Part shown: positions 1 to 64,000 of the stretch, piece after piece
Layout of the letters: every line of letters begins with the position of its first letter
Position numbering within the stretch: position 1 is the first letter of the stretch
Assembly (NCBI GenBank): GCA_035545475.1
Contig: DASZYI010000144.1
Coordinates: 15,306-79,305, forward strand
Direction of reading: 5' to 3'
Length of the DNA: 64,000 bases
Source of the DNA: Rhizomicrobium sp.
Lineage (GTDB): Bacteria; Pseudomonadota; Alphaproteobacteria; Micropepsales; Micropepsaceae
Translations under genes and position numbers: made by a program
Notes under the pieces: model-generated
Database searches by the model: none
What the model saw: only the letters and a program-made list of their open reading frames with translations
Told to the model about the DNA's origin: nothing

Positions 1-40
1 TCTGGCTGCTATATCGCCCTGCCGCAAACAGGAGCCGTCC

Positions 41-1438
<1,398 letters not shown>

Positions 1439-1477
1439 CGATCTAAGCGGCTGTTCCGACTCGACCAATTTAATCCG

Positions 1478-1512
1478 GCCCCAGATGTGGTTCATCAAGC
1501 CACATCTGGGGC
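1478..1512 (+). terminator. Rho-independent terminator after ahcY
   Basis: GCCCCAGATGTGGTT-CATC-AAGCCACATCTGGGGC, about 15-bp stem followed by TTCATACTTTTTT. Confidence 0.7.
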
Positions 1513-1523
1513 TTCATACTTTT

Positions 1524-1592
1524 TTAACCATATTCCCTTGCGCTGTGGATAAGCCTACCTATCATGTTGATTCCACAGTGATTCGTCGATTC
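1524..1592 (+). promoter_or_regulatory. divL upstream region: CtrA-type half-site TTAACCAT (1524-1531), perfect DnaA box TGTGGATAA (1544-1552), GANTC sites at 1569, 1580, 1588 (plus 1458)
   Basis: Motifs read directly from sequence; binding is inferred. Confidence 0.5.
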
Positions 1593-1618
1593 ACGACGAA
1601 AAATGGGGGCGACAGGGA

Positions 1619-4033
1619 ATGCGTCCCACCACAAGGGGACAGTCGACCGGGCTTGGCGTCGAGGGGCGTGGTAAGCGGGTAGGTCTGGTACTGGCGACGA
1701 TCTTGTTGCCCCTGCCGGCGCATGCTCAGGGCATAACCTCCACCGACCTCGGCATTCTTTCTACCTGCATCGCCGCCGGAGCCGTCGCCCTCGCCTTTGC
1801 CGTTGCGTTGTGGGCGCTCGCCGAACAGAGCGCCGCCCGCCGCCTCCGACGTACCATCCGTCAGTCTGGCGCACGCGCCCGCGCCGCCGTTGGCGAACGC
1901 GATGCGTTGATTTCGGCAAGCCGCGAAGCGCTCGTCGTTTGGGGTCGTGACGGCAGCGGGCCGTTTTCCTACAGCGGCGCGGACGCGATACTGGATGGTT
2001 GCCTTGCGGGCCCTGATGCAACGCAACTTTCTCGAGCACTGGACGATTTAGGCGCGAACGGTGTGCCGTTTGAACTCACCGTGCTCGATAAAAACGAACG
2101 CAAAATTGCCGCCCGCGGCCGCGCGGTTGGCGGCATGGCGGGTGTTTGGCTGGAGGAGCAAAAAGGCGAACAACGGAAAATCGATTTCGAAGCGATCCTG
2201 AACGCTCTTCCCGTCCCGGTCTGGCTACGGGACAAGGCCTTGGCATTAAACTGGGGCAATCTTGCGTTTGTTTCTTCGTCCGGCGAAGCGAATCTTTCCG
2301 CCGCGCTGGCGCATCAAGCTTCGTTGGACAAATCCGAACGCGACCTCGCATCGAGCGCCCGCAACCAGCAGCAAACGACAACGTCCCGCCGCTTTGCGGT
2401 GGTCAGCGGGCATCGGCGGGCATTGGAATTTACCCACACCCCGCTTGACGACGGCGGCATCGTAGGAACGGCCATCGATGCAACGGATGTTTCGGCGGCG
2501 GAGGCGAAACTTCAACAACATATCGACGCCCATGCCGACACGCTCGACAAGATAGCAACGGCGGTTGCAATCTTCGGCCCGGATCAACGATTGACCTTTT
2601 ACAACCGCGCTTTCGTCAGGCTCTGGGAGTTGCCGGAAACGTGGTTGGACCGGCATCCGACAGACGGCGAGATTCTGGACCGGTTGCGTGAAGCCCGCAA
2701 ATTGCCGGAGCAGCGCGATTATCAGGCGTGGAAACGGCAGCGGCTCGCCCTTTACGAAAAGACCCGGGAACAGCCGTCGGAAGATGAGTGGCATATTCCC
2801 GGCGGAACGGCACTGCGCGTGGTCGCACAACCACATCCGTTTGGCGGGCTTACTTTCCTCTACGAAGATGTGACGCAACGCATTGCTCTGGAAAGTTCTT
2901 ATAACACTCTGATCAAAGTGCAGTCGGCGACGCTCGACACGCTGTCTGAAGCTGTGGCGGTGTTTGGCCTTGACGGAAAGCTCAAATTCTCCAACGCAGC
3001 TTTTGCTCAAGTGTGGGATCTTGGCGAACGCGACCTCAGCGGCGAACCGCATGTGCGGCAGATCGCAGCTATCTGCGCGGAAAAATTCGGCGATCAAAAT
3101 GCCTGGGAAAGACTGACCTCGAGTATCGTGACGGGCTCCGAGCGCCGACGCGATTGGGGCGAGATGGAGCGCAGCGACCACACAGTGCTGTCGGTCGCGT
3201 TGTCGCCCCTGCCGGACGGAGCAACGCTGGTGACGTTTGCCGATATCACCGATCGTTTCCGTATCGAGAATGCGCTGCGCGACCGCAACGAGGCTCTGGA
3301 AGCGGCCGACAAGTTGAAGTCCGACTTCATAAAGCATGTGTCCTACGAGTTGCGCACACCGCTCAACACCATTCTGGGATTTGCAGAACACCTCGCGACG
3401 GGCTTACCAGGCGAACTGTCGCCGCGTCAGGCCGAATACGTACAGGCCATCGTGACGGGCGGTAACACCCTGCGTAGCCTCATCAACGATATCCTCGATC
3501 TTTCATTGATCGAAGCAGGGGCGCTGCGACTGGAACTCGAACGGATTGATCTGTTTGCGCTGCTGTCGGAAGTAATCGGTCATGTGCGTGAATGGGCCGC
3601 GAAGGCGGGCCTGGAACTGCAACTGGACTGCCGTGAAGATGCGGGAGTGTTTCTCGCCGATGGACGGCGCATCCGTCAGGTGGTTTTCAACCTTCTGTCG
3701 AATGCGCTCAAATATACGCCGCGCGGCGGTATCATCACTCTGATAGGCGATATTCAGGACGAAGACGTCAGCATCGCCGTTTCCGATACCGGGCCAGGCA
3801 TCGCGCCCGAAGTGAAAGCCAATGTGTTCGAGCGCTTCGCCTCAAAGGGTCGCGCTGGTCAGCGCGCCGGAGCCGGACTCGGCCTTGCGCTTGTCAACCG
3901 GTTCATTGAATTGCACAGCGGTTGGGTCGAAATCGACAGCCGTGCAGGCCAGGGAACGATCGTGCGTTGCCACATTCCGCGCCGCCTGCACAACGACGGG
4001 CCCGGCGAACGCGAGATACACGCGGCCGAATAA
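1619..4033 (+). CDS. divL: PAS-domain sensor histidine kinase-like protein, DivL type (phospho-acceptor His replaced by Tyr)
   Basis: N-terminal hydrophobic segments, several PAS-like repeats, H-box reads SYELRTPL instead of SHELRTPL, HATPase N/G boxes (NLLSNALKYT, DTGPGI, GAGLGL); follows ahcY. Confidence 0.85.
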   Translation: MRPTTRGQSTGLGVEGRGKRVGLVLATILLPLPAHAQGITSTDLGILSTCIAAGAVALAFAVALWALAEQSAARRLRRTIRQSGARARAAVGERDALISASREALVVWGRDGSGPFSYSGADAILDGCLAGPDATQLSRALDDLGANGVPFELTVLDKNERKIAARGRAVGGMAGVWLEEQKGEQRKIDFEAILNALPVPVWLRDKALALNWGNLAFVSSSGEANLSAALAHQASLDKSERDLASSARNQQQTTTSRRFAVVSGHRRALEFTHTPLDDGGIVGTAIDATDVSAAEAKLQQHIDAHADTLDKIATAVAIFGPDQRLTFYNRAFVRLWELPETWLDRHPTDGEILDRLREARKLPEQRDYQAWKRQRLALYEKTREQPSEDEWHIPGGTALRVVAQPHPFGGLTFLYEDVTQRIALESSYNTLIKVQSATLDTLSEAVAVFGLDGKLKFSNAAFAQVWDLGERDLSGEPHVRQIAAICAEKFGDQNAWERLTSSIVTGSERRRDWGEMERSDHTVLSVALSPLPDGATLVTFADITDRFRIENALRDRNEALEAADKLKSDFIKHVSYELRTPLNTILGFAEHLATGLPGELSPRQAEYVQAIVTGGNTLRSLINDILDLSLIEAGALRLELERIDLFALLSEVIGHVREWAAKAGLELQLDCREDAGVFLADGRRIRQVVFNLLSNALKYTPRGGIITLIGDIQDEDVSIAVSDTGPGIAPEVKANVFERFASKGRAGQRAGAGLGLALVNRFIELHSGWVEIDSRAGQGTIVRCHIPRRLHNDGPGEREIHAAE

Positions 4034-4035
4034 TT

Positions 4036-4356
4036 CTAATGCTGGCTTTTGGGCGTACGGACCACCAGCCCATCCAGCTCCGCGGTCACCTTGATCTGGC
4101 AGGACAAGCGACTGTTGGGTTCGATGTCCTGCGCGAAATCGAGCATGGTTTCTTCCATGTCGGATTTGGGCGGAAGCTTTTCGAGCCATGCCGGATCGAC
4201 ATAGACGTGACACGTTGCACAGGCGCACGCACCGCCGCAGTCGGCATCGATGCCGGGCACGAGATTCTTCACCGCACCCTCCATCACGGACCAGCCTTCC
4301 GGCACGTCTATCTCGCGGTCTTTGCCGGTATGATCGATATATTTGATCTTGGGCAT
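4036..4356 (-). CDS. 2Fe-2S ferredoxin, putidaredoxin/adrenodoxin type
   Basis: [13 protein letters not shown] and RLSCQI cluster motifs, 106 aa. Confidence 0.93.
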
Positions 4357-4379
4357 GGAAGCTCCTTCGTACCCGATAA

Positions 4380-5588
4380 TTAAGCCATGTTCTTCATGGG
4401 AATGGAAAGGTCGGCGAGTTTTGCGGCATCGACCGGCTTTCCCTCCGCGATCAATCTGCGGCCCACCAGATATTCGGGGGCTGCGTTGACCGCTTCGACG
4501 GCAGCAATTTTGCCGTCGCGCAAATGAAAGATCGCGAATTTACGCGCAGCGGGATCGCCGCGCAGCACTTGCTGGTCGCCCGGGCGGCCGAGGCCCGCGA
4601 TCTGCAGTTTGAGATCGTATTGGTCGGACCAGAACCAAGGCACTTCGGCATACCGCGTAGGCTTGCCGACCATGGCCAGAGCCGCATGTCTTGCCTGGTC
4701 AATGGCGTTCTGCACGCTTTCGAGGCGCAGAAAGACATCTTCGCGGCCGGGATGCCAGGTGCAATCGCCTGCCGCAAAAATGGAAGGGTCCTTTGTCCGC
4801 GCACAGTTGTCGACGACGATACCATTGTGCACTTCGAGCCCTGCGTCGTGCGCAAGTTCGGCGTTTGGGACCACACCGATTCCCACCAATGCGAGATCGG
4901 CCGGCCATGTTTTGCCGCCGGCTGTGACGCCGGTAATGGTTTTCTCGCCCTCGAATTTCTCGATGGCGGTGTTGAAATGGATCTTCACACCGGCCGCACG
5001 GTGCACTTCTTCATAGAATGAGGATATACGCGGAGAAACGGCGCGCTGCATGAGGCGGTCGAGTGCTTCGAACACCGTCACGTCGATACCGTGCTTCACC
5101 GCAACAGCCGCAACTTCCAGGCCGATATAGCCGCCGCCGACGATGGCGAGTTTCTTGCCCGGTTGGAACGCTTCGCGCAGTGCATCAACGTCGGCAATGC
5201 TGCGCAAATAGAAGATGCCTTTCAGGTTGGCATTCGGAACCAGGATCGGGCGGACGCGCGTACCGGTCGCAAGCAAGAGCTTGTCATAAGGGAGCGTGCG
5301 GCCATCGGTGAGCGTGACGCGTTTGTTTTCGCGGTCGATGCTGGCGGCGGCGATGCCGAGAATGAGTTCGACTTTGGATTCGGCGTAAAATGACTCCGGT
5401 TTCAGGAACAGCCGCTCCCGTTCGAACTTGCCCTGCAGATAGGCCTTGGATAGCGGCGGGCGCTGATAGGGAAGGTAGGGTTCGTCGCCCACCATTGTGA
5501 TGGCGCCCGTGAAACCCTCGGCCCGCAAACTCGCAATCGCCTGGGCGCCGGCCTGGCCTGCGCCGATAATGACAATTCGTTCCGACAT
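4380..5588 (-). CDS. FAD/NADH-dependent ferredoxin reductase (putidaredoxin-reductase type)
   Basis: [40 protein letters not shown]; start taken at ATG 5588 (MSERIV). Confidence 0.92.
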
Positions 5589-5701
5589 TTCCGCCCGGTT
5601 TTGCTGGATAAGCCCTTGCGGCGGTATCACGTTTGGCGCCTTTCGTGCAATCTGAAACGGGAGGCTTTGAGCAGCACGCAGGGCCGCGCTAAAACCCTGT
5701 T

Positions 5702-6181
5702 ATGGCAAATAGAATCGAGGGATTTTCCGGCCGCTTCCCGCTTCCCGACCTCGCCGCCACGGATGCTTTGGCCGCGCGGATTGCCGCAGGATTGCGGACG
5801 GGCGATTGTGTTGCGCTGAAAGGCGAGCTGGGAGCGGGAAAAACCACGCTGGTGCGCGCCATACTTCGACGGTTGGGGGTGACGGAGCATGTACCAAGCC
5901 CAACTTTCACGCTTGTTCAAAGCTACGAGACGGCGCGGGGGCCGGTGTTCCATTTCGATCTCTATCGGCTGGAGGATGCGCGCGAACTGGAGGAGCTTGG
6001 TTTTGACGAAGCCATCGACAATGGCATTGCTTTGGTCGAATGGCCGGAACGCGCGAGCGATCGTTTGCCGGTGACATTGAACGTGGCGCTGGACTTACAT
6101 CCGGAGCGGGGCCGCTCGGCGGAAATCCTTGGCGACACCTATTGGGCGAAATTTCTGAGCGAAGAAAAAGATCATGTCTGA
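5702..6181 (+). CDS. tsaE: tRNA t6A biosynthesis ATPase TsaE
   Basis: GELGAGKTT P-loop, VPSPTFTLVQSY, HFDLYRL, LVEWPER. Confidence 0.93.
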   Translation: MANRIEGFSGRFPLPDLAATDALAARIAAGLRTGDCVALKGELGAGKTTLVRAILRRLGVTEHVPSPTFTLVQSYETARGPVFHFDLYRLEDARELEELGFDEAIDNGIALVEWPERASDRLPVTLNVALDLHPERGRSAEILGDTYWAKFLSEEKDHV

Positions 6182-7286
6182 ACGCCAGGCGGCGATGGAG
6201 GATTTCCTGCACACTGCGGGATGGGGATCGGCGGGGGTGCAGGCGCTGCCGGGGGATGCTTCCACACGGCGATATTTCCGCGTGGCATCGGGAGAGCGGC
6301 AGGCGATGCTGATGGATCAGCCGCAGCATGTCGAAACGCCGACCGCTCCTGCCGAGGCAACGCCTGAGGAACGTCACGCGCTCGGCTACAATGCCGTCGC
6401 ACGGCTTGCAGGTGCGGATTGCGCGCGCTTCGTCGCGATCTCCGACTTCCTGAGAAGCCGCGCGTTGAGCGCGCCGGAAATATATGCTGCGGATTGCGCC
6501 GCCGGTTTCGTGCTGATGGAAGATTTCGGCGACCGCCTCTATGCGGATGTCCTGAACGGCGGCGGACAGGAAATCGAGCTTTACAAGGCGGCCGTGGAAG
6601 CGTTGGTGCGACTTCACGCCGATCCTGCGCCCGCCAAAATTTCTCCACAGATTTCGCTTTATCCTTACGACGAAACGGCGATGCTTGCGGAGATCGCCCT
6701 GCTGACGGACTGGTATCTGCCGCTGGCACTCAACAGGAAGGCCACGAAAGAAGAAGTCTCCGAACATCGCGAGCTGTGGCAGAAACTGCTTTTGTCGATG
6801 AAAGACTCCCATACCAAATTCGTGCATCGCGATTACCACGCGCAGAATTTGCTGTGGCTGCAGGATCGGGCGGGACCTGCGCGGGTGGGGTTGATCGACT
6901 TCCAGGATGCCGTGGCGGGATCGAACGCTTACGATCTGGTGTCGCTGTTGGAGGATGCGCGGCGCGATGTGGCGCCGGAATTGGCCGAGAGCATGACAAC
7001 CCATTATCTCTCTGCGATGCGCGCTCAAGGAGTGGCGGCGAACGAGGAAGAACTGCGTGCGGCATTCGCCATCATGGCGGCACAACGCAACGCGAAAATC
7101 GCGGGCATTTTCGCGAGGCTTCAGCTCCGCGACGGCAAGCCTCGCTACATCGCATATCTGCCGCGCGTGTGGGGCCATCTTCGTCACGATCTGGAACACC
7201 CTGTCCTCGCCGAGTTGAAGACATGGTATGAAAAGGTGCTGCCGACGGCGGCGCGGCACGGGCGCATCGAAGGAGTGGCCGCTTGA
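6174..7286 (+). CDS. Aminoglycoside-phosphotransferase-family protein, AmgK-like anomeric MurNAc/GlcNAc kinase
   Basis: GDASTRRYFR, HRDYHAQNL, IDFQDA, YDLVSLLED; adjacent to a MurU-like gene. Confidence 0.85.
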   Translation: MSERQAAMEDFLHTAGWGSAGVQALPGDASTRRYFRVASGERQAMLMDQPQHVETPTAPAEATPEERHALGYNAVARLAGADCARFVAISDFLRSRALSAPEIYAADCAAGFVLMEDFGDRLYADVLNGGGQEIELYKAAVEALVRLHADPAPAKISPQISLYPYDETAMLAEIALLTDWYLPLALNRKATKEEVSEHRELWQKLLLSMKDSHTKFVHRDYHAQNLLWLQDRAGPARVGLIDFQDAVAGSNAYDLVSLLEDARRDVAPELAESMTTHYLSAMRAQGVAANEEELRAAFAIMAAQRNAKIAGIFARLQLRDGKPRYIAYLPRVWGHLRHDLEHPVLAELKTWYEKVLPTAARHGRIEGVAA

Positions 7287-8014
7287 CGACGAAGCCCATC
7301 ACGCGCGCGATGATCATGGCCGCAGGCCTCGGCACACGAATGCGGCCCCTGACGAACGATCGGCCGAAGCCTCTGGTGGAAGTGCGCGGGCGCGCACTGA
7401 TCGATTATGCGATAGATCGGTTGGTGGCTGCGGGCGTGAAGACGATCGTCGTCAACGTGCATCACCATGCGGACATGCTGCGCGCGCATGTGGAAAAGCG
7501 CAAGGATGTGAAGATCGTGATTTCGGATGAAAGCGAGGCGCTTTTGGATTCGGGCGGCGGCATAGCGAAAGTGCTTTCGCTGTTCGAAGGCGAGCCATTC
7601 TTCACCCACAATTCGGATTCCGTCTGGGTCGAAGGTGCAGCAAGCGCGCTCGAACGCATGAAGGCGCGGTGGAATCCCGACACCATGGATTCGCTGATGC
7701 TGGTGGCACCGACAGTGAACGCCCGCTGCTATGAGGGTCGCGGCGATTTCTTCATGGACGCGGAAGGTCATCTCACACGCATTTCCGAACATCGCGTCGC
7801 GCCGTTTGTCTGGATTGGCGTGCAGATTCTGCACCCACGCCTGTTCGACGGCGCACCAGAGGGAAAGTTTTCGATCAATCCGTTGTGGGACAAATCCATC
7901 GAGAAAGGGCGGTTGTATGGCATCCGGCTCGACGGAATCTGGATGCATATCGACCGCCCGGATGCGGTGACGGACGCGGAGAGGTTCCTGAAAGACCTCG
8001 CGCCTGCGGCATAG
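7283..8014 (+). CDS. Nucleotidyltransferase, MurU-like (MurNAc-1P uridylyltransferase)
   Basis: AMIMAAGLGTRMRPLT...PKPL, LLDSGGGI; TTG start overlapping upstream TGA. Confidence 0.85.
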   Translation: MTTKPITRAMIMAAGLGTRMRPLTNDRPKPLVEVRGRALIDYAIDRLVAAGVKTIVVNVHHHADMLRAHVEKRKDVKIVISDESEALLDSGGGIAKVLSLFEGEPFFTHNSDSVWVEGAASALERMKARWNPDTMDSLMLVAPTVNARCYEGRGDFFMDAEGHLTRISEHRVAPFVWIGVQILHPRLFDGAPEGKFSINPLWDKSIEKGRLYGIRLDGIWMHIDRPDAVTDAERFLKDLAPAA

Positions 8015-8017
8015 GCG

Positions 8018-10981
8018 GTGGCGAACGTCTTCACGATTCCGGCAAGTGCGCCTTTCGCGCAAACATTGGCGGACGAACTGATCCGGCAGATAGGCGCAAA
8101 GGACGATCCGATCGCGCTGTCGCGCGCGACGATCTATGTGCCGACGCGGCGCGCGGTGCGTTCGTTGGGCGAGGTTTTCGCGCGTGCCGCCGGCGGCGCG
8201 GTGCTGCTGCCGGACATTCGCCCCTTGGGCGATGTGGACGAAGACGACTTGCTGTTCGACGCGGTGTCGGACGATGTGGAATTGTTGCCCGCCATCTCCA
8301 CCGTTCGGCGCAGGCTTTTGCTGGCGACATTGATCGCACGATGGCAGCGCAACCGCGATGGCAACGCCATCGGCTTTGCGCAGGCCGCGCGATTGGCGAA
8401 AAGCCTGGGTGCGTTTCTCGACGAGGTGCAAACGCAAGGCGCCGCACTTTCCGAGCTGCACGATCTCGCGCCGACCGCCTTGTCGCAATATTGGAGCGAG
8501 GTGCGCGACTTCCTGCTGCTGCTGGAAAAAGAATGGCCGCCGCTGCTTGCTGCGGAGAACAGGCAGGACCATATCGTTCATCGCGACAGCGCGCTTCGCA
8601 CATTGGCGCAACGGCTGAGGAGAAATCCGCCGGATGGGCCGGTGATCGCAGCGGGCTCGACGGGCAGCATTCCGGCGACGGCGGAATTGCTGGAGGCGAT
8701 TTCACGTTTGCCGACGGGCGCGGTGGTTCTGCCCGGCCTCGATCTTTCGCTGGACGAGACCAGTTGGAACGATCTCGATCCCGGCCACCCGCAATTCGGC
8801 ATGAAGCAACTGCTTCGCCGGATCGGTGTCGAACGAACCGAGGTGAAGGTTTGGGGCGGCGCCGGCCGAGACGCAACGCCGCGCGAAGTGTTGTTGCGCG
8901 AAACGCTTCGCCCTGCGCCGACCACCGATGCGTGGCGGGCGCTTGCGGAAAGCGGCACGGACGTCATCGCCAACGGACTGCAAGGATTGTCGCTTGTCGA
9001 AGCGGCCGATCCCGCGCAGGAAGCGACCGCCATCGCGCTGGTGTTGCGCGAGGTGCTGGAAGGCGACGGGCACACGGGCGCTCTGGTGACGCCCGACCGC
9101 GATCTGGCGCGGCGCGTGGCGGCGGAATTGGGGCGATGGAATATCGTCATCGACGATTCCGCAGGCAGGCCGCTTGCGCGAACGGCACCCGGAACATTCC
9201 TTTGCCTGTTGGCCGATGCCGTTCAGCAGGAATTCGCGCCCGTTGCATTGCTGGCCTTGCTGAAACATCCGCTGGCGTCGGGCGGCGAAGACACGGCGCG
9301 CTTCCGCCAAACCGTGCGGCTGCTTGACAGGTGTTTGCGCGGGCCGCGGCCGGATGCGGGGCTTGAAGGACTTCGTCATGCTGTCGCGCGCGCGGATTGC
9401 TTCGACGAGGAGACGCGCAAAGGGTTGTTGCACTGGTTTGACGGCGTTGCGGAAAAATTCGCCCCACTCGAAAAAGCCTTGCAGGCCGAAGCGCCGCTGG
9501 AGCGCTTGCTTTCGCTGCATGTCGACGTGGCGGAAGCATTGGCCGCCACCGACAAGGAAGACGGCGGTGCGCGGTTGTGGCGTGGCGATGCGGGGCACGC
9601 AGCGCAGGCGCTCGTGGCCGATCTGTTTGTGGAAGCGCAAGGTCTGCCGGCGATTGATTCCGCTTCTTACGCTTCGCTGTTTCGCGGCCTCGCGGAGGAA
9701 AAGGCGGTTCGTCCAGCATTCGGACGGCATCCACGGCTTGCCATTCTCGGCCCGCTGGAAGCACGGTTGCAGCGTTTCGATGTGGTCGTACTGGGCGGGT
9801 TGAATGAAGGAAGCTGGCCGCGCGAGGCGCCGGTGGATCCGTGGTTGTCGCGGCCGATGCGGCGCGCATTGGGATTGGAGCAGCCGGAGCGCGCCATCGG
9901 GCTTTCGGCCCACGATTTCGCAACATTGGCGGCGGGTACCCGCGTGATACTGACACGTTCCCGCAAGGTGGAAGGCTCCCCCGCTGTCGCATCGCGCTGG
10001 CTGCAACGGCTGATCCAGTTGACGCGTGGATTGAAACTCGAAGACCGGCTTGCGCCACCGCGCGATTATTGCGCCATCGCATCGGCGCTTTCCGAACCGC
10101 CATCGGCGCCGCGCCTGCAGCGGCCCGCGCCGACACCGCCGGTTGCGGCGCGGCCGCGAAGGCTTTCGGTCACCGAAATCGAGACGTGGCTGCGCGATCC
10201 CTATGCGATTTACGCAAAGCATGTCCTCAAGCTGAAACCGCTCGATCCACTGGATGCGGAGGTGGGCGCTTTGGAACGCGGAACCAATATCCACAAGGCG
10301 CTGGAAGAATTCGTGCGCGCGTTTCCCGAAGGGCCGACCGAGGATGCGGAACGGCATTTTGCGGAGATCGCGGATCGCGTGTTCGCGGAGAACAACATTC
10401 CGAAATCCGTTCTTGCCGTCTGGCGTCCGCGATTCATTCGCGCCGCCAAATGGTTTGTGGACGTTGAGCGCAGCCGCAGACACGATATCGTCAAGGCGCA
10501 TGTGGAATTGCGCGGCGAAATGAAGTTCGCAAGCCCCGGCGGCGAATTCATCCTGCACGGGCGCGCGGACAGAATCGACGAATTGCGCTACGGCAACGGC
10601 GCGATCATCGATTACAAGACCGGCGCGCCGCCGAGCGACAAGCAGGTAATCCAGTTGATCGCGGCGCAACTGCCGCTGGAAGCGGCGATGCTGGCGGAAG
10701 GCGGATTTCCCGATGCGGGAAAACTCAGCCCTACCGAACTGATCTATGTGCGCTTCGCAGGCGGGGCCAAGCCGGGCGAATTGCGGATCGTGAAGGCCGA
10801 TGCGCACGAGCTCGCGGTCAAGGTGAAGGAATTGCTGGTGGCGCGGGTGGCGCAGTTCGACGCGCCGGAGCAGCCATACCTCTCGCGCGTGATGCCGTTC
10901 CGGCTGGAGTTTTCGGGCGATTACGATCATCTCGCGCGCGCACGCGAATGGTCGGCCAGCGGATGGGGCGAAGAGGAATGA
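8018..10981 (+). CDS. addB: Double-strand break repair nuclease AddB
   Basis: AGSTGSIPATAELL, GPLEARL, LSVTEIETWLRDPYAIYAKHVL, GRADRID...IIDYKTG nuclease motif. Confidence 0.93.
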   Translation: MANVFTIPASAPFAQTLADELIRQIGAKDDPIALSRATIYVPTRRAVRSLGEVFARAAGGAVLLPDIRPLGDVDEDDLLFDAVSDDVELLPAISTVRRRLLLATLIARWQRNRDGNAIGFAQAARLAKSLGAFLDEVQTQGAALSELHDLAPTALSQYWSEVRDFLLLLEKEWPPLLAAENRQDHIVHRDSALRTLAQRLRRNPPDGPVIAAGSTGSIPATAELLEAISRLPTGAVVLPGLDLSLDETSWNDLDPGHPQFGMKQLLRRIGVERTEVKVWGGAGRDATPREVLLRETLRPAPTTDAWRALAESGTDVIANGLQGLSLVEAADPAQEATAIALVLREVLEGDGHTGALVTPDRDLARRVAAELGRWNIVIDDSAGRPLARTAPGTFLCLLADAVQQEFAPVALLALLKHPLASGGEDTARFRQTVRLLDRCLRGPRPDAGLEGLRHAVARADCFDEETRKGLLHWFDGVAEKFAPLEKALQAEAPLERLLSLHVDVAEALAATDKEDGGARLWRGDAGHAAQALVADLFVEAQGLPAIDSASYASLFRGLAEEKAVRPAFGRHPRLAILGPLEARLQRFDVVVLGGLNEGSWPREAPVDPWLSRPMRRALGLEQPERAIGLSAHDFATLAAGTRVILTRSRKVEGSPAVASRWLQRLIQLTRGLKLEDRLAPPRDYCAIASALSEPPSAPRLQRPAPTPPVAARPRRLSVTEIETWLRDPYAIYAKHVLKLKPLDPLDAEVGALERGTNIHKALEEFVRAFPEGPTEDAERHFAEIADRVFAENNIPKSVLAVWRPRFIRAAKWFVDVERSRRHDIVKAHVELRGEMKFASPGGEFILHGRADRIDELRYGNGAIIDYKTGAPPSDKQVIQLIAAQLPLEAAMLAEGGFPDAGKLSPTELIYVRFAGGAKPGELRIVKADAHELAVKVKELLVARVAQFDAPEQPYLSRVMPFRLEFSGDYDHLARAREWSASGWGEEE

Positions 10982-13900
10982 GCGCGCACGATCCCGTTCT
11001 CGCCGCCGCCGATCCCAAACATTCGGCCTGGGTTTCCGCCAATGCGGGCGCGGGCAAAACGCATACGCTTGCAAACCGGGTGACGCGATTGCTGCTGGCG
11101 AAGGCGCCGCCGGAGCGCATTCTTTGTCTGACCTATACGAAGGCGGCCGCCGCCGAAATGTCCGACCGTTTGTTCAACGTGCTCGGCAAATGGTCGATGG
11201 CATCGGACGAGGAGCTTTCCGGATACATCGCGCAGATCGGCGGAGACGATCTCAGCCCGGAAGGATTGCGCGAGGCGCGCCGTCTTTTCGCGAAGGCGCT
11301 TGAGACGCCGGGCGGATTGAAGATCCAGACCATCCATTCGTTTTGCCAGAACCTGCTGTCGCGGTTTTCGGTCGAAGCGGGCGTGCCACCGGGATTCACG
11401 GTGATCGACGAACAGACATCGCGCGAGATCATCGCGGGCGCACGCGCGCGTGTTCTGGAGCGCGCCGGTTCGGGCGACCTGGCACTGGGTACGGCGGTGT
11501 CGTTTCTGGTGACGCAGACGAGCGAACAGAAGCTGCAGGATATTCTCGATGCCGCGCTCGGCAATGAGCGGCGCAAGCTGTCGCGGGCACTGGCCGGATG
11601 CAATTCGCGCGACGGCTCGCTGACAAAGAGGATGCGCCTGTTTCACGGTGCGGACGAGAATGAGAGCGAAGACACTATTGTCGGATCGTTCTGTGCCTCG
11701 CTGAAGGCCGAGATCGCGCAGTTGAAGGCCGTCGTGGCATGGATGAAAGGCGGCAGCACGCGCGACCAGCAGCGGGCGAGCGGATTGGAACGCGCGCTGA
11801 CGATGGAATTGGGCGCGGGCGCGTTCGAAAATCTGCTTTCGTCCTTTATGACGCAGAAAGGCGAGAGTTTTGCCGAACTCGTCACCAAGAAGACGGCGCA
11901 GGCGCGGCCCGATCTTTTGAATTACTTGCAGGATCTGGAACGGCGAGTTTGCGCGGCGGAAGAAAAACGGCGCGCGGCGCATGCGGCCGCCCTTTGCGAT
12001 GCGGCGCTGACGGTGGCCGATGCGGTGCGCGACCTTTATACCGCGGAGAAACGGGCGCGCGGGGCGCTCGACTACGACGATCTCATCACCGAGACGTTGA
12101 AGCTGCTCGAACGCGGCGAGACGGCGGCCTGGGTGCTTTACAAGCTCGATGGCGGGCTCGATCACGTTCTGGTGGATGAAGCGCAAGACACCAGCCCCGA
12201 ACAATGGGCGATCCTGAAGAAGCTGACAGAGGAATTCTTTTCCGGTGCCGGGCGCGAATCCAAAACGGTGCGCACCGTGTTCGCGGTGGGCGACGAGAAG
12301 CAATCCATCTTCAGTTTCCAGGGGGCCGATCCCGCGCAATTCGACGTCAACCGGCAATATTTCGCGGGCCATATCCAGAACGCGGGATTGGCGTTCAATT
12401 ACGAACTGTTGAAGACCTCGCGGCGTTCGGTGCCGGAAGTGCTTTCGTTCGTGGATCGCGTGTTCGCCGAGGCCGATGCGCGCGACGGGCTGACTTCGCT
12501 CGGCCTCGCAATCGAACACGAGGCACTGCGCAAGGAAACGAAGGGGCGCGTCGAGTTCTGGCCGTCGATCAAGCCGGAAGACAAGGACGAACCCGATCCT
12601 TGGCGGCCCGTCGATACGCCATCCGAGGCGAGCCCAGTGGTGCGGCTGGCGGAGAAGATCGCGCGCACCATCAAGGGATGGATCGCAAACGGCGTTGCGT
12701 TGCCGGGCAAGGAACATGCGATCAGGCCCGGCGATATTATGATCCTGCTGCCGCGCCGCGAACCTTTCGGCAGCGAGATCATTCGCCAGTTGAAGGCGCT
12801 CAACGTGCCGGTGGCGGGTGCGGATCGCATTCGCATCACCGAACAGATTGCGGTGCAGGATCTGATTGCGCTGGGACGTTTCGCGCTGCTGCCAGAGGAC
12901 GATCTGACTCTCGCAACCATTCTGCGTTCGCCGCTGGCCGCCGTGAGCGAAGAGACGTTGTTCGAATTGAGCCATCAACGCCGGGGAACGCTTTGGCAGT
13001 CCTTGCAGAACAACGCCGACGAGATGCTTGACGATACGCGCGCGTTTCTTTCCGAATGTCTGGCGCGGGCGGATTTCGTGCCGCCTTACGAGTTCTTCGC
13101 CCATGTTCTGACGGTGCGCGGGATGCGGCTGAAGCTGCTGGCGCGGCTGGGCGCGGAGGCGAGCGACGCGATCGAGGAATTCCTGTCGCTCGCGCTTGCT
13201 TACGAAGCGCAGAATCCGCCCTCGCTCGAAGGCTTCCTGCACTGGATCGAACGTGGCGGCGCGGAGATCAAGCGCGACATGGAACGCGGGCGCGACGAAG
13301 TGCGGGTGATGACGGTGCACGGCGCGAAGGGACTGGAAGCCGACATCGTGATCCTGCCGGACACGACGCGCGAAGCCTCCAACGCACAGAAGCGGCAGTT
13401 GCTTTATGCCAATGACGGCGTGCTGTTCTCGGTGCCGGATGCGATTGCGCCGCAGGCGGTGAAGGCGGCCAAGCAGATGGCGAATGCCGAGGCGCTGAAC
13501 GAGCACAAGCGGCTGCTTTACGTCGCGCTGACGCGGGCAAAGGAGCGGCTCTACATCTGCGGCTTCGAAACCAGAAAGGGCGTGCGGCCGGATTCCTGGT
13601 ATGCGCTGATGGAGCGCGCGGCCAATGAATTGGGCGTCGCGGTGGAACGCGGCGGGGAGACCATTCGCATCTATGGCGAACGGGAAGACGGCATTTCCAA
13701 AAAGGCCGCGGCGGCTGAAATTGCGAAACCGCACTTGCCCAAATGGGCGACGACGGCCCCGAAAGAGATCGCAGAGCGTCCGCGCATCGTACGGCCTTCG
13801 CTGATCGAGACACCGCCCTCCCCGCTTTCGCCGCTCACGCAGGAAGGACGCAAATTCAAACGCGGCGTTCTCATCCATGCGCTGCTGGCGCGGTTGCCGG

Positions 13901-14382
13901 ACGTCGCGGCGGAATTGCGCAGCGAGGTCGCGCGCAAATTCCTTGTCGCGCGCGATGTGCCGGAGGCTGACGCGCAAGCCTTGGCCGCGGAAATCCTGCG
14001 CGTGCTGGCGGACGAGACGTTTGCGCCCGTCTTTGCGCCCGGTAGCCGGGCCGAGGTGGCGCTCGCCGCCGAGTTGCCGGAACTGGACGGCATCAAGGTG
14101 AATGGGCGCGTCGACCGGCTGGCAGTTTCGGACGGCGAGGTTCTGGTGCTGGATTTCAAGACGGACCGGACGGTTCCGGAAACAGAGACCCATGTGGCTA
14201 GCGGCTACCTCGCCCAGATGACGCTCTATCGCTCGGCCTTGCGGCGCGTGTTTCCGGCCAAAAAGGTGGTTTGCGGGCTGCTTTGGACGGCCGGCCCCCG
14301 GCTGATGCGCCTGTCCGATGGCCTGCTCGACGCACAGCTTGCGCGGGTTCAAGACCTTGACCCCCAGGGGGCGCGTTCCTAG
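10978..14382 (+). CDS. addA: Double-strand break repair helicase/nuclease AddA
   Basis: [74 protein letters not shown]...LDFKT; ATG overlaps addB stop (ATGA). Confidence 0.93.
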
Positions 14383-14425
14383 ATTCACTCAACAGAACGC
14401 ATCCTCCCAACCCAAGGAACACAAT

Positions 14426-14749
14426 ATGTCGGCCCCGCTCAAAGTTTCGGACAGCTCGTTTCAGACGGATGTGCTTTCGTCCAAGAAACCTGTCGTCGTG
14501 GATTTCTGGGCGGAATGGTGCGGGCCTTGCCGCATGATCGCCCCGGCGCTGGAGGAACTCGCGACCGAGCTGGGCGAGAAGGTGACCGTCGCCAAAATCA
14601 ACATCGACGAGAACCCGCATGTGCCGACGAAATACGGCGTGCGCGGCATTCCCACGCTGATGATCTTCAGCCAGGGTCAGGTCGCGGCGACGAAGGTTGG
14701 CGCGCTGCCGAAATCCAAGATCAAGGAATGGATCGAAGCGTCGATCTGA
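14426..14749 (+). CDS. trxA: Thioredoxin
   Basis: [15 protein letters not shown]; AAGGAA SD before ATG 14426. Confidence 0.95.
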
Positions 14750-14760
14750 CGTTCTGGTTT

Positions 14761-14973
14761 TCATATCGCAGCCTCACCCGCCGCGCCTTCCGCGCGTCGA
14801 CCTTCCTGCTTTTGGGGAGGTAAGGTTTTGTATCTCGCTGCTTCCATCGCCGCTTTCAGCTTCTGCATGCGCAGCCGCGCCTGTTTGCGTAAGCTGCGCA
14901 TTTCGGCGGTGTGAAGGCCCGTTTTGAAGGCATTGCGATTGCCTGGCTGGCCGCCGCGTTTCTTCGCGGTCAT
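14761..14973 (-). CDS. Small basic hypothetical protein with RGGQPGNRNAxKxG motif (reminiscent of phage terminase-small-subunit-like N-termini)
   Basis: 70 aa; start overlaps the stop of the upstream ORF (ATGA); C-terminus runs through a dispersed repeat. Confidence 0.55.
   Translation of the reverse strand: MTAKKRGGQPGNRNAFKTGLHTAEMRSLRKQARLRMQKLKAAMEAARYKTLPPQKQEGRRAEGAAGEAAI
14772..14824. repeat. Dispersed palindromic repeat, copy 1
   Basis: CCTCACCCGCCGCGCCTTCCGCGCGTCGACCTTCCTGCTTTTGGGGAGGTAAG, alignable to 18949-18999. Confidence 0.7.
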
Positions 14974-15269
14974 TGCTCACCATTCGTTTTCAAATTTTCG
15001 GGGGTGGGGTCCCTCCCCTTCTCGCGGACGGTGACGGTGTGATGGGTGCCCGGACGCTTCAGCCGGGCGAGCGCGGTGGCGGCCATGGCGCTGGCCTGCA
15101 TCATGCGGCTGGCGATCTTCATGCTTTCAAGCTGAACCCTCGAATCTCCGTTTTCGAAGCCGAAGCGGAATGCCCCCATGACCGCCGAATGGCATTCGCA
15201 AAGCTCGGCATGGAGCAATTCCATGGCCTGATCGAGGACAGGATCGGACTGTTGAACGTATTCTGACAT
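14970..15269 (-). CDS. Hypothetical helical protein (99 aa)
   Basis: AAGGAG SD (plus-strand 15281-15286) and near-consensus sigma70 promoter upstream; coupled to the next ORF. Confidence 0.65.
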   Translation of the reverse strand: MSEYVQQSDPVLDQAMELLHAELCECHSAVMGAFRFGFENGDSRVQLESMKIASRMMQASAMAATALARLKRPGTHHTVTVREKGRDPTPENLKTNGEQ

Positions 15270-15294
15270 AAGTTTATCATCTCCTTTATGTTGG

Positions 15295-15323
15295 ATAGTA
15301 TGCTGATGTAGGTGCGAAGTCAA
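15295..15323 (-). promoter_or_regulatory. sigma70 promoter TTGACT-N17-TACTAT for the two small ORFs
   Basis: Minus strand reads TTGACT TCGCACCTACATCAGCA TACTAT. Confidence 0.75.
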
Positions 15324-15459
15324 GGATTATGTTCTTAAATAGATTCAAGGGTTTACGCGCTAGGCAAACGTCATCAAACAGGCCGCGACGCCCCGGAGGG
15401 GAAAGGCAAGGACGTCTCCGATGCGGACGAACCGCCTTTTTGGCCGCAATCTCCGGGCG

Positions 15460-15488
15460 TTGCGGGGCCAGTACCCCGTGGCTATAAG
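15460..15488 (+). promoter_or_regulatory. sigma70 promoter of tRNA-Pro, TTGCGG-N17-TATAAG
   Basis: Exact 17-nt spacer, 18 nt upstream of the tRNA. Confidence 0.7.
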
Positions 15489-15506
15489 GGCGCCCCGATC
15501 TGAAAC

Positions 15507-15583
15507 CGGAGAGTAGCTCAGCCTGGTAGAGCACCACGTTCGGGACGTGGGGGCCGGAGGTTCGAATCCTCTCTCTCCGACCA
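15507..15583 (+). tRNA. tRNA-Pro (anticodon CGG)
   Basis: Full cloverleaf: acceptor CGGAGAG/CTCTCCG, D-arm GCTC/GAGC, anticodon stem CCACG/CGTGG with loop TTCGGGA, T-loop TTCGAAT, encoded CCA. Confidence 0.97.
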
Positions 15584-16072
15584 TTGTTTTCGATGGGTTA
15601 TCGAAATTGGCGGCCCACATTCCGTCCAGATCGTCTCTGGTCTGCGAAGCCGCTTATCGCGCTGTCGTAATAAGCCGATCCAGCAACGGCATTCGTTCCG
15701 AAATCAAATGGCTCAGCCATGACAAAAGACGGTGAAAGAACTTTCGCCACGCGTCCTTGCGGTGCTCCGTAACGAAACCAAGGAGCCACACCGTTACCAG
15801 CGTCGCGAACACAATCGTCATTACGCTGGTCAGCGGAAGAGCAACGGATGATGTGTCAGAAAAAAATGTGCATCCGGCAGCCCGATACGCGACTCGCCTT
15901 GCCCATCTGCCACTGTCCGCCCCAAGACGAAATACCGCACTACACCAGCGGGAACCTTTGGTCTGTCTGCTAGTTGACGTAGCCAGACGCCCGAACCAGG
16001 AAAGAGGTGGCGGCGCATCATGTTAACCATTAGACAAAAGCGGATCGGCGATTTCGCCTGCGAGGGCTGGCG

Positions 16073-16435
16073 GTGCGAATTCTGATCATCGAGGACGAAT
16101 TCCTCGTCGCCGACTATCTGGAGCAAATCGTGCGGGAGATGGGGCACGACGATGTTTTCGTGGCCTACGATATTGCCACCGGCACCAGAATGCTGGACGC
16201 GATCGAGCCGGATTTTGCCATTCTCGACGTGAATGTTGGCGAGGCACTGGTCTTTCCTTTGGCAGCCGAACTGTTGCAGCGGAAGATTCCGTTCGTCTTC
16301 TCGACCGCCAAACCCGAGAGCAGCTTTCCCGACGAATGGCGCAATTATCCCATCCTCCCCAAACCGGTGGACACGAAAAGGCTTGGGGTCGCGATCTCGA
16401 CGTTGGGACCTGCCGGGCCGAAATCATCGAACTGA
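16073..16435 (+). CDS. Single-domain response regulator (receiver only)
   Basis: ILIIEDE, AILDVN (phospho-Asp), PFVFST, LPKP. Confidence 0.85.
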   Translation: MRILIIEDEFLVADYLEQIVREMGHDDVFVAYDIATGTRMLDAIEPDFAILDVNVGEALVFPLAAELLQRKIPFVFSTAKPESSFPDEWRNYPILPKPVDTKRLGVAISTLGPAGPKSSN

Positions 16436-16507
16436 TTTCAACCTTTGCGGGCTGTGGGTTTGCCGTCCTGCTTGTTAGGGTGATCCGCCAGCGGAGTCTT
16501 TCCAACA

Positions 16508-17560
16508 ATGTCCAAGAGCCAGTCCGCCTATCTGGACCTGCTGCGGATTGTTGCGGCGTTGACCGTTTTGTTGTCGCACGTTTCCCGCACCAATCTGAGC
16601 GGCGGCTTCCTCTGGCAGGTACAGGCGGCCGGCCACGACGGCGTTATCGTCTTCTTCGTGCTGTCGGGCTACGTCATCAGCTATGTCGCAGACTCGCGGG
16701 AACGGCATGGCGCAGACTTTGCGATGTCGCGGTTGACCAGGCTTTACTCCGTGGTGCTGCCCGCACTGGTGTTGACTTATGTGGCGGATCGCGTCGGCAT
16801 GGCTTACGCGCCCGAACTTTATCGCGCCGCACATCACAGCGATCCGCTTCTTCGAATTGCAAGTGCAGGGCTGTTTCTCAGCCAGAGCTGGCATTTCGAC
16901 ATCGAGCTGTTTTCCAACACGGCCTATTGGTCGCTGCCGTTCGAATTCTGGTATTACGTCTTGTTCGGCGTTTTCGTATTCATACCGGGCAAAATGCGCT
17001 ATGCGGCGCTTGCCGTTGCCGCGGCCATCGCGGGACCGAAGATCCTGCTGCTGCTTCCCGTCTGGCTGTTGGGCGTAGCGAGCTATCGGGCGCGGACGCT
17101 TCCTTTGTCACAGACGGCGGCGTGGCTGCTTTTCGTGCTTTCGGCAGCGGCCACCGTTGCGATGATCTTCGCCGACATGAGCGGATTTTCACATCCGCAC
17201 TATGCCGGCTGGGCGGACGATGCTTCGCCTATCGACTACGCGCTGGGAGTGTTGGTGGCGGCGAATCTCTTCGCAGCGTCGCGTCTGGCCCTGCCCCTGG
17301 CGCGGATGGCACGCGCGATCAGGTATGTCGCCGGAATGACGTTTTCGCTCTATCTCTTTCATCTTCCCCTCCTCTATCTCTTCGCATCCTGTCTTGCGCT
17401 ACCGGACAATCCCTATGTGCGCGGGCCGATACTGGCAGCGATGGCGCTTGTGGCGTGCGAGGTGCTTTCGCATCTGACGGAACGGCGCAACGGGGATTTG
17501 AAGCGGATGCTCTCGCGGCGGCTGGGCTTGCGGATGCAGGCGCAAGCGGTCGCGCCGTAG
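16508..17560 (+). CDS. Acyltransferase-3 (OafA-like) membrane O-acyltransferase
   Basis: LDLLRIVAAL, GVIVFFVLSGY, WSLPFEFWYY, SLYLFHLP, multiple TM segments. Confidence 0.88.
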   Translation: MSKSQSAYLDLLRIVAALTVLLSHVSRTNLSGGFLWQVQAAGHDGVIVFFVLSGYVISYVADSRERHGADFAMSRLTRLYSVVLPALVLTYVADRVGMAYAPELYRAAHHSDPLLRIASAGLFLSQSWHFDIELFSNTAYWSLPFEFWYYVLFGVFVFIPGKMRYAALAVAAAIAGPKILLLLPVWLLGVASYRARTLPLSQTAAWLLFVLSAAATVAMIFADMSGFSHPHYAGWADDASPIDYALGVLVAANLFAASRLALPLARMARAIRYVAGMTFSLYLFHLPLLYLFASCLALPDNPYVRGPILAAMALVACEVLSHLTERRNGDLKRMLSRRLGLRMQAQAVAP

Positions 17561-17691
17561 CCCAACGAAAGTAAACGAAAGCTTACCGAATACGCGCCGA
17601 TGGCTGCTTTCGGGGATCGCTCCGGTTAACAGGTTGGAAACGCGGATCGGCAATACTTGCCGCCTCAGTTTCGAAGCCCGCGGGATTTCCG

Positions 17692-18945
17692 ATGCTCAAT
17701 ATCCTCATCGTCATGCTTTATGCAGCAGCAGCCGCGATTGCAGGCGGCGCAATCGGCATGTGGTTCGGCTTGCCGATCTCGCAAGGCATGACGCTTTCGG
17801 TGCTGTTCGCGGTGATCGGGGCGCAAATCCATCTCGGCCTGCTGCGCGGCAAGGACAGGAAGCGGACGACGCGCGACATTCGCATGCTGAAGCGGGCGGG
17901 ATTGTCGTTCCAGAAATCGCTGGAACAGACGAGCGAGAAGATTTCCGAGATTACGCAGATCGTCGAAACGCGCACCAACGAGAACAACCGCAAGATCGTC
18001 TCCGAATTGCAGATGCTCGAAGGGCTGATGCGCGAATTCGCAAGCCGCATCTCCAACAAGGCAAAGGAGATTCCGGCGCAGCCGCAGCGTATGGCACTGC
18101 CGACACCCCAAAGCGGCGCCTTCAACGCGCTGGGCGATTCCAAGATGCTGGAGATGATCCGCACTTCGCTGGAACAGAACCGCGTCGATCTGTATCTGCA
18201 GCCGACCGTGAGCCTGCCGCAACGCAAGCTGCGTTACTATGAAGCGCTGTCGCGGCTGCGCGCCGAAGACGGCACCGTCATCATGCCTGCCCAATATATG
18301 CGCATTGCCGCACCCGCCGGATTGATGAGCGTGGTGGACAATCTGCTGCTGTTCCGTTGCGTGCAGGTGGTGCGCCGGTTGACGCAAAAGAACAAGGAAA
18401 TCGCCATCTTCTGCAACATCGCCGGCGATACGCTGGGCGATGCGGAGTTCTTCCCGCAATTCCTGGAATACATGCATCACAATCGCGATCTTGCGGGGCA
18501 GATCGTGTTCGAGTTCTCGCAGAGCGCGATTGCCAAGGCGGGACAGGCGGGAGAAGCCAATCTCTCTTATCTGGCACAGCTTGGATTTGCGCTATCGCTC
18601 GATCATGTTGAAACGCTGGCGCTCGACTTCGCCAAGCTGAAGCGGCTGGGCTTCCGGCACATCAAGATCAAGGCATCGACGCTGGTGGGCGGCATGGACA
18701 ACGCCAAGGCCATGGTCACGGCGGAGGATTTCAAGGGCCTGCTCGCGCGCCATGGGCTGAACCTGATTGCAGAGCGCGTGGAAGACGAGAAGACGGTCGT
18801 GCAGCTCCTCGACTATGGCGTGGACTTCGCGCAGGGCTATCTGTTCGGCGAACCGCGCGCGGTGCGAGACGACGTGTTGAGGGATGCGGCACCGGAAAAG
18901 AAGGCCGGACCGGCTGCGGTGATACCGCTGAAGCGGGCGAGTTGA
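17692..18945 (+). CDS. Membrane-anchored degenerate EAL-domain protein, TipF-like
   Basis: Two N-terminal TM helices, coiled-coil-like region, YEALSRL, but DDFGTG loop replaced by LDHVETL; AQGYLFG at C-terminus. Confidence 0.8.
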   Translation: MLNILIVMLYAAAAAIAGGAIGMWFGLPISQGMTLSVLFAVIGAQIHLGLLRGKDRKRTTRDIRMLKRAGLSFQKSLEQTSEKISEITQIVETRTNENNRKIVSELQMLEGLMREFASRISNKAKEIPAQPQRMALPTPQSGAFNALGDSKMLEMIRTSLEQNRVDLYLQPTVSLPQRKLRYYEALSRLRAEDGTVIMPAQYMRIAAPAGLMSVVDNLLLFRCVQVVRRLTQKNKEIAIFCNIAGDTLGDAEFFPQFLEYMHHNRDLAGQIVFEFSQSAIAKAGQAGEANLSYLAQLGFALSLDHVETLALDFAKLKRLGFRHIKIKASTLVGGMDNAKAMVTAEDFKGLLARHGLNLIAERVEDEKTVVQLLDYGVDFAQGYLFGEPRAVRDDVLRDAAPEKKAGPAAVIPLKRAS

Positions 18946-18948
18946 AGG

Positions 18949-18999
18949 CCCCACCCGCCGCGCTTCGCGCGTCGACCTCCCCGCGGTGGGGGAGGTAAG
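18949..18999. repeat. Dispersed palindromic repeat, copy 2
   Basis: CCCCACCCGCCGCGCTTCGCGCGTCGACCTCCCCGCGGTGGGGGAGGTAAG; two hairpins (GCGC-TTC-GCGC, CCTCCCC/GGGGAGG). Confidence 0.7.
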
Positions 19000-19034
19000 T
19001 TGACGATCTGTAGTCCGTGTGCGACCGCTCCACT

Positions 19035-19898
19035 ATGACATCCAATATCCAAATCCTTTCCGGCCTTCGCGATATTGCCGACGAGTACGATGCGCTCGTC
19101 TGCGACGTGTGGGGGGTTTTGCACAATGGGCGCGCGCCGTTTCTGGCGGCGGCCGACGCGTTGCGAGCGTTTCGCGACCGGCGCGGGCCGGTGGTGCTGT
19201 TGTCCAATGCGCCGCGGCTGGTTGCAACCTTGATGAAGCAGTTTGAGCACATCGGCGTTCCGACGGATTGTTTCGACGCGGTGGTGACGTCCGGCGTGGC
19301 GGCACGCAGCGAGCTTGACGCGCGCTCGCGCGGAAAGAAACTTGCCATGTTCCATCTGGGACCGGAGCGGGACCGCGACGTGTTCGAGGGTCTGCCGAAC
19401 GTCGAAAGCGTGGCGGAAGACGACGCCGAGATCGTTCTTTGCACCGGATTGTTCGACGACGACCGCGAGACGCCGGAAGATTATGCGGAGCGGCTGGCAA
19501 AGCTGAAGGAACGCTCGCTGACCATGCTCTGCGCCAATCCCGACATCGTGGTGCAGCGGGGCGGGCAACTGGTTTACTGCGCGGGCGCTCTGGCGCGGGA
19601 ATATGAGAAGATCGGTGGAGAAGCGATCTATTTCGGAAAGCCGTATCCGGCGATCTACGATCTGACCCTGGAGACGATGCGCAAGACCTGCGGGCGCACG
19701 GTGATGCGCGTGCTGGCGGTGGGCGACGGGATGGCGACCGACCTTAAGGGCGCCAACGGAATGGGATTCGATGCGCTGTTCATCGCCCACGGCATCCACG
19801 CGGCGGAGCTGGGGGAAATGACCCATGAAACCCTGACGCAACTCTTTGAAAAATCAGGCGTTTGGGCGCGCGCGGCGATGCGCGAGCTTGTCTGGTGA
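19035..19898 (+). CDS. HAD-superfamily hydrolase, subfamily IIA
   Basis: CDVWGVLHNG, LSNAPR, CANPD, GKPY, VGDGMATDLKGA. Confidence 0.9.
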   Translation: MTSNIQILSGLRDIADEYDALVCDVWGVLHNGRAPFLAAADALRAFRDRRGPVVLLSNAPRLVATLMKQFEHIGVPTDCFDAVVTSGVAARSELDARSRGKKLAMFHLGPERDRDVFEGLPNVESVAEDDAEIVLCTGLFDDDRETPEDYAERLAKLKERSLTMLCANPDIVVQRGGQLVYCAGALAREYEKIGGEAIYFGKPYPAIYDLTLETMRKTCGRTVMRVLAVGDGMATDLKGANGMGFDALFIAHGIHAAELGEMTHETLTQLFEKSGVWARAAMRELVW

Positions 19899-19946
19899 CG
19901 GGCTGACCGATAAGACGAGGGCTCAACTGAGAGGGGCCTTGGGACG

Positions 19947-20369
19947 ATGGGTTATTACGTCGAAGATTTGAAACCGGGGATGTCGGAGAGCTACGTCCAC
20001 ACCGTCACCGAACGGGACATCCAGATGTTCGGCGAATTGTCGGGCGACATGAACCCCGCCCATTTCGACGAAGCCTATGCCGCCACCACGCCGTTCAAGA
20101 CGCGTATCGCGCACGGAATGTTGTCGGCGAGCTACATCTCGACCATCCTGGGCATGAAGATGCCGGGGCCGGGCACGATCTTCATGAGCCTGACAACAAA
20201 GTTCAAAGCCCCGGTCAGAATAGGCGACGAGGTGACGGCGACCTGTACGGTGCGCGAAGTGATCGCAGAAAAGCGGCGCGTGATCTTCGATTGTGTGTGC
20301 AAGGTCAAAGACCTTGTGGTGATCGAAGGTGAGGCCATGGTCATGGCCCCGTCGCGGCCGAAAGGATAA
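19947..20369 (+). CDS. MaoC-family (R)-specific enoyl-CoA hydratase
   Basis: SGDMNPAHFDE, IAHGML, FKAPVRIGD hot-dog fold motifs. Confidence 0.9.
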   Translation: MGYYVEDLKPGMSESYVHTVTERDIQMFGELSGDMNPAHFDEAYAATTPFKTRIAHGMLSASYISTILGMKMPGPGTIFMSLTTKFKAPVRIGDEVTATCTVREVIAEKRRVIFDCVCKVKDLVVIEGEAMVMAPSRPKG

Positions 20370-20380
20370 GACGCGCGCGC

Positions 20381-21325
20381 ATGCGCATCTTTCGTCACTA
20401 TCAGGATATTCCCGATGCGTTCAAAGGCGCGGCGGTGGCGCTCGGCAATTTCGATGGCGTGCATCGCGGGCACCAGGCGCTGATCGGCGAGGCGGGACGC
20501 ATTGCCAGGGCGAAGGGCGTGCCGTTCGGCGTGATCGCGTTCGAGCCGCATCCGCAGGAGTTCTTCCGGCCCCAGAGGGAATCGTTCCGGCTGACGCCGT
20601 TTCGCACCAAGGCGCGGCTGATCGCAGAACTGGGCGCGGACGTGATGTACGCCCTTTCGTTCGATGCGGAGATGGCGAAGAAACAGGCGCATGAGTTCGT
20701 TGCCGACGTACTGGTGAACGGGCTTGGCGTTTCGGCCATCGTGGTGGGAGAAGATTTCCAGTTCGGCAAGGGACGAACGGGAAATGTGTCGTCGCTGACC
20801 GAAATGGGAAAGCAGCACGGTTTCGATGTGACGGTGTTCGAACCCGTTACGGCGGAAGGAACCGAGAAGATTTCCTCAACGCGTATTCGCGAAGCGCTGA
20901 AACAGGGCCGGCCGGGAGAGGCGGCGGAATTGCTGGGGCGTTGGTGGAGCGTGGAAGCGCGCGTCGAACACGGCGATGCACGCGGACGCACCATCGGTTT
21001 TCCCACCGCGAACATGAGGATCGACGATTTCCTGCGGCCCGCTTATGGCGTTTATGCCGTGCGCGCAACGGTGATCGAGGACGACAAACCCGTCGGCCGT
21101 TACAATGGCGTGGCGAATTTCGGCGTGCGGCCCATGTATAAGATCGAAACGCCGCTGCTGGAAACATTCCTGTTCGATTTCAACGGCGACCTTTACGGCA
21201 AGCATTTGTCGGTGGAGCTGGTGCACTACATCCGGCCGGAAGCGAAGCTGAATGGGCTTGAGGCATTGAAGGCGCAAATCGCAAAAGACAGCGACGAGGC
21301 GCGTAAGGTATTGGCGAAAATTTGA
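20381..21325 (+). CDS. ribF: Bifunctional riboflavin kinase/FAD synthetase
   Basis: GNFDGVHRGHQ, ISSTRIR, GRTIGFPTAN, GVYAV, ETFLFDF. Confidence 0.95.
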   Translation: MRIFRHYQDIPDAFKGAAVALGNFDGVHRGHQALIGEAGRIARAKGVPFGVIAFEPHPQEFFRPQRESFRLTPFRTKARLIAELGADVMYALSFDAEMAKKQAHEFVADVLVNGLGVSAIVVGEDFQFGKGRTGNVSSLTEMGKQHGFDVTVFEPVTAEGTEKISSTRIREALKQGRPGEAAELLGRWWSVEARVEHGDARGRTIGFPTANMRIDDFLRPAYGVYAVRATVIEDDKPVGRYNGVANFGVRPMYKIETPLLETFLFDFNGDLYGKHLSVELVHYIRPEAKLNGLEALKAQIAKDSDEARKVLAKI

Positions 21326-21403
21326 TTTCTCTCTCCCGCATGGGAGACGATTGCATATATCCGGAAGCGTGCCCCGTTTCCGCGTAGATATGCTCATTGA
21401 GGA

Positions 21404-21421
21404 TGGTGGGTGATGAAGGAC
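21404..21421 (-). mobile_element. att core: displaced tRNA 3' end (attR-type)
   Basis: Minus strand GTCCTTCATCACCCACCA = end of T-loop, T-stem 3' strand, acceptor 3' strand, discriminator and CCA, with no 5' tRNA half upstream. Confidence 0.7.
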
Positions 21422-21468
21422 ATAAATACCATTGAATTTATTGAGGAATATCGAGATTTCACGAAATA

Positions 21469-21487
21469 TACCAACAGAAGTACCAAC
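21469..21487. repeat. TACCAAC direct repeat, integrase arm-type site candidate
   Basis: TACCAAC-AGAAG-TACCAAC about 50 bp inside the att core. Confidence 0.55.
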
Positions 21488-21712
21488 GGCGATCCCTAGG
21501 TTCGTCCACGCCTTCGTCGAATCAGAAAGGGCAAGATTTGTCTGGCGAGTGCATTGAACGAAAGGCTCAAGGATAAGCAGTTCTGAAGCATCAAGAGGGG
21601 ATGGTGTCGGCGGCACACAGCTATGAGCATCGAGCTACGGGTATAGGAGCGAACGCCACCCTCGGGGCAGTGCGCTTCGGTTCTGGCTCGACATCACAAA
21701 CCTAGAGCACCG

Positions 21713-22069
21713 CTAGGGGTCGCATCCCTCGTTTAGCAACTGCAGCAAGGAAGGCACGCGGACCAGACGCCGCCGACCCAACGTGGTGCTATCGACTTTT
21801 CCCTTACGCATCAATTCATAGAATTTGGTCTTTCCAAGACCCGCCGCGCTACACGCTTCGGCTACGGTGCACGTCGGGCGCTCACGAAACGGAATACTAG
21901 AATGTCTAGACAGATGCGATCTTCCGCTCTGCGGACTAATATCTTTTTTTGCTGCATGGGCCCGGATCCGCTTGTGAGCGCTTTCGGCTGGGTAGGTAGT
22001 TTGATCCGTCTGCCTTTCATCGGCCAAGGCGGAATATCCTACTTTTTTGTCTTGGTTTTCCGCACACAT
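21713..22069 (-). CDS. Excisionase-like helix-turn-helix protein (start uncertain; domain lies in the C-terminal ~60 aa)
   Basis: TVAEACSAAGLGKTKFYELMRKGKVDSTTLGRRRLVRVPSLLQLL. Confidence 0.7.
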   Translation of the reverse strand: MCAENQDKKVGYSALADERQTDQTTYPAESAHKRIRAHAAKKDISPQSGRSHLSRHSSIPFRERPTCTVAEACSAAGLGKTKFYELMRKGKVDSTTLGRRRLVRVPSLLQLLNEGCDP

Positions 22070-22355
22070 CTAACGTGCCTTCTCCTTCGAACACCGCTCA
22101 ACTCGCGCGCTGATGACGCGACCTAGGCGATCTGATTTACTCAGTTGGCGCGTTGTGACAAGTCACTGGCGGCCTCCGCGCGGCATTCTGCAGTACAAAC
22201 GTAAGAGGCTCGACATCTCCGCCGGGGCCCTAAAATGGATTACCCAAAAAGGTCGATCCCGAAGCGATGACGGGCTGAGCGGAAGCTTCGACACAATAAT
22301 TGTATCGAGGCTATCGAAGCCTACACGGCAGGCCAGAGACGCTATCATTATCGAG

Positions 22356-22380
22356 GTCAGCTTTGCGCCCCAAAGCGGAC
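22356..22380. repeat. GTCAGCTTTG-CGCCC-CAAAGCGGAC hairpin at the acyl-CoA dehydrogenase truncation point
   Basis: 9/10-bp inverted repeat; resembles the GTCCGCTTT...AAAGCGGAC motif frequent in alphaproteobacterial accessory DNA. Confidence 0.5.
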
Positions 22381-22399
22381 ATCGGAATTGTAAGAAGAA

Positions 22400-22852
22400 A
22401 ATCGGCTTGTAACTGCCCCGCCAGCATGCCGAGCAGAAGCGTCTTCTTCTGCTCGTCCGTTCCGAAATCGCGGAACATCAGGATTTGCGGGAAGTTTCCG
22501 ACGACGGAGCTTTCGTTCTGCAGATCGTTGTGCAGGCCCAATCCCTTTGTCGCCAAATGTTCACGGATGATCGCCATGGCGAGGTTGCCGATGTTCTTGC
22601 CGCCGAATTCTTCCGGCAACGCCAGCCGCAGGAACCCGCCTTGTCGGCGCGGCGGCGCATTTCGCCCAGCAATTCTTCCCATTCCTTGCGCGGCAAGCCG
22701 CCATGTTCGAAATCGGTGCGCGCCCATTCGCGGTGGTGATCGAAGAAGCGGTCGCTATCGTCCTGTTCCTGAAGCGGTTTGATCTCCTTGTCGATGAAAG
22801 CATCGATCCGGATCAGCAAGTCTGTGATTTCCTTGGGTATCGTGAAGTCCAT
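22400..22852 (-). pseudogene. Acyl-CoA dehydrogenase, frameshifted and 3'-truncated
   Basis: MDFTIP...RRRADKAG in one frame continues as FLRLALPEEFGG...LGLHNDLQNESSVVGNFP in another (1-nt loss near 22635); homology fades near 22400. Confidence 0.85.
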
Positions 22853-22860
22853 GTTACGCT

Positions 22861-24450
22861 TCAATTTATTTTGCGGGTCCTGCCTGCCCAATACCTCTCT
22901 CTGAGTTCGCGTCTAAGCACCTTCCCGCTGGCGTTCCTTGGCAGAAGCTCAACAAAGTCTACGGTCTTGGGCGCTTTAAACCCGGCAATTCGTGAGCGGG
23001 CAAATGCGATAATATCTTCGGCAGTCGCGGAATGATTTGGTTTCAGGACAACGATTGCCTTCACAGCCTCACCCCACTTTTCATCGGGTACGCCAATGAC
23101 AGCAACTTCGGCCACGTCTGGGTGGCCATAAACTGCGTTTTCGACTTCGGCCGGATAAACGTTCTCTCCGCCGGAGATGATCATGTCCTTTACCCGGTCA
23201 TGTATGAACAGATATCCTTCTTCGTCGAGATATCCAGCATCACCCGTTCGCAACCATCCCTCTTTGTCAATTGTTTTTGCGGTTGCCTCGGGCAGATTCC
23301 AATATCCGGCCATGTTCCACGGAGATCTGGTGGCAATTTCGCCAACCTGTCCGGTGCTCAACGCGTTTCCACGCTCATCAACGATTTTGATCTCCACAGC
23401 GGGTAATGGTCTTCCGGCCGACCGCATTCGGTCGTTCCCATTTAAGTCATGATCCTCGGGAGGGAGAACCACTATCGTTCCTGCCGTCTCGGTCATGCCA
23501 TACATCTGCGCAAAGCCGCAGCCGAAAACCTCGACAGCTTCGCGAAGCAAATCCAACGGTATGGGCGAAGCGCCATATCCCAAATGCTTTACCCGCGAAT
23601 AATCTGTCGAGCGAGCGCGCGGATCGCGCAAAACAATCTGTATGGCAGACGGCACGAGAAAGAGCTTACTCACACCTTCATTGGCGATATAATCTAGAAC
23701 CTTGTGGGGATTGAATTCCCTGGCGACGACGTTTCGCGCACCATTGGCGATACCCCAAAATCCCCAACCAGATCCGCTGATGTGTGACACGGGCATTGCC
23801 ACAAGGCTTATGTCATCGGTTGTCCAGATGTTCCAATCCAGCTGTGCGGTTTTCATTATTTTGTGGGTCAGAATAAAATTGGAGTGCTTAAGCATCGCAC
23901 CTTTCGGCCGCCCCGTGGTGCCAGAGGTATAGAGCTGGATCGCGATATCGGGTGATGCAAGCGGAACGTCAGGCGGGGTGATCGGTTGCGCATCGCGCCA
24001 AGTAGCAAAGCTTTGCCATTTCGATGTCCCACCTTCCATGACCACAACGGTTTGAACATTCGGAGCATTCGACAGTATGTCACTTGCGATGCCGATAAAC
24101 TCTGGACCAACAAAAAACAATTTTGCTCTTGAATCGTTGACGATGTAGCAGACCTCTGGCGGCGCCAAACGCCAACCTATCGGCGTCGTTACCGCACCCG
24201 TTTTCGCCGCGCCAAGAAACAGCTCGAAATAGACATCGCTGTTCTTTCCGAGATAGCAGATACGGTCGCCCTTTCTTATGCCTGCCGCCAGAAGCGCATT
24301 GGCCACCTGATTGGTATGCCGATCGAACTCGGCGAAGGTGGTGTTCCGCCCCTCAAACCTGAAAGCCACTTCGTTGGGGCGCGTGCGCGCGAAGTGCGGC
24401 GGCACATCGGCGATCGTCTGCCAATCGGCTTCTTCGATCGTTCGGATCAC
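22861..24450 (-). CDS. Long-chain fatty-acid-CoA ligase / AMP-binding enzyme
   Basis: QLYTSGTTGRPKG, YGMTE, RTGDAG, DRVKDMIISGGENVYPAEVE, PRNASGKV. Confidence 0.93.
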   Translation of the reverse strand: MIRTIEEADWQTIADVPPHFARTRPNEVAFRFEGRNTTFAEFDRHTNQVANALLAAGIRKGDRICYLGKNSDVYFELFLGAAKTGAVTTPIGWRLAPPEVCYIVNDSRAKLFFVGPEFIGIASDILSNAPNVQTVVVMEGGTSKWQSFATWRDAQPITPPDVPLASPDIAIQLYTSGTTGRPKGAMLKHSNFILTHKIMKTAQLDWNIWTTDDISLVAMPVSHISGSGWGFWGIANGARNVVAREFNPHKVLDYIANEGVSKLFLVPSAIQIVLRDPRARSTDYSRVKHLGYGASPIPLDLLREAVEVFGCGFAQMYGMTETAGTIVVLPPEDHDLNGNDRMRSAGRPLPAVEIKIVDERGNALSTGQVGEIATRSPWNMAGYWNLPEATAKTIDKEGWLRTGDAGYLDEEGYLFIHDRVKDMIISGGENVYPAEVENAVYGHPDVAEVAVIGVPDEKWGEAVKAIVVLKPNHSATAEDIIAFARSRIAGFKAPKTVDFVELLPRNASGKVLRRELRERYWAGRTRKIN

Positions 24451-25700
24451 AGAACGCTTCCCAATTTCTTGGGCGAAACCAGGTGACGACTATCGGAAGC
24501 CGGCGGCATGAATTGGCCAAATGAAGAGAGCTCCTTGGATGCTTTACGGAACATACGTTCAGCACATAGCACCAGAGCGGTGGCCAAAAGCAGCAAGGAT
24601 ATGGCCAGCCACAGGCAATAAGTCTGACTGACGAATGCTTTTAAAACAAAAGCCGCGACCAACGGCCCCAATGCCAGTCCCAGAAACTGCATTGGCAAGG
24701 CAAAGGTCACCACCCTGCCTTTTGAATCGATTGCGGCGAGAAGGCCCATGAAATACGCGATGCTGAAGAGCCAGCAGAACATGAACATGCCCGTGGCGAG
24801 GCCGAACAATGCGGTCATAGAGCCCAATGCCATTCCGGCAACAACCGCTACCAAAGTTAAAAGCCCGAGAAGCAGCGGAACAGACCGGCCGAAATAACCA
24901 CCGATGCCGGCCACCACAACGCCCGAGGCCATGCCAAAGAAAGTGGAATTGGTGAGCGCCAACGATACATTATCTCGCGGTAAACCCATCGCTATGCCCA
25001 GTTGCCCCACCAAAGGCCACACGATGCCGATGGCGATATATAAGCAAAGCATTGCCGCAAGACCCAAGATACTTGCCGTTAGCGTTCTCGCATCCATCCG
25101 CTCCATTTCAGGTAACGCGCCGCCAAGAGTTGCTGTTACCGGTGCATGGGCGGGCAGCCGCACAAGGAAACCGGCAGCCAAAACAGTTACGACGCTCATG
25201 ACGTAAAATACCGCAGAGCCGTTGCCAGCGTTTGTGAGTTGCCGCACCACAGCAAAGAAAGCCATCGCCACCGCGGTATTGATAACAATCTCGATGGCGA
25301 ATATGCGGTCGGGCACCTTAACCCCCGCAAACGATCCGACCATAACCGCGATCGCCAGTCCCTCACCCGCACCTGCAATAAAGCGCAAGGCCACAAGTGC
25401 GTGATAGGAACTGATCAGCGCCGTGGCAAAATCTGCGACAGCTGCAAGCGTTATGGCTGTGAGACCAAGCAGTCTGCGATCTATTGCTCCCATAAAATAT
25501 GAAACCAGAACCGTGGCTGCCGTAATGCCGAAACTCTCTGCGGAAGCAACGAAAGCGGCCTGATAGGTCGGCAAGCCGTGAGATTGTGTTAGCGCGATCA
25601 CGATTCCCGGCATGATGATACCGATACAAGAACCGCATTCGCCGGTTCCGATCATGGAAACGATTGCCGACAGGCTATCGTATTGGTCGCGCTTTCTCAT
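24447..25700 (-). CDS. MFS transporter
   Basis: About 12 hydrophobic segments, LRFIAGAGEG motif; ATGA coupling on both sides. Confidence 0.85.
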   Translation of the reverse strand: MRKRDQYDSLSAIVSMIGTGECGSCIGIIMPGIVIALTQSHGLPTYQAAFVASAESFGITAATVLVSYFMGAIDRRLLGLTAITLAAVADFATALISSYHALVALRFIAGAGEGLAIAVMVGSFAGVKVPDRIFAIEIVINTAVAMAFFAVVRQLTNAGNGSAVFYVMSVVTVLAAGFLVRLPAHAPVTATLGGALPEMERMDARTLTASILGLAAMLCLYIAIGIVWPLVGQLGIAMGLPRDNVSLALTNSTFFGMASGVVVAGIGGYFGRSVPLLLGLLTLVAVVAGMALGSMTALFGLATGMFMFCWLFSIAYFMGLLAAIDSKGRVVTFALPMQFLGLALGPLVAAFVLKAFVSQTYCLWLAISLLLLATALVLCAERMFRKASKELSSFGQFMPPASDSRHLVSPKKLGSVL

Positions 25701-27667
25701 CCGGCGGACCGTTTCTGATTGTTGGGATGGGTAACCGCATCGTTTCTTCGAACGATCTCAAAGTCGTTCAGCCGCGGATGGCGCAGGGCCTGCCAATATT
25801 CATAGCTGCCCCACGGCGCCATGACGGCGGATCGGCCAAACTCATTCTGGTAATAGGATGCCTGACCGGGAGACATCCAAATCGTTTCGGCCAGACGTTT
25901 ATCCAAGTGAATATTGTACGCATCAAAGGCATCCTGGCGAACTTCGACGGCTTTCCAATCATTGGCTATCATGGCTTCGAGCCATTGAAGCGCATAACGT
26001 GTCTGCGTCTCGCCCCACATGACGGGATTTCCGTTTCGCGGATTGGCATTGGGGCCATAGAGCGAAAAGAAATTCGGCATGTGAGGAATCGCCACGCCCC
26101 AAAACGCGCGGGCTCCGTCGCGCGCCCATACTTGCTCAAGTGAAATGCCGTCCCGACCTTCGATCTTCATTGGCCAAAAGAATTCGTTGGCTTTGAACCC
26201 TGTAGCGAGGACGATGATATCGGCCGGTACTTTCTGGCCACTGGGGGTGACAATGGTGTTTTCTTCGATCTTGCTGATACCTTCGGAGATAAGGGTGACG
26301 TTGTCTCGCACCAGGGCATCGAACCAACCATTGTCGACGATGATTCGCTTGGCCAGCGGTGGATAATCGGGCAAGCATTTTTCCATCAGATCTGGCCGGT
26401 GCCCGATCTTGCTTTCCATATAGGCGATAAGACGGTCGCGCAGTTTCTTGTTTGCTGCGCTGACGGTGTGCTCATCCTGCCATTCCGGATCGACGCCCCA
26501 AATCGGAAAGGCATGAGGTCCGGCAATCATCCAAGCCTGAATGAATCTCGACCAATTGCGATAAAATGGAACATTGGCATCGAGCCACAGCGCTTCAGAT
26601 GGAAGTTCATCGCGATAGCCGGCGATGGGCGTTACCCAACCGGCGCTCCTCTGGAATATTGTAATACTCTTTGCGCTGGGTGCGATGTCAGGGACCAACT
26701 GCATACCGCTCGCACCAGTACCGATCACAGCCACGTGCGCGCGAGTTAAATCATACTGCGCCGTCAGTTCAGTGGTGTGGATGATGCGGCCGCGAAAGTT
26801 TTCAATGCCCGGTATTTGTGGAACAGCGGGGCGATCCAGCAATCCAACCGCCATGACGATTGCGTTGGCGTGGTGGAGCTCTTCTCCGCCGTTCTTGCTT
26901 TTGACGCGAGCAATCCATTTTCCGGCGTCTTCATTCCAGCTCAGTGCGGTGACTTCGCTGTTTAAACGGAGGTTTGGTCTCACTTCATAATGATCAAAAC
27001 ACCAGTTTAGATATTTCTCCGTATCCTTCTGCGGAGAAAAAGCGGAGCGAAATTGGTGCTGGATGCCGAAGACGTGAGAATAGATACGGCTTGGAAAATC
27101 CACTCTCGCGCCCGGGTAGCGATTTTGGTGCCAAGTTCCCCCTACGCCAGCATTTTTCTCGAACACCGTGAACGGAATGCCGGCTTGCTTGAGTTGTATG
27201 GCGGCGTTGGCGCCTTCCATGCCCGCACCGATCACGATCACGTGGAACTGCTCTAGCTGTTCGGTATCAGGCTTCTGTGACCACCGCAGGCGACGCGCCA
27301 GCGGATCGAGCGCCAGCTCTTCCGTCCAGAACTCGACTTCCTGTTCGTCGACAGGCTGCCCCACAGCGATCGACATCGCTTTGGCAAGCCGGTCCCGCGA
27401 ATGGATATCGGGCGGCTCTGACTTTCCATCGCGATAGGATTTGAGCAGATCCAATGCCTTTTTGCGAAGCACACCCATTGCTTGTTCTTCGGTCAAGCCC
27501 GGTATCTCGCCGATTGCCCCGTCGATTTTGCCGACCTTGATCTGAGCCACTTCGGTATCCGCTGTGGCATGGTAGATGAGCGCCGCGAGCACAAGCGGAT
27601 CTGCAAACGCAAGTGCCGCCTGGAGTTCGCTATCACTTGCATTTGCCAATGCTGAACTGATTATCAT
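25697..27667 (-). CDS. Baeyer-Villiger monooxygenase, long N-terminal (HAPMO-like) type
   Basis: GAGMEG, GGTWHQNRYPGARVD, GTGASG, KR motif, LATGF; fingerprint FRGRIIHTTEL (W replaced by L). Confidence 0.88.
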   Translation of the reverse strand: MIISSALANASDSELQAALAFADPLVLAALIYHATADTEVAQIKVGKIDGAIGEIPGLTEEQAMGVLRKKALDLLKSYRDGKSEPPDIHSRDRLAKAMSIAVGQPVDEQEVEFWTEELALDPLARRLRWSQKPDTEQLEQFHVIVIGAGMEGANAAIQLKQAGIPFTVFEKNAGVGGTWHQNRYPGARVDFPSRIYSHVFGIQHQFRSAFSPQKDTEKYLNWCFDHYEVRPNLRLNSEVTALSWNEDAGKWIARVKSKNGGEELHHANAIVMAVGLLDRPAVPQIPGIENFRGRIIHTTELTAQYDLTRAHVAVIGTGASGMQLVPDIAPSAKSITIFQRSAGWVTPIAGYRDELPSEALWLDANVPFYRNWSRFIQAWMIAGPHAFPIWGVDPEWQDEHTVSAANKKLRDRLIAYMESKIGHRPDLMEKCLPDYPPLAKRIIVDNGWFDALVRDNVTLISEGISKIEENTIVTPSGQKVPADIIVLATGFKANEFFWPMKIEGRDGISLEQVWARDGARAFWGVAIPHMPNFFSLYGPNANPRNGNPVMWGETQTRYALQWLEAMIANDWKAVEVRQDAFDAYNIHLDKRLAETIWMSPGQASYYQNEFGRSAVMAPWGSYEYWQALRHPRLNDFEIVRRNDAVTHPNNQKRSAG

Positions 27668-28710
27668 CGCGTCACCTGTGGGTTATAAGCCGCAGTTCGG
27701 GATATCGAGAATTGGAATTGACCTGAGTCAAGGCGATACACTCGCCTGGCTGTATCCCGGAACAGCAGCGCTTTTTCGTCGGCAGACGCACCTTTCGATA
27801 TGCGCTTAAACGCATTCCACAGCGCCGTGTAGCTGCACGAAACCTTGTCGACGGGGAAATTGCTTTCGAACATGCATCGCGCCGGGCCAAACGCCTCGAT
27901 GCAAGTTTCGACATAAGGTCTCCAAGCAGCGGCAAGCTCCTCAGACGTTACGGGCGCGCTCCGCTCATGAAAGCCGAAACCGCACATTGCCATCCCCAGA
28001 CCACCAAGTTTCATGACCACGTTTGGGCATTTCGCAAGCTGCGCAATGGAGCCTTTCCAGTCAGCAAACACACTTTCGCGATTTCCGTAGGGACCTGTGC
28101 CCAGTAGACCACCGACATGATTGGCAACGATTGAAATATTGGGGAAGGCACGCGCGAGATCGATCAACTCTGGCAATTGAGGATGATATTGCCATGCATC
28201 GAATGAGAGATTGAAATCTTCAAGTTTTGCAAAACCTTCCCGAAACCGTGCATCGGCATAGAGACCTTTTTTCGGATCGGAGTGGCTGTTGCCCACTTCC
28301 GGGCTGGCGTCCCAACCCGCCGCATGGCGAATGCCGCGAAAACGATCGGCAGCGGCCCGGACATGTGCTGCCAACACGTTTTCCACCGCAGCGCCCGTGG
28401 AAAAATCGGCGCGCCCCACGATTCCTTCGCAAATCCGCACCGCGCCATATCTGTTGCTGGCAGACATGGCCGCCACGCCGTTGGCAAATTCTGTTTCGCC
28501 CACGAATTGCAGATCGCCCACACTGTCAGCGTTGTAAAATGCCGTGCACTCGACAAACACAGTGCTTTCCACCTTGTGGCCACTGCCAATGTCCTTCAGC
28601 AGCGCGTCCATCATGTATGGGCTTATGAAGCCTGGTATCTGCGCAGGGAAATCCCACAGGTGGTGGTGCGCATCACAAATCGCCAGATCGGGTTCGATAA
28701 TGTCTTCCAT
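27664..28710 (-). CDS. Amidohydrolase_2 family protein, putative lactonase
   Basis: DAHHHLWD, FRGIRH, LSFDAW, NHVGG, KLGGLG, MFESNFPVD. Confidence 0.88.
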   Translation of the reverse strand: MEDIIEPDLAICDAHHHLWDFPAQIPGFISPYMMDALLKDIGSGHKVESTVFVECTAFYNADSVGDLQFVGETEFANGVAAMSASNRYGAVRICEGIVGRADFSTGAAVENVLAAHVRAAADRFRGIRHAAGWDASPEVGNSHSDPKKGLYADARFREGFAKLEDFNLSFDAWQYHPQLPELIDLARAFPNISIVANHVGGLLGTGPYGNRESVFADWKGSIAQLAKCPNVVMKLGGLGMAMCGFGFHERSAPVTSEELAAAWRPYVETCIEAFGPARCMFESNFPVDKVSCSYTALWNAFKRISKGASADEKALLFRDTARRVYRLDSGQFQFSISRTAAYNPQVTR

Positions 28711-28726
28711 CCGACTGACGTCCTAT

Positions 28727-30418
28727 TCAAGAAACAGCTGCGGTGCGGCTCGCATGTGTTCGCGTCAGGCAAAAGTCTTCATATCCTTCGGCTGCCGATT
28801 TATCGCACCAGCCGGAATATTGCTTAAAGCCACCGATGTACATCATTGGTACCCGCGGTTTCCCGGGGATATTGGACCCGAGATACCAACTATCGACTTG
28901 CGAAACGAGAAACTGGTTCGTCACCTCATTCACATGGCCAACCCATCGATCCTCTGTGTCTGGAGAAGGTTCGATGGAAGCAAATCCATTTTGCCATAAG
29001 TAAGAGATGCAATCTCCAACCCACCGAACCTGATATTCCGACAAAAGGATCGGATGGAAGAATGCACCTGGGCTTCCGGGCCCGTCTATGATGAAGAGAT
29101 TGGGAAACCCTGACGCCATCAATCCGAGATATGTCCGCGGTCCGCTTGCCCAATGGCTTTGAATGGAGAGGCCATTTCGTCCGCGAATATCCATGCGGGT
29201 GAGAGCCCCGGTCACCGCGTCGAAGCCTGTTGCAAAGACCAGGCAATCGACTTTGTGTTCCACACCACCCTGAAGCTTGACACCATCGGCCGTAATCTCC
29301 TCGATAGGAGACTTCTTTAGGTCCACCAACGTCACATTCTGCCGATTGAAAGTCTCAAAATAGCCGGTGTCGGCACATAACCGTTTGGTTAGTATGGGAT
29401 GACTTTTCGGCGTCAGGGCTTCCGCGACAGCCGGATCCCCGACACGTTCGTGGATTTTTCCACGCACGAAATCGGCAAGGGTGCTGTTCGCTTCCCGACT
29501 GGTGTAGAGGTCGGGAAAGGAGTTGTAGAAGCAAAGGCCGCCCGAATTCCAACGATATTCGAAGTCTGTGAGCCGCTCCTCATGAGATACGTCGAGCGCC
29601 AGCGCGCTCTGCGGTTCGGACATTTGGAAATTGACGCTGACGTAGCCACCAGGAGCTTCCCATTCGCGACGACGCCATTCGGGATAGTTCGTTTTCACCG
29701 ATTGTTGAAATTCTGGGTGCATCGGCTTGTTTCGCAAGGGAATGCTGAAGTTCGCCGTGCGCTGGAACACATAAAGATGTTCTGCCTGCTGAGCGATAAT
29801 CGGGATCATCTGGATACCCGATGAGCCGGTACCTATAACTCCGACGCGCTTTCCAGAAAAATTTACACCGTCGTTCGGCCAGTCGGCAGAATGGAATTGT
29901 TTGCCGCTATACCGGTCGAGCCCCGGGATGGCCGGTTTGTTGGGTGCCGACAGAAAGCCGGTTGCCATGACGCAGAATGTTGCGCGAAGCGTGCTTCCTT
30001 TATCGGTTTGAATGGTCCAGATGTTTTCAGCCTCGCTGAATGCCGCAGAAGTCACGCGTGTGTTAAGACGGATGTGGCGGCGCAAATCGAATCTGTCCGC
30101 GACATGATTGGCGTATTTCAGCAACTCCGGCTGGCTGGCGTATCTTTCGGTCCAATTCCATTCCTGCTGAAGCTCTTCGGAAAAGGAGTAACTATATTCG
30201 ACGCTCTCTATGTCGACGCGTGCACCAGGGTAACGGTTCCAATACCAGGTCCCTCCCACTCCACTACCCGCTTCGCATACACAGACCGAAAGGCCCCGCT
30301 CCCGCAAATGATATAGCGCATAAAGCCCAGCAAACCCGGCACCGACGACAACGACGTCAAAGGTTTTGTCATCGGATGTCTGCGCAGCTCGCTTGACCGT
30401 TTTTTCTGCCATACCCAT
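28727..30418 (-). CDS. Baeyer-Villiger monooxygenase, CHMO/PAMO/steroid-monooxygenase type (start 30418 or 30412)
   Basis: GAGFAG, GGTWYWNRYPGARVD, YSGKQFHSADWP, GTGSSG, KRLC, FATGFD. Confidence 0.93.
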   Translation of the reverse strand: MGMAEKTVKRAAQTSDDKTFDVVVVGAGFAGLYALYHLRERGLSVCVCEAGSGVGGTWYWNRYPGARVDIESVEYSYSFSEELQQEWNWTERYASQPELLKYANHVADRFDLRRHIRLNTRVTSAAFSEAENIWTIQTDKGSTLRATFCVMATGFLSAPNKPAIPGLDRYSGKQFHSADWPNDGVNFSGKRVGVIGTGSSGIQMIPIIAQQAEHLYVFQRTANFSIPLRNKPMHPEFQQSVKTNYPEWRRREWEAPGGYVSVNFQMSEPQSALALDVSHEERLTDFEYRWNSGGLCFYNSFPDLYTSREANSTLADFVRGKIHERVGDPAVAEALTPKSHPILTKRLCADTGYFETFNRQNVTLVDLKKSPIEEITADGVKLQGGVEHKVDCLVFATGFDAVTGALTRMDIRGRNGLSIQSHWASGPRTYLGLMASGFPNLFIIDGPGSPGAFFHPILLSEYQVRWVGDCISYLWQNGFASIEPSPDTEDRWVGHVNEVTNQFLVSQVDSWYLGSNIPGKPRVPMMYIGGFKQYSGWCDKSAAEGYEDFCLTRTHASRTAAVS

Positions 30419-30427
30419 TCCTACGCT

Positions 30428-32656
30428 TTACATCTTATACCCAGCTCGGACTCCGATGACGCGGGGAGCATTTGCGATAACGAATACGTTCATGCCCGCC
30501 CCCGGATTCCCCGGATATTCGCGTTCGGCGACATACGCGTTCGTAAGATTTGTTCCGAATATTCCAAAAGACCAGACGCCGCCTTCTGGTTGATACATCA
30601 AAGAAGCATTCAGCAACGTGACTGGTGCTTGACTGATGTCCGGCTCATTCAATGCCGTGAAATAACGACGGCCGGCGAAGCTCACATTTACTGCAGGCGA
30701 TAATGTGCCCGAGTCGATGTGCCAATCGTATTGTGCGCCGACATTGAAGGTTATCGGCGCCGATGCCGGAAGCCGGTTGCCACGCAGCGGTTGCGCCGGC
30801 CCGCCTCGCAAGGAATCCACCTGCTCTCCCCGCAAGAAATGCGCGTCGAGAAACATGACTCCGGCATTCACGCTGAGGTCATCGGTAATCAGGGCATTTC
30901 CCTGGAGTTCGACGCCTTTCACAAGTGCAGATGCCGCGTTCTCGATAAGAACCTGGGCGGCGACATTCACATTTACCTGGAGGTCGGTGTAGTCATAGTT
31001 GAAGGCGCTCACGTTCAGCTGAACGCGGTTATCCCAAAACTCCGTCTTTGCACCAATTTCGTAGGCGGTGATTTTTTCGGGATTATACGGAGTGTTTTGC
31101 CCCAGATCACCGATATTGTAACCGCCGCTCTTAAACCCTTTGGACCATGATGCATACAACATCACTCCGTTGATCGGGCGGTACTTCAAGAGCGCGCGCG
31201 GGGTGAAGGAGTAAAATGTTTTGTCCGGAAGGGTGGTTATATTCGCAGTGTCGGGCGAGCCGATTCCCGACAAATCAAGAAGGCTGTTCTGCATGCCACC
31301 CTTTATTTCAACGCTATAACGCGCGCCGAAAGTGACATCGAGATTGTCCAGCAAAGAGTAGGTTGCGTCGCCGAAGGCTGCATAGGCGTTGGTCTTGTTT
31401 ACGCCGCCCAGGCGAAGAGGAGCAAGAACAGGCGGTATCGCGGTCCCCAATAGGAGTTGATGCTCGATGTCCTGACCTGCTTCATCTTGAAAATAATAAA
31501 AACCGGCCAAGCCATGGAACTTCTCGCCGTTGTAGAGGATCTGCAGTTCCTGGCTATATTGATCGGCGATTTCCTCGTCGAACTGAGCGGAAAGATACAC
31601 ATCGCTGGCGTCGAAATCGGAGCCATTGTGTTGCCCGGTGTGCCGATAGCCGGACAACGAGCGGAAAGTAAGTTCGTTGTTGATGGTCCAATCCAGAGTG
31701 GAAGATAGGCCATAAATCAGCGGCTGGTTTGCGTAGTATTGATCGGAATAATAAATCCGACGTCCCGGTCCAACGCCACGGCCACCATAGACAGTTACCC
31801 CCACAAGATCCTGGTCGGAAGTGAGGCCGACGAAATCGCCGAACGCGGCATGGTCATTGGCGTAATAAACATCGCCTTCGACATTCCATACCACATCGCT
31901 GCTCAAATCGGTGGCAACGCGCAATCTTGCAGAGATATCGTGCCGGTCACCTTCCGGCGAAGTGTTGTTGGAAGGATCGATGCGGGTGAAATAACCGCCA
32001 TGATCTTCCTTTGCTATTGCCAGTCTTGCCCGGATCTTTCCATCGTCGAACGGCGCATTTGCGACAACAGTTTCCTTTCCGCCCCAGGCGCCACCGTCGC
32101 CATTGTCAGAGATACGTGAGTACTCGGCAGACAAATTGAGCTCGTACCGATCGGTGGGCGCATTCGTGATCACGTTCACTGCACCAGCCGTCGCGTTTCT
32201 GCCGTAAAGCGTACCTTGAGGGCCTTCAACGACTTCTACCCGGTCTACATCCAGGAAGGCGCCGACAAGACCGCTGGGATGAGCGACATAAAATCCGTCG
32301 ATACTGGCCGCGATCGGCGATTCGAACGTACCTTGTGTAATCCCCGCATTGATACCGCGGATGTTGAGCTGAACGATTGCGCGCCCCTCGGCAACAGTCA
32401 GCCCGGGTGCCAGCGCGGGAAGATCACCGAAGCTCGAGATGTGATAGGCTTCCAATTGTTTTGCGGTAATCGCAGATACGCTCGCGGGAACGTCTTGTAC
32501 GTTTTCGGTGCGCTTTTGGGCCGTAACCACGACCGTTTCGATGCCTTCCACGGTTGGTGCGTCCTGCGCACACGCGGGAAGTGCTGATCCAAGCGAACCA
32601 ATACTGATTATTCCAGACGCCAAGCCAATGGATGCAGCCAATTTTCCTGCCTTCAT
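30428..32656 (-). CDS. TonB-dependent receptor 1
   Basis: Signal peptide, ETVVVTAQKR, RVEVVEGPQGTLYGRNATAGAVN, C-terminal beta-strand; GGGGAGG SD. Confidence 0.93.
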   Translation of the reverse strand: MKAGKLAASIGLASGIISIGSLGSALPACAQDAPTVEGIETVVVTAQKRTENVQDVPASVSAITAKQLEAYHISSFGDLPALAPGLTVAEGRAIVQLNIRGINAGITQGTFESPIAASIDGFYVAHPSGLVGAFLDVDRVEVVEGPQGTLYGRNATAGAVNVITNAPTDRYELNLSAEYSRISDNGDGGAWGGKETVVANAPFDDGKIRARLAIAKEDHGGYFTRIDPSNNTSPEGDRHDISARLRVATDLSSDVVWNVEGDVYYANDHAAFGDFVGLTSDQDLVGVTVYGGRGVGPGRRIYYSDQYYANQPLIYGLSSTLDWTINNELTFRSLSGYRHTGQHNGSDFDASDVYLSAQFDEEIADQYSQELQILYNGEKFHGLAGFYYFQDEAGQDIEHQLLLGTAIPPVLAPLRLGGVNKTNAYAAFGDATYSLLDNLDVTFGARYSVEIKGGMQNSLLDLSGIGSPDTANITTLPDKTFYSFTPRALLKYRPINGVMLYASWSKGFKSGGYNIGDLGQNTPYNPEKITAYEIGAKTEFWDNRVQLNVSAFNYDYTDLQVNVNVAAQVLIENAASALVKGVELQGNALITDDLSVNAGVMFLDAHFLRGEQVDSLRGGPAQPLRGNRLPASAPITFNVGAQYDWHIDSGTLSPAVNVSFAGRRYFTALNEPDISQAPVTLLNASLMYQPEGGVWSFGIFGTNLTNAYVAEREYPGNPGAGMNVFVIANAPRVIGVRAGYKM

Positions 32657-32715
32657 GACAACCTCCCCTGCGTACATGGCATCGCGCCTGTTCGCTTTTG
32701 GTGACGCTATTGTTA

Positions 32716-32762
32716 TGCGCTCAATTATGATGAAATTTGATCGCGTTTTCCGGCGTTGTCAA
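32716..32762 (-). promoter_or_regulatory. Degenerate operator A (TGCGCTCAA-N12-TTGATCGCG) overlapping the -10 region of a TTGACA promoter for the TBDR1 operon
   Basis: 6/9 and 6/9 match to TCCGATCTA-N12-TAGATCGGA; same 12-nt spacer and nearly the same distance to TTGACA as at 36890. Confidence 0.5.
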
Positions 32763-32872
32763 CGGTCACCCCAGATATAAATACCCAAATTTGCGACTTA
32801 CAGGGTGCAGCACCTTAACTGCCACAAGACCTTAACGGTCAGGCATATCCAGAACGATTGCGATTTCCTGGC

Positions 32873-33652
32873 TCATTTGGCGGTGCTGCCCCCATCAATA
32901 GTGAGGACCGTGCCGGTGCAATAAGATGCTTCTTCGGACGCCAGGTAGAGGCAACCATAAGCAATCTCCAACGCAGATGCGGCCCGCCCCAATGGAATTG
33001 CCCTATAGGCTTTTCGCGGATCGTCGAAATATGAGCGTTGAGCACCCAGCATCGGCGTATCGATTGCACCTGGCGCTACCACATTCGCCCGGATGCCATC
33101 CCGCGCGTAGGTGACTGCGATCGAGCGCGTAAGATTGATGACGCCGGCCTTGGCAGCGGTATACGTATGGGCGGCTTCGAGGCCCTGGAAACCAAGGATG
33201 CTGGCGACGTTTACGATCGCACCGCCACCGTTGTTTCTCATCTGAATGATAGCAGCACGATTTACCTGGTAGCAGCCGTCCAGATTGATCCGGATGATCT
33301 CGCGCCACTTTTCCGCGGAGGTTTCGGCAATGCCATTCATCGAGCCGGGGCTTTTCTCTGCCCAACTGAAGCCGACCGCGGCAGCGTGAACGAGCACATC
33401 AAGCCTGCCGAACAAACCTGCGGTCACTGCAACTACGTCTTCGGCCGCGCCATCGACGCTGATATCCGCACTTGATACTTTTGCGCAGCCGCCAGCGTCT
33501 TCTATCAAACCTTTTGTCTCCTCAAGCGTTGCGACGGTGCGCCCAACAAGCATGATCTTTGCGCCTTCGCGCGCGAACAATTTGGATACTTCGCGTCCGA
33601 CTCCGGACCCGGCACCGGTAACAAAAGCCACTTTTCCGTCGAGCCTACCCAC
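32873..33652 (-). CDS. Short-chain dehydrogenase/reductase
   Basis: VTGAGSGVG, NVASI, YTAAKAG, ANVVAPG; GTG start overlapping the P450 stop. Confidence 0.92.
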   Translation of the reverse strand: MGRLDGKVAFVTGAGSGVGREVSKLFAREGAKIMLVGRTVATLEETKGLIEDAGGCAKVSSADISVDGAAEDVVAVTAGLFGRLDVLVHAAAVGFSWAEKSPGSMNGIAETSAEKWREIIRINLDGCYQVNRAAIIQMRNNGGGAIVNVASILGFQGLEAAHTYTAAKAGVINLTRSIAVTYARDGIRANVVAPGAIDTPMLGAQRSYFDDPRKAYRAIPLGRAASALEIAYGCLYLASEEASYCTGTVLTIDGGSTAK

Positions 33653-34935
33653 TATTCGCTTCCCGCCCGCTCCGCATGCCCGGCGGCCACTCGGGGCGAA
33701 AAACGAACGTTCATTGCCGTGTAGCGAACAAGGGTGTGAAGCGGCCAATACTCAAATTGGTCCTGTAAAATCTCGATTTCAAAACGCTCGAAAGCCTGGC
33801 GGATGAAAATGCCAAGTTCCATCTTGGCCAACATCATGCCGATGCAAATATGCGCGCCGTGGCCAAAGGTTTTTGCTTGAATGGCATTCTTCCTATCTAT
33901 TCGAATGCTGCATGGTTCATCAAAAATGGCGGGGTCGGTGTTCGCTGCCATCAAACCGAGATAGACCAAATCGCCTTTCTTCAAATTCTGGGAATGCCAT
34001 TCGAAATCTTCGGCAACGATCCTGGTTTGCGCCACAGTCACGCCTGGATATCTCCAGAGCTCCGTAAGCGTCTTGTCGAAATCAGCCTGCGGCCCGCGCA
34101 CAGCCCCAACAAGTTCGGGCCGTCGAGCGATCCAATTGACGAAGATCGCGCTTGTCGACGCCGTGCTATCGAAGCCGCCGGCAACCAATATGATGACGGC
34201 CGCAAGCAGTTCCTCGTGTGTCAGCCTTTTCTCCGCGTCCCTCGCCAGTACAAGCGCCGTCAAAAGGTCGGAACTCAGCTGCTCCTTGGGGGTTGCTTCG
34301 ATTTTGGCGATGAAGCTGCTTAGCAGTTCGAAGAATTCCGCCAGTTTTCGTTCAAGCGAAGCAATGACTGTCAACGATGGCGCCTGCATTCCCTGAAAAT
34401 GGACGAAGAGAGACGAGAGATCGGTGAGGTTTTGCCAGTAAGAGTCGGGCAGACCAAGAATCCGCAATGTGACAAGCCCCGGCAAGCGATACGCGATATC
34501 CATAAAATCGAATTCGCGCATGTTCTCGCACTCGTCGAGCAGCTCTGTGACGACTTGTGCAGTCACAACCCGCATCCGATCGATTACCGGCTTTGAGAAG
34601 GCCTTTACGATGAGGGGCCTGATACGCGCATGGTCGAGCCCGTCAAGATTGTTGATGGTTGTCGGCATAAAACGAAAAACCAGCGGATATCGGTCGGCTT
34701 CCGTGCTGGCTTCCGTCGACGCGGCATCGTTGCGTTGTGAGGAGAGGCGTCGATCCATAAAGCCGGCAATGACGTCGTCATATGTCGTCACCATCCAGGC
34801 CTTCTGGATGGTGCTCCAGAATATGGGGCTGTGTTCACGGACCCGCGCAAAGCTTCCCCACGGATCGCGGAGCGCTTCCTGAGAGACAATCATAAAATCG
34901 GGGTCGAGCTTCGCTTCAACGATCGAGACGCTCAT
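33652..34935 (-). CDS. Cytochrome P450
   Basis: DHARIR, I-helix AGGFDST, ELWR (ExxR), FGHGAHICIG heme-Cys motif. Confidence 0.93.
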   Translation of the reverse strand: MSVSIVEAKLDPDFMIVSQEALRDPWGSFARVREHSPIFWSTIQKAWMVTTYDDVIAGFMDRRLSSQRNDAASTEASTEADRYPLVFRFMPTTINNLDGLDHARIRPLIVKAFSKPVIDRMRVVTAQVVTELLDECENMREFDFMDIAYRLPGLVTLRILGLPDSYWQNLTDLSSLFVHFQGMQAPSLTVIASLERKLAEFFELLSSFIAKIEATPKEQLSSDLLTALVLARDAEKRLTHEELLAAVIILVAGGFDSTASTSAIFVNWIARRPELVGAVRGPQADFDKTLTELWRYPGVTVAQTRIVAEDFEWHSQNLKKGDLVYLGLMAANTDPAIFDEPCSIRIDRKNAIQAKTFGHGAHICIGMMLAKMELGIFIRQAFERFEIEILQDQFEYWPLHTLVRYTAMNVRFSPRVAAGHAERAGSE

Positions 34936-35067
34936 ATAGCCTCCCTGATTGCGTTTACCGAGCTATCATCAGCCGGGACTCACCGGCTGCGGGCATTGGT
35001 TTGGGTGCGTTGACGTGCCGAAAACCTCAGCCGCTGTCCGACAGCCTGGGCTCGGCAACGCAACTCC

Positions 35068-36801
35068 TCATTCTGCCGCTAGCAAATCGTCTCCCCGATC
35101 GCGTCGTCCGCCGCCGTGACGCAGAAGATCGCCGGAATGGGTGTTTGTTTCCTTGTCGTCGCGGATGGTCACTTCGCCGTTTACAAGAATGAAGCGATAG
35201 CCGGAGGCGCGCTGAATCCTGCGCCATTCGCCGCCCGGTTGATCGCGCGCGATCTCATCGTCCACCACATGAAGCTTTTCATAGTCGTAAACAACGACGT
35301 CGGCCGGCGCCCCCTCAACCAACGTACCCCGCTCGCGGAAGCCGGCAACCAGTGCAGGAAGCGTGGACAACCGCCAATGCGCTTCTTCCAAGGAAATTAC
35401 GTCGTTTTCCCGAACAAAGCGGACAATCGTTTCGGTGGGGAATCTTCCACCTGTCAGGAACCGCGTATGCGCACCGCCGTCCGAGACGCCGAAGATCACA
35501 AACGGGTCCTGCACGATCTCTTTCAAGTACTTCAGGTTGTTGCGCGCGCGGTCGCCCTGGAATTCGGTTTGAAGATCTTCCTCGACGGCAATATCCAGCA
35601 TCACATCGACCGGATGTTTGCCCGTTTCTTTCGCGATATGTGCGAGCGTGTAATCCCGCCACTTCTCGTTTTTCTCGGTTTTGGGTCCGATAAGAACAAT
35701 TTCTCCAAACACCGGAATGACCGTCTTTGGCACCTCGCGCAAAGCTGCGCGTCTGGCTGGATCCGCCATCTTCGCCTTGCGCTCTTCGAACGTTCCAAGT
35801 GTGGCATCCTTCCACGCCTCGGAGTCATCGAACATGTTCCACTCGTCCAGCTTAAACATCCACGGCGCGGCGACTGTATCGCCCTGGCCGACTACGCGAA
35901 TGCCACGATCGCGACAACTTTTCAGCCACGCCAGCGTATCGCGATGAATGGAAGCATCTGAATCGTTCCATCCAACGACATTCATCACCACAGGCCGTCC
36001 CGAAACAGTGGCCAGATCTTCTATATGCTTGCGATCATGACCCGGATCGGGTGACAACAACGTCATCTGGATAAAGCCGTCATTGCGCTTGCGCAGCACT
36101 TTGGCCATCTCGATCGCCGTTTCGTCATGCATCACGTCGGTGACCATAGGCGTACCGTCGTGGTCGTTCTGCTGGCCGCCTGGATTTCCAGGAACCAGGC
36201 GCTGGGCCGACCACCCGCATGCGCCGGCATCCATTGCTTGATTGAGAAGGCGCCCCATTTCCGCATGTTCGGCGGGCGTAGGCATTCTGCCGGCCTTTGC
36301 ATCCTTCAGGCCCATAACCCAGATCATCAAAGGACCGAGCGGCACGTAGGGAAGGATATTCACCGATTTCGGTGTGCGTTCGATGGAGTCGAGAAACTCC
36401 GGAAAAGTGACCCAATCCCAAGGCATGCCCGCCTTCATCGCGGCAAGCGGTATGGCTTCGACCCGGGTCATGGAGAGCATCGCATATTCACGCTCTTCAG
36501 GCTTCACGGGCGCAAAGCCGAAGCCACAATTCCCGATCACAACGGACGTGACACCGTGCCAGCCGGAGATCGTGCAATACGGGTCCCAAAAGACTTGGGA
36601 ATCGTAATGCGTGTGCAGATCCACGAAACCAGGCGCAACGATCAGGCCTGAAGCATCGAGAATTTCGCCGGCGTCGCTTTCATCGATGCTGCCGATCTTG
36701 GCGATCAGACCGTTGCTTATGCCGATGTCGCCACGGAACCGCGGCTGCCGCGTGCCGTCAACAATGATGCCGTTTTTGATTACGCGATCGTATTTCGCCA
36801 C
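35068..36801 (-). CDS. Amidohydrolase, N-acyl-D-amino-acid deacylase-like
   Basis: PGFVDLHTHYD, HGVTSVVIGNCG, SDGGAH, GAPADVVVYD. Confidence 0.9.
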   Translation of the reverse strand: MAKYDRVIKNGIIVDGTRQPRFRGDIGISNGLIAKIGSIDESDAGEILDASGLIVAPGFVDLHTHYDSQVFWDPYCTISGWHGVTSVVIGNCGFGFAPVKPEEREYAMLSMTRVEAIPLAAMKAGMPWDWVTFPEFLDSIERTPKSVNILPYVPLGPLMIWVMGLKDAKAGRMPTPAEHAEMGRLLNQAMDAGACGWSAQRLVPGNPGGQQNDHDGTPMVTDVMHDETAIEMAKVLRKRNDGFIQMTLLSPDPGHDRKHIEDLATVSGRPVVMNVVGWNDSDASIHRDTLAWLKSCRDRGIRVVGQGDTVAAPWMFKLDEWNMFDDSEAWKDATLGTFEERKAKMADPARRAALREVPKTVIPVFGEIVLIGPKTEKNEKWRDYTLAHIAKETGKHPVDVMLDIAVEEDLQTEFQGDRARNNLKYLKEIVQDPFVIFGVSDGGAHTRFLTGGRFPTETIVRFVRENDVISLEEAHWRLSTLPALVAGFRERGTLVEGAPADVVVYDYEKLHVVDDEIARDQPGGEWRRIQRASGYRFILVNGEVTIRDDKETNTHSGDLLRHGGGRRDRGDDLLAAE

Positions 36802-36886
36802 TTGCTTGTCCTCCCAATGCGGAGCCGCTCCTGCGCCTCCTAGCCTTTGGCGGGGCGCCAGCTTTTGCTTGGTTTGCCGGCAAAAT

Positions 36887-36935
36887 TTTTCCGACCTATT
36901 TATAAGAAAATAGATCGGAAAATATGAGGTGTCAA
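36887..36935 (-). promoter_or_regulatory. Operator A (TCCGACCTA-N12-TAGATCGGA) overlapping promoter TTGACA-N17-TATTTT of the deacylase-P450-SDR operon
   Basis: 14/15-bp inverted repeat 36887-36901/36908-36922; minus-strand TTGACA at 36935-36930. Confidence 0.75.
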
Positions 36936-37057
36936 GGAGGGAAGAATCATTGTAAGTCCTCTGCGGACAATCTGAGATTGGGATTCACGGGTCTGGTAAT
37001 GAGCTTGGCATATGCAAGCGGTAAGGCTAATTTCTAGGCGCGCAGCCCGGATCTCAA

Positions 37058-37642
37058 ATGCTAAAAAGACCCGCCAAAACAAAGACTCTCAGCCGGAGTC
37101 CGAAACGCGCCGCTGCCAGTTCGTCGCGCCCCAAAGCCAAATCGGTTCCGCAATACACTTTCGTACGGGAGACGTCGGCACCGAAGGCGCTGGCGTTGGA
37201 CGAACTCGATTACAACATCCTTTCGGCGCTGCGCGAAAACGGAAGAATGCAGAACACGACAATGGCCGAAGAATTTGGCGTTTCAGAACTCACCATTGCC
37301 ACACGTCTTCGACGCCTGACGGAAAACGGCGTTGTCAGGGCGACGGCACAGTGGGATTTCGCTTCGCTCGGATATCAGGAAGTCATGTTCGTCGACATCT
37401 ACGTGCGCGATCGACTTGTCGAAGACGTCGCAGCGGACATCGGCAAACTGGAAGATTCGATAGTGATATTGGGATTGGTGGGGGAGCCCCAACTCAAGGT
37501 AATGGTTGCTGCACGGGATTTTCAGCACCGGCACGATCTGCTTTTCGGCTCCATTGCAAAAATTCCCGGCATATCGAGAACGGACATTACGATTTGTCTC
37601 GACATCGAGAAATGGCGGGCTGATTACGTTCTCGTGCTATGA
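37058..37642 (+). CDS. Lrp/AsnC-family regulator 1
   Basis: LDELDYNILSALRENGR...FGVSELTIATRLRRL HTH plus RAM-like C-terminal domain. Confidence 0.88.
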   Translation: MLKRPAKTKTLSRSPKRAAASSSRPKAKSVPQYTFVRETSAPKALALDELDYNILSALRENGRMQNTTMAEEFGVSELTIATRLRRLTENGVVRATAQWDFASLGYQEVMFVDIYVRDRLVEDVAADIGKLEDSIVILGLVGEPQLKVMVAARDFQHRHDLLFGSIAKIPGISRTDITICLDIEKWRADYVLVL

Positions 37643-38103
37643 AGAAGATATCAGAGCTAGACCACAAAATCGTTCAAGCCCTCTCCCAAGACGCTAGAAA
37701 AAGCAATCGGGAAATCGCGCGGGAAATCGGCATTTCTGACACCTACGTCAGAAAACGGCTGCTTCGCTTGCAGGAAAACGGCGCCATCCGCATCGGCAGC
37801 GTGAGTGCGATCTTGAATCTTGGCTTGAATTTTGTTGCTGAGGTCATGGTCGCAGTTCGACCCAGCGGCGTTTCCGATTTCATCGCGCTGGCCAGCAAAA
37901 TCGAAGGCATCACCTTGATTGCGAAAATCAGCGGCAAATATGACGTTCTGCTATCGGTGACAGTCCGCAACATAGAGGAATTCGAAGGCATACTCGCCAA
38001 TCAAATCCGATCGCATCCCGATGTCCTGGACATCGCCTATCACATCGTGAAGACCGTTTATAAGCATCGCTCAGACATCGCAGCCATTCGCGAACCCAAG
38101 TAG
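37639..38103 (+). CDS. Lrp/AsnC-family regulator 2
   Basis: SELDHKIVQALSQDARKSNREIAREIGIS...RKRLLRL, SGKYDVLL; ATGA-coupled to regulator 1. Confidence 0.9.
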   Translation: MKKISELDHKIVQALSQDARKSNREIAREIGISDTYVRKRLLRLQENGAIRIGSVSAILNLGLNFVAEVMVAVRPSGVSDFIALASKIEGITLIAKISGKYDVLLSVTVRNIEEFEGILANQIRSHPDVLDIAYHIVKTVYKHRSDIAAIREPK

Positions 38104-38136
38104 GCAGACAACAGGACGCGCGGGGAGGACTTCTCT

Positions 38137-39033
38137 TTACCCGCGAACTTTCGGTACTCCCACCCGATAGACGGCCTCACCAGGGCGCAGCGCATGATCA
38201 ATGCGCAGCGACAGATTTGAGATCGCAGCACTATCTTCAATGTCGGCGTAAGCCACGTCAGGCTTCTTGGCGTTAGCGGCATAGGAATCCGCCCCCTGAC
38301 GGCGTTGCGGTCTCCTGGTCTTTTTGACGTCATCACCGATAAACCGGAGCGTTAAACTGCGGCGGCGCATCCCGGCGGCCGTCGGAGCTCCGCCGTGCAG
38401 CGCATTGGAATGAAAAGCCAAAATATCGCCCCGTTTAATCGGCCAGGATACAATATCCCATTTGTCGCGCTCCTTTTCGATGTTTGGAAGACGCGGCAGG
38501 TCGTCTTCGGAGTACAGCGGAAGGGTATCGTCATCTATATCCATCGCGGTGCCGTTAAATATCTTACCCTTGAAAGACCCTCTAACGACGTCGAGCGAGT
38601 TTTCTTTTTTGAGATCGTCCAACGGAATCCAAAGGACCACGGATTTGGGACCCTCGAACGGATAATAGGATGAATCCTGATGCCAAGGCGTGCGCCTCGC
38701 GGCACCACCTTCCTTGAGCCATACCTGTTCTTCCAAGTACCAAACATCGTCGGAATCAAACAGCGCCGCCACAACTGCTGTTAACGGCGTTTCAAACAAC
38801 ATCTGCTGAAAGCTCGGCGCCGCGACGGAATTTCCCGTTGCTTGTAAAATCGTGGCGCCCAATTCAGGGTAAAACATCTCGGCAGATTTACCCGCGTTCT
38901 GCAATTTCCAAGTGAATGCGTCTTCGACAACCTGCATATGCTGTGGAGCCAAAGCCTGCTCCAAAAACACCACACCATCGCGAAGAAATGGTTCGCGATG
39001 CGAGGCATATAGGCTTGCATTGCCCTGCTTCAT
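38137..39033 (-). CDS. Fe(II)/2-oxoglutarate dioxygenase, PhyH family
   Basis: TPWHQDSSY (HxD), distal H in ALHGG, RRSLTLRF. Confidence 0.9.
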   Translation of the reverse strand: MKQGNASLYASHREPFLRDGVVFLEQALAPQHMQVVEDAFTWKLQNAGKSAEMFYPELGATILQATGNSVAAPSFQQMLFETPLTAVVAALFDSDDVWYLEEQVWLKEGGAARRTPWHQDSSYYPFEGPKSVVLWIPLDDLKKENSLDVVRGSFKGKIFNGTAMDIDDDTLPLYSEDDLPRLPNIEKERDKWDIVSWPIKRGDILAFHSNALHGGAPTAAGMRRRSLTLRFIGDDVKKTRRPQRRQGADSYAANAKKPDVAYADIEDSAAISNLSLRIDHALRPGEAVYRVGVPKVRG

Positions 39034-39110
39034 AAGAATTCTCCCCGATCGCAGTGTTTGTACCGTCCAAAATCGACTTATTTCATCAGATTAATATCAA
39101 AGATTTTCAT

Positions 39111-39155
39111 TTGTCCATTGTTATCCGATCTAATATACTATTTTTAGATCGGATA
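39111..39155 (+). promoter_or_regulatory. Promoter TTGTCC-N17-TATACT enclosed by perfect operator A (TATCCGATCTAA-N10-TTAGATCGGATA)
   Basis: 12-bp perfect inverted repeat 39122-39133/39144-39155 with the -10 hexamer in its spacer. Confidence 0.8.
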
Positions 39156-39160
39156 CTGCG

Positions 39161-39934
39161 ATGGCATCCATGGGGCTTCTGAACAATCGGGTGATATTGA
39201 TCACCGGCACGAGCTCCGGCATTGGTCGAGCATCAGCAATACGTTGCGCGGCGGAAGGCGCCATTGTCGTGGCGACATCGCGACGAGAAGAGCGCGGCAG
39301 TCTGTTGGTGGACGAAATCCAATCGTCTGGCGGAAAAGCTCGATTCATTCGGGCAGATCTATCTGATCCAAATAGCCTCGATGAGCTCTTTGCCCTGGTC
39401 AGCAACGATTATGGACGGTTGGACGGCGCATTCAACAATGCAGGTATTAGAGGCAATCCACACGCCGTTGCAGATTTCCCGGTGGGAGAATTCGATGCCG
39501 TCTTCGACACCAACGTGCGGGGAACCTGGTTGTGTATGCGGCATGAGATGAAAATGATGCGCCAGCAGGGACACGGCGCAATTGTGAATACATCATCAAT
39601 CGCAGGGCTCGTGGCCGTTCCAGACTCGTCGGTTTATGTCGCTGCAAAGCATGCGGTTATCGGAATGACAAAGGCAGCGAGCCTCGATGCCGCCGCTCTT
39701 CCGATCCGTGTAAACTGCATTGCGCCTGGCGTCGTCTATTCAGAGATGCTTGAAGAATGGCTTCAGGGTTTACCCGAAGCGGATAGAGATCCAGGAAAAA
39801 TCTTGCCCATTCCCATGAAGCGCGCCGGAAACCCAGAAGAAATCGCGTCGTTGGCAGTTTGGCTACTCTCGGATGAAACCAGCTATATGACAGGCGCCGT
39901 TGTGGTTGCGGATGGTGGTCTGACGGTTTCATAG
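39161..39934 (+). CDS. Short-chain dehydrogenase/reductase
   Basis: ITGTSSGIG, AFNNAG, NTSS, YVAAKHA, VNCIAPG. Confidence 0.92.
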   Translation: MASMGLLNNRVILITGTSSGIGRASAIRCAAEGAIVVATSRREERGSLLVDEIQSSGGKARFIRADLSDPNSLDELFALVSNDYGRLDGAFNNAGIRGNPHAVADFPVGEFDAVFDTNVRGTWLCMRHEMKMMRQQGHGAIVNTSSIAGLVAVPDSSVYVAAKHAVIGMTKAASLDAAALPIRVNCIAPGVVYSEMLEEWLQGLPEADRDPGKILPIPMKRAGNPEEIASLAVWLLSDETSYMTGAVVVADGGLTVS

Positions 39935-40020
39935 CATCCTTCATCAGGCGAATACTTCCAAATGCCCATGACGCGGCTCGCTCAACGACCTACGTTGGAA
40001 CACAGCCTTGGACTGCTATG

Positions 40021-40362
40021 CGCCGATTTTGTTGAAGAAGTCGCGCATGGGTCGAGTGGGGTGACGCGGCCTGCGATGTGCCGAGCGGATTGGGCTGTGT
40101 TTGTTAGGATCAGTTTGGCATTGGCTGTGGGTTGGGGATCAGCTTTGCCAGTTTCCTGAGGTTCTGGGCGGTTGCGGCAAGCAGGAACTCATCGCGGGCA
40201 CCGCAAGGCCCTCGCAATCGCAGCCGGCCCAACCGCAGGATGCGTTTGAGATGGGCGAACAGCATCTCGACCTTCTTCCGTTCGCGACGTGAGACTATGT
40301 AGGCATCTGTCCTGGCGATCTCGCGGGCTACGTCGCGAGCGCCTTCGTAGATGCTGCGAGGC
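40021..40362 (-). mobile_element. IS1182-family remnant: transposase C-terminus plus right end
   Basis: RRERKKVEMLFAHLKRILRLGRLRLRGPCGARDEFLLAATAQNLRKLAK; terminal ACTTCTTCAACAAAATCGGC on the minus strand. Confidence 0.8.
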
Positions 40363-40531
40363 AAAAAGCTGCTTAGCGCCACCCCTTGGTACGAGCTAGC
40401 TCTGTGGAAGTTGCCGCCTCCCCGCTACAGTCCACCGATCACGAGGAAAATCCGTCGCCTAGCTCAATTCGGCTTGATGCTCCGTAAGGGGCAGGTCCGA
40501 ATATCGGTGCGGCAACCGAGACCAGCATGGC

Positions 40532-41917
40532 CTATGCGTTCATATACTGGTCCAGCGTCATGTGGTGGCGGCGTATTCGCATCTCGAGGTAATGCCCCAA
40601 ATTCATGACTCCGATCTCGGATGCCTCGATACCCTTTTGAACCGCTTCCATATTCGCCCAGTCTTGATCAATTACAGCGCCTAACCCGCCCAATTCCTCG
40701 GCACTGGCCCAAGGCTCGTCTTCTGCGAGAAGACGCATTGGCATAGGCTTGGGGCGCGGCGTGTCTCTCGGCACCCTCTTCAAAATATAGATCTCCATCA
40801 TCGACTCGTCGTGCGCGCGATTTACGGGCCGCCAGCGATAAATATAATTCGGCGCAAAACCACCCCAAAACGCCATATTGGGGAAAACATTATAGATCAA
40901 AGAATCGCCCAGTTCGCAGTCCGCAACATGCTCGTGGCTGTAACCTGTCTCTCCTTCAAGCGCTTTCCGAGTAATGTCGGCGACATAAGAACGAGCGGTC
41001 ATTCCGGGAGGCACTTTGTGACTTACTTTTCCCGACATGGCGCGCATTCTAGAGCCCTGACTTAATAGAGCCCCCGCAATTTCGTCTTCGGAGAGCTTAC
41101 GATCCTTGATGAACGGACTTTGGTGGCCCCTCCCACTGATGTGCCGCGTAACGTGGTCGCTGAATACGTCGTACTGCGCGTTCGCATCGGTGATAAATGG
41201 AAGTATTTGCGGATGCGTAGCAATATCGTGATGCGTTTCCATGAACGCTTCCGCAGTCACATTCCAATTCGCTTTCGTCCTTTTTGCGACATGTGCAGCG
41301 ATATATTTGTCTTCAAACGTCCATCTTTCGAAATGATCGGGAATCGGCCCGAGTGCGGTTTCGAGTGGTGGCGCGTCGAGATCGAAATTGATGAAGACAA
41401 AGCCGCCCCACCGGGCCACTTTGGCTTCCGGCAACTGCATCTTCTCGGGAGGACAGTGCGGGAAGTCCCATTGAATGGGGTTCTCCAGGAATGTGCCATC
41501 GTTTTTCCAAGTAAACCCATGGAAGGCGCACCGAAACTCGGCCTTATTGCCCTCCATTGTTACTAACTTCCGGCCGCGATGCAGGCAGGAATTGTGCAAT
41601 GCTTTGATCTCATCGGGCCCGGAACGTACGACAATGAGGGATTTTCCGACGATCTCATAAAGAAGGAAGTTTCCCACTTCCGGAATTTCTTCTTCACGGC
41701 ATGCCATTTGCCATGTCTTCAACCACATCTTGCTGATGGACCGGTTGAAATACTCCTGGCTGACATATCTATCGACGGTCACCGGCGCCGTGCCGAGATC
41801 GGGCACTCTTCGTTCGCGCAACGCAGCCGGGACGGGCCGCGTGTCGCGGTCCAATATCTCCTGGTAATTGATGGCGTCACATTGAGCCATCGTCGATGGA
41901 ATAAAGCGATCGTTCAT
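40532..41917 (-). CDS. Rieske non-heme iron oxygenase alpha subunit 1
   Basis: SCLHRG and CAFHG Rieske ligands; EAFMETHHDIATHP and DQD mononuclear Fe ligands. Confidence 0.92.
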   Translation of the reverse strand: MNDRFIPSTMAQCDAINYQEILDRDTRPVPAALRERRVPDLGTAPVTVDRYVSQEYFNRSISKMWLKTWQMACREEEIPEVGNFLLYEIVGKSLIVVRSGPDEIKALHNSCLHRGRKLVTMEGNKAEFRCAFHGFTWKNDGTFLENPIQWDFPHCPPEKMQLPEAKVARWGGFVFINFDLDAPPLETALGPIPDHFERWTFEDKYIAAHVAKRTKANWNVTAEAFMETHHDIATHPQILPFITDANAQYDVFSDHVTRHISGRGHQSPFIKDRKLSEDEIAGALLSQGSRMRAMSGKVSHKVPPGMTARSYVADITRKALEGETGYSHEHVADCELGDSLIYNVFPNMAFWGGFAPNYIYRWRPVNRAHDESMMEIYILKRVPRDTPRPKPMPMRLLAEDEPWASAEELGGLGAVIDQDWANMEAVQKGIEASEIGVMNLGHYLEMRIRRHHMTLDQYMNA

Positions 41918-41965
41918 TAGAGAGCTCCTCCGGAGGCTTCGGCCCGCGATCTCAGGGCTCGAGCT

Positions 41966-41985
41966 TTATTACTGACCTGCCAAAA
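41966..41985. promoter_or_regulatory. Operator B copy upstream of Rieske 1 (TTATTACTG-AC-CTGCCAAAA)
   Basis: Matches consensus TTTTKRCAG-N2-CTGYMAAAA. Confidence 0.55.
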
Positions 41986-42119
41986 AGATACAGCGGAGAC
42001 TTTGATTTCGCAAGCAAGTCCGCTGCTTCGCGAAAACCCCTATACATAGGCCCCACAAGCAAAGAACGCCCTCTTCGCCCAGAGTGGCGGTCGCGTGCCC
42101 GTGCTCAAACATGTCGACT

Positions 42120-42337
42120 TTATGATACATCTGCCAAATTATTTTCTTGCGGCGGCGCAGCAGTGATCGAGCGCGCTGCCGCGCCCTTTATACGGCTTAA
42201 GGTTGATATTTCTATTTTTTCCCGTGTTTCCTGGGTCGATTTTGACCCTTTTACATCGAAAGCAACCCAGTTTGACCGGACTGCAAGGTGTGTCAGGCAC
42301 GATGTTGTAATTTGACTTTATGGCGTTTCTGTCAAAA
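42120..42337. promoter_or_regulatory. Two weaker operator B copies upstream of TBDR2 (42120-42139 and 42318-42337)
   Basis: TTATGATAC-AT-CTGCCAAAT; TTATGGCGT-TT-CTGTCAAAA. Confidence 0.45.
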
Positions 42338-42387
42338 ACTTTCAGAATCGAAATCTCGCCTTAGAAAAATCAGAGAGGGGAAACGTC

Positions 42388-44796
42388 ATGTACCACCGAG
42401 CTGCCCTTTTGGGCACATGCGCAACCATTTGCCTAATCGCAACGCCGATTTTTGGCCAGGTGAGCCCTCCTCCGACAGCGCCAGCGATGGTCGGCTCGAA
42501 CATCGAAACAGTTGTCGTAACCGCGCGAAAACGCGACGAACGATTGCTCGATGTGCCTGTTTCGGCGAGTGCAATGGATGGGGCAGCACTTGATCGCTAC
42601 GCCACCACCGACCTCACCAGCTTGGGAACGCAAATGCCTTCCCTGCAGGTCGATCAGGCATCCTCAGGGAATCGCGCAATTATTACCGTGCGCGGTATCA
42701 GTTCCACGTCTGGTGACGCTGGTATCGAGCAAGAGGTTACCGTTAATGTCGATGGGGTCCCGATTAGCCGTGGCAGCGTGATTCAAGACGCATTTTTTGA
42801 CGAGGACTCTATCGCGGTGCTGAAGGGGCCTCAGGCACTCTATTTTGGCAAGAACAGCCCTGCAGGCGTCATCGCTATCACCAGCGTCGATCCTGCCGAC
42901 CATTTTGAGGGTTACGCGCGAGCTGGCTTCGAAGCTGAGACTCAACAACTTTTCGGCGAAGCCGCAGTATCCCTCCCTATCACGGACGATTTCGGCGCCC
43001 GACTCGCCGTGAGGGCAAGCGATATGTTCGGCGGCTATATCCATAACGTCGCTGGCCCAATCACCGACCCCGCTGCCCTGCCGGCAAATCTTGTTGCAAT
43101 GGGACTTACCCTGCCCGGTGCCCCGGACTCACAATCTCCGCAAAACAAGGAAATTGCGGGGAGACTGACGCTGAAATATGCGCCAGATGGAAGGTTCGAC
43201 GCCACCTTCAAAGTTCTTGTTAGCGATTTCCGCGACGCTGGCATCACAGGTAATGCCGTCTTTTTCCATTGTGCCGATGGTTTCTCCCGTCCACAGGTTT
43301 TGGATTACGGAGGCAGCAATACCTATAAACAAGATCCATACGGCAGCTGTTCTCCGGGCAATGGCCAGTCTGCTGTCGGCACAGTTCCAGCATTTTTCGC
43401 TGATCACTATCCCGGGTCGCATGGCACGATTCCATATGATCATTTTCCGACCTATATTAGTTCGCTCGTAATGAACTATCGGGTGACACCGGATGTTGTG
43501 CTGACATCCACGACAGGGTTCTTCAACGTTGGAGAAACCTCTTTCGGAACGCTCGATTATACCACTCTCGCCGAGGCAACTGGCCGTAACAATGACTTCA
43601 ACTCTGCTCTCAATGAAGAACTTCGAGTCGTTACGGCTTTCGACGGACCGTTAAACTTCACGGGTGGTCTGTTCTACGAACAGACTCGCAGAGCTTTTCT
43701 GCAAAACACAATGCTGGGATATCTCGGCATAGATCCAGCGACAGGCCTTTCCACGTTCAGCGCATCTCATGACAATTTTACGGGAAATACTCTCTCGGCA
43801 TATGGAGAGCTGAGCTGGAAAATCGCACCAAATCTAGAACTTGCCGGCGGTGCGCGATATACAGCAGAGCACAAGGGCGGTACGGCAGAGAACACCTATG
43901 TCTTTCCGGGCAAGGGAGCGGCGTATCTTCCTGTTGGCCAAGTTCTTACCCCCAACCTCGCAGAGCACAACGTTTCCCCTCAGGCCACGCTGACTTGGCA
44001 CGTAACACCGGACGTTATGCTTTATGCGGCCTACAAGACGGGTTTCAAATCGGGTGGCATCCAAACGCCTACGCGGTACTCGAAAATTGCCAACTCCGAG
44101 AATATTGTTTTCAATCAAGAGACCGTTACCGGTGGTGAAGTTGGCCTTAAATTCCAGCAAATGGACGGGATGCTTACAGGGGACATAACCGGCTATCACT
44201 ATAGCTACAAGGGCCTTCAGCTGACAGCCTATGACGTTTCGTCTGCGACGTTCTTTACCCAGAACGCGGGCTCAGCCCAGGACGATGGACTTGAAGCGAA
44301 TGTCAACTATCAGGTGATGCCCGGTCTACTGCTTCGCAGCACCGTAAATTACAATAGCGCCAAATATACGGACTTCCCCGACGCGCAATGCTTCACAGGG
44401 CAGACAGTCGCTGAGGGCTGTGTTGCGGGATTACAAAATCTAAGCGGAACACCCCTGCCGCGCGCGCCGCATTGGACCGGCGATGTCGGAGTGAACTATG
44501 ATACCAGCCTGACCGGAGACTGGATGATCGGGGCGACTGCTGATCTAAGATTCAGTTCCAAATACCAAGCGTCGGGAAATTATAGCCCATGGGGTTTCCA
44601 AAACTCTTTCCAGACCTTCAACGCAAGCTTGCGGGTTTACGATGATCAATGGGAAGCCGCTTTAATCGGAACGAATCTCTCCAACACCATTTACGCCGTG
44701 TTGAAACAGGATCAGGTCCTCGGCCCGCGCGGAGATATAAATGGGTTCATCGGGCAAACCCGCCAGATCACGATGCAGATTACGCGCCGATTCTAA
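42388..44796 (+). CDS. TonB-dependent receptor 2
   Basis: Signal peptide, ETVVVTARKR, VLKGPQALYFGKNSPAG, C-terminal Phe. Confidence 0.93.
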   Translation: MYHRAALLGTCATICLIATPIFGQVSPPPTAPAMVGSNIETVVVTARKRDERLLDVPVSASAMDGAALDRYATTDLTSLGTQMPSLQVDQASSGNRAIITVRGISSTSGDAGIEQEVTVNVDGVPISRGSVIQDAFFDEDSIAVLKGPQALYFGKNSPAGVIAITSVDPADHFEGYARAGFEAETQQLFGEAAVSLPITDDFGARLAVRASDMFGGYIHNVAGPITDPAALPANLVAMGLTLPGAPDSQSPQNKEIAGRLTLKYAPDGRFDATFKVLVSDFRDAGITGNAVFFHCADGFSRPQVLDYGGSNTYKQDPYGSCSPGNGQSAVGTVPAFFADHYPGSHGTIPYDHFPTYISSLVMNYRVTPDVVLTSTTGFFNVGETSFGTLDYTTLAEATGRNNDFNSALNEELRVVTAFDGPLNFTGGLFYEQTRRAFLQNTMLGYLGIDPATGLSTFSASHDNFTGNTLSAYGELSWKIAPNLELAGGARYTAEHKGGTAENTYVFPGKGAAYLPVGQVLTPNLAEHNVSPQATLTWHVTPDVMLYAAYKTGFKSGGIQTPTRYSKIANSENIVFNQETVTGGEVGLKFQQMDGMLTGDITGYHYSYKGLQLTAYDVSSATFFTQNAGSAQDDGLEANVNYQVMPGLLLRSTVNYNSAKYTDFPDAQCFTGQTVAEGCVAGLQNLSGTPLPRAPHWTGDVGVNYDTSLTGDWMIGATADLRFSSKYQASGNYSPWGFQNSFQTFNASLRVYDDQWEAALIGTNLSNTIYAVLKQDQVLGPRGDINGFIGQTRQITMQITRRF

Positions 44797-44804
44797 GGCC
44801 AACC

Positions 44805-44828
44805 CCGGGCGGCAGGAGTGCCGCCCGG
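44805..44828. terminator. Hairpin between convergent TBDR2 and CMD1
   Basis: CCGGGCGGCA-GGAG-TGCCGCCCGG, perfect 10-bp stem. Confidence 0.65.
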
Positions 44829-44849
44829 ATTTCCCAAGACCCACTTCCT

Positions 44850-45401
44850 CTAGCGATAGTCGCGTAAATGCCTAAGTCCGCTTCGGTTCTCGAGAGGAAT
44901 ATGCAGTGTCGTCAGCATCATCGCCACCAGAGAGAACTCGGCGATCGTCATCATAAAATCAATAAGCTGCTGCGAGCTGTAGTGCTGCTCTAGGGATCGC
45001 CAAAGTCTTTCGCAAATCGGCTTTCGATCAAGAACTTCGTCCGTAGCCTCGATAACTACTGCTTCCTTTTCCGACCAATGAGAATCTCCCGGCCCCTCAA
45101 CTATCGCCTTTAGATCGGCCTCCGTCATGCCAATTTCGATGGCGAGAGCAGCATGCAACCCCCATTCGTAATCGCTGTTCCACGCGGCAGCTACACGAAG
45201 GATTATGATTTCGCGGTCCCGTTCCGGCAACGAGTTGCCTCGCAGGACCTTTTCCGCCCACGGCAGCCAAAGTCCGAGCATTTCGGGGCTATGGGCCAAT
45301 GTGCGATGCAAATTCATATTCCAAGCCTTAACCACCTCTACCGCGGGTCCTCGCAGTTCTTCGTCTGCAAGAACCTTCAATCTCGGATTTTCGCTTGTCA
45401 T
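44850..45401 (-). CDS. Carboxymuconolactone-decarboxylase/AhpD-like protein 1 (no CxxC)
   Basis: NLHRTLAHSPE, LPERDREIIILRVA, YEWGLH. Confidence 0.85.
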   Translation of the reverse strand: MTSENPRLKVLADEELRGPAVEVVKAWNMNLHRTLAHSPEMLGLWLPWAEKVLRGNSLPERDREIIILRVAAAWNSDYEWGLHAALAIEIGMTEADLKAIVEGPGDSHWSEKEAVVIEATDEVLDRKPICERLWRSLEQHYSSQQLIDFMMTIAEFSLVAMMLTTLHIPLENRSGLRHLRDYR

Positions 45402-45426
45402 ATTAACCTCCTATGGGTTGGAGGCA

Positions 45427-45446
45427 TTTAGGCAGACTTGTCAAAA
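45427..45446. promoter_or_regulatory. Operator B copy upstream of CMD1 (TTTAGGCAG-AC-TTGTCAAAA)
   Basis: Matches consensus; 26 nt from the start codon. Confidence 0.55.
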
Positions 45447-45463
45447 ACCTGCAATGAGATTGC

Positions 45464-46189
45464 CTACCGTCCTCTACGGCGTCGGGATCCGTCTTTCTTC
45501 GAAATAGCGGCGCCCAAAACCTTATCCCCCTCGAGAGTTCCAACGAGGACCTTTAGGAAAGCAAGTAATTCGCCTTCGCGGTCCTGTGCGTTGTATGATA
45601 ACCCTCGCTGCATAGCGAAGCCTTCCAAAAGAAATCGGAATATGTCCCGCCGCAAATTGAACCAGGGCGCCGACTTCTGTTCTTCGGTGAAGCTTATGAG
45701 GGAGAGTTCCCTCCTTGCGCGATCGTATTCGGCAAGCGCCGGCTCGAAAATTGACGAAAGATCATCGTCGGTATGCGCAGCGATCAGCAATTCCGTGAAT
45801 GCCGCGAAGGCATTTGTCTGAAGATGCTTCCACGCCAAATCCACAATTGTGATTGGGTCGAATATCTTCTGCTCGATGACATCCTTGACGTACATGTCCA
45901 GGCGGCATCTCATGATTTGATACACGGTCCCTTCAATAAGAGAGCTACGAGACGGAAAGTGATAAAGCATTGCTGTGCGAGTTAGCCCTGCGCGCAAAGC
46001 AACTGTGCTGGTAGTCGTGCCAGCATAGCCAGTTTCCGCAAGGCAATCGATCGCCGCGTTCAATATGCGCAACCGCGTCTTGCTACTCTTCGAGAGTTCG
46101 CCTTTGGCTATGCGGGTTGGATCAGGTAGGTGAAGAACGATCGCGTTTTTTTCCTCCCTATCCTTCTTTTTTGATTTTCGCCTGACCAT
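45464..46189 (-). CDS. TetR/AcrR-family regulator (start uncertain)
   Basis: TRLRILNAAIDCLAETGYAGTTTSTVALRAGLTRTAMLYHFPSR. Confidence 0.9.
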   Translation of the reverse strand: MVRRKSKKKDREEKNAIVLHLPDPTRIAKGELSKSSKTRLRILNAAIDCLAETGYAGTTTSTVALRAGLTRTAMLYHFPSRSSLIEGTVYQIMRCRLDMYVKDVIEQKIFDPITIVDLAWKHLQTNAFAAFTELLIAAHTDDDLSSIFEPALAEYDRARRELSLISFTEEQKSAPWFNLRRDIFRFLLEGFAMQRGLSYNAQDREGELLAFLKVLVGTLEGDKVLGAAISKKDGSRRRRGR

Positions 46190-46283
46190 TCCCCCACACC
46201 CTAAGAGCAACAGTTGAAGCTAGTTGGTAACGGCCCCTATGAAAAGACCGAATTCAACCTCTTGGCCAGGTGCTTGGTTCGTT

Positions 46284-47048
46284 TCAGAAATTGACCCGCT
46301 TTGTGAACCCGCCATCGATCACAAGGTTTGCGCCCGTCACAAATCCCGCGATCGGGCTTGCCAGAAAAACAACAGCTGCCGCGACCTCGTCAGCCGTGCC
46401 CATCCTGCCTATCGGGATCTGCGATAAAGCCCTCTCATAAACCTGCGGATTGGCCTTCTTGATATTATCCCAGCCGCCACCCTCTACAAATATGGGACCA
46501 GGCGAAACCGAATTGGCCCGTATCCGCTTGGGGGCGAGCATGTTACTTAGATTTTTCATATAGTTTATCAGACCGGCCTTCATGACGTTGTATGGCTGCG
46601 GCACGCGGAACGCTTCAACCGCTGCGGTACTTGAAATAATCGTAATCGCCCCCTCGCCTGCCTGTTCGAGAAAGGGAAGGGAAGCCTCGACCGTATGAAC
46701 TGTCCCCAGCATGTCGACCTCGAAGTTTTGGCGCCATGCTTCCAAACTTGTGCGTCCACCTCCCCCAGCACTGACGTTAGGTACCACGATGTCGAGGCCG
46801 CCCAATTCGCTTGCCGCGTCAAAAATCCATTTCCGAAGCGCCTCTCCGTTCGCCACGTCCACTGCAGCACTCACCACCTTTATGCCAGGACGAGCCAATG
46901 TCCGAGCGGCCTCCTTCACTCCACTCTCCTCCCGAGCGCATACTGCAACATGTACGCCTTCATTTACCAGGAGTTGCGCGATTGCACGGCCGATACCGCG
47001 CGATCCACCTGTCACGAGTGCGCGTTTTCCCTTTAAACGGAGGTCCAT
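46284..47048 (-). CDS. Short-chain dehydrogenase/reductase
   Basis: VTGGSRGIG, ISS, YNVMKAG, ANSVSPG. Confidence 0.92.
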   Translation of the reverse strand: MDLRLKGKRALVTGGSRGIGRAIAQLLVNEGVHVAVCAREESGVKEAARTLARPGIKVVSAAVDVANGEALRKWIFDAASELGGLDIVVPNVSAGGGGRTSLEAWRQNFEVDMLGTVHTVEASLPFLEQAGEGAITIISSTAAVEAFRVPQPYNVMKAGLINYMKNLSNMLAPKRIRANSVSPGPIFVEGGGWDNIKKANPQVYERALSQIPIGRMGTADEVAAAVVFLASPIAGFVTGANLVIDGGFTKRVNF

Positions 47049-48430
47049 AAGTTTCTCCCTTGTGAATTTGAAAGTTGTGAAGTCAGAACGGGTGTTGTCA
47101 CTTCCGGCGTGCCGGAGGGGATGTCTAGAAATGACCGAAGGGGGGCAAGTACGCGCAGCAGCATCAACACTGCTACCGGCAGGGTCAGCAGTGCGAAGAC
47201 AATTAGGGAGTACCGAATCGATTGCTCATCGAAAATGTGGTCGGTGATGTATCCAACCGCAAGCGGGCCAATGCCCAAGCCCAGGATGTTTACAAAGAAT
47301 AAATATCCGGCCGTGATCTGACCACGCATTCGATTGGGCACAACCATCTGTATGGTAGCGGCCGCGAGTGGAAACGGGGCTTGCAGAAAAAAGGTCGACA
47401 CACCTTGAAGGGCCAAGGCCGTGATGCCATCAGGGGCCAGAAGCGCGGCGACGCAAAATGGTATCGAAATGGCGATACAGGCAAGTGCCGTTTGAACTAG
47501 CGCATCGCGACGGCCCCTCGAAAGAAGCCAGTCCGCGATGAAGGCGCTGGCAATCGGACCCAGGCAGCCCGTTACGATACCGATCGCGCCCGATACGAGT
47601 CCCACCGAGGATGTCGACCATCCGTATGTGCGCACGACAAATGCCGGGGCCCACACGGCCTGAGCCTGGCCATAAAGAGTGCAGAATCCCATGCCCACAA
47701 TCAAAGATGCCAGCAGGGTGCGATGCGACAAAAAATAGTGCCAGACCGTCCTAACCTTATGGTGCCCCTCGGTGTCGGGAACGCTCAATCCGTCATTGGT
47801 CAAATTGGTGCGCTTTGGCTCGGTAACGGTAAACGCCATAAGCAGAGCGACAAGCACTCCGGGTGCAGCCGCCGCAAGAAAAGTAGCGCGCCAAGCGGGA
47901 ATGACTCCGACCACTGGCAACGCTATTTGGCTCCCCTCACCGATCGCGCGGATCAGCAGTCCCCCGCCGATAAACGCCAGCCCGGAACCTAGGAACCCCC
48001 CGGTAATAATCACACCAATCGCACGAGACAGCATGTTGCGCGGCATGTAGTCGGCCACACTCGACATAGCGGTCGGATAGACAACGGCTTCTCCGATTCC
48101 GACACCGACCCGTGCAAAGAACAGTCCGTAAAATCCCTTTGCAACGCTGCATACGGCCGTTGCCAGAGTCCAAACCACGATGCCGGTGGTCGCTATCCAT
48201 TTGCGCGGAAAGCGATCCACCATTCGCCCCACGGGTAAACTGAAGGTCGCATAAGCGAGTCCAAAACAAAGCCCCGTGAGCACCCCCATTTCGACGTCGG
48301 TAAATCCAAGATCCTTTTTTATGGGCTGCACGAGCAGAGTCAGCATGGCCCGATCCGCATAGGAAAGGGCGTTTGTCACCGCGTAAATCGTGACCACATA
48401 CCACGCCAATTTTCTTGACGGTCTCGTCAT
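47033..48430 (-). CDS. MFS transporter (spinster/aromatic-acid-type)
   Basis: SYADRAMLTLLVQPIKKDL, GRMVDRFPRK, ARVGVGIGEA. Confidence 0.9.
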   Translation of the reverse strand: MTRPSRKLAWYVVTIYAVTNALSYADRAMLTLLVQPIKKDLGFTDVEMGVLTGLCFGLAYATFSLPVGRMVDRFPRKWIATTGIVVWTLATAVCSVAKGFYGLFFARVGVGIGEAVVYPTAMSSVADYMPRNMLSRAIGVIITGGFLGSGLAFIGGGLLIRAIGEGSQIALPVVGVIPAWRATFLAAAAPGVLVALLMAFTVTEPKRTNLTNDGLSVPDTEGHHKVRTVWHYFLSHRTLLASLIVGMGFCTLYGQAQAVWAPAFVVRTYGWSTSSVGLVSGAIGIVTGCLGPIASAFIADWLLSRGRRDALVQTALACIAISIPFCVAALLAPDGITALALQGVSTFFLQAPFPLAAATIQMVVPNRMRGQITAGYLFFVNILGLGIGPLAVGYITDHIFDEQSIRYSLIVFALLTLPVAVLMLLRVLAPLRSFLDIPSGTPEVTTPVLTSQLSNSQGRNLWTSV

Positions 48431-48503
48431 GCGCGACAACATTCCTCGACGTCGGCGTCCCTCATCAATCCAGATTGTCGGTGCCGCCCGCCCCGGTCAA
48501 GCT

Positions 48504-48617
48504 TTTTGGCAAATTTGCTATATTTCCAAAATGCCAGACGTTGCTGCGCCGCAATAAGCCTCTGGGAAGGCTCCGGGCAGCTTTTGCCTTGACCAGATTT
48601 TTACAGACCTGTACAAA
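48504..48617. promoter_or_regulatory. Divergent MFS/acoA control region: operator B copies at 48504-48523 and 48598-48617; promoter TTGACC-N17-TACAAA (48589-48617)
   Basis: TTTTTACAG-AC-CTGTACAAA is an 8/9 palindrome overlapping the -10; TTTTGGCAA-AT-TTGCTATAT is a weaker copy. Confidence 0.65.
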
Positions 48618-48666
48618 TCATTCAATACCACAACATTTGCGAACCGTTCGGTTCTTGGGAGGCAAG

Positions 48667-49632
48667 ATGCAACTCACGCGGAATCAGCTTCTCGAAGCAT
48701 ATCGGAGAATGAAACGCATTCGGGAGTTCGAAGAGCGAGTTCATGCGGAGTTCTCAAGGGGAAACATTCCCGGGTTCTGTCACTTGTACGCCGGGCAGGA
48801 GGCATCGGGTGTGGGAGCATGCATTCATCTGGGCGACCTTGACTGGATTGCATCGACACACCGGGGCCATGGCCACTGCATTGCTAAGGGCTGCGAAATC
48901 GACGGCATGATGTCGGAAATTTTCGGCAAGGATCGCGGGGTCTGCCGGGGCAAGGGCGGCTCGATGCACATTGCCGATCTGTCAAAAGGTATGCTCGGCG
49001 CCAATGCCATTGTCGGCGGAAACCCTCCGTTGGTTATAGGGGCCGCATTGAGCAACAAAGCCCTTAGGAACGGGAAGGTAGCCGTTTCATTCACGGGCGA
49101 CGGTGGTGCAAACCAGGGGACAACGTTCGAATCCATGAATCTCGCGGTCGTCCTGAAATTACCCGCAATCTTTGTGCTGGAGAACAATGGATACGGTGAA
49201 GGAACGGGATTCAGCTATCATTGCGGAGCCAAGAGCCTGGCAGAACGCGCGGCCGCCTTTGGAATGCCCGCCGTAACGGTGGACGGCACCGATTTCTTTG
49301 CCGTGGCCGAAGCCATGCGAGATGCGATTGCGCGCGCTCAAGCCGGGAAAGGACCTTCCGCGATCGAAACAATCTGCCCGCGCTTTTATGGTCATTTTGT
49401 CGGCGATCCCCAACTCTACCGTTCGAAAGCGGAAATCGAAATAGCTCGCAAGAACGACCCGTTGCGGAAATTTCGCGAACGCGTAGCGGAAATGCGCATT
49501 GTCGATCTCTCGCTGCTCGACGTCATCGACCAGGAAGTCGCACAGGAAATTGAGGATGCCGTGATAGCTGCCAGCGCCGCTTCGTGGCCCGACATCGGTC
49601 AACTGGATACAGACGTCTACGTCGCTTACTGA
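48667..49632 (+). CDS. acoA: TPP-dependent dehydrogenase E1 alpha, acetoin-dehydrogenase (AcoA) type
   Basis: IPGFCHLYAGQEA, STHRGHGH, GDGGANQG, RFYGHFVGD; start taken at ATG 48667. Confidence 0.85.
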   Translation: MQLTRNQLLEAYRRMKRIREFEERVHAEFSRGNIPGFCHLYAGQEASGVGACIHLGDLDWIASTHRGHGHCIAKGCEIDGMMSEIFGKDRGVCRGKGGSMHIADLSKGMLGANAIVGGNPPLVIGAALSNKALRNGKVAVSFTGDGGANQGTTFESMNLAVVLKLPAIFVLENNGYGEGTGFSYHCGAKSLAERAAAFGMPAVTVDGTDFFAVAEAMRDAIARAQAGKGPSAIETICPRFYGHFVGDPQLYRSKAEIEIARKNDPLRKFRERVAEMRIVDLSLLDVIDQEVAQEIEDAVIAASAASWPDIGQLDTDVYVAY

Positions 49633-49663
49633 CGGCATAGTCCGTTAATTCGGGAGCCCCTAT

Positions 49664-50671
49664 ATGCCTAAAAAGAGTTACCGCAAGGCCATAAACGAGG
49701 CCATCGCGCAAGAGATGCGGCGGGACACAACGGTCGTGGTAATTGGCGAAGATGTCGCCGGTGGACAAGGCGGCACCGGTGAAATCGACGCCTATGGCGG
49801 CGTCTTGGGTGTGACGAAAGGCTTGATCGGCGAATTCGGCGAAGATCGGGTCATCGATACGCCGATCACCGAGTCCGGCTTCATCGGTATGGCGGCCGGC
49901 GCCGCATGTACCGGACTTAGACCGGTCGTTGAATTGATGTTCGTGGATTTCATCGGCGTCTGTTTCGACCAGATATTCAACCAAGCAGCAAAGTTCCGCT
50001 ATATGTTCGGCGGAAAAGCTCGCACGCCATTGGTCATACGATCGATGATTGGCGGTGGGTTGCGCGCCGCGGCACAGCACAGCCAGACACTTCATTCGAT
50101 TTTTACGCATGTACCAGGCCTAAAAGTGGTCATGCCATCGAGCCCTTACGACGCCAAAGGGCTGCTCATTCAGGCTATTCGTGACGATGACCCAGTTATC
50201 TTCCTCGAGCACAAGACGCTTTATGACATCGAAGAGGACGTTCCTGACGGTAGCTATACGATACCTTTTGGCGAGGCGACGGCGACCCGCGAGGGCGATG
50301 ATGTGACGATTGTCGCGCTTTCCGCAATGGTACATCGTGCCAATGCCGTAGCCGACAAGTTGGCAAAAGAGAATATTTCCGTCGAAGTCATCGATCCCCG
50401 CACCACGTCACCATTTGATGAACATGCGGTGTTGGAAAGTATCTCGCGAACCGGCCGCTTGGTCATCGTCGATGAAGACACTCCACGCTGCAGCATGGCC
50501 AGCGATATCGCGGCATTGGCTGCTGAAAGAGGCTTTTCGTCGCTGACCGCGCCGGTGCTGCGAGTCACATGTCCCCATACGCCAGTTCCCTTCTCACCCA
50601 CGTTGGAGGACGCCTATATGCCGTCCGCGGCGCGCATCGAAACGGCCGTTCGGCAGTGTCTCGGTAGTTGA
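49664..50671 (+). CDS. acoB: TPP-dependent dehydrogenase E1 beta, AcoB type
   Basis: DTPITESG, ELMFVDF, AAQHSQ, FLEHK. Confidence 0.85.
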   Translation: MPKKSYRKAINEAIAQEMRRDTTVVVIGEDVAGGQGGTGEIDAYGGVLGVTKGLIGEFGEDRVIDTPITESGFIGMAAGAACTGLRPVVELMFVDFIGVCFDQIFNQAAKFRYMFGGKARTPLVIRSMIGGGLRAAAQHSQTLHSIFTHVPGLKVVMPSSPYDAKGLLIQAIRDDDPVIFLEHKTLYDIEEDVPDGSYTIPFGEATATREGDDVTIVALSAMVHRANAVADKLAKENISVEVIDPRTTSPFDEHAVLESISRTGRLVIVDEDTPRCSMASDIAALAAERGFSSLTAPVLRVTCPHTPVPFSPTLEDAYMPSAARIETAVRQCLGS

Positions 50672-50716
50672 TCGCTGCAAAAAGCAAGCTGAATAAATCA
50701 TTCTTGGAGATCACAG

Positions 50717-51832
50717 ATGACTTTGCATGCCGTCACGGTCCCAAAATGGGGGCTAGCGATGGAAGAAGGGCAAATCGTTCATTGGTATGTCGCCCCCGGG
50801 GCTCGCGTTTCCACTGGCGACGCGCTTGTGGACATCGAGACGCCGAAAATCACAAATACGTTGGAGGCTGAAGGGCCGGGAACAATTCGTCGCATTCTTG
50901 GCGCAGAGGGTGAGACCCTTCCGTGCGGACAAGTTATCGCGGTACTTGACGATGGGGAATCCGGCGAGCCCGACGTCGACGATTTCGTCAAGAATGCGAT
51001 TCTCAGCCTCGAGGCAAAACATCCCGAGGAAACTACTGGTAAAACGCTCAGGCCCGCTCTCGTTGACGTAGGCAGTGGCAGCCTAAATTACCTGGCGATG
51101 GGCGCACCCACGGATTTGTCGATCATACTGATCCATGGGTTCGGCGGAGACCTAAACAATTGGATGTTTAACCAGCCCGTGCTCGCAGCGGCAGGTCGTA
51201 CCATTTCTTTCGATCTGCCGGGGCATGGAGGATCGACAAAGACGGTGGGAAATGGATCGATCGACGAGTTAGCTTTGAGGATTTCCGTCGCTTTGAAATC
51301 CCTCCAACTCGAAAGATTCCACTTGGTCGGACACTCCCTCGGTGGTGCAGTCGCATCTAAGGTCGCCGCGTCTGTTCCCGGAAGCTGCGCATCCCTCACG
51401 CTGATCAGTTCCGCGGGCCTCGGAGAGGAGATCAACGGTGACTACCTCGAGGCGTTTGTCGTCGCAAAGCGGCGTAGGGAATTGCAGAAAGTTCTTGAAA
51501 GCCTGTTTGCGGACCCGTCCCTCGTTACATCTGATATGGCAGAAGAGATTTTGCGTGCGAAACGGTTAGATGGTGCCGAGGCCGCGTTACGCCAGGTTTT
51601 GGCAGCCAATTTCGCGGACTCCCGCCAGCTGTTTGGCCTGCGAGAGCAAATAATTCATCTCGACATTCCCATAATGACGATCTGGGGTGAAAGTGATCTG
51701 ATCATTCCGGCAACGCACAGCAACGGACTTCCCGGAAGTACTCAAGTGCTGGCGGAGACCGGACATATGGCACATATCGAAAAAGCGGCCGAGGTGAATA
51801 CCCTGATCGCCAAACATATTGCCGCGGCGTAG
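50717..51832 (+). CDS. acoC: AcoC-type protein: lipoyl domain fused to alpha/beta-hydrolase fold
   Basis: PKWGLAMEEG, IETPKI lipoyl Lys, HGFGGDLNNW, GHSLGG, GHMAH. Confidence 0.85.
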   Translation: MTLHAVTVPKWGLAMEEGQIVHWYVAPGARVSTGDALVDIETPKITNTLEAEGPGTIRRILGAEGETLPCGQVIAVLDDGESGEPDVDDFVKNAILSLEAKHPEETTGKTLRPALVDVGSGSLNYLAMGAPTDLSIILIHGFGGDLNNWMFNQPVLAAAGRTISFDLPGHGGSTKTVGNGSIDELALRISVALKSLQLERFHLVGHSLGGAVASKVAASVPGSCASLTLISSAGLGEEINGDYLEAFVVAKRRRELQKVLESLFADPSLVTSDMAEEILRAKRLDGAEAALRQVLAANFADSRQLFGLREQIIHLDIPIMTIWGESDLIIPATHSNGLPGSTQVLAETGHMAHIEKAAEVNTLIAKHIAAA

Positions 51833-51845
51833 TGAGGGCAGCCAT

Positions 51846-52448
51846 TCATTTAAACCGTTTCATGAACGGCGCAGGGCCATTGATATCGGACGGTAATATA
51901 GGCAACGGGACCGCGTCAGGAGGGAGTGGAACGCCGTCGGCGTTGAGGATCAATGACACGGCACAATAGTAACCCGCGAGAGCGACCAAATCTGCGGTGA
52001 TAGTATCGCCAAACCGAGCTCTGACGGAGTTGAAGACTTCATCCGAGATATGTCCACGGCATACAAGCTCGCTGACAAAGTCGAACACTTTGGCTTCATC
52101 CGCGTCCATTTCCGCGGGTCTGTACCCTCCGCCAATCGCGTCGCATTTGGCTCGATCCAAACCCGCTTCGATAGCGAGGCTGCTGTGAATGTGCCATTCG
52201 AATTGTGCAGTCCACGCGCGCGCCACAATTATGATGGCAAGTTCCTTGAGCTTTTTTGGCAATCCGCTCTCAAAACGCAAATACCCGCCAAGATGCTCAA
52301 AGGCCATGGCAAGTTTCGGACTCCTCAACAGAAGATTCGCCGGTCCGCCAATCGCGCCTCTGCTTTTCACCCATGCATCGCGGGCCTCGCGTTGCTCGTT
52401 GCTCATATCTCGTGGTTCGAGCGGACCAAACCTGTTGCCAGAGCTCAT
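51846..52448 (-). CDS. Carboxymuconolactone-decarboxylase/AhpD-like protein 2 (no CxxC)
   Basis: GPANLLLRSP, LPKKLKELAIIIVAR, FEWHIH. Confidence 0.85.
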   Translation of the reverse strand: MSSGNRFGPLEPRDMSNEQREARDAWVKSRGAIGGPANLLLRSPKLAMAFEHLGGYLRFESGLPKKLKELAIIIVARAWTAQFEWHIHSSLAIEAGLDRAKCDAIGGGYRPAEMDADEAKVFDFVSELVCRGHISDEVFNSVRARFGDTITADLVALAGYYCAVSLILNADGVPLPPDAVPLPILPSDINGPAPFMKRFK

Positions 52449-52513
52449 TTAGAAACCTCCAATCCCGGCGGAATCGCTTGCGATCTATGAATCACTCTTT
52501 TCTCGGGTCCTCT

Positions 52514-52533
52514 TATTTACTACTCTGTAAAAA
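52514..52533. promoter_or_regulatory. Operator B copy between divergent CMD2 and Rieske 2 (TATTTACTA-CT-CTGTAAAAA)
   Basis: Right half-site is a perfect match to the consensus. Confidence 0.55.
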
Positions 52534-52578
52534 AGTATTCTGCCGGCCGGCGGCAGTGCTGACAAGCAGGTGATTGAA

Positions 52579-53988
52579 ATGAAAAAACTGCTAACTTCTT
52601 CCAATCACCCGACGCGCAAAGATCGATGCGACGCGATTTCCTATCAGGAACTGCTCGATCGAGACACGATGCCGGTGCCGGCAGCCCTCCGCGAACAATC
52701 GGAACCCGATTTGGGAACGAGTGGAATTCCGATCGAACACTATACCAGCCAGGATTATTTCGATCGCTCGGTCGGCAGGATGTGGCTAAAGACCTGGCAA
52801 ATGGCATGCCGCGAACAGGATATTCCGGAAGTGGGAAATTTTGTTCTCTACGAAGTGGTCGGAAAATCCCTCATCATCGTACGTTCCGGGGCTGATCAGA
52901 TCAAAGCGTTGCACAACTCCTGTCTGCACCGGGGTCGCAAGCTCGTGACACTGGAAGGCAGCAAGTCCGACTTCCACTGCCCCTTTCATGGGCTCGTCTG
53001 GAAGAACGACGGTACGTTTCTGGAAAATCCGATCCAATGGGACTTCCCGCAGTGTCCGGCTGAGGAGATGCGGCTGCCGGAAGCCAAAGTCGCCAGATGG
53101 GGCGGATTTGTGTTCATCAATTTCGACCTCGATGCCCCCTCACTCGAAAGTACCCTAGGACCTATCCCAAAACACTTCGAAAGATGGGACATAGAAAATC
53201 GTTACAAGGCCGCGCATGTGGGTAAAATCATAGCGTGCAATTGGATGGTCGCACTTGAGGCTTTCATAGAGGCACACCATTCACTCACGACCCATCCCCA
53301 AATACTCATGTGTTCCGGAGATGCCAATGCCCAGCACGATATCTTTAGCGATCACGTAACGAGGATGATAAGCGCGAAGGCTACGCCGAGTCCGTTCCTC
53401 GGCGACCGGATTGTTACGGAGGACGAGATAGTGCGGTGCATGGTCGGTCGCGTTCGTGGCGGACGTGGTTTCGTAGACCAGGACTCTTTCCCAAAGGCGG
53501 AAAAAATCGTGCCAGAAGAGACAACCGCTCGGGCCTATCTGGCCAGCTTTGCTCGGGCCGCTCTCAGGTCGGAGACAGGGATCGATCACAGCATTGCGTC
53601 CGACGCCGAACTTGGAGACTCCATTCTCTACAATGTCTTTCCGAACTTGACCTTATGGGGAGGCTTCTTGCCCAATTTGGTCTATCGTTGGAGACCAAAT
53701 GGCCTCGACCATGCATCTTGCCTGATGGAAGTAATGATATTGAGACCACGCTCAAAGGGAACTGCACCAAAATCATCGCAGTTCCATTTGTTGAAAGAGG
53801 ATGAAGCTTGGGCGGATGCGGAAGAACTCGGTGGCTTGGGCGCAATTATCGATCAAGACATGGGGAATATGCCATTCGTTCAGCAGGGTCTCGTCGCTGC
53901 CGTTGGCAGAACCATCGAAGTCGGCAAATATTCGGAGAGTCGCATACGGGCACATCACATTACCTTGACGAGGTATGTGGAGGGTTGA
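52579..53988 (+). CDS. Rieske non-heme iron oxygenase alpha subunit 2 (paralog of 40532-41917)
   Basis: SCLHRG, CPFHG, EAFIEAHHSLTTHP, DQD. Confidence 0.92.
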   Translation: MKKLLTSSNHPTRKDRCDAISYQELLDRDTMPVPAALREQSEPDLGTSGIPIEHYTSQDYFDRSVGRMWLKTWQMACREQDIPEVGNFVLYEVVGKSLIIVRSGADQIKALHNSCLHRGRKLVTLEGSKSDFHCPFHGLVWKNDGTFLENPIQWDFPQCPAEEMRLPEAKVARWGGFVFINFDLDAPSLESTLGPIPKHFERWDIENRYKAAHVGKIIACNWMVALEAFIEAHHSLTTHPQILMCSGDANAQHDIFSDHVTRMISAKATPSPFLGDRIVTEDEIVRCMVGRVRGGRGFVDQDSFPKAEKIVPEETTARAYLASFARAALRSETGIDHSIASDAELGDSILYNVFPNLTLWGGFLPNLVYRWRPNGLDHASCLMEVMILRPRSKGTAPKSSQFHLLKEDEAWADAEELGGLGAIIDQDMGNMPFVQQGLVAAVGRTIEVGKYSESRIRAHHITLTRYVEG

Positions 53989-54310
53989 AGCGGCTTGGAT
54001 TATCTGCGGGCGGTCGGATACACAGGGCGTCGGCGGGGCCCGGCGAACATTTTGAACCAGTGGGATTGGCACGCGAGATGAAATTTAATTTTGCGTCGGG
54101 GGCGGGGCAGCGGTGGCGGTTCGCCCCCCGAGATTGATAATAAGTTGAATTCGCAACTGTGAAAGACAACCCTTTCAAGACAGGCGGAACTTGATACCAT
54201 CCCGTCAATTGGACCAAAAGCGTACCCTGCTACCCTTGCCTGACATTGAACCTACCGTACGTTCCTATTGCGTGTCTGAATCATAGAAAAAGCTCTCAGG
54301 GCCGACCGCT

Positions 54311-54724
54311 ATGCCTGCCGATATGACAGATGCGAAGCCCGGGGTAACGCAAATCCTGGCGGCCATCGTCGAGACTTCGCACGACGCGATTATCAGCAAA
54401 GATCTGAACGGCATCATTTCAAGTTGGAACAGGAGCGCTACGCATCTCTTTGGATACGCTCCTGATGAGATCATCGGTCGCCCGGTTACGATTCTCATTC
54501 CGCCGGATAGGCAAGATGAGGAAACACACATCCTTGGCATGGTTCGTCGCGGGGAGCGTGTGGATTCATACGAGACCATTCGGCAGCGCAAGGATGGAAG
54601 CCTTGTAGAGGTCTCCCTAACAGTATCGCCGATCAAGGATTCGGAAGGCCGAGTTGTCGGCGCTTCTAAGATCGCACGCGACATCACAGAATTGAAAAAA
54701 GCGAGGAAACAACAAGAGCTTCTA
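54311..54724 (+). pseudogene. PAS domain of a sensor kinase, truncated just before the expected kinase H-box
   Basis: AAIVETSHDAIISKDLNGIISSWN...SKIARDITELKKARKQQELL, then unrelated sequence. Confidence 0.8.
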
Positions 54725-54725
54725 C

Positions 54726-55031
54726 GGCGGCGTCGATCTGGTGTTCGACGTCATCGGCGGCGAGATCGGCAAGCAATCCGCACGTCTCATTCGAGCTGGA
54801 GGAACGGTCGTGTCCATCGTCGGTCCGCCCGTGCCGCGGCCCGATGACGGTTTGGCGGTCGACTTCGTTGTCGAGACAGATCGCGCTCAACTGACCGAGA
54901 TCGTCAACCTGGTGCGGGATGGACGATTGCGGACGAACATCGGCGATGTCTCATCTCTCGATGATGCTATCGCTGCGTTAAACCCGACCGGGCGACGCAA
55001 GGGGAAGACGATTATCCGCGTTCGTCAGTAA
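54726..55031 (+). pseudogene. C-terminal fragment of an NADP-dependent oxidoreductase (zeta-crystallin/MDR family)
   Basis: GGVDLVFDVIGGEI...LVRDGRLRTNIG...RKGKTIIRVR; no N-terminal part. Confidence 0.8.
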
Positions 55032-55496
55032 GGACGCAAGGAACAGCGCACTCGGATAGGACACCGCGCAGGCCGCAGACGCCGCGATGGCCTGGGCCAT
55101 CAGTTCATCGATTCGCTCAAGGCCGGCAACGTCAAGGATGCTGCGGCTCATTTATCCATGTTTCGATTATTGATGAGTTCTTGCCTTATCACGGGAATTC
55201 TTTCGGGCTTCGCGAATCCCCCCATTCCAACGTCATCCTAGTTGATGGCGGCTCGATAGATTTGTTCGTTCGGGTGGGAATGATCGGATCCTAGCTTCAG
55301 TTGGGCCTTGGTTGCCTGCAGAGGCCAATGTGGCGCTTTCCGGCCGTCGGCACAGATCTGCGTATCGTGTTCTTACTTCGTAAAGTTCGTGGCTTTTCGG
55401 GGTCTCGGTACTGCTCTACGTCTTCACCGTTCCTGCCATCGAAGTAAGCCGCCCTCCGCCGAGGAATCCAAAGAAGGCCGGAAAGCAAATGAATGC

Positions 55497-56021
55497 TCAA
55501 ATTTTGCGACGCGGTTTTTTTGCTTTGCGTCGCCGCTTGCCATTTGACGTCGCGGTATGAGCTCCAGACGGAAGCTCTGATATGCGCTTGACGACTTTAC
55601 CCCAATCCAAATTCAGAACGCGTTTCAAGGCAGCATAGTCTTCGCCGCCGATCCGGCTGCGCAATACGTCTTCCAAATCGCGAATCGCATTACGGGCGAA
55701 CTCGCGAATTCCCGTCGAGCGTTGCGTAAAGCCAAGAATCACGGAACGCCCGTCCGCCGGATCGTCGTGTGCGAGAAGGATCTTCTGCGCGATGAGTTGG
55801 TTCGCGATATGCCGTATCGCCTGACGCGAAAGGCGCATCTTCCGTGCGATATCGCTCGGCCTGGTCACGCCTGCCGAAACATAAAGCACCATCATGGACT
55901 GGGACTTGTTCAATGGACGAAAGCCGCCGTCCTTCACAAGGTTCTGCAGCCCGTTATCGAACCAGTCCCAGCCTTCCAGCAGGCCTGACATCAGGAAGGG
56001 GTGTCGGTCGATCCGCGGCAT
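55497..56021 (-). CDS. MarR-family regulator
   Basis: RPSDIARKMRLSRQAIRHIANQL...DDPADGRSVIL winged HTH. Confidence 0.88.
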   Translation of the reverse strand: MPRIDRHPFLMSGLLEGWDWFDNGLQNLVKDGGFRPLNKSQSMMVLYVSAGVTRPSDIARKMRLSRQAIRHIANQLIAQKILLAHDDPADGRSVILGFTQRSTGIREFARNAIRDLEDVLRSRIGGEDYAALKRVLNLDWGKVVKRISELPSGAHTATSNGKRRRKAKKPRRKI

Positions 56022-56107
56022 GGTCCCTCATCTGCAATGCCCGACGATGAGCAAGCACCGAGGGATGTAAATACCGGACGGTTCATCTGCCCACAAGTCT
56101 AGACGTC

Positions 56108-57355
56108 TCAAACCACGGGCGAGTTCGGTGGTAGTCCGATCAAAGCACGACCATGAAGCTCCGAAGCGCCATCTAGATCGTAGACGACATGGCTCGACAT
56201 CACATTGATGTCCCTGAGCGCCCGTTGCAGGGGATTGTCCAGAAAGTGTGCGCTTGAGCCGCTCGCCTCGCATGCCAGACGGATGGCTGTTCGACACAAG
56301 TCCATGGCGTAGGCGATCTGGATTCTGAGGCTTATGCGTTCCTCGACCTCCGCCAGCTTCCCGCTCTGGCCCAAAGCTACGTTTTTGCGTCCGGCATCGC
56401 GCACCAGCAATTCGGCCGTCCGCGTTTTCACGTCGGCGAGCGCGAGCCGCATCTGGGCGGCGGGTTTCTCCGCCTGCTTCAACTCGGTTCCGAACACCAC
56501 TCTTTCTGCAAGACGTGCTCGGAAATGTTCGACAGCCGCGCGTGCTGTGGCGACGGCAGGAAGCGCTGCGGTCAGCGCAAGAAACGGGAGCATCGGCATT
56601 TTGTAAATCGGATTGTCATGAAGCAGCGCGCCCGGCGCCCGCCCCTCCCGCATGTGACCGAAATTGAGCACACGATGCCCCGGTATGAAGGCATCTTCGA
56701 TGACGATGTCGTTGCTACCCGTACCGATCATGCCGTCGACGTGCCAGGTATCCAAAATCCGGACATCCGACACCGGCAAAACGAAAAACAGTACGGCCGG
56801 AGAGCTGCCACCATCTGGATCGAGTCCGGTCGCCAGCACCCAATCGGCGTGCATCACGCCGGTCCCCCACTTCCAGTGACCGGTCAGGCGATAGCCGCCG
56901 CTAACCTTCGTGACTTTTCCGGGTGGCTGAGTAACGCCCGGCGCAATGATATAAGGATACTGTCCGAAGATTTCTGCCTGCGCTTCTTCGGGAAACTGCG
57001 ACATCATCCAGTTGTGTTCGACGCAGAACGACGTCACCCAGCCGGTCGACGAACAACCTTCGCCAAGAGGAAGCATGGCGTTCACAAAGGTTTCAACGTC
57101 GAATTCCAGCCCGCCATATCTTTTGGGCACGAAGTGGTAAAACACGCCCGCGCGCCGTATCGCATTCCATGCCTCATTCACTGGACGGCGCAACCGCTCC
57201 GCTTCGCGGGTATGACCGGCGAGCAGCGGTTTGAGGGCAGTCGTGCGCTCGACCAGCATCGCTGGCGTCATTTGGGCAAGCTCGGCCCGGTTAAGCCAAT
57301 CGCCGGGTGGCGGGCTTTCCGGCCTGATGGTTTTGGCGGTGTCAACGGGGGGCAT
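56108..57355 (-). CDS. Two-component flavin-dependent monooxygenase, oxygenase subunit (group D, HsaA/HpaH-like, acyl-CoA dehydrogenase fold)
   Basis: PKRYGGLE, GCSSTGWV, GHWKWGTG, DTWHVDGMIGTGSND, NPLQRALRD, SH. Confidence 0.88.
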   Translation of the reverse strand: MPPVDTAKTIRPESPPPGDWLNRAELAQMTPAMLVERTTALKPLLAGHTREAERLRRPVNEAWNAIRRAGVFYHFVPKRYGGLEFDVETFVNAMLPLGEGCSSTGWVTSFCVEHNWMMSQFPEEAQAEIFGQYPYIIAPGVTQPPGKVTKVSGGYRLTGHWKWGTGVMHADWVLATGLDPDGGSSPAVLFFVLPVSDVRILDTWHVDGMIGTGSNDIVIEDAFIPGHRVLNFGHMREGRAPGALLHDNPIYKMPMLPFLALTAALPAVATARAAVEHFRARLAERVVFGTELKQAEKPAAQMRLALADVKTRTAELLVRDAGRKNVALGQSGKLAEVEERISLRIQIAYAMDLCRTAIRLACEASGSSAHFLDNPLQRALRDINVMSSHVVYDLDGASELHGRALIGLPPNSPVV

Positions 57356-57375
57356 CGAACGCAATCTCCATATTG

Positions 57376-57457
57376 GGAAAATATTTTACAATATGCGCCG
57401 CAGACCCGCAACCGCATACGTTTGCCCCATGACAAGAAAGGACAAATTTTTTACTAT
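57376..57457. promoter_or_regulatory. Divergent promoters TTGCGG-N17-TAAAAT (minus) and ATGACA-N17-TACTAT (plus), each overlapped by operator C
   Basis: GGAAAATATTTTAC 57376-57389; GACAAATTTTTTAC 57441-57454; ideal palindrome GTAAAATATTTTAC. Confidence 0.7.
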
Positions 57458-57487
57458 CTCGCCTGCAACCGTCCGGAGGCCAGCCCG

Positions 57488-58600
57488 ATGACCGACGACA
57501 GCAAGCTCATGCCCCTTTTTGATCCTCTTAAGATTGGCAATTTGCATCTTCCCCATCGTATTGCGATGGCGCCGATGACCAGGTTCCGATGCAACGAAGA
57601 CGGGATTCCGGCGCCATATGTAAGCGAATACTATGCGCAGCGCAGTTCCGCCGCGCTCATCGTGTGCGAATCCGTCTACACGATTCCCAGCGGCCGGATC
57701 GCGCCGCTGGCGGGAGGCCTGATAACCGAACCCCAGCGCACGGCCTGGGCGGCTGTTGCCTCCGCTGTGCACGCAAAGGGCGGACGGATCTTCCTGCAGC
57801 TCATTCATGGCGGACGCGTCTCTCATCCGCTGCTTCAACCCGGTGGCGTGCAACCCATTGCCCCCTCCGCCGTGCTCGCGGACGACAAGGTCCGGCTTGC
57901 GCAGGGATTCGTTGCACCGGTCGTGCCGCGCGCAATGGAAATCTCCGAAATCCACGAGGTGATCGAAAGTTTCGCGGTAGCGACGCGTCACGCGGCGGAG
58001 GCGGGGTTTGACGGTGTCGAGTTGCATGCGGGCAATGGATATCTGCCCTGCCAATTCCTGTCGTCGAACACCAATCTCCGGCAGGACGACTACGGCGGAA
58101 CGCTCACGAACCGCCTGCGCTTTGTTATGGAAACCCTTGAGGCGATGTGCGCCGTACGTAGTCCTGACTTCGTGGGCGTCAAGATATCGCCGGGTTTTCG
58201 CTATCACGATGCTCGCGATGAGGCGCCTGAGGAAACCTACACAGAACTGGCCAAGGCCCTTGGCAAAATGGACCTCGCTTATACCCATATTCAAATTCCG
58301 CTGGATTTCATTCAACCCGAAGGTGCTGCGTTCGATCCCGTTGCCTTGGTACGCAACCACTATCGCGGCGTTTTGCTCGCGGGCGGCAATCTCGATCGCC
58401 GCAGCGCGGCGCACATGATCGCTACAGGTGCTGCCGATGTTGCAGTGTTCGGGCGGCGGTTCATCGCTAATCCGGATCTCCCCGAGCGATTCCGCCTGGG
58501 AGCCGGCGAGACCGAACTCGATCCGGATACGCTGCATGTTCCGGGCCACAAAGGCTACATCGACTATCCTACGCTGCGTGTAGCCGGCGAACCGCATTGA
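57488..58600 (+). CDS. Old Yellow Enzyme / alkene reductase 1 (canonical H-x-x-N-x-Y)
   Basis: MAPMTR, GFDGVELHAGNGYL, NLRQDDYGG, GRRFIANPDLP, GYIDYP; start ATG 57488. Confidence 0.93.
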   Translation: MTDDSKLMPLFDPLKIGNLHLPHRIAMAPMTRFRCNEDGIPAPYVSEYYAQRSSAALIVCESVYTIPSGRIAPLAGGLITEPQRTAWAAVASAVHAKGGRIFLQLIHGGRVSHPLLQPGGVQPIAPSAVLADDKVRLAQGFVAPVVPRAMEISEIHEVIESFAVATRHAAEAGFDGVELHAGNGYLPCQFLSSNTNLRQDDYGGTLTNRLRFVMETLEAMCAVRSPDFVGVKISPGFRYHDARDEAPEETYTELAKALGKMDLAYTHIQIPLDFIQPEGAAFDPVALVRNHYRGVLLAGGNLDRRSAAHMIATGAADVAVFGRRFIANPDLPERFRLGAGETELDPDTLHVPGHKGYIDYPTLRVAGEPH

Positions 58601-58610
58601 TGGCCTGCAA

Positions 58611-58635
58611 CCGCGCCCGCTAGAAGCGGACGCGG
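58611..58635. terminator. Hairpin between convergent OYE1 and TBDR3
   Basis: CCGCGCCCGC-TAGAA-GCGGACGCGG, 9/10 bp. Confidence 0.45.
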
Positions 58636-60824
58636 CCCTCAAGCGAGATCGTGCGCGTCTCATCGAGGAAAACCACGCCCGTCGCCGGCGTCGAAAGCGG
58701 CCACAGATAGCTGAACGATTCGGTCAGATTGTTGGTAAGATTCTTTCCGACCAACGCCACGGACCATCTGTCATCCGTTTGCGCCAGCTCGATGCGCGTA
58801 TCGAACTTGGCGTAGCTGCCCTGCGTTCCATAATACGGACTGAGATCGCTTGCTGTTGCGAATGTGCTGCGGAACGAAACGATGCCGGTCAATGACAGTT
58901 TCAGATCGTCATTAAGAGGCTCGTGGAAATTGCCCTGCACATTCCCGCTCCATTTGGAAGCGCCCGGCAATGGGGTTCCTGCGATGTTGTTGGTCGTTGC
59001 CGAGCAGGGTGGCTGTGGCTGGGTGGCAAGACAGGCCGCGCCCGGAAAGTCGTCATAGGCGGCCTCCAAATAGGCGGCAGATCCAGAAAGCTCCAGATTG
59101 TCCAGTGCCAGCCACTGTAGCGACGCTTCAACGCCTTTGCCTGTTGCCCGCGCGGCGTTTTTCGTGATGAACGTTGCCTGGGACGGATCGTAGTCGGATA
59201 CCTGAAGATCGCGAAACTTGGTATCATAAAGGTCTATATCGGCGACCACCCGTCCATCGAACAAGGTGGCCTTGGCGCCGATTTCATAGTTGGTCGATTT
59301 CTCGTCGCCGAAGACAAAGGAATCCGGCGTCACCGTTCGGGTGTTGCTTACAAAACCACCGGCCTTGGACCCCCGGCCATAAGTTGCATACACCATAATG
59401 CCGGGCTGGATGTCGTATTGCACCGTGGCGGACGGATCGAGATTGTCTTCCGTCAACGTGGTCAGAGGAATGGATCGAGGCGCGGCAATCGGTATGCCGA
59501 AATCGAGATACTCATCGAAGGCTGCCCGCTTATGATTTTCGGTGTAACGGAGGCTGCCGAGGATGCGCAGGTCCTCTGTGACATGGAACGTCCCCTGGCC
59601 AAAGAGCGACCATGTGGAGGAATGCTGACGGAAGGCGATATGGGTCTGACCCACCAGCGTGTGGCCAAAGAGATCGTAACGCGAAGGATTGAGCAGGTTG
59701 TAGTCGCTTTGGTCGTAATAGGCTCCAACGATGTATTCGAAACGCTCTCCCGTCGGCGACAACAGGCGCACTTCCTGCGAGACCTGGTTGAACTTTTCGT
59801 TGAAGGTCGAAAGCCAACTTTCCGGATCGCCGGCCGACCCGCCCACAAATTTGTTGTCCTTGAAAGCCGAGAAGCCAGTGATCGACGTTAGCGTGAAATC
59901 TCCGAGCTGAAGATTTGCAGTGGTCGAGCTGTTGTAAGAATCCTGGGTGTCGGTTTCGGGCGTTCCAAACGGCGAGGCCGCGTCTTTCTCGTCGTCGAGA
60001 ACCTGAGGCGCCGCAGGCGCCACCCGAATCTGGTTGGTGCCAAGCGTGCGGAAGTCTGCATACTCGAACTTCGTCGTTATGTTGAAATAGTCCGTCGGCT
60101 CGTATTTGAGCGAAATTCGGCCAAGGTTGTCTCGCAACCTCGGGTCGTTTGTGCCCGTAGCCGTATTGCCAATGTAACCGTCTTCATAGGTGAATTTGAG
60201 CGCGATCCTGGCGCTCAGCGTGTCCGTAAGAGGACCCGAAACATAGCCAAACGCATCGATACCGCTGCGTGAGAAATTGTAGGCGGCCGTGGCACTGGCC
60301 TCAAAATGATCTGTCGGGCCTGCGGTGATGATGTTCACCGCCCCGGCAGCGGTGTTCTTGCCGAGAAGTGCTCCTTGCGGGCCGCGCAGCACTTCGATGC
60401 GCTCCACATCGAAAAAGGGGGCCATGAACTGACGATTGCGGCCACCATATATGCCATCCTCGTACAGGCTCACTGATTGTTCGAAAGCGTAATTGGCCGC
60501 TGGTGAACCGAAACCGCGGATGTAAATGGCGTCGTTACCGGGCGAAGGCTGCACGAGAAGATTGGGAACGTAATTCATAAGCGCCTTGAAATCGCTCGTA
60601 TGGAAGTTCTCGAGCTGGCGTCCCTGGAAGACCTCCATGGAAATCGGGACGTCTTGGACATCCTGTTCGCGCTTCTGGGCGGTGACGACAACGGTTTCGA
60701 TTCCCTCGGTAACCGCAGATGGTGTCGGGACATCTTGCGCCGGCTGCGCAGAGGCCGACATTGGCCAACCTGCGACCGCGATTGCCACCGTTGTCAACAA
60801 TGTCGGCAATACCGTCTTGTTCAT
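58620..60824 (-). CDS. TonB-dependent receptor 3
   Basis: Signal peptide, ETVVVTAQKR, RIEVLRGPQGALLGKNTAAGAVN, C-terminal Phe. Confidence 0.93.
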   Translation of the reverse strand: MNKTVLPTLLTTVAIAVAGWPMSASAQPAQDVPTPSAVTEGIETVVVTAQKREQDVQDVPISMEVFQGRQLENFHTSDFKALMNYVPNLLVQPSPGNDAIYIRGFGSPAANYAFEQSVSLYEDGIYGGRNRQFMAPFFDVERIEVLRGPQGALLGKNTAAGAVNIITAGPTDHFEASATAAYNFSRSGIDAFGYVSGPLTDTLSARIALKFTYEDGYIGNTATGTNDPRLRDNLGRISLKYEPTDYFNITTKFEYADFRTLGTNQIRVAPAAPQVLDDEKDAASPFGTPETDTQDSYNSSTTANLQLGDFTLTSITGFSAFKDNKFVGGSAGDPESWLSTFNEKFNQVSQEVRLLSPTGERFEYIVGAYYDQSDYNLLNPSRYDLFGHTLVGQTHIAFRQHSSTWSLFGQGTFHVTEDLRILGSLRYTENHKRAAFDEYLDFGIPIAAPRSIPLTTLTEDNLDPSATVQYDIQPGIMVYATYGRGSKAGGFVSNTRTVTPDSFVFGDEKSTNYEIGAKATLFDGRVVADIDLYDTKFRDLQVSDYDPSQATFITKNAARATGKGVEASLQWLALDNLELSGSAAYLEAAYDDFPGAACLATQPQPPCSATTNNIAGTPLPGASKWSGNVQGNFHEPLNDDLKLSLTGIVSFRSTFATASDLSPYYGTQGSYAKFDTRIELAQTDDRWSVALVGKNLTNNLTESFSYLWPLSTPATGVVFLDETRTISLEGRVRF

Positions 60825-60907
60825 GGCATCCCTCCCGCGGTCAAAGCTCTTATGGCTTCGATCTTGTTTGCGTCTCGTGGAAGTCTACGAGCACACGGCG
60901 AATGTTG

Positions 60908-61022
60908 GCAAAATATTTTACATTGTCAATCTGCGTTCGAAAATAAGATTTCGAAGTATCTCGAGGGTCGCGTTCGGCCAGGAACCAGTTGACAGAATTG
61001 TCCGAAGGTAAAATAATTTCAC
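60908..61022. promoter_or_regulatory. Divergent TBDR3/OYE2 control region with operator C copies (60908-60921, 61008-61021) and promoter TTGACA-N17-AATAAT (60989-61017)
   Basis: GCAAAATATTTTAC (13/14) and GTAAAATAATTTCA (11/14). Confidence 0.7.
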
Positions 61023-61041
61023 AACCTGTGGAGGTTCACCG

Positions 61042-62154
61042 TTGCGCAACTACCGCTTTTTGCTGTCGGCCGGCCGGGTTGGCGACATCGTGCTGCGCAA
61101 CCGCATGATCATGTCGCCGATGACCCGCTTCCGGGTCACCGAAACCGGGGTACCTAGCGATCTCAACATCATTTATTACGGCCAGCGCGCTTCGGCGGGG
61201 TTGATCATCAGCGAGGGCACATACAGCGAACCGAAAGGGCGGCTAACGCCCCGCACGGCTGGCCTACACACCGAAGAACACGTTTCAGCCTGGCGTGCGA
61301 TCACAGACGCGGTGCACGAAAAGCAGGGGCGCATGTTTGTGCAATTGTGTCATGGAGGCCGCGTATCTCATCCCCTGCTCCAGCCCGATGGCGAACTCCC
61401 GGTTGCCCCATCCGCTATCGCCAAAACAGGACAGGTAAGGATTCGCGAGAATGAGACCGAGGGCGTGATTAAGGTCGATGCGCCGATCCCCAGAGCGTTA
61501 GACCTGCCGGAAATCACTTCCATAGTCGAAGAATTCGGGCGCGCTACCGAACGCGCGGTTACGGCCGGATTTGATGGTGTCGAACTGCATGCGGCCAGTG
61601 GCCTGTTGCATCAGCAATTTCTTACCACGACTGCCAACGTCCGCTCCGATCGCTACGGAGGATCGCCTTTGAACCGGTGCCGCTTTGTCATCGAGACACT
61701 CGAAGCTATGTCAGCCGTTCGCGGATCGGGTAGAGTCGGCATAAAGATCGCACCGAACTTTGCCTACAACGGGACCGATATGCCCATGCGCGATATCATC
61801 GACACGTATTCGCTTCTCGTCGAAGAGCTGAAACGTCTCGACCTTGGATACGTGCACGTGCAGTACCCACCGTGGGGCCTGTTTTCCGGGCCCAAAAGTT
61901 TTAACCCGATAATGTTCGTCCGCCCGTTGTACAAGGGCACCTTGATCGGCGCAGGCGAGTTCAACCGCGATACAGCTGAGGATATGCTGGCAGCAGGCCA
62001 TAGCGACTTCATAGCGTTTGGCCGACGTTTTATTGCCAACCCGGATCTTCCGGCACGCATTGCCGCCGGTGCTGAAGAAAATGCCTGGGATGAGGCGACT
62101 CTCTATACACCGACGCCCGAGGGATTTATCGACTATCCAACTCTGAGCCACTGA
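61042..62154 (+). CDS. Old Yellow Enzyme 2, non-canonical active site (H-x-x-S-x-L)
   Basis: MSPMTR, GFDGVELHAASGLL, NVRSDRYGG, GRRFIANPDLP, GFIDYP; TTG start after GGAGG. Confidence 0.9.
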   Translation: MRNYRFLLSAGRVGDIVLRNRMIMSPMTRFRVTETGVPSDLNIIYYGQRASAGLIISEGTYSEPKGRLTPRTAGLHTEEHVSAWRAITDAVHEKQGRMFVQLCHGGRVSHPLLQPDGELPVAPSAIAKTGQVRIRENETEGVIKVDAPIPRALDLPEITSIVEEFGRATERAVTAGFDGVELHAASGLLHQQFLTTTANVRSDRYGGSPLNRCRFVIETLEAMSAVRGSGRVGIKIAPNFAYNGTDMPMRDIIDTYSLLVEELKRLDLGYVHVQYPPWGLFSGPKSFNPIMFVRPLYKGTLIGAGEFNRDTAEDMLAAGHSDFIAFGRRFIANPDLPARIAAGAEENAWDEATLYTPTPEGFIDYPTLSH

Positions 62155-62405
62155 CCGGCGTGACCGCCCATTGGCTGCTACGATCCGCGGGATGATCAGG
62201 CGCAGATCACTGAAATCGAGGCTCGACCGTCGGTAAATTTGACCTCTTGAGCCATCACAAAGCAATTGTGGACCGGCCGGCGAAGGAACCCGGCTGCTAG
62301 ATGGTGCCGATGGTGCCCAGGCCAGGCAGGAGAAACAATTGGCATAGAACGGCTTAAATGGGATCGTGGTTTCCGAAGAGTGGCAAAAAAATTTGACGGA
62401 GGGCG

Positions 62406-62433
62406 CTTGAAAAGTCGCTCGTCAATTCTAGCT
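62406..62433 (+). promoter_or_regulatory. RpoH (sigma32)-type promoter CTTG(AA)-N17-TCTAGCT
   Basis: Resembles the alphaproteobacterial RpoH consensus CTTG-N17-cCTAtcT; upstream of hsp20. Confidence 0.55.
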
Positions 62434-62439
62434 CATATA

Positions 62440-62522
62440 CCGCCGGATGCCCCGTGGGGTCCGATGCGGTCCTGTAAAGGACCGGCTCGTAACCGTGTTG
62501 CTCTGATGGAGGATGCGATATG
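62440..62522 (+). ncRNA. ROSE-type RNA thermometer in the 5' UTR of hsp20
   Basis: GUGUUGCUC-UGAUG-GAGGAUGC pairs the UUGCU motif with the SD, leaving the hallmark bulged G; upstream hairpins include GGUCCU-GUAA-AGGACC. Confidence 0.8.
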
Positions 62523-62981
62523 AGAAACACGATCGACATGACGGCTTTGGGCCGTTCCGCTATTGGCTTTGAGCGGATGTTCGACCTGCTCCGAGCCAAC
62601 GAAGGCGAAAGCACCGATACCTACCCGCCTTATAACATCGAAAAACTCGGCGAGGATCATTACCGGATCGCGCTTGCGGTTGCGGGATTCGCCGAAAGTG
62701 ACCTCGCCGTCACCCAGGAGTCCAACCTTCTGACAGTGACGGGGAACAGAACCGAGGAACCGGACAAGGGAACCGCGTATCTCTACCGCGGGATTGCCGG
62801 GCGGCCTTTTACGCGGCAGTTCAGCCTTGCGGATTATGTGCATGTCCGCGGCGCCACGCTTTCCAACGGTCTGTTGACCATCGACCTGGAGCGCGAACTG
62901 CCGGAGGCCATGAAACCTCGGCGGATTTCGATAGGTTCGGAAGCGGCGAAGGCTGTTTCCGAGCGACGCGCGGCAGCCTAA
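62520..62981 (+). CDS. ibpA: Small heat-shock protein, class A (IbpA-like)
   Basis: IGFERMFD, YPPYNIEK, YRIALAVAGF, YLYRGIA.R.F.RQF.LA, NGLLTIDL. Confidence 0.9.
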   Translation: MRNTIDMTALGRSAIGFERMFDLLRANEGESTDTYPPYNIEKLGEDHYRIALAVAGFAESDLAVTQESNLLTVTGNRTEEPDKGTAYLYRGIAGRPFTRQFSLADYVHVRGATLSNGLLTIDLERELPEAMKPRRISIGSEAAKAVSERRAAA

Positions 62982-63032
62982 ACCGAAACCCAAACACCCA
63001 AATTGGGCGGCGTGCGGAACGCGCCGCGCGCC

Positions 63033-63050
63033 GCCTCTTGCAAAGGAGGT
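63033..63050 (+). promoter_or_regulatory. SD-sequestering hairpin before the second hsp20
   Basis: GCCUCUU-GCAA-AGGAGGU, 7 bp with two G-U pairs and a GNRA loop; 5 nt before ATG 63056. Confidence 0.55.
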
Positions 63051-63055
63051 AGCCA

Positions 63056-63547
63056 ATGAACATGCGCAGTATCATTCCCTGGGGCCGGGAGACCGCGGTC
63101 GCCGCCACACGTGATATGGAAGAGCCAAGCCCGTTCCTGAGCCTGCACCGCCAGGTCAACCGGCTGTTCGATGACTTCTTCCGGGACTTCGACATGCCGC
63201 TTTCGCGCGATGGCTGGTCCGCCCACTGGCCGAGCGTTGAAGTCAGCGAGGACGATCGCAACGTGAAGGTCGTTGCCGAACTGCCCGGTCTGGACGAGAA
63301 GGACATTGACGTCACATTGCGCGACGGAATCCTGACGCTCCAGGGCGAGAAGAAACGGGAAACAGATGGCGCGACCTATAGCGAGCGCTGGCACGGACGG
63401 TTTTCGCGGGCCATCCAGCTTGGCCCGGAAGTCGATCCCGACAAGGTACAGGCATCATTTGCCAAGGGCGTTCTCACCGTAACGCTGGAAAAACGCCCGG
63501 AGGCGCAAAGCAAGGTCAAGCGAATAGCAGTCAATCGTGCTGCTTGA
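63056..63547 (+). CDS. Small heat-shock protein, class B (Hsp20)
   Basis: SLHRQVNRLFDDFF, WPSVEVSE, AELPGLDEKD, SERWHGRFSR, ASFAKGVLTV. Confidence 0.92.
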   Translation: MNMRSIIPWGRETAVAATRDMEEPSPFLSLHRQVNRLFDDFFRDFDMPLSRDGWSAHWPSVEVSEDDRNVKVVAELPGLDEKDIDVTLRDGILTLQGEKKRETDGATYSERWHGRFSRAIQLGPEVDPDKVQASFAKGVLTVTLEKRPEAQSKVKRIAVNRAA

Positions 63548-63603
63548 CGTCGGTCGTAGCCGGCGGTGTGCATTCGGCACGCCGCCGGCAATGGGAGGCA
63601 CTT

Positions 63604-63942
63604 ATGGAGATCAAGAAACCAGACGCTGTACGCAACGCAAAAACTATCTATCGCTTCTCGTTTCCCCACGAGGTGGTCGACGATCCTTCGCTCAGCCTGA
63701 GCGAGAAGCGTTCGATCCTGTCTCGTTGGGCGTCCGACGCCTGCGCAGTCGAATCTTTCCCTACGTTGCGCTGGCTTCCCGGCACGACCTTTCCGGTCAC
63801 GTTCTCGGCGGTCATGGACGCACGCGAATGGCTGGATCGACGCACCCAGCGAAGGGAGGATTCCACCGAGAAACCGATCGCCCCGCGAAACGTCGTGGTG
63901 GCGAACTTTGCCCGGAAACGCGAACATCGAGCCGACAACTGA
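63604..63942 (+). CDS. Hypothetical protein downstream of the Hsp20 genes
   Basis: GGGAGG SD; FSFPHEVVDDPSLSLSEKRSILSRWASDACAVES...LRWLPG motif. Confidence 0.7.
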   Translation: MEIKKPDAVRNAKTIYRFSFPHEVVDDPSLSLSEKRSILSRWASDACAVESFPTLRWLPGTTFPVTFSAVMDAREWLDRRTQRREDSTEKPIAPRNVVVANFARKREHRADN

Positions 63943-64000
63943 AGCGGTAGACTTACATAGAGCCGAACGGACATGCACCATCCGGCTTTGTGTCGGAACC

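What the first reader, a model, noticed from the sequence alone, without database searches (positions are those of the whole stretch)
61042..62154. Old Yellow Enzyme lacking both the catalytic Tyr and the Asn, co-regulated with a canonical paralog
DNA at 61588-61605 (CAT GCG GCC AGT GGC CTG) encodes HAASGL where OYEs have H-x-x-N/H-x-Y; the paralog at 57488 has HAGNGY. The gene is otherwise intact, with FMN-binding motifs, SD, promoter and operator. The Tyr is the proton donor for ene-reduction, and its replacement by Phe distinguishes the isomerase from the reductase forms of fungal EasA. A reductase plus a non-reducing partner (isomerase, desaturase, nitro- or flavin reductase) in one regulon suggests new chemistry.
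Basis: partly seen in the sequence, partly recalled or inferred. Interest (0 to 1): 0.7.

Follow-up and report, generated by a model that had tools for sequence, protein, structure and literature searches.

The report
Conserved tyrosine-less Old Yellow Enzyme

Summary
ORF 61042-62154(+) is a full-length class I Old Yellow Enzyme (OYE) that reads HAASGL where OYEs have H-x-x-N/H-x-Y. The paralog at 57488 reads HAGNGY.

This is not an error or decay:
- Two independent soil-metagenome runs carry the same sequence.
- All 36 homolog clusters at 50-78% identity lack the Tyr (L/F/H/N/G) and keep Ser.
- pN is far below pS.
- The AlphaFold model is confident (pLDDT 94).

Ser in place of Asn is common in ordinary Tyr-containing relatives (HAASGY). 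About 10% of other OYE cluster representatives also lack the Tyr.

Co-regulation is supported. A 17-bp palindrome, TGTRAAAWWWTTTYACA, occurs upstream of both OYE genes, overlaps the -10 box of this gene, and recurs in orthologous loci.

The "reductase plus non-reducing partner" reading is not supported:
- The Tyr-less OYE is the constant OYE of a conserved module (MarR + TonB-dependent receptor (TBDR) + HsaA-like flavin monooxygenase). The "canonical" paralog appears in only two loci.
- Sister modules fill the same slot with an unrelated canonical H/H/Y OYE.
- The paralog group branches inside the Tyr-less radiation.

Best reading: a working hydride-transfer reductase that takes its proton from solvent or needs none. 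Rivals are a flavin-reductase component and an isomerase/aromatase. It is a new variant of a known kind, of moderate interest.

The parts
61042..62154 (+). Tyr-less class I Old Yellow Enzyme gene (370 aa, TTG start)
   Evidence: ORF. PF00724 match 1.2e-71 over residues 13-346. Best PDB relatives are class I ene-reductases at E 1e-88 to 1e-90. AF2 model pLDDT 94.2, TM 0.93 to PETNR/NemA.
61588..61605 (+). Altered catalytic motif H183-A-A-S186-G-L188 (canonical H-x-x-N/H-x-Y)
   Evidence: Sequence read. Aligned opposite HSANGY/HAANGY in 6s32 and 6uff. Identical in two independent runs.
61609..61611 (+). Codon of H190, the clade-typical His two residues after position 188 (Pro in Tyr-containing relatives)
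   Evidence: H in 32 of 37 clade members; P in 74 of 77 other relatives and in 6 of 6 paralog-group members. It covaries with residue 188.
61030..61034 (+). Shine-Dalgarno sequence GGAGG, 7 nt upstream of the TTG start
   Evidence: Read directly from the sequence.
60989..61017 (+). Sigma-70-like promoter TTGACA-17-AATAAT (11 of 12 matches) for the Tyr-less OYE gene
   Evidence: Consensus scan. This is a consensus match only, not proof of function.
61007..61023 (.). Operator-like palindrome GGTAAAATAATTTCACA overlapping the -10 box
   Evidence: One mismatch to TGTRAAAWWWTTTYACA. An equivalent proximal site exists in L001 (9960-9976) and L002 (929-945).
60906..60922 (.). Distal operator-like palindrome TGGCAAAATATTTTACA in the TBDR/OYE divergent intergenic region
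   Evidence: (D3). It overlaps a minus-strand promoter-like site at 60911-60882.
58620..60824 (-). TonB-dependent receptor (TBDR), divergently transcribed from the Tyr-less OYE gene
   Evidence: Plug and beta-barrel domains. Orthologs at 47-72% identity lie next to the Tyr-less OYE in L001, L002, L007, L021 and L023.
57488..58600 (+). Paralogous OYE with HAGNGY (370 aa; 47% identical to the Tyr-less OYE)
   Evidence: P0050. It has His at the OYE1-Tyr375 position and Ala at the PETNR-Tyr68 position.
57374..57390 (.). Operator-like palindrome TGGGAAAATATTTTACA between the HsaA-like gene and the paralogous OYE gene
   Evidence: A weaker second site lies at 57439-57455 (4 mismatches).
56108..57364 (-). 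HsaA/HPAH-C2-like acyl-CoA-dehydrogenase-fold flavin-dependent monooxygenase (oxygenase component); probable true start is the ATG at 57355
   Evidence: PF08028 match. PDB 2rfq (3-HSA hydroxylase oxygenase) 1.2e-54; XiaF and HPAH C2. NF045629 HsaA scores 252 bits, below its 450-bit cut-off. The start codon was inferred from the sequence.
55497..56021 (-). MarR-family regulator, 86 nt downstream of the monooxygenase gene; candidate binder of the palindrome
   Evidence: PF12802 match at 23.8 bits, below the 27-bit cut-off. Orthologs at 59% identity in L001 and L023. The binding role is inferred.

Best explanation
The gene encodes a functional FMN-dependent NAD(P)H oxidoreductase. It belongs to a small, conserved, Tyr-less branch of the classical (class I, PETNR/NemA-like) Old Yellow Enzymes, found mainly in uncultured soil Alphaproteobacteria.

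It is the OYE component of a repressor-controlled catabolic module. The module contains a MarR regulator, a TonB-dependent receptor (TBDR) and an HsaA/C2-like flavin-dependent phenol hydroxylase.

Most likely mechanism (inferred): NAD(P)H reduces the bound FMN as in any OYE, with H183 and S186 holding the nicotinamide or substrate carbonyl. The reduced flavin then passes a hydride to an oxidised intermediate of the imported compound, either a quinone or an activated enone. The second proton comes from solvent or is not needed. This would resemble morphinone reductase and the PETNR Y186F mutant.

Loss of three aromatic side chains opens a larger, less polar pocket for a bulky substrate. In PETNR numbering these are Y68, W102 and Y186; here they are T69, C103 and L188.

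Shown here: intactness, conservation, purifying selection, fold, gene neighbourhood and shared operator. Inferred: substrate class, proton source and the identity of the regulator.
For: **Intact and selected**
- PF00724 match is full length.
- FMN-site residues are invariant in the clade: P26, T28, Q101, H183, K235, G305, R328.
- AF2 model has pLDDT 94.2 and pTM 0.94. Foldseek gives TM 0.90-0.93 to NostocER1, CtOYE, PETNR and NemA.
- pN 0.14-0.26 against pS 0.62-0.77 versus orthologs, similar to the neighbouring genes.
- The sequence is identical in two runs.

**Clade-wide trait**
- Position 188 is L13/F12/H7/N3/G2 across 37 clusters and never Y. S186 is invariant.

**Tyr is dispensable in this enzyme class**
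- PMC3659409 states this for PETNR.
- About 10% of other OYE representatives lack it.

**Module membership**
- TBDR orthologs lie next to the gene in the window, L001, L002, L007, L021 and L023.
- An HsaA-like gene lies within 5 kb in the window, L001, L007 and L023. It is directly adjacent on the same strand in L021 (OYE then ACAD2 then hydrolase) and L005 (ACAD2 then OYE).

**Same slot filled by a canonical OYE elsewhere**
- L032 carries MarR, TBDR, an HGAHGY OYE, the HsaA-like gene and DUF3237 in a row. L030, L036, L037 and L048 are similar.
- This argues that the module needs ordinary OYE reductase chemistry.

**Shared regulation**
- The palindrome is found at 57374, 60906 and 61007 against a chance expectation of 0.06.
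- It is conserved at the equivalent intergenic regions of L001 and L002.
- L023 and L021 each have their own shared motif in the corresponding regions (sequences printed).
Against: - No biochemical data exist for any member of the clade, and no RNA run contains the gene.
- In OYE1 itself, loss of Tyr196 cripples alkene reduction (Kohli and Massey 1998, cited in PMC4303823). In EasA a Tyr-to-Phe change switches reductase to isomerase. Retained ene-reduction is therefore not guaranteed.
- The substrate is unknown. The quinone/enone proposal rests only on neighbourhood logic (hydroxylases, a Flavodoxin_2 quinone-reductase-like gene in L032, GST genes in L001 and L002).
- The H-type members (L003, L025) and P0009 sit beside other oxygenases (FAD_binding_3, P450) and not the HsaA-like gene. 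L004 shows no such neighbour.
- From the HsaA-like gene's side, most orthologous loci have no OYE nearby (29 of 50 loci of at least 6 kb).
Confidence: 0.5

Rival explanations
1. The Tyr-less OYE is the reductase component of the neighbouring HsaA/C2-like two-component monooxygenase. It oxidises NAD(P)H and hands reduced flavin to the oxygenase, so it needs neither the alkene-protonating Tyr nor the substrate-binding Asn.
For: - HsaA, XiaF and HPAH-C2 relatives are oxygenase components that depend on a separate flavin reductase (family assignment; the dependence is established knowledge).
- No Flavin_Reduct, FMN_red or nitroreductase gene appears in the modules of the window, L001, L021 or L023.
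- The OYE and the oxygenase gene are adjacent on one strand in L021 and L005.
- OYE-less versions of the module (L038 type) carry an NADPH-dependent FMN reductase instead.
- Across loci, 12 have only an OYE, 7 have only an FMN_red/Flavodoxin_2 gene and 2 have both.
Against: - My literature searches found no OYE-family flavin reductase serving a two-component monooxygenase.
- The FMN-binding residues are fully conserved, which suggests a tightly bound prosthetic flavin.
- L032 and L048 carry both an OYE and a flavodoxin-like reductase.
- H-type clade members sit next to single-component FAD_binding_3 hydroxylases, and P0009 sits next to a P450. Neither needs a flavin reductase.
- Most HsaA-like orthologs have neither partner nearby, and the counts include redundant loci.
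- L005 has a nitroreductase-family gene next to the pair.
Confidence: 0.2
2. The enzyme does hydride-transfer-only, redox-neutral or oxidative chemistry. One option is E/Z or positional isomerisation, as in Phe-type EasA. Another is desaturation or aromatisation of a cyclic enone to the phenol that the HsaA-like hydroxylase then attacks. On this reading the canonical paralog is the true reductase.
For: - The proton-donor position is never Tyr in the clade, and 12 of 37 members have Phe, the EasA-isomerase state (EasA in PMC4303823).
- The S/F(L)/H and N/Y/P states differ by single-nucleotide changes. They appear to have toggled within one superclade (paralog group nested with 78% NJ bootstrap support), as expected of a functional switch.
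- A phenol hydroxylase downstream would fit an aromatising step.
- OYEs are reported to carry out desaturation and dismutation.
Against: - Position 188 is variable (L/F/H/N/G), so no specific new catalytic residue has replaced Tyr.
- The paralog needed as the 'reducing partner' is absent from most modules.
- Sister modules use a canonical H/H/Y OYE in the same slot.
- Tyr loss does not abolish reduction in PETNR-type enzymes.
- Nothing computed here tests the chemistry.
Confidence: 0.12
3. The protein is catalytically dead or decaying: a pseudo-enzyme, a ligand-binding protein or a relic of duplication.
For: Two of the three textbook catalytic residues are missing. No transcript evidence was found.
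Against: - Purifying selection is strong, and as strong as for the neighbouring genes.
- 64 columns are invariant across a clade that diverges to 50% identity, including all FMN-site residues.
- The fold is predicted with confidence.
- The gene has its own promoter, Shine-Dalgarno sequence and operator.
- Synteny is conserved in at least six loci.
Confidence: 0.04

Closest known systems
Classical (class I) bacterial and cyanobacterial OYE ene-reductases: NostocER1 (6uff), CtOYE (6s32), PETN reductase, NemA
   Same: Same fold and length, 40-43% identity and TM 0.90-0.93. Same FMN-site residues and the first His of the substrate-binding pair. It also has the PETNR-type long beta-hairpin at residues 131-146.
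   Different: - Ser replaces the second Asn/His, and Leu replaces the Tyr proton donor.
- The PETNR Y68 and W102 equivalents are T69 and C103.
- Clade-specific invariant residues are N42 and E/D306. R133, Y242 (the OYE1 F250 position), R329 and E346 are invariant too but shared with the paralog group.
Morphinone reductase and the PETNR Y186F mutant (OYEs that work without the Tyr proton donor)
   Same: Both are class I bacterial OYEs in which the Tyr is absent or dispensable and solvent can supply the proton. PETNR is covered by PMC3659409. That morphinone reductase has Cys191 at this position is from my own knowledge (Barna 2002; Messiha 2005) and was not checked here. Morphinone reductase is a sequence relative at E 4e-79.
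   Different: Morphinone reductase keeps the His/Asn pair and has Cys at the Tyr position. This clade has Ser plus L/F/H/N/G there. No activity data exist for this clade.
HAASGY / HAATGY 'alkene reductases' of Pseudomonas, Burkholderia, Paraburkholderia, Paludisphaera and others (uncharacterised as far as I could find)
   Same: They are the nearest Tyr-containing relatives (45-50% identity). They share the Ser/Thr in place of Asn/His and K235 in place of Arg.
   Different: They keep Tyr188, Pro190, the PETNR-Y68 equivalent and Gly306. They lack R133, Y242, R329, E346 and the 6-residue hairpin extension.
EasA isomerase form (fungal ergot-alkaloid OYE with Phe for Tyr)
   Same: Loss of the proton-donor Tyr within an otherwise intact OYE. 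One third of this clade has Phe at that position (PMC4303823).
   Different: EasA is a fungal enzyme in an ergot-alkaloid biosynthetic cluster. It retains the rest of the triad, and its function was shown by mutagenesis. Here the residue is variable, the gene sits in a bacterial catabolic module, and no isomerase evidence exists.
Flavin-reductase components of two-component monooxygenases (HsaB, HPAH C1, SsuE-type FMN reductases)
   Same: Same genomic position: next to an HsaA/C2-like oxygenase, in a module that otherwise lacks a flavin reductase. OYE-less versions of the module carry an FMN_red gene.
   Different: The fold and family are entirely different (TIM-barrel PF00724 against Flavin_Reduct/FMN_red). 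I found no precedent for an OYE in this role.

Membership tests
Old Yellow Enzyme family (PF00724), classical/class I branch | TIM-barrel Oxidored_FMN domain over the full length, with nearest relatives among class I enzymes | tested here: met
   PF00724 1.2e-71 over residues 13-346. Best PDB hits are class I ene-reductases at E 1e-88 to 1e-90. AF2 model TM 0.90-0.93 to NostocER1, PETNR and NemA.
Old Yellow Enzyme family (PF00724), classical/class I branch | FMN-binding residues (OYE1 Thr37, Gln114, Arg243, Arg348 equivalents) | tested here: met
   T28, Q101, K235 (Lys for Arg, as in most near relatives) and R328 are invariant in the clade. The positions were assigned by alignment to 6s32 and 6uff and by my knowledge of OYE1 numbering.
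Old Yellow Enzyme family (PF00724), classical/class I branch | His/Asn or His/His pair that binds the substrate's electron-withdrawing group | tested here: not met
   H183 is present, but the second position is S186, invariant in the clade. The same Ser/Thr is common in Tyr-containing relatives.
Old Yellow Enzyme family (PF00724), classical/class I branch | Conserved Tyr proton donor (OYE1 Tyr196 / PETNR Tyr186) | tested here: not met
   L188 here. The position is L/F/H/N/G in all 37 clade clusters and Tyr in 83 of 83 other close relatives.
Old Yellow Enzyme family (PF00724), classical/class I branch | NAD(P)H-dependent reduction of activated C=C bonds | not testable with these tools
   Needs enzyme assays.
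EasA-type OYE isomerase | Phe in place of the proton-donor Tyr, with the rest of the triad intact, in an ergot-alkaloid cluster, and demonstrated isomerase activity | tested here: not met
   The window protein has Leu, and Ser in place of Asn. The context is a bacterial TBDR/MarR/HsaA-like module. EasA features are from PMC4303823. Activity was not testable.
Flavin reductase component of a two-component monooxygenase (HsaB/C1/SsuE types) | Flavin_Reduct (PF01613) or FMN_red (PF03358) domain | tested here: not met
   The only Pfam match is PF00724. This excludes membership but not analogous function.
Flavin reductase component of a two-component monooxygenase (HsaB/C1/SsuE types) | Encoded beside the oxygenase component and supplying it with reduced flavin | tested here: inconclusive
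   Adjacency holds in L021 and L005, and the genes lie within 5 kb in the window, L001, L007 and L023. Many oxygenase orthologs lack any OYE nearby, and some loci have both an OYE and a flavodoxin-like reductase. Flavin transfer is not testable here.
MarR-type repressor regulon shared with the paralog | A common palindromic operator in the promoter regions of the co-regulated genes, conserved in orthologous loci | tested here: met
   TGTRAAAWWWTTTYACA occurs at 57374, 60906 and 61007, 3 sites against 0.06 expected. It occurs in both equivalent intergenic regions of L001 and in L002. It also occurs directly upstream of the MarR ortholog in L023 (1706-1722). Binding by the MarR protein itself was not tested.

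The most novel reading that the evidence does not exclude
In this OYE superclade the triad state is an evolutionary switch between two activities. The Tyr-less state (S/L-or-F/H) would stop after hydride transfer and act as an isomerase or aromatising desaturase. It would make the phenol that the adjacent HsaA-like hydroxylase then hydroxylates. The N/Y/P state of the paralog would be the ordinary reductase. An alternative novel reading is that the Tyr-less OYE is the first OYE-type flavin-reductase component of a two-component monooxygenase.
Probability: 0.15. Interest if true: 0.75.

Novelty: new variant of a known kind. Interest (0 to 1): 0.45.

Why it matters
Physiological roles are unknown for almost all Old Yellow Enzymes. 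The H-x-x-N/H-x-Y triad is routinely used to recognise "real" ene-reductases.

This work finds a naturally conserved, selected lineage that lacks two of the three triad residues. It has a fixed genomic partnership with a TonB-dependent importer, a MarR repressor and its operator, and an HsaA-like phenol hydroxylase. That gives a concrete handle for assigning a native function.

It also provides a natural experiment on how far the catalytic Tyr is needed in class I OYEs. The residue state appears to have toggled within one superclade.

If the enzyme is simply a reductase, it widens the sequence space for biocatalyst mining, with a large and less polar pocket. If it serves the monooxygenase as a flavin reductase, or acts as an isomerase or aromatase, it would be a new role for the family.

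Tried and rejected
1. **Sequencing or assembly error: rejected.** Contigs from runs X1 and X2 are identical over the motif, and the trait is shared by 36 homolog clusters.
2. **Pseudogene or decay: rejected.** pN is far below pS, there are 64 invariant columns and the fold is predicted with confidence.
3. **'Relocated tyrosine': rejected as a compensation.** Y242 sits at the OYE1-Phe250 active-site position and is invariant in the clade. However, the Tyr188-containing paralog group also has it (4 Y and 2 H of 6). Outside the clade, Tyr188 loss does not correlate with Tyr at 242 (2 of 21 against 24 of 198).
4. **H190 as the universal replacement acid: rejected as general.** Members with G or N at 188 have P or S at 190.
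5. **Strict monophyly of the Tyr-less group: not supported.** NJ bootstrap support is 21%. The superclade including the paralog group is supported at 99%.
6. **OYE versus FMN-reductase mutual exclusivity around the HsaA-like gene: inconclusive.** Counts are 12, 7, 2 and 29, with redundant loci.
7. **Literature precedent: none found.** I searched for an OYE acting as flavin-reductase component, or an OYE in a TBDR/MarR module. Nor did I find a description of this Tyr-less clade.
8. **Confirming morphinone reductase's Cys191 through P0183: failed.** P0183 is not morphinone reductase, so that point rests on my own knowledge.
9. **GTDB genome scan: little gained.** It found only two close relatives, both MAGs.
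10. **RNA evidence: none available**.
11. **Model coordinates were not available.** I could not measure distances from H190, Y242, R133 or E306 to the flavin.
Full report
**1. What is there**

One search lists an ORF at 61042-62154 (+), 370 aa, starting with TTG at the first possible start after an in-frame stop. The DNA at 61588-61605 is CAT GCG GCC AGT GGC CTG. It reads H183-A-A-S186-G-L188 in the context GFDGVELHAASGLLHQQFL.

- A GGAGG Shine-Dalgarno sequence lies at 61030-61034, 7 nt before the start.
- A strong sigma-70-like promoter, TTGACA-17-AATAAT, lies at 60989-61017.
- The protein matches Pfam PF00724 (Oxidored_FMN) over its whole length (1.2e-71).
- Its best solved relatives are classical Old Yellow Enzyme (OYE) ene-reductases: CtOYE 6s32, NostocER1 6uff, GsOYE, then NemA, morphinone reductase and PETN reductase (E 1e-78 to 1e-90).
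- In those alignments S186 and L188 lie opposite the N and Y of HSANGY/HAANGY. The FMN-site motifs are in place: PMTR, VQLxH, GxKxxP, FGRRFIANPDLP.
- The second OYE gene, at 57488-58600, reads HAGNGY.

**2. Not an error, not decay**

The window comes from a soil metagenome. Contigs from two separate runs (X1, X2) cover the motif with no differences.

A search of 5.8 billion proteins found a graded series of relatives. Every one of the 36 clusters at 50-78% identity lacks the Tyr. Every relative below that tier has it.

| Position | State in the 37 clade clusters |
|---|---|
| 188 | L 13, F 12, H 7, N 3, G 2 |
| 186 | always Ser |
| 190 | H 32, P 4, S 1 |

L, F or H at 188 always goes with H190. 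G or N at 188 goes with P or S at 190.

Codon comparisons with the orthologs in L001, L002 and L007 give pN 0.14-0.26 against pS 0.62-0.77. Synonymous sites are saturated. These values resemble those of the neighbouring genes.

An AlphaFold2 model built on the clade alignment is confident (pLDDT 94.2, pTM 0.94). It superposes on NostocER1, PETNR and NemA at TM 0.90-0.93. H183 sits at the end of a strand (179-184), S186 to L188 lie in the loop that follows, and H190 lies in a short helix (189-194).

**3. How unusual is it?**

Less unusual than the finding suggests on two counts.

- Ser or Thr in place of the Asn/His is the majority state among the nearest Tyr-containing relatives (HAASGY, HAATGY). 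These include proteins that NCBI names 'alkene reductase' in Pseudomonas, Burkholderia, Paraburkholderia and Paludisphaera.
- Among representatives of 50%-identity clusters, 21 of 219 other OYEs also lack Tyr at the aligned position. Most have Phe.

The literature held here states that the Tyr is generally the proton donor. It also states that in PETNR the Tyr is not essential and water can take its role (PMC3659409). From my own knowledge, morphinone reductase naturally has Cys at this position.

The whole Tyr-less clade collapses into a single 50%-identity representative (P0026). Only two GTDB genomes hold a close relative, and both are uncultured Alphaproteobacteria/Rhodospirillaceae MAGs. 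I found no paper describing the clade.

**4. Other changes in the active site**

I compared the clade with 83 close relatives.

- The equivalent of PETNR Tyr68 is lost (T/E/A/S instead of Y).
- The Trp/Met at the PETNR W102 position is Cys, Ala, Gly or Val.
- Gly306 becomes Glu or Asp.
- A six-residue extension of the beta-hairpin is present (140-145).
- N42, R133, Y242, R329 and E346 are invariant.

Y242 aligns with OYE1 Phe250, a recognised active-site position (PMC3915301; the mapping is my own alignment). I considered Y242 as a relocated proton donor and rejected it as a specific compensation. The Tyr188-containing paralog group also carries it. Outside the clade, Tyr188 loss does not correlate with Tyr at 242.

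Together the changes remove three aromatic side chains from the pocket. This suggests a larger, less polar substrate site. That is an inference, since I had no coordinates.

**5. The 'canonical' paralog**

It is canonical only in the triad. All six members of its group have His at the OYE1-Tyr375/PETNR-Tyr351 position and Ala at the PETNR-Tyr68 position. They share R133, R329 and E346 with the Tyr-less clade, and Y242 in four of the six (H in two).

Neighbour-joining trees with 200 bootstraps give:

| Grouping | Bootstrap support |
|---|---|
| Tyr-less clade plus paralog group as one superclade | 99% |
| Paralog group monophyletic | 100% |
| Paralog group sister to one Phe-type subgroup (P0029-P0036) | 78% |
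| Strict monophyly of the Tyr-less proteins | 21% |

So either Tyr was lost twice or it was regained. S to N, F to Y and H to P are each single-nucleotide changes. The state looks evolutionarily labile. A maximum-likelihood analysis is still needed.

**6. Regulation**

- In the window it occurs three times and nowhere else, against a chance expectation of 0.06.
  - 57374-57390, between the HsaA-like gene and the paralog.
  - 60906-60922, in the TBDR/OYE intergenic region.
  - 61007-61023, overlapping the -10 box of the Tyr-less OYE promoter.
- In L001, a 1.15-Mb contig of an uncultured alphaproteobacterium, two sites lie in each of the two equivalent intergenic regions. Another lies upstream of a FadH-like OYE and a FAD_binding_2 gene pair.
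- In L002, two sites lie in the TBDR/OYE intergenic region. Others lie upstream of GST/CoA-transferase genes and an aldolase gene.
- In L023 a copy lies just upstream of the MarR ortholog.
- L023 and L021 each show their own shared motif in the corresponding regions (visible in the sequences printed).

Co-regulation of the two OYE genes with the receptor and the monooxygenase is thus well supported at the sequence level. That the adjacent MarR (55497-56021) is the binding protein is inferred.

**7. Gene neighbourhood**

The window order is MarR(-), HsaA-like monooxygenase(-), OYE paralog(+), TonB-dependent receptor (TBDR)(-), Tyr-less OYE(+).

The monooxygenase has the acyl-CoA-dehydrogenase fold. 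It is most similar to the oxygenase components HsaA (2rfq, 1e-54), XiaF and HPAH C2. It scores below the NCBIfam HsaA cut-off (252 against 450 bits). I therefore call it HsaA-like and not HsaA.

Around Tyr-less OYEs elsewhere:

| Locus | Neighbourhood |
|---|---|
| L001 | Same five genes, plus a group II intron |
| L002 | Orthologous receptor, divergent |
| L007 | Receptor ortholog and an HsaA-like gene within 6 kb, among SDR, ECH, ACAD, SnoaL and glyoxalase genes |
| L021/L022 | MarR divergent, then OYE, HsaA-like and alpha/beta-hydrolase on one strand, with receptors beside |
| L023 | Receptor divergent, MarR, HsaA-like (73%), FAD_binding_2; DUF3237 overlapping the OYE stop |
| L026 | Receptor divergent, MarR downstream |
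| L005 | HsaA-like gene immediately upstream |
| L003, L025 (His-type) | A receptor immediately upstream, FAD_binding_3 hydroxylases nearby |
| P0009 | Follows a P450 gene with overlapping stop and start |
| L004 | No such neighbour |

The canonical paralog is present only in the window and L001.

**8. The view from the monooxygenase**

A metagenome scan with the HsaA-like protein returned 75 loci. The recurrent core is HsaA-like + MarR + receptor, often with DUF3237.

- An OYE is present in some loci, but there it is an unrelated, canonical HGAHGY/HCAHGY OYE (about 32% identity). Examples are L030-L033, L036, L037 and L048. In L032 the order is MarR, receptor, OYE, HsaA-like, DUF3237.
- Other versions (L038 type) have no OYE. 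They carry an arylsulfatase and an NADPH-dependent FMN reductase.
- Counting loci of at least 6 kb that hold the HsaA-like gene: 12 have only an OYE, 7 have only an FMN_red/Flavodoxin_2 gene, 2 have both and 29 have neither. Many loci are near-duplicates, so this is inconclusive.

**9. Interpretation**

The module looks like uptake and hydroxylation of a phenolic compound. It has a receptor, and sometimes a sulfatase that would release a phenol. The OYE supplies reducing chemistry.

The same slot can be held by a textbook H/H/Y OYE. In most genomes the Tyr-less OYE is the only OYE in the module. The simplest reading is that it still does an OYE reductase job. It would transfer a hydride from FMNH2 to a quinone or activated enone made from, or on the way to, the hydroxylase's substrate. 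The proton would come from solvent, as accepted for PETNR-type enzymes. I give this about 0.5.

The alternatives:

| Reading | Confidence | Basis |
|---|---|---|
| Oxygenase's flavin reductase | about 0.2 | Attractive because the modules lack any other reductase; no precedent found; contradicted by loci holding both kinds and by members next to single-component hydroxylases or a P450 |
| Dead protein | about 0.04 | See rival 3 |

**10. Verdict**

- Co-regulation is supported.
- The inference of 'new chemistry' from a reductase/non-reductase pair is not supported by the comparative genomics, though it is not excluded.

This is an uncharacterised, conserved variant of a well-known enzyme family with an unusually informative genomic context. 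It is worth an enzymologist's bench time, but it is not a categorically new system.

Noticed in passing
window 57488-58600 (+): The 'canonical' paralog has His at the OYE1-Tyr375/PETNR-Tyr351 position (TLHVP) and Ala at the PETNR-Tyr68 position. So do all five of its orthologs. The database gene call for it (P0050, 462 aa) looks over-extended at the N-terminus. ATG 57488, preceded by GGAGG, fits better.
   Followed up: partly
L001 5569-7008 (-): A group II intron reverse transcriptase (RVT_1 + GIIM) is inserted between the OYE paralog and the TonB-dependent receptor. The cluster is otherwise syntenic with the window.
   Followed up: no
window 54311-55031 (+): Two probable gene remnants lie just downstream of the MarR gene's 3' end. 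One is a PAS-domain ORF (54311-54847) with no recognisable output domain. The other is an overlapping 96-aa ORF (54741-55031) that looks like the C-terminal end of a Zn-dependent quinone oxidoreductase.
   Followed up: no
window 62520-62981 and 63056-63547 (+): Two tandem small heat-shock-protein-like genes (alpha-crystallin type, judged by eye from the translations) lie directly downstream of the Tyr-less OYE. In L001 and L002 the corresponding place holds a GST and other catabolic genes.
   Followed up: no
L023 9169-9636; L002 8594-9067; L032 8223-8696; L038-type loci: DUF3237 (PF11578, function unknown) recurs in the HsaA-like/TBDR/MarR module. In L023 it overlaps the stop codon of the Tyr-less OYE gene. 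In L032 it directly follows the HsaA-like gene. It is absent from the window.
   Followed up: partly
L038 6191-13459 (and near-identical L039-L041, L045, L074): A variant of the module has the order MarR, HsaA-like, arylsulfatase, TonB-dependent receptor, NADPH-dependent FMN reductase, MarR. This suggests aryl-sulfate esters as imported substrates for this monooxygenase family.
   Followed up: partly
L023 about 7918-7932 and 3626-3640; L021 about 7940-7960 and 7300-7320: More divergent loci lack the TGTRAAAWWWTTTYACA palindrome. Each instead has its own motif shared between the OYE-proximal and the receptor/monooxygenase-proximal intergenic regions (TTGACAAWGTCAA in L023; TTGACTAAATKGC in L021). 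This was seen by eye only.
   Followed up: no
window 40532-53988: Upstream lies a broader catabolic island. It holds two Rieske oxygenase alpha subunits (40532-41917, 52570-53988), a second TonB-dependent receptor (42388-44796), CMD, TetR, SDR and MFS genes, and an acetoin-dehydrogenase-like E1 alpha/beta plus a lipoyl-alpha/beta-hydrolase fusion (48415-51832).
   Followed up: partly
window about 1-22000 versus 22000-64000: G+C content drops from about 0.59-0.65 to about 0.53-0.57 near 22 kb. The GC skew changes sign at the same place.
   Followed up: no
P0039-P0120 (HAASGY group), position 328: Many of the nearest Tyr-containing relatives lack the FMN-phosphate Arg of the FGR motif (S/A/G at position 328, for example FGSAFLANPDLP in Burkholderia). 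The Tyr-less clade and the paralog group keep it as RR.
   Followed up: no
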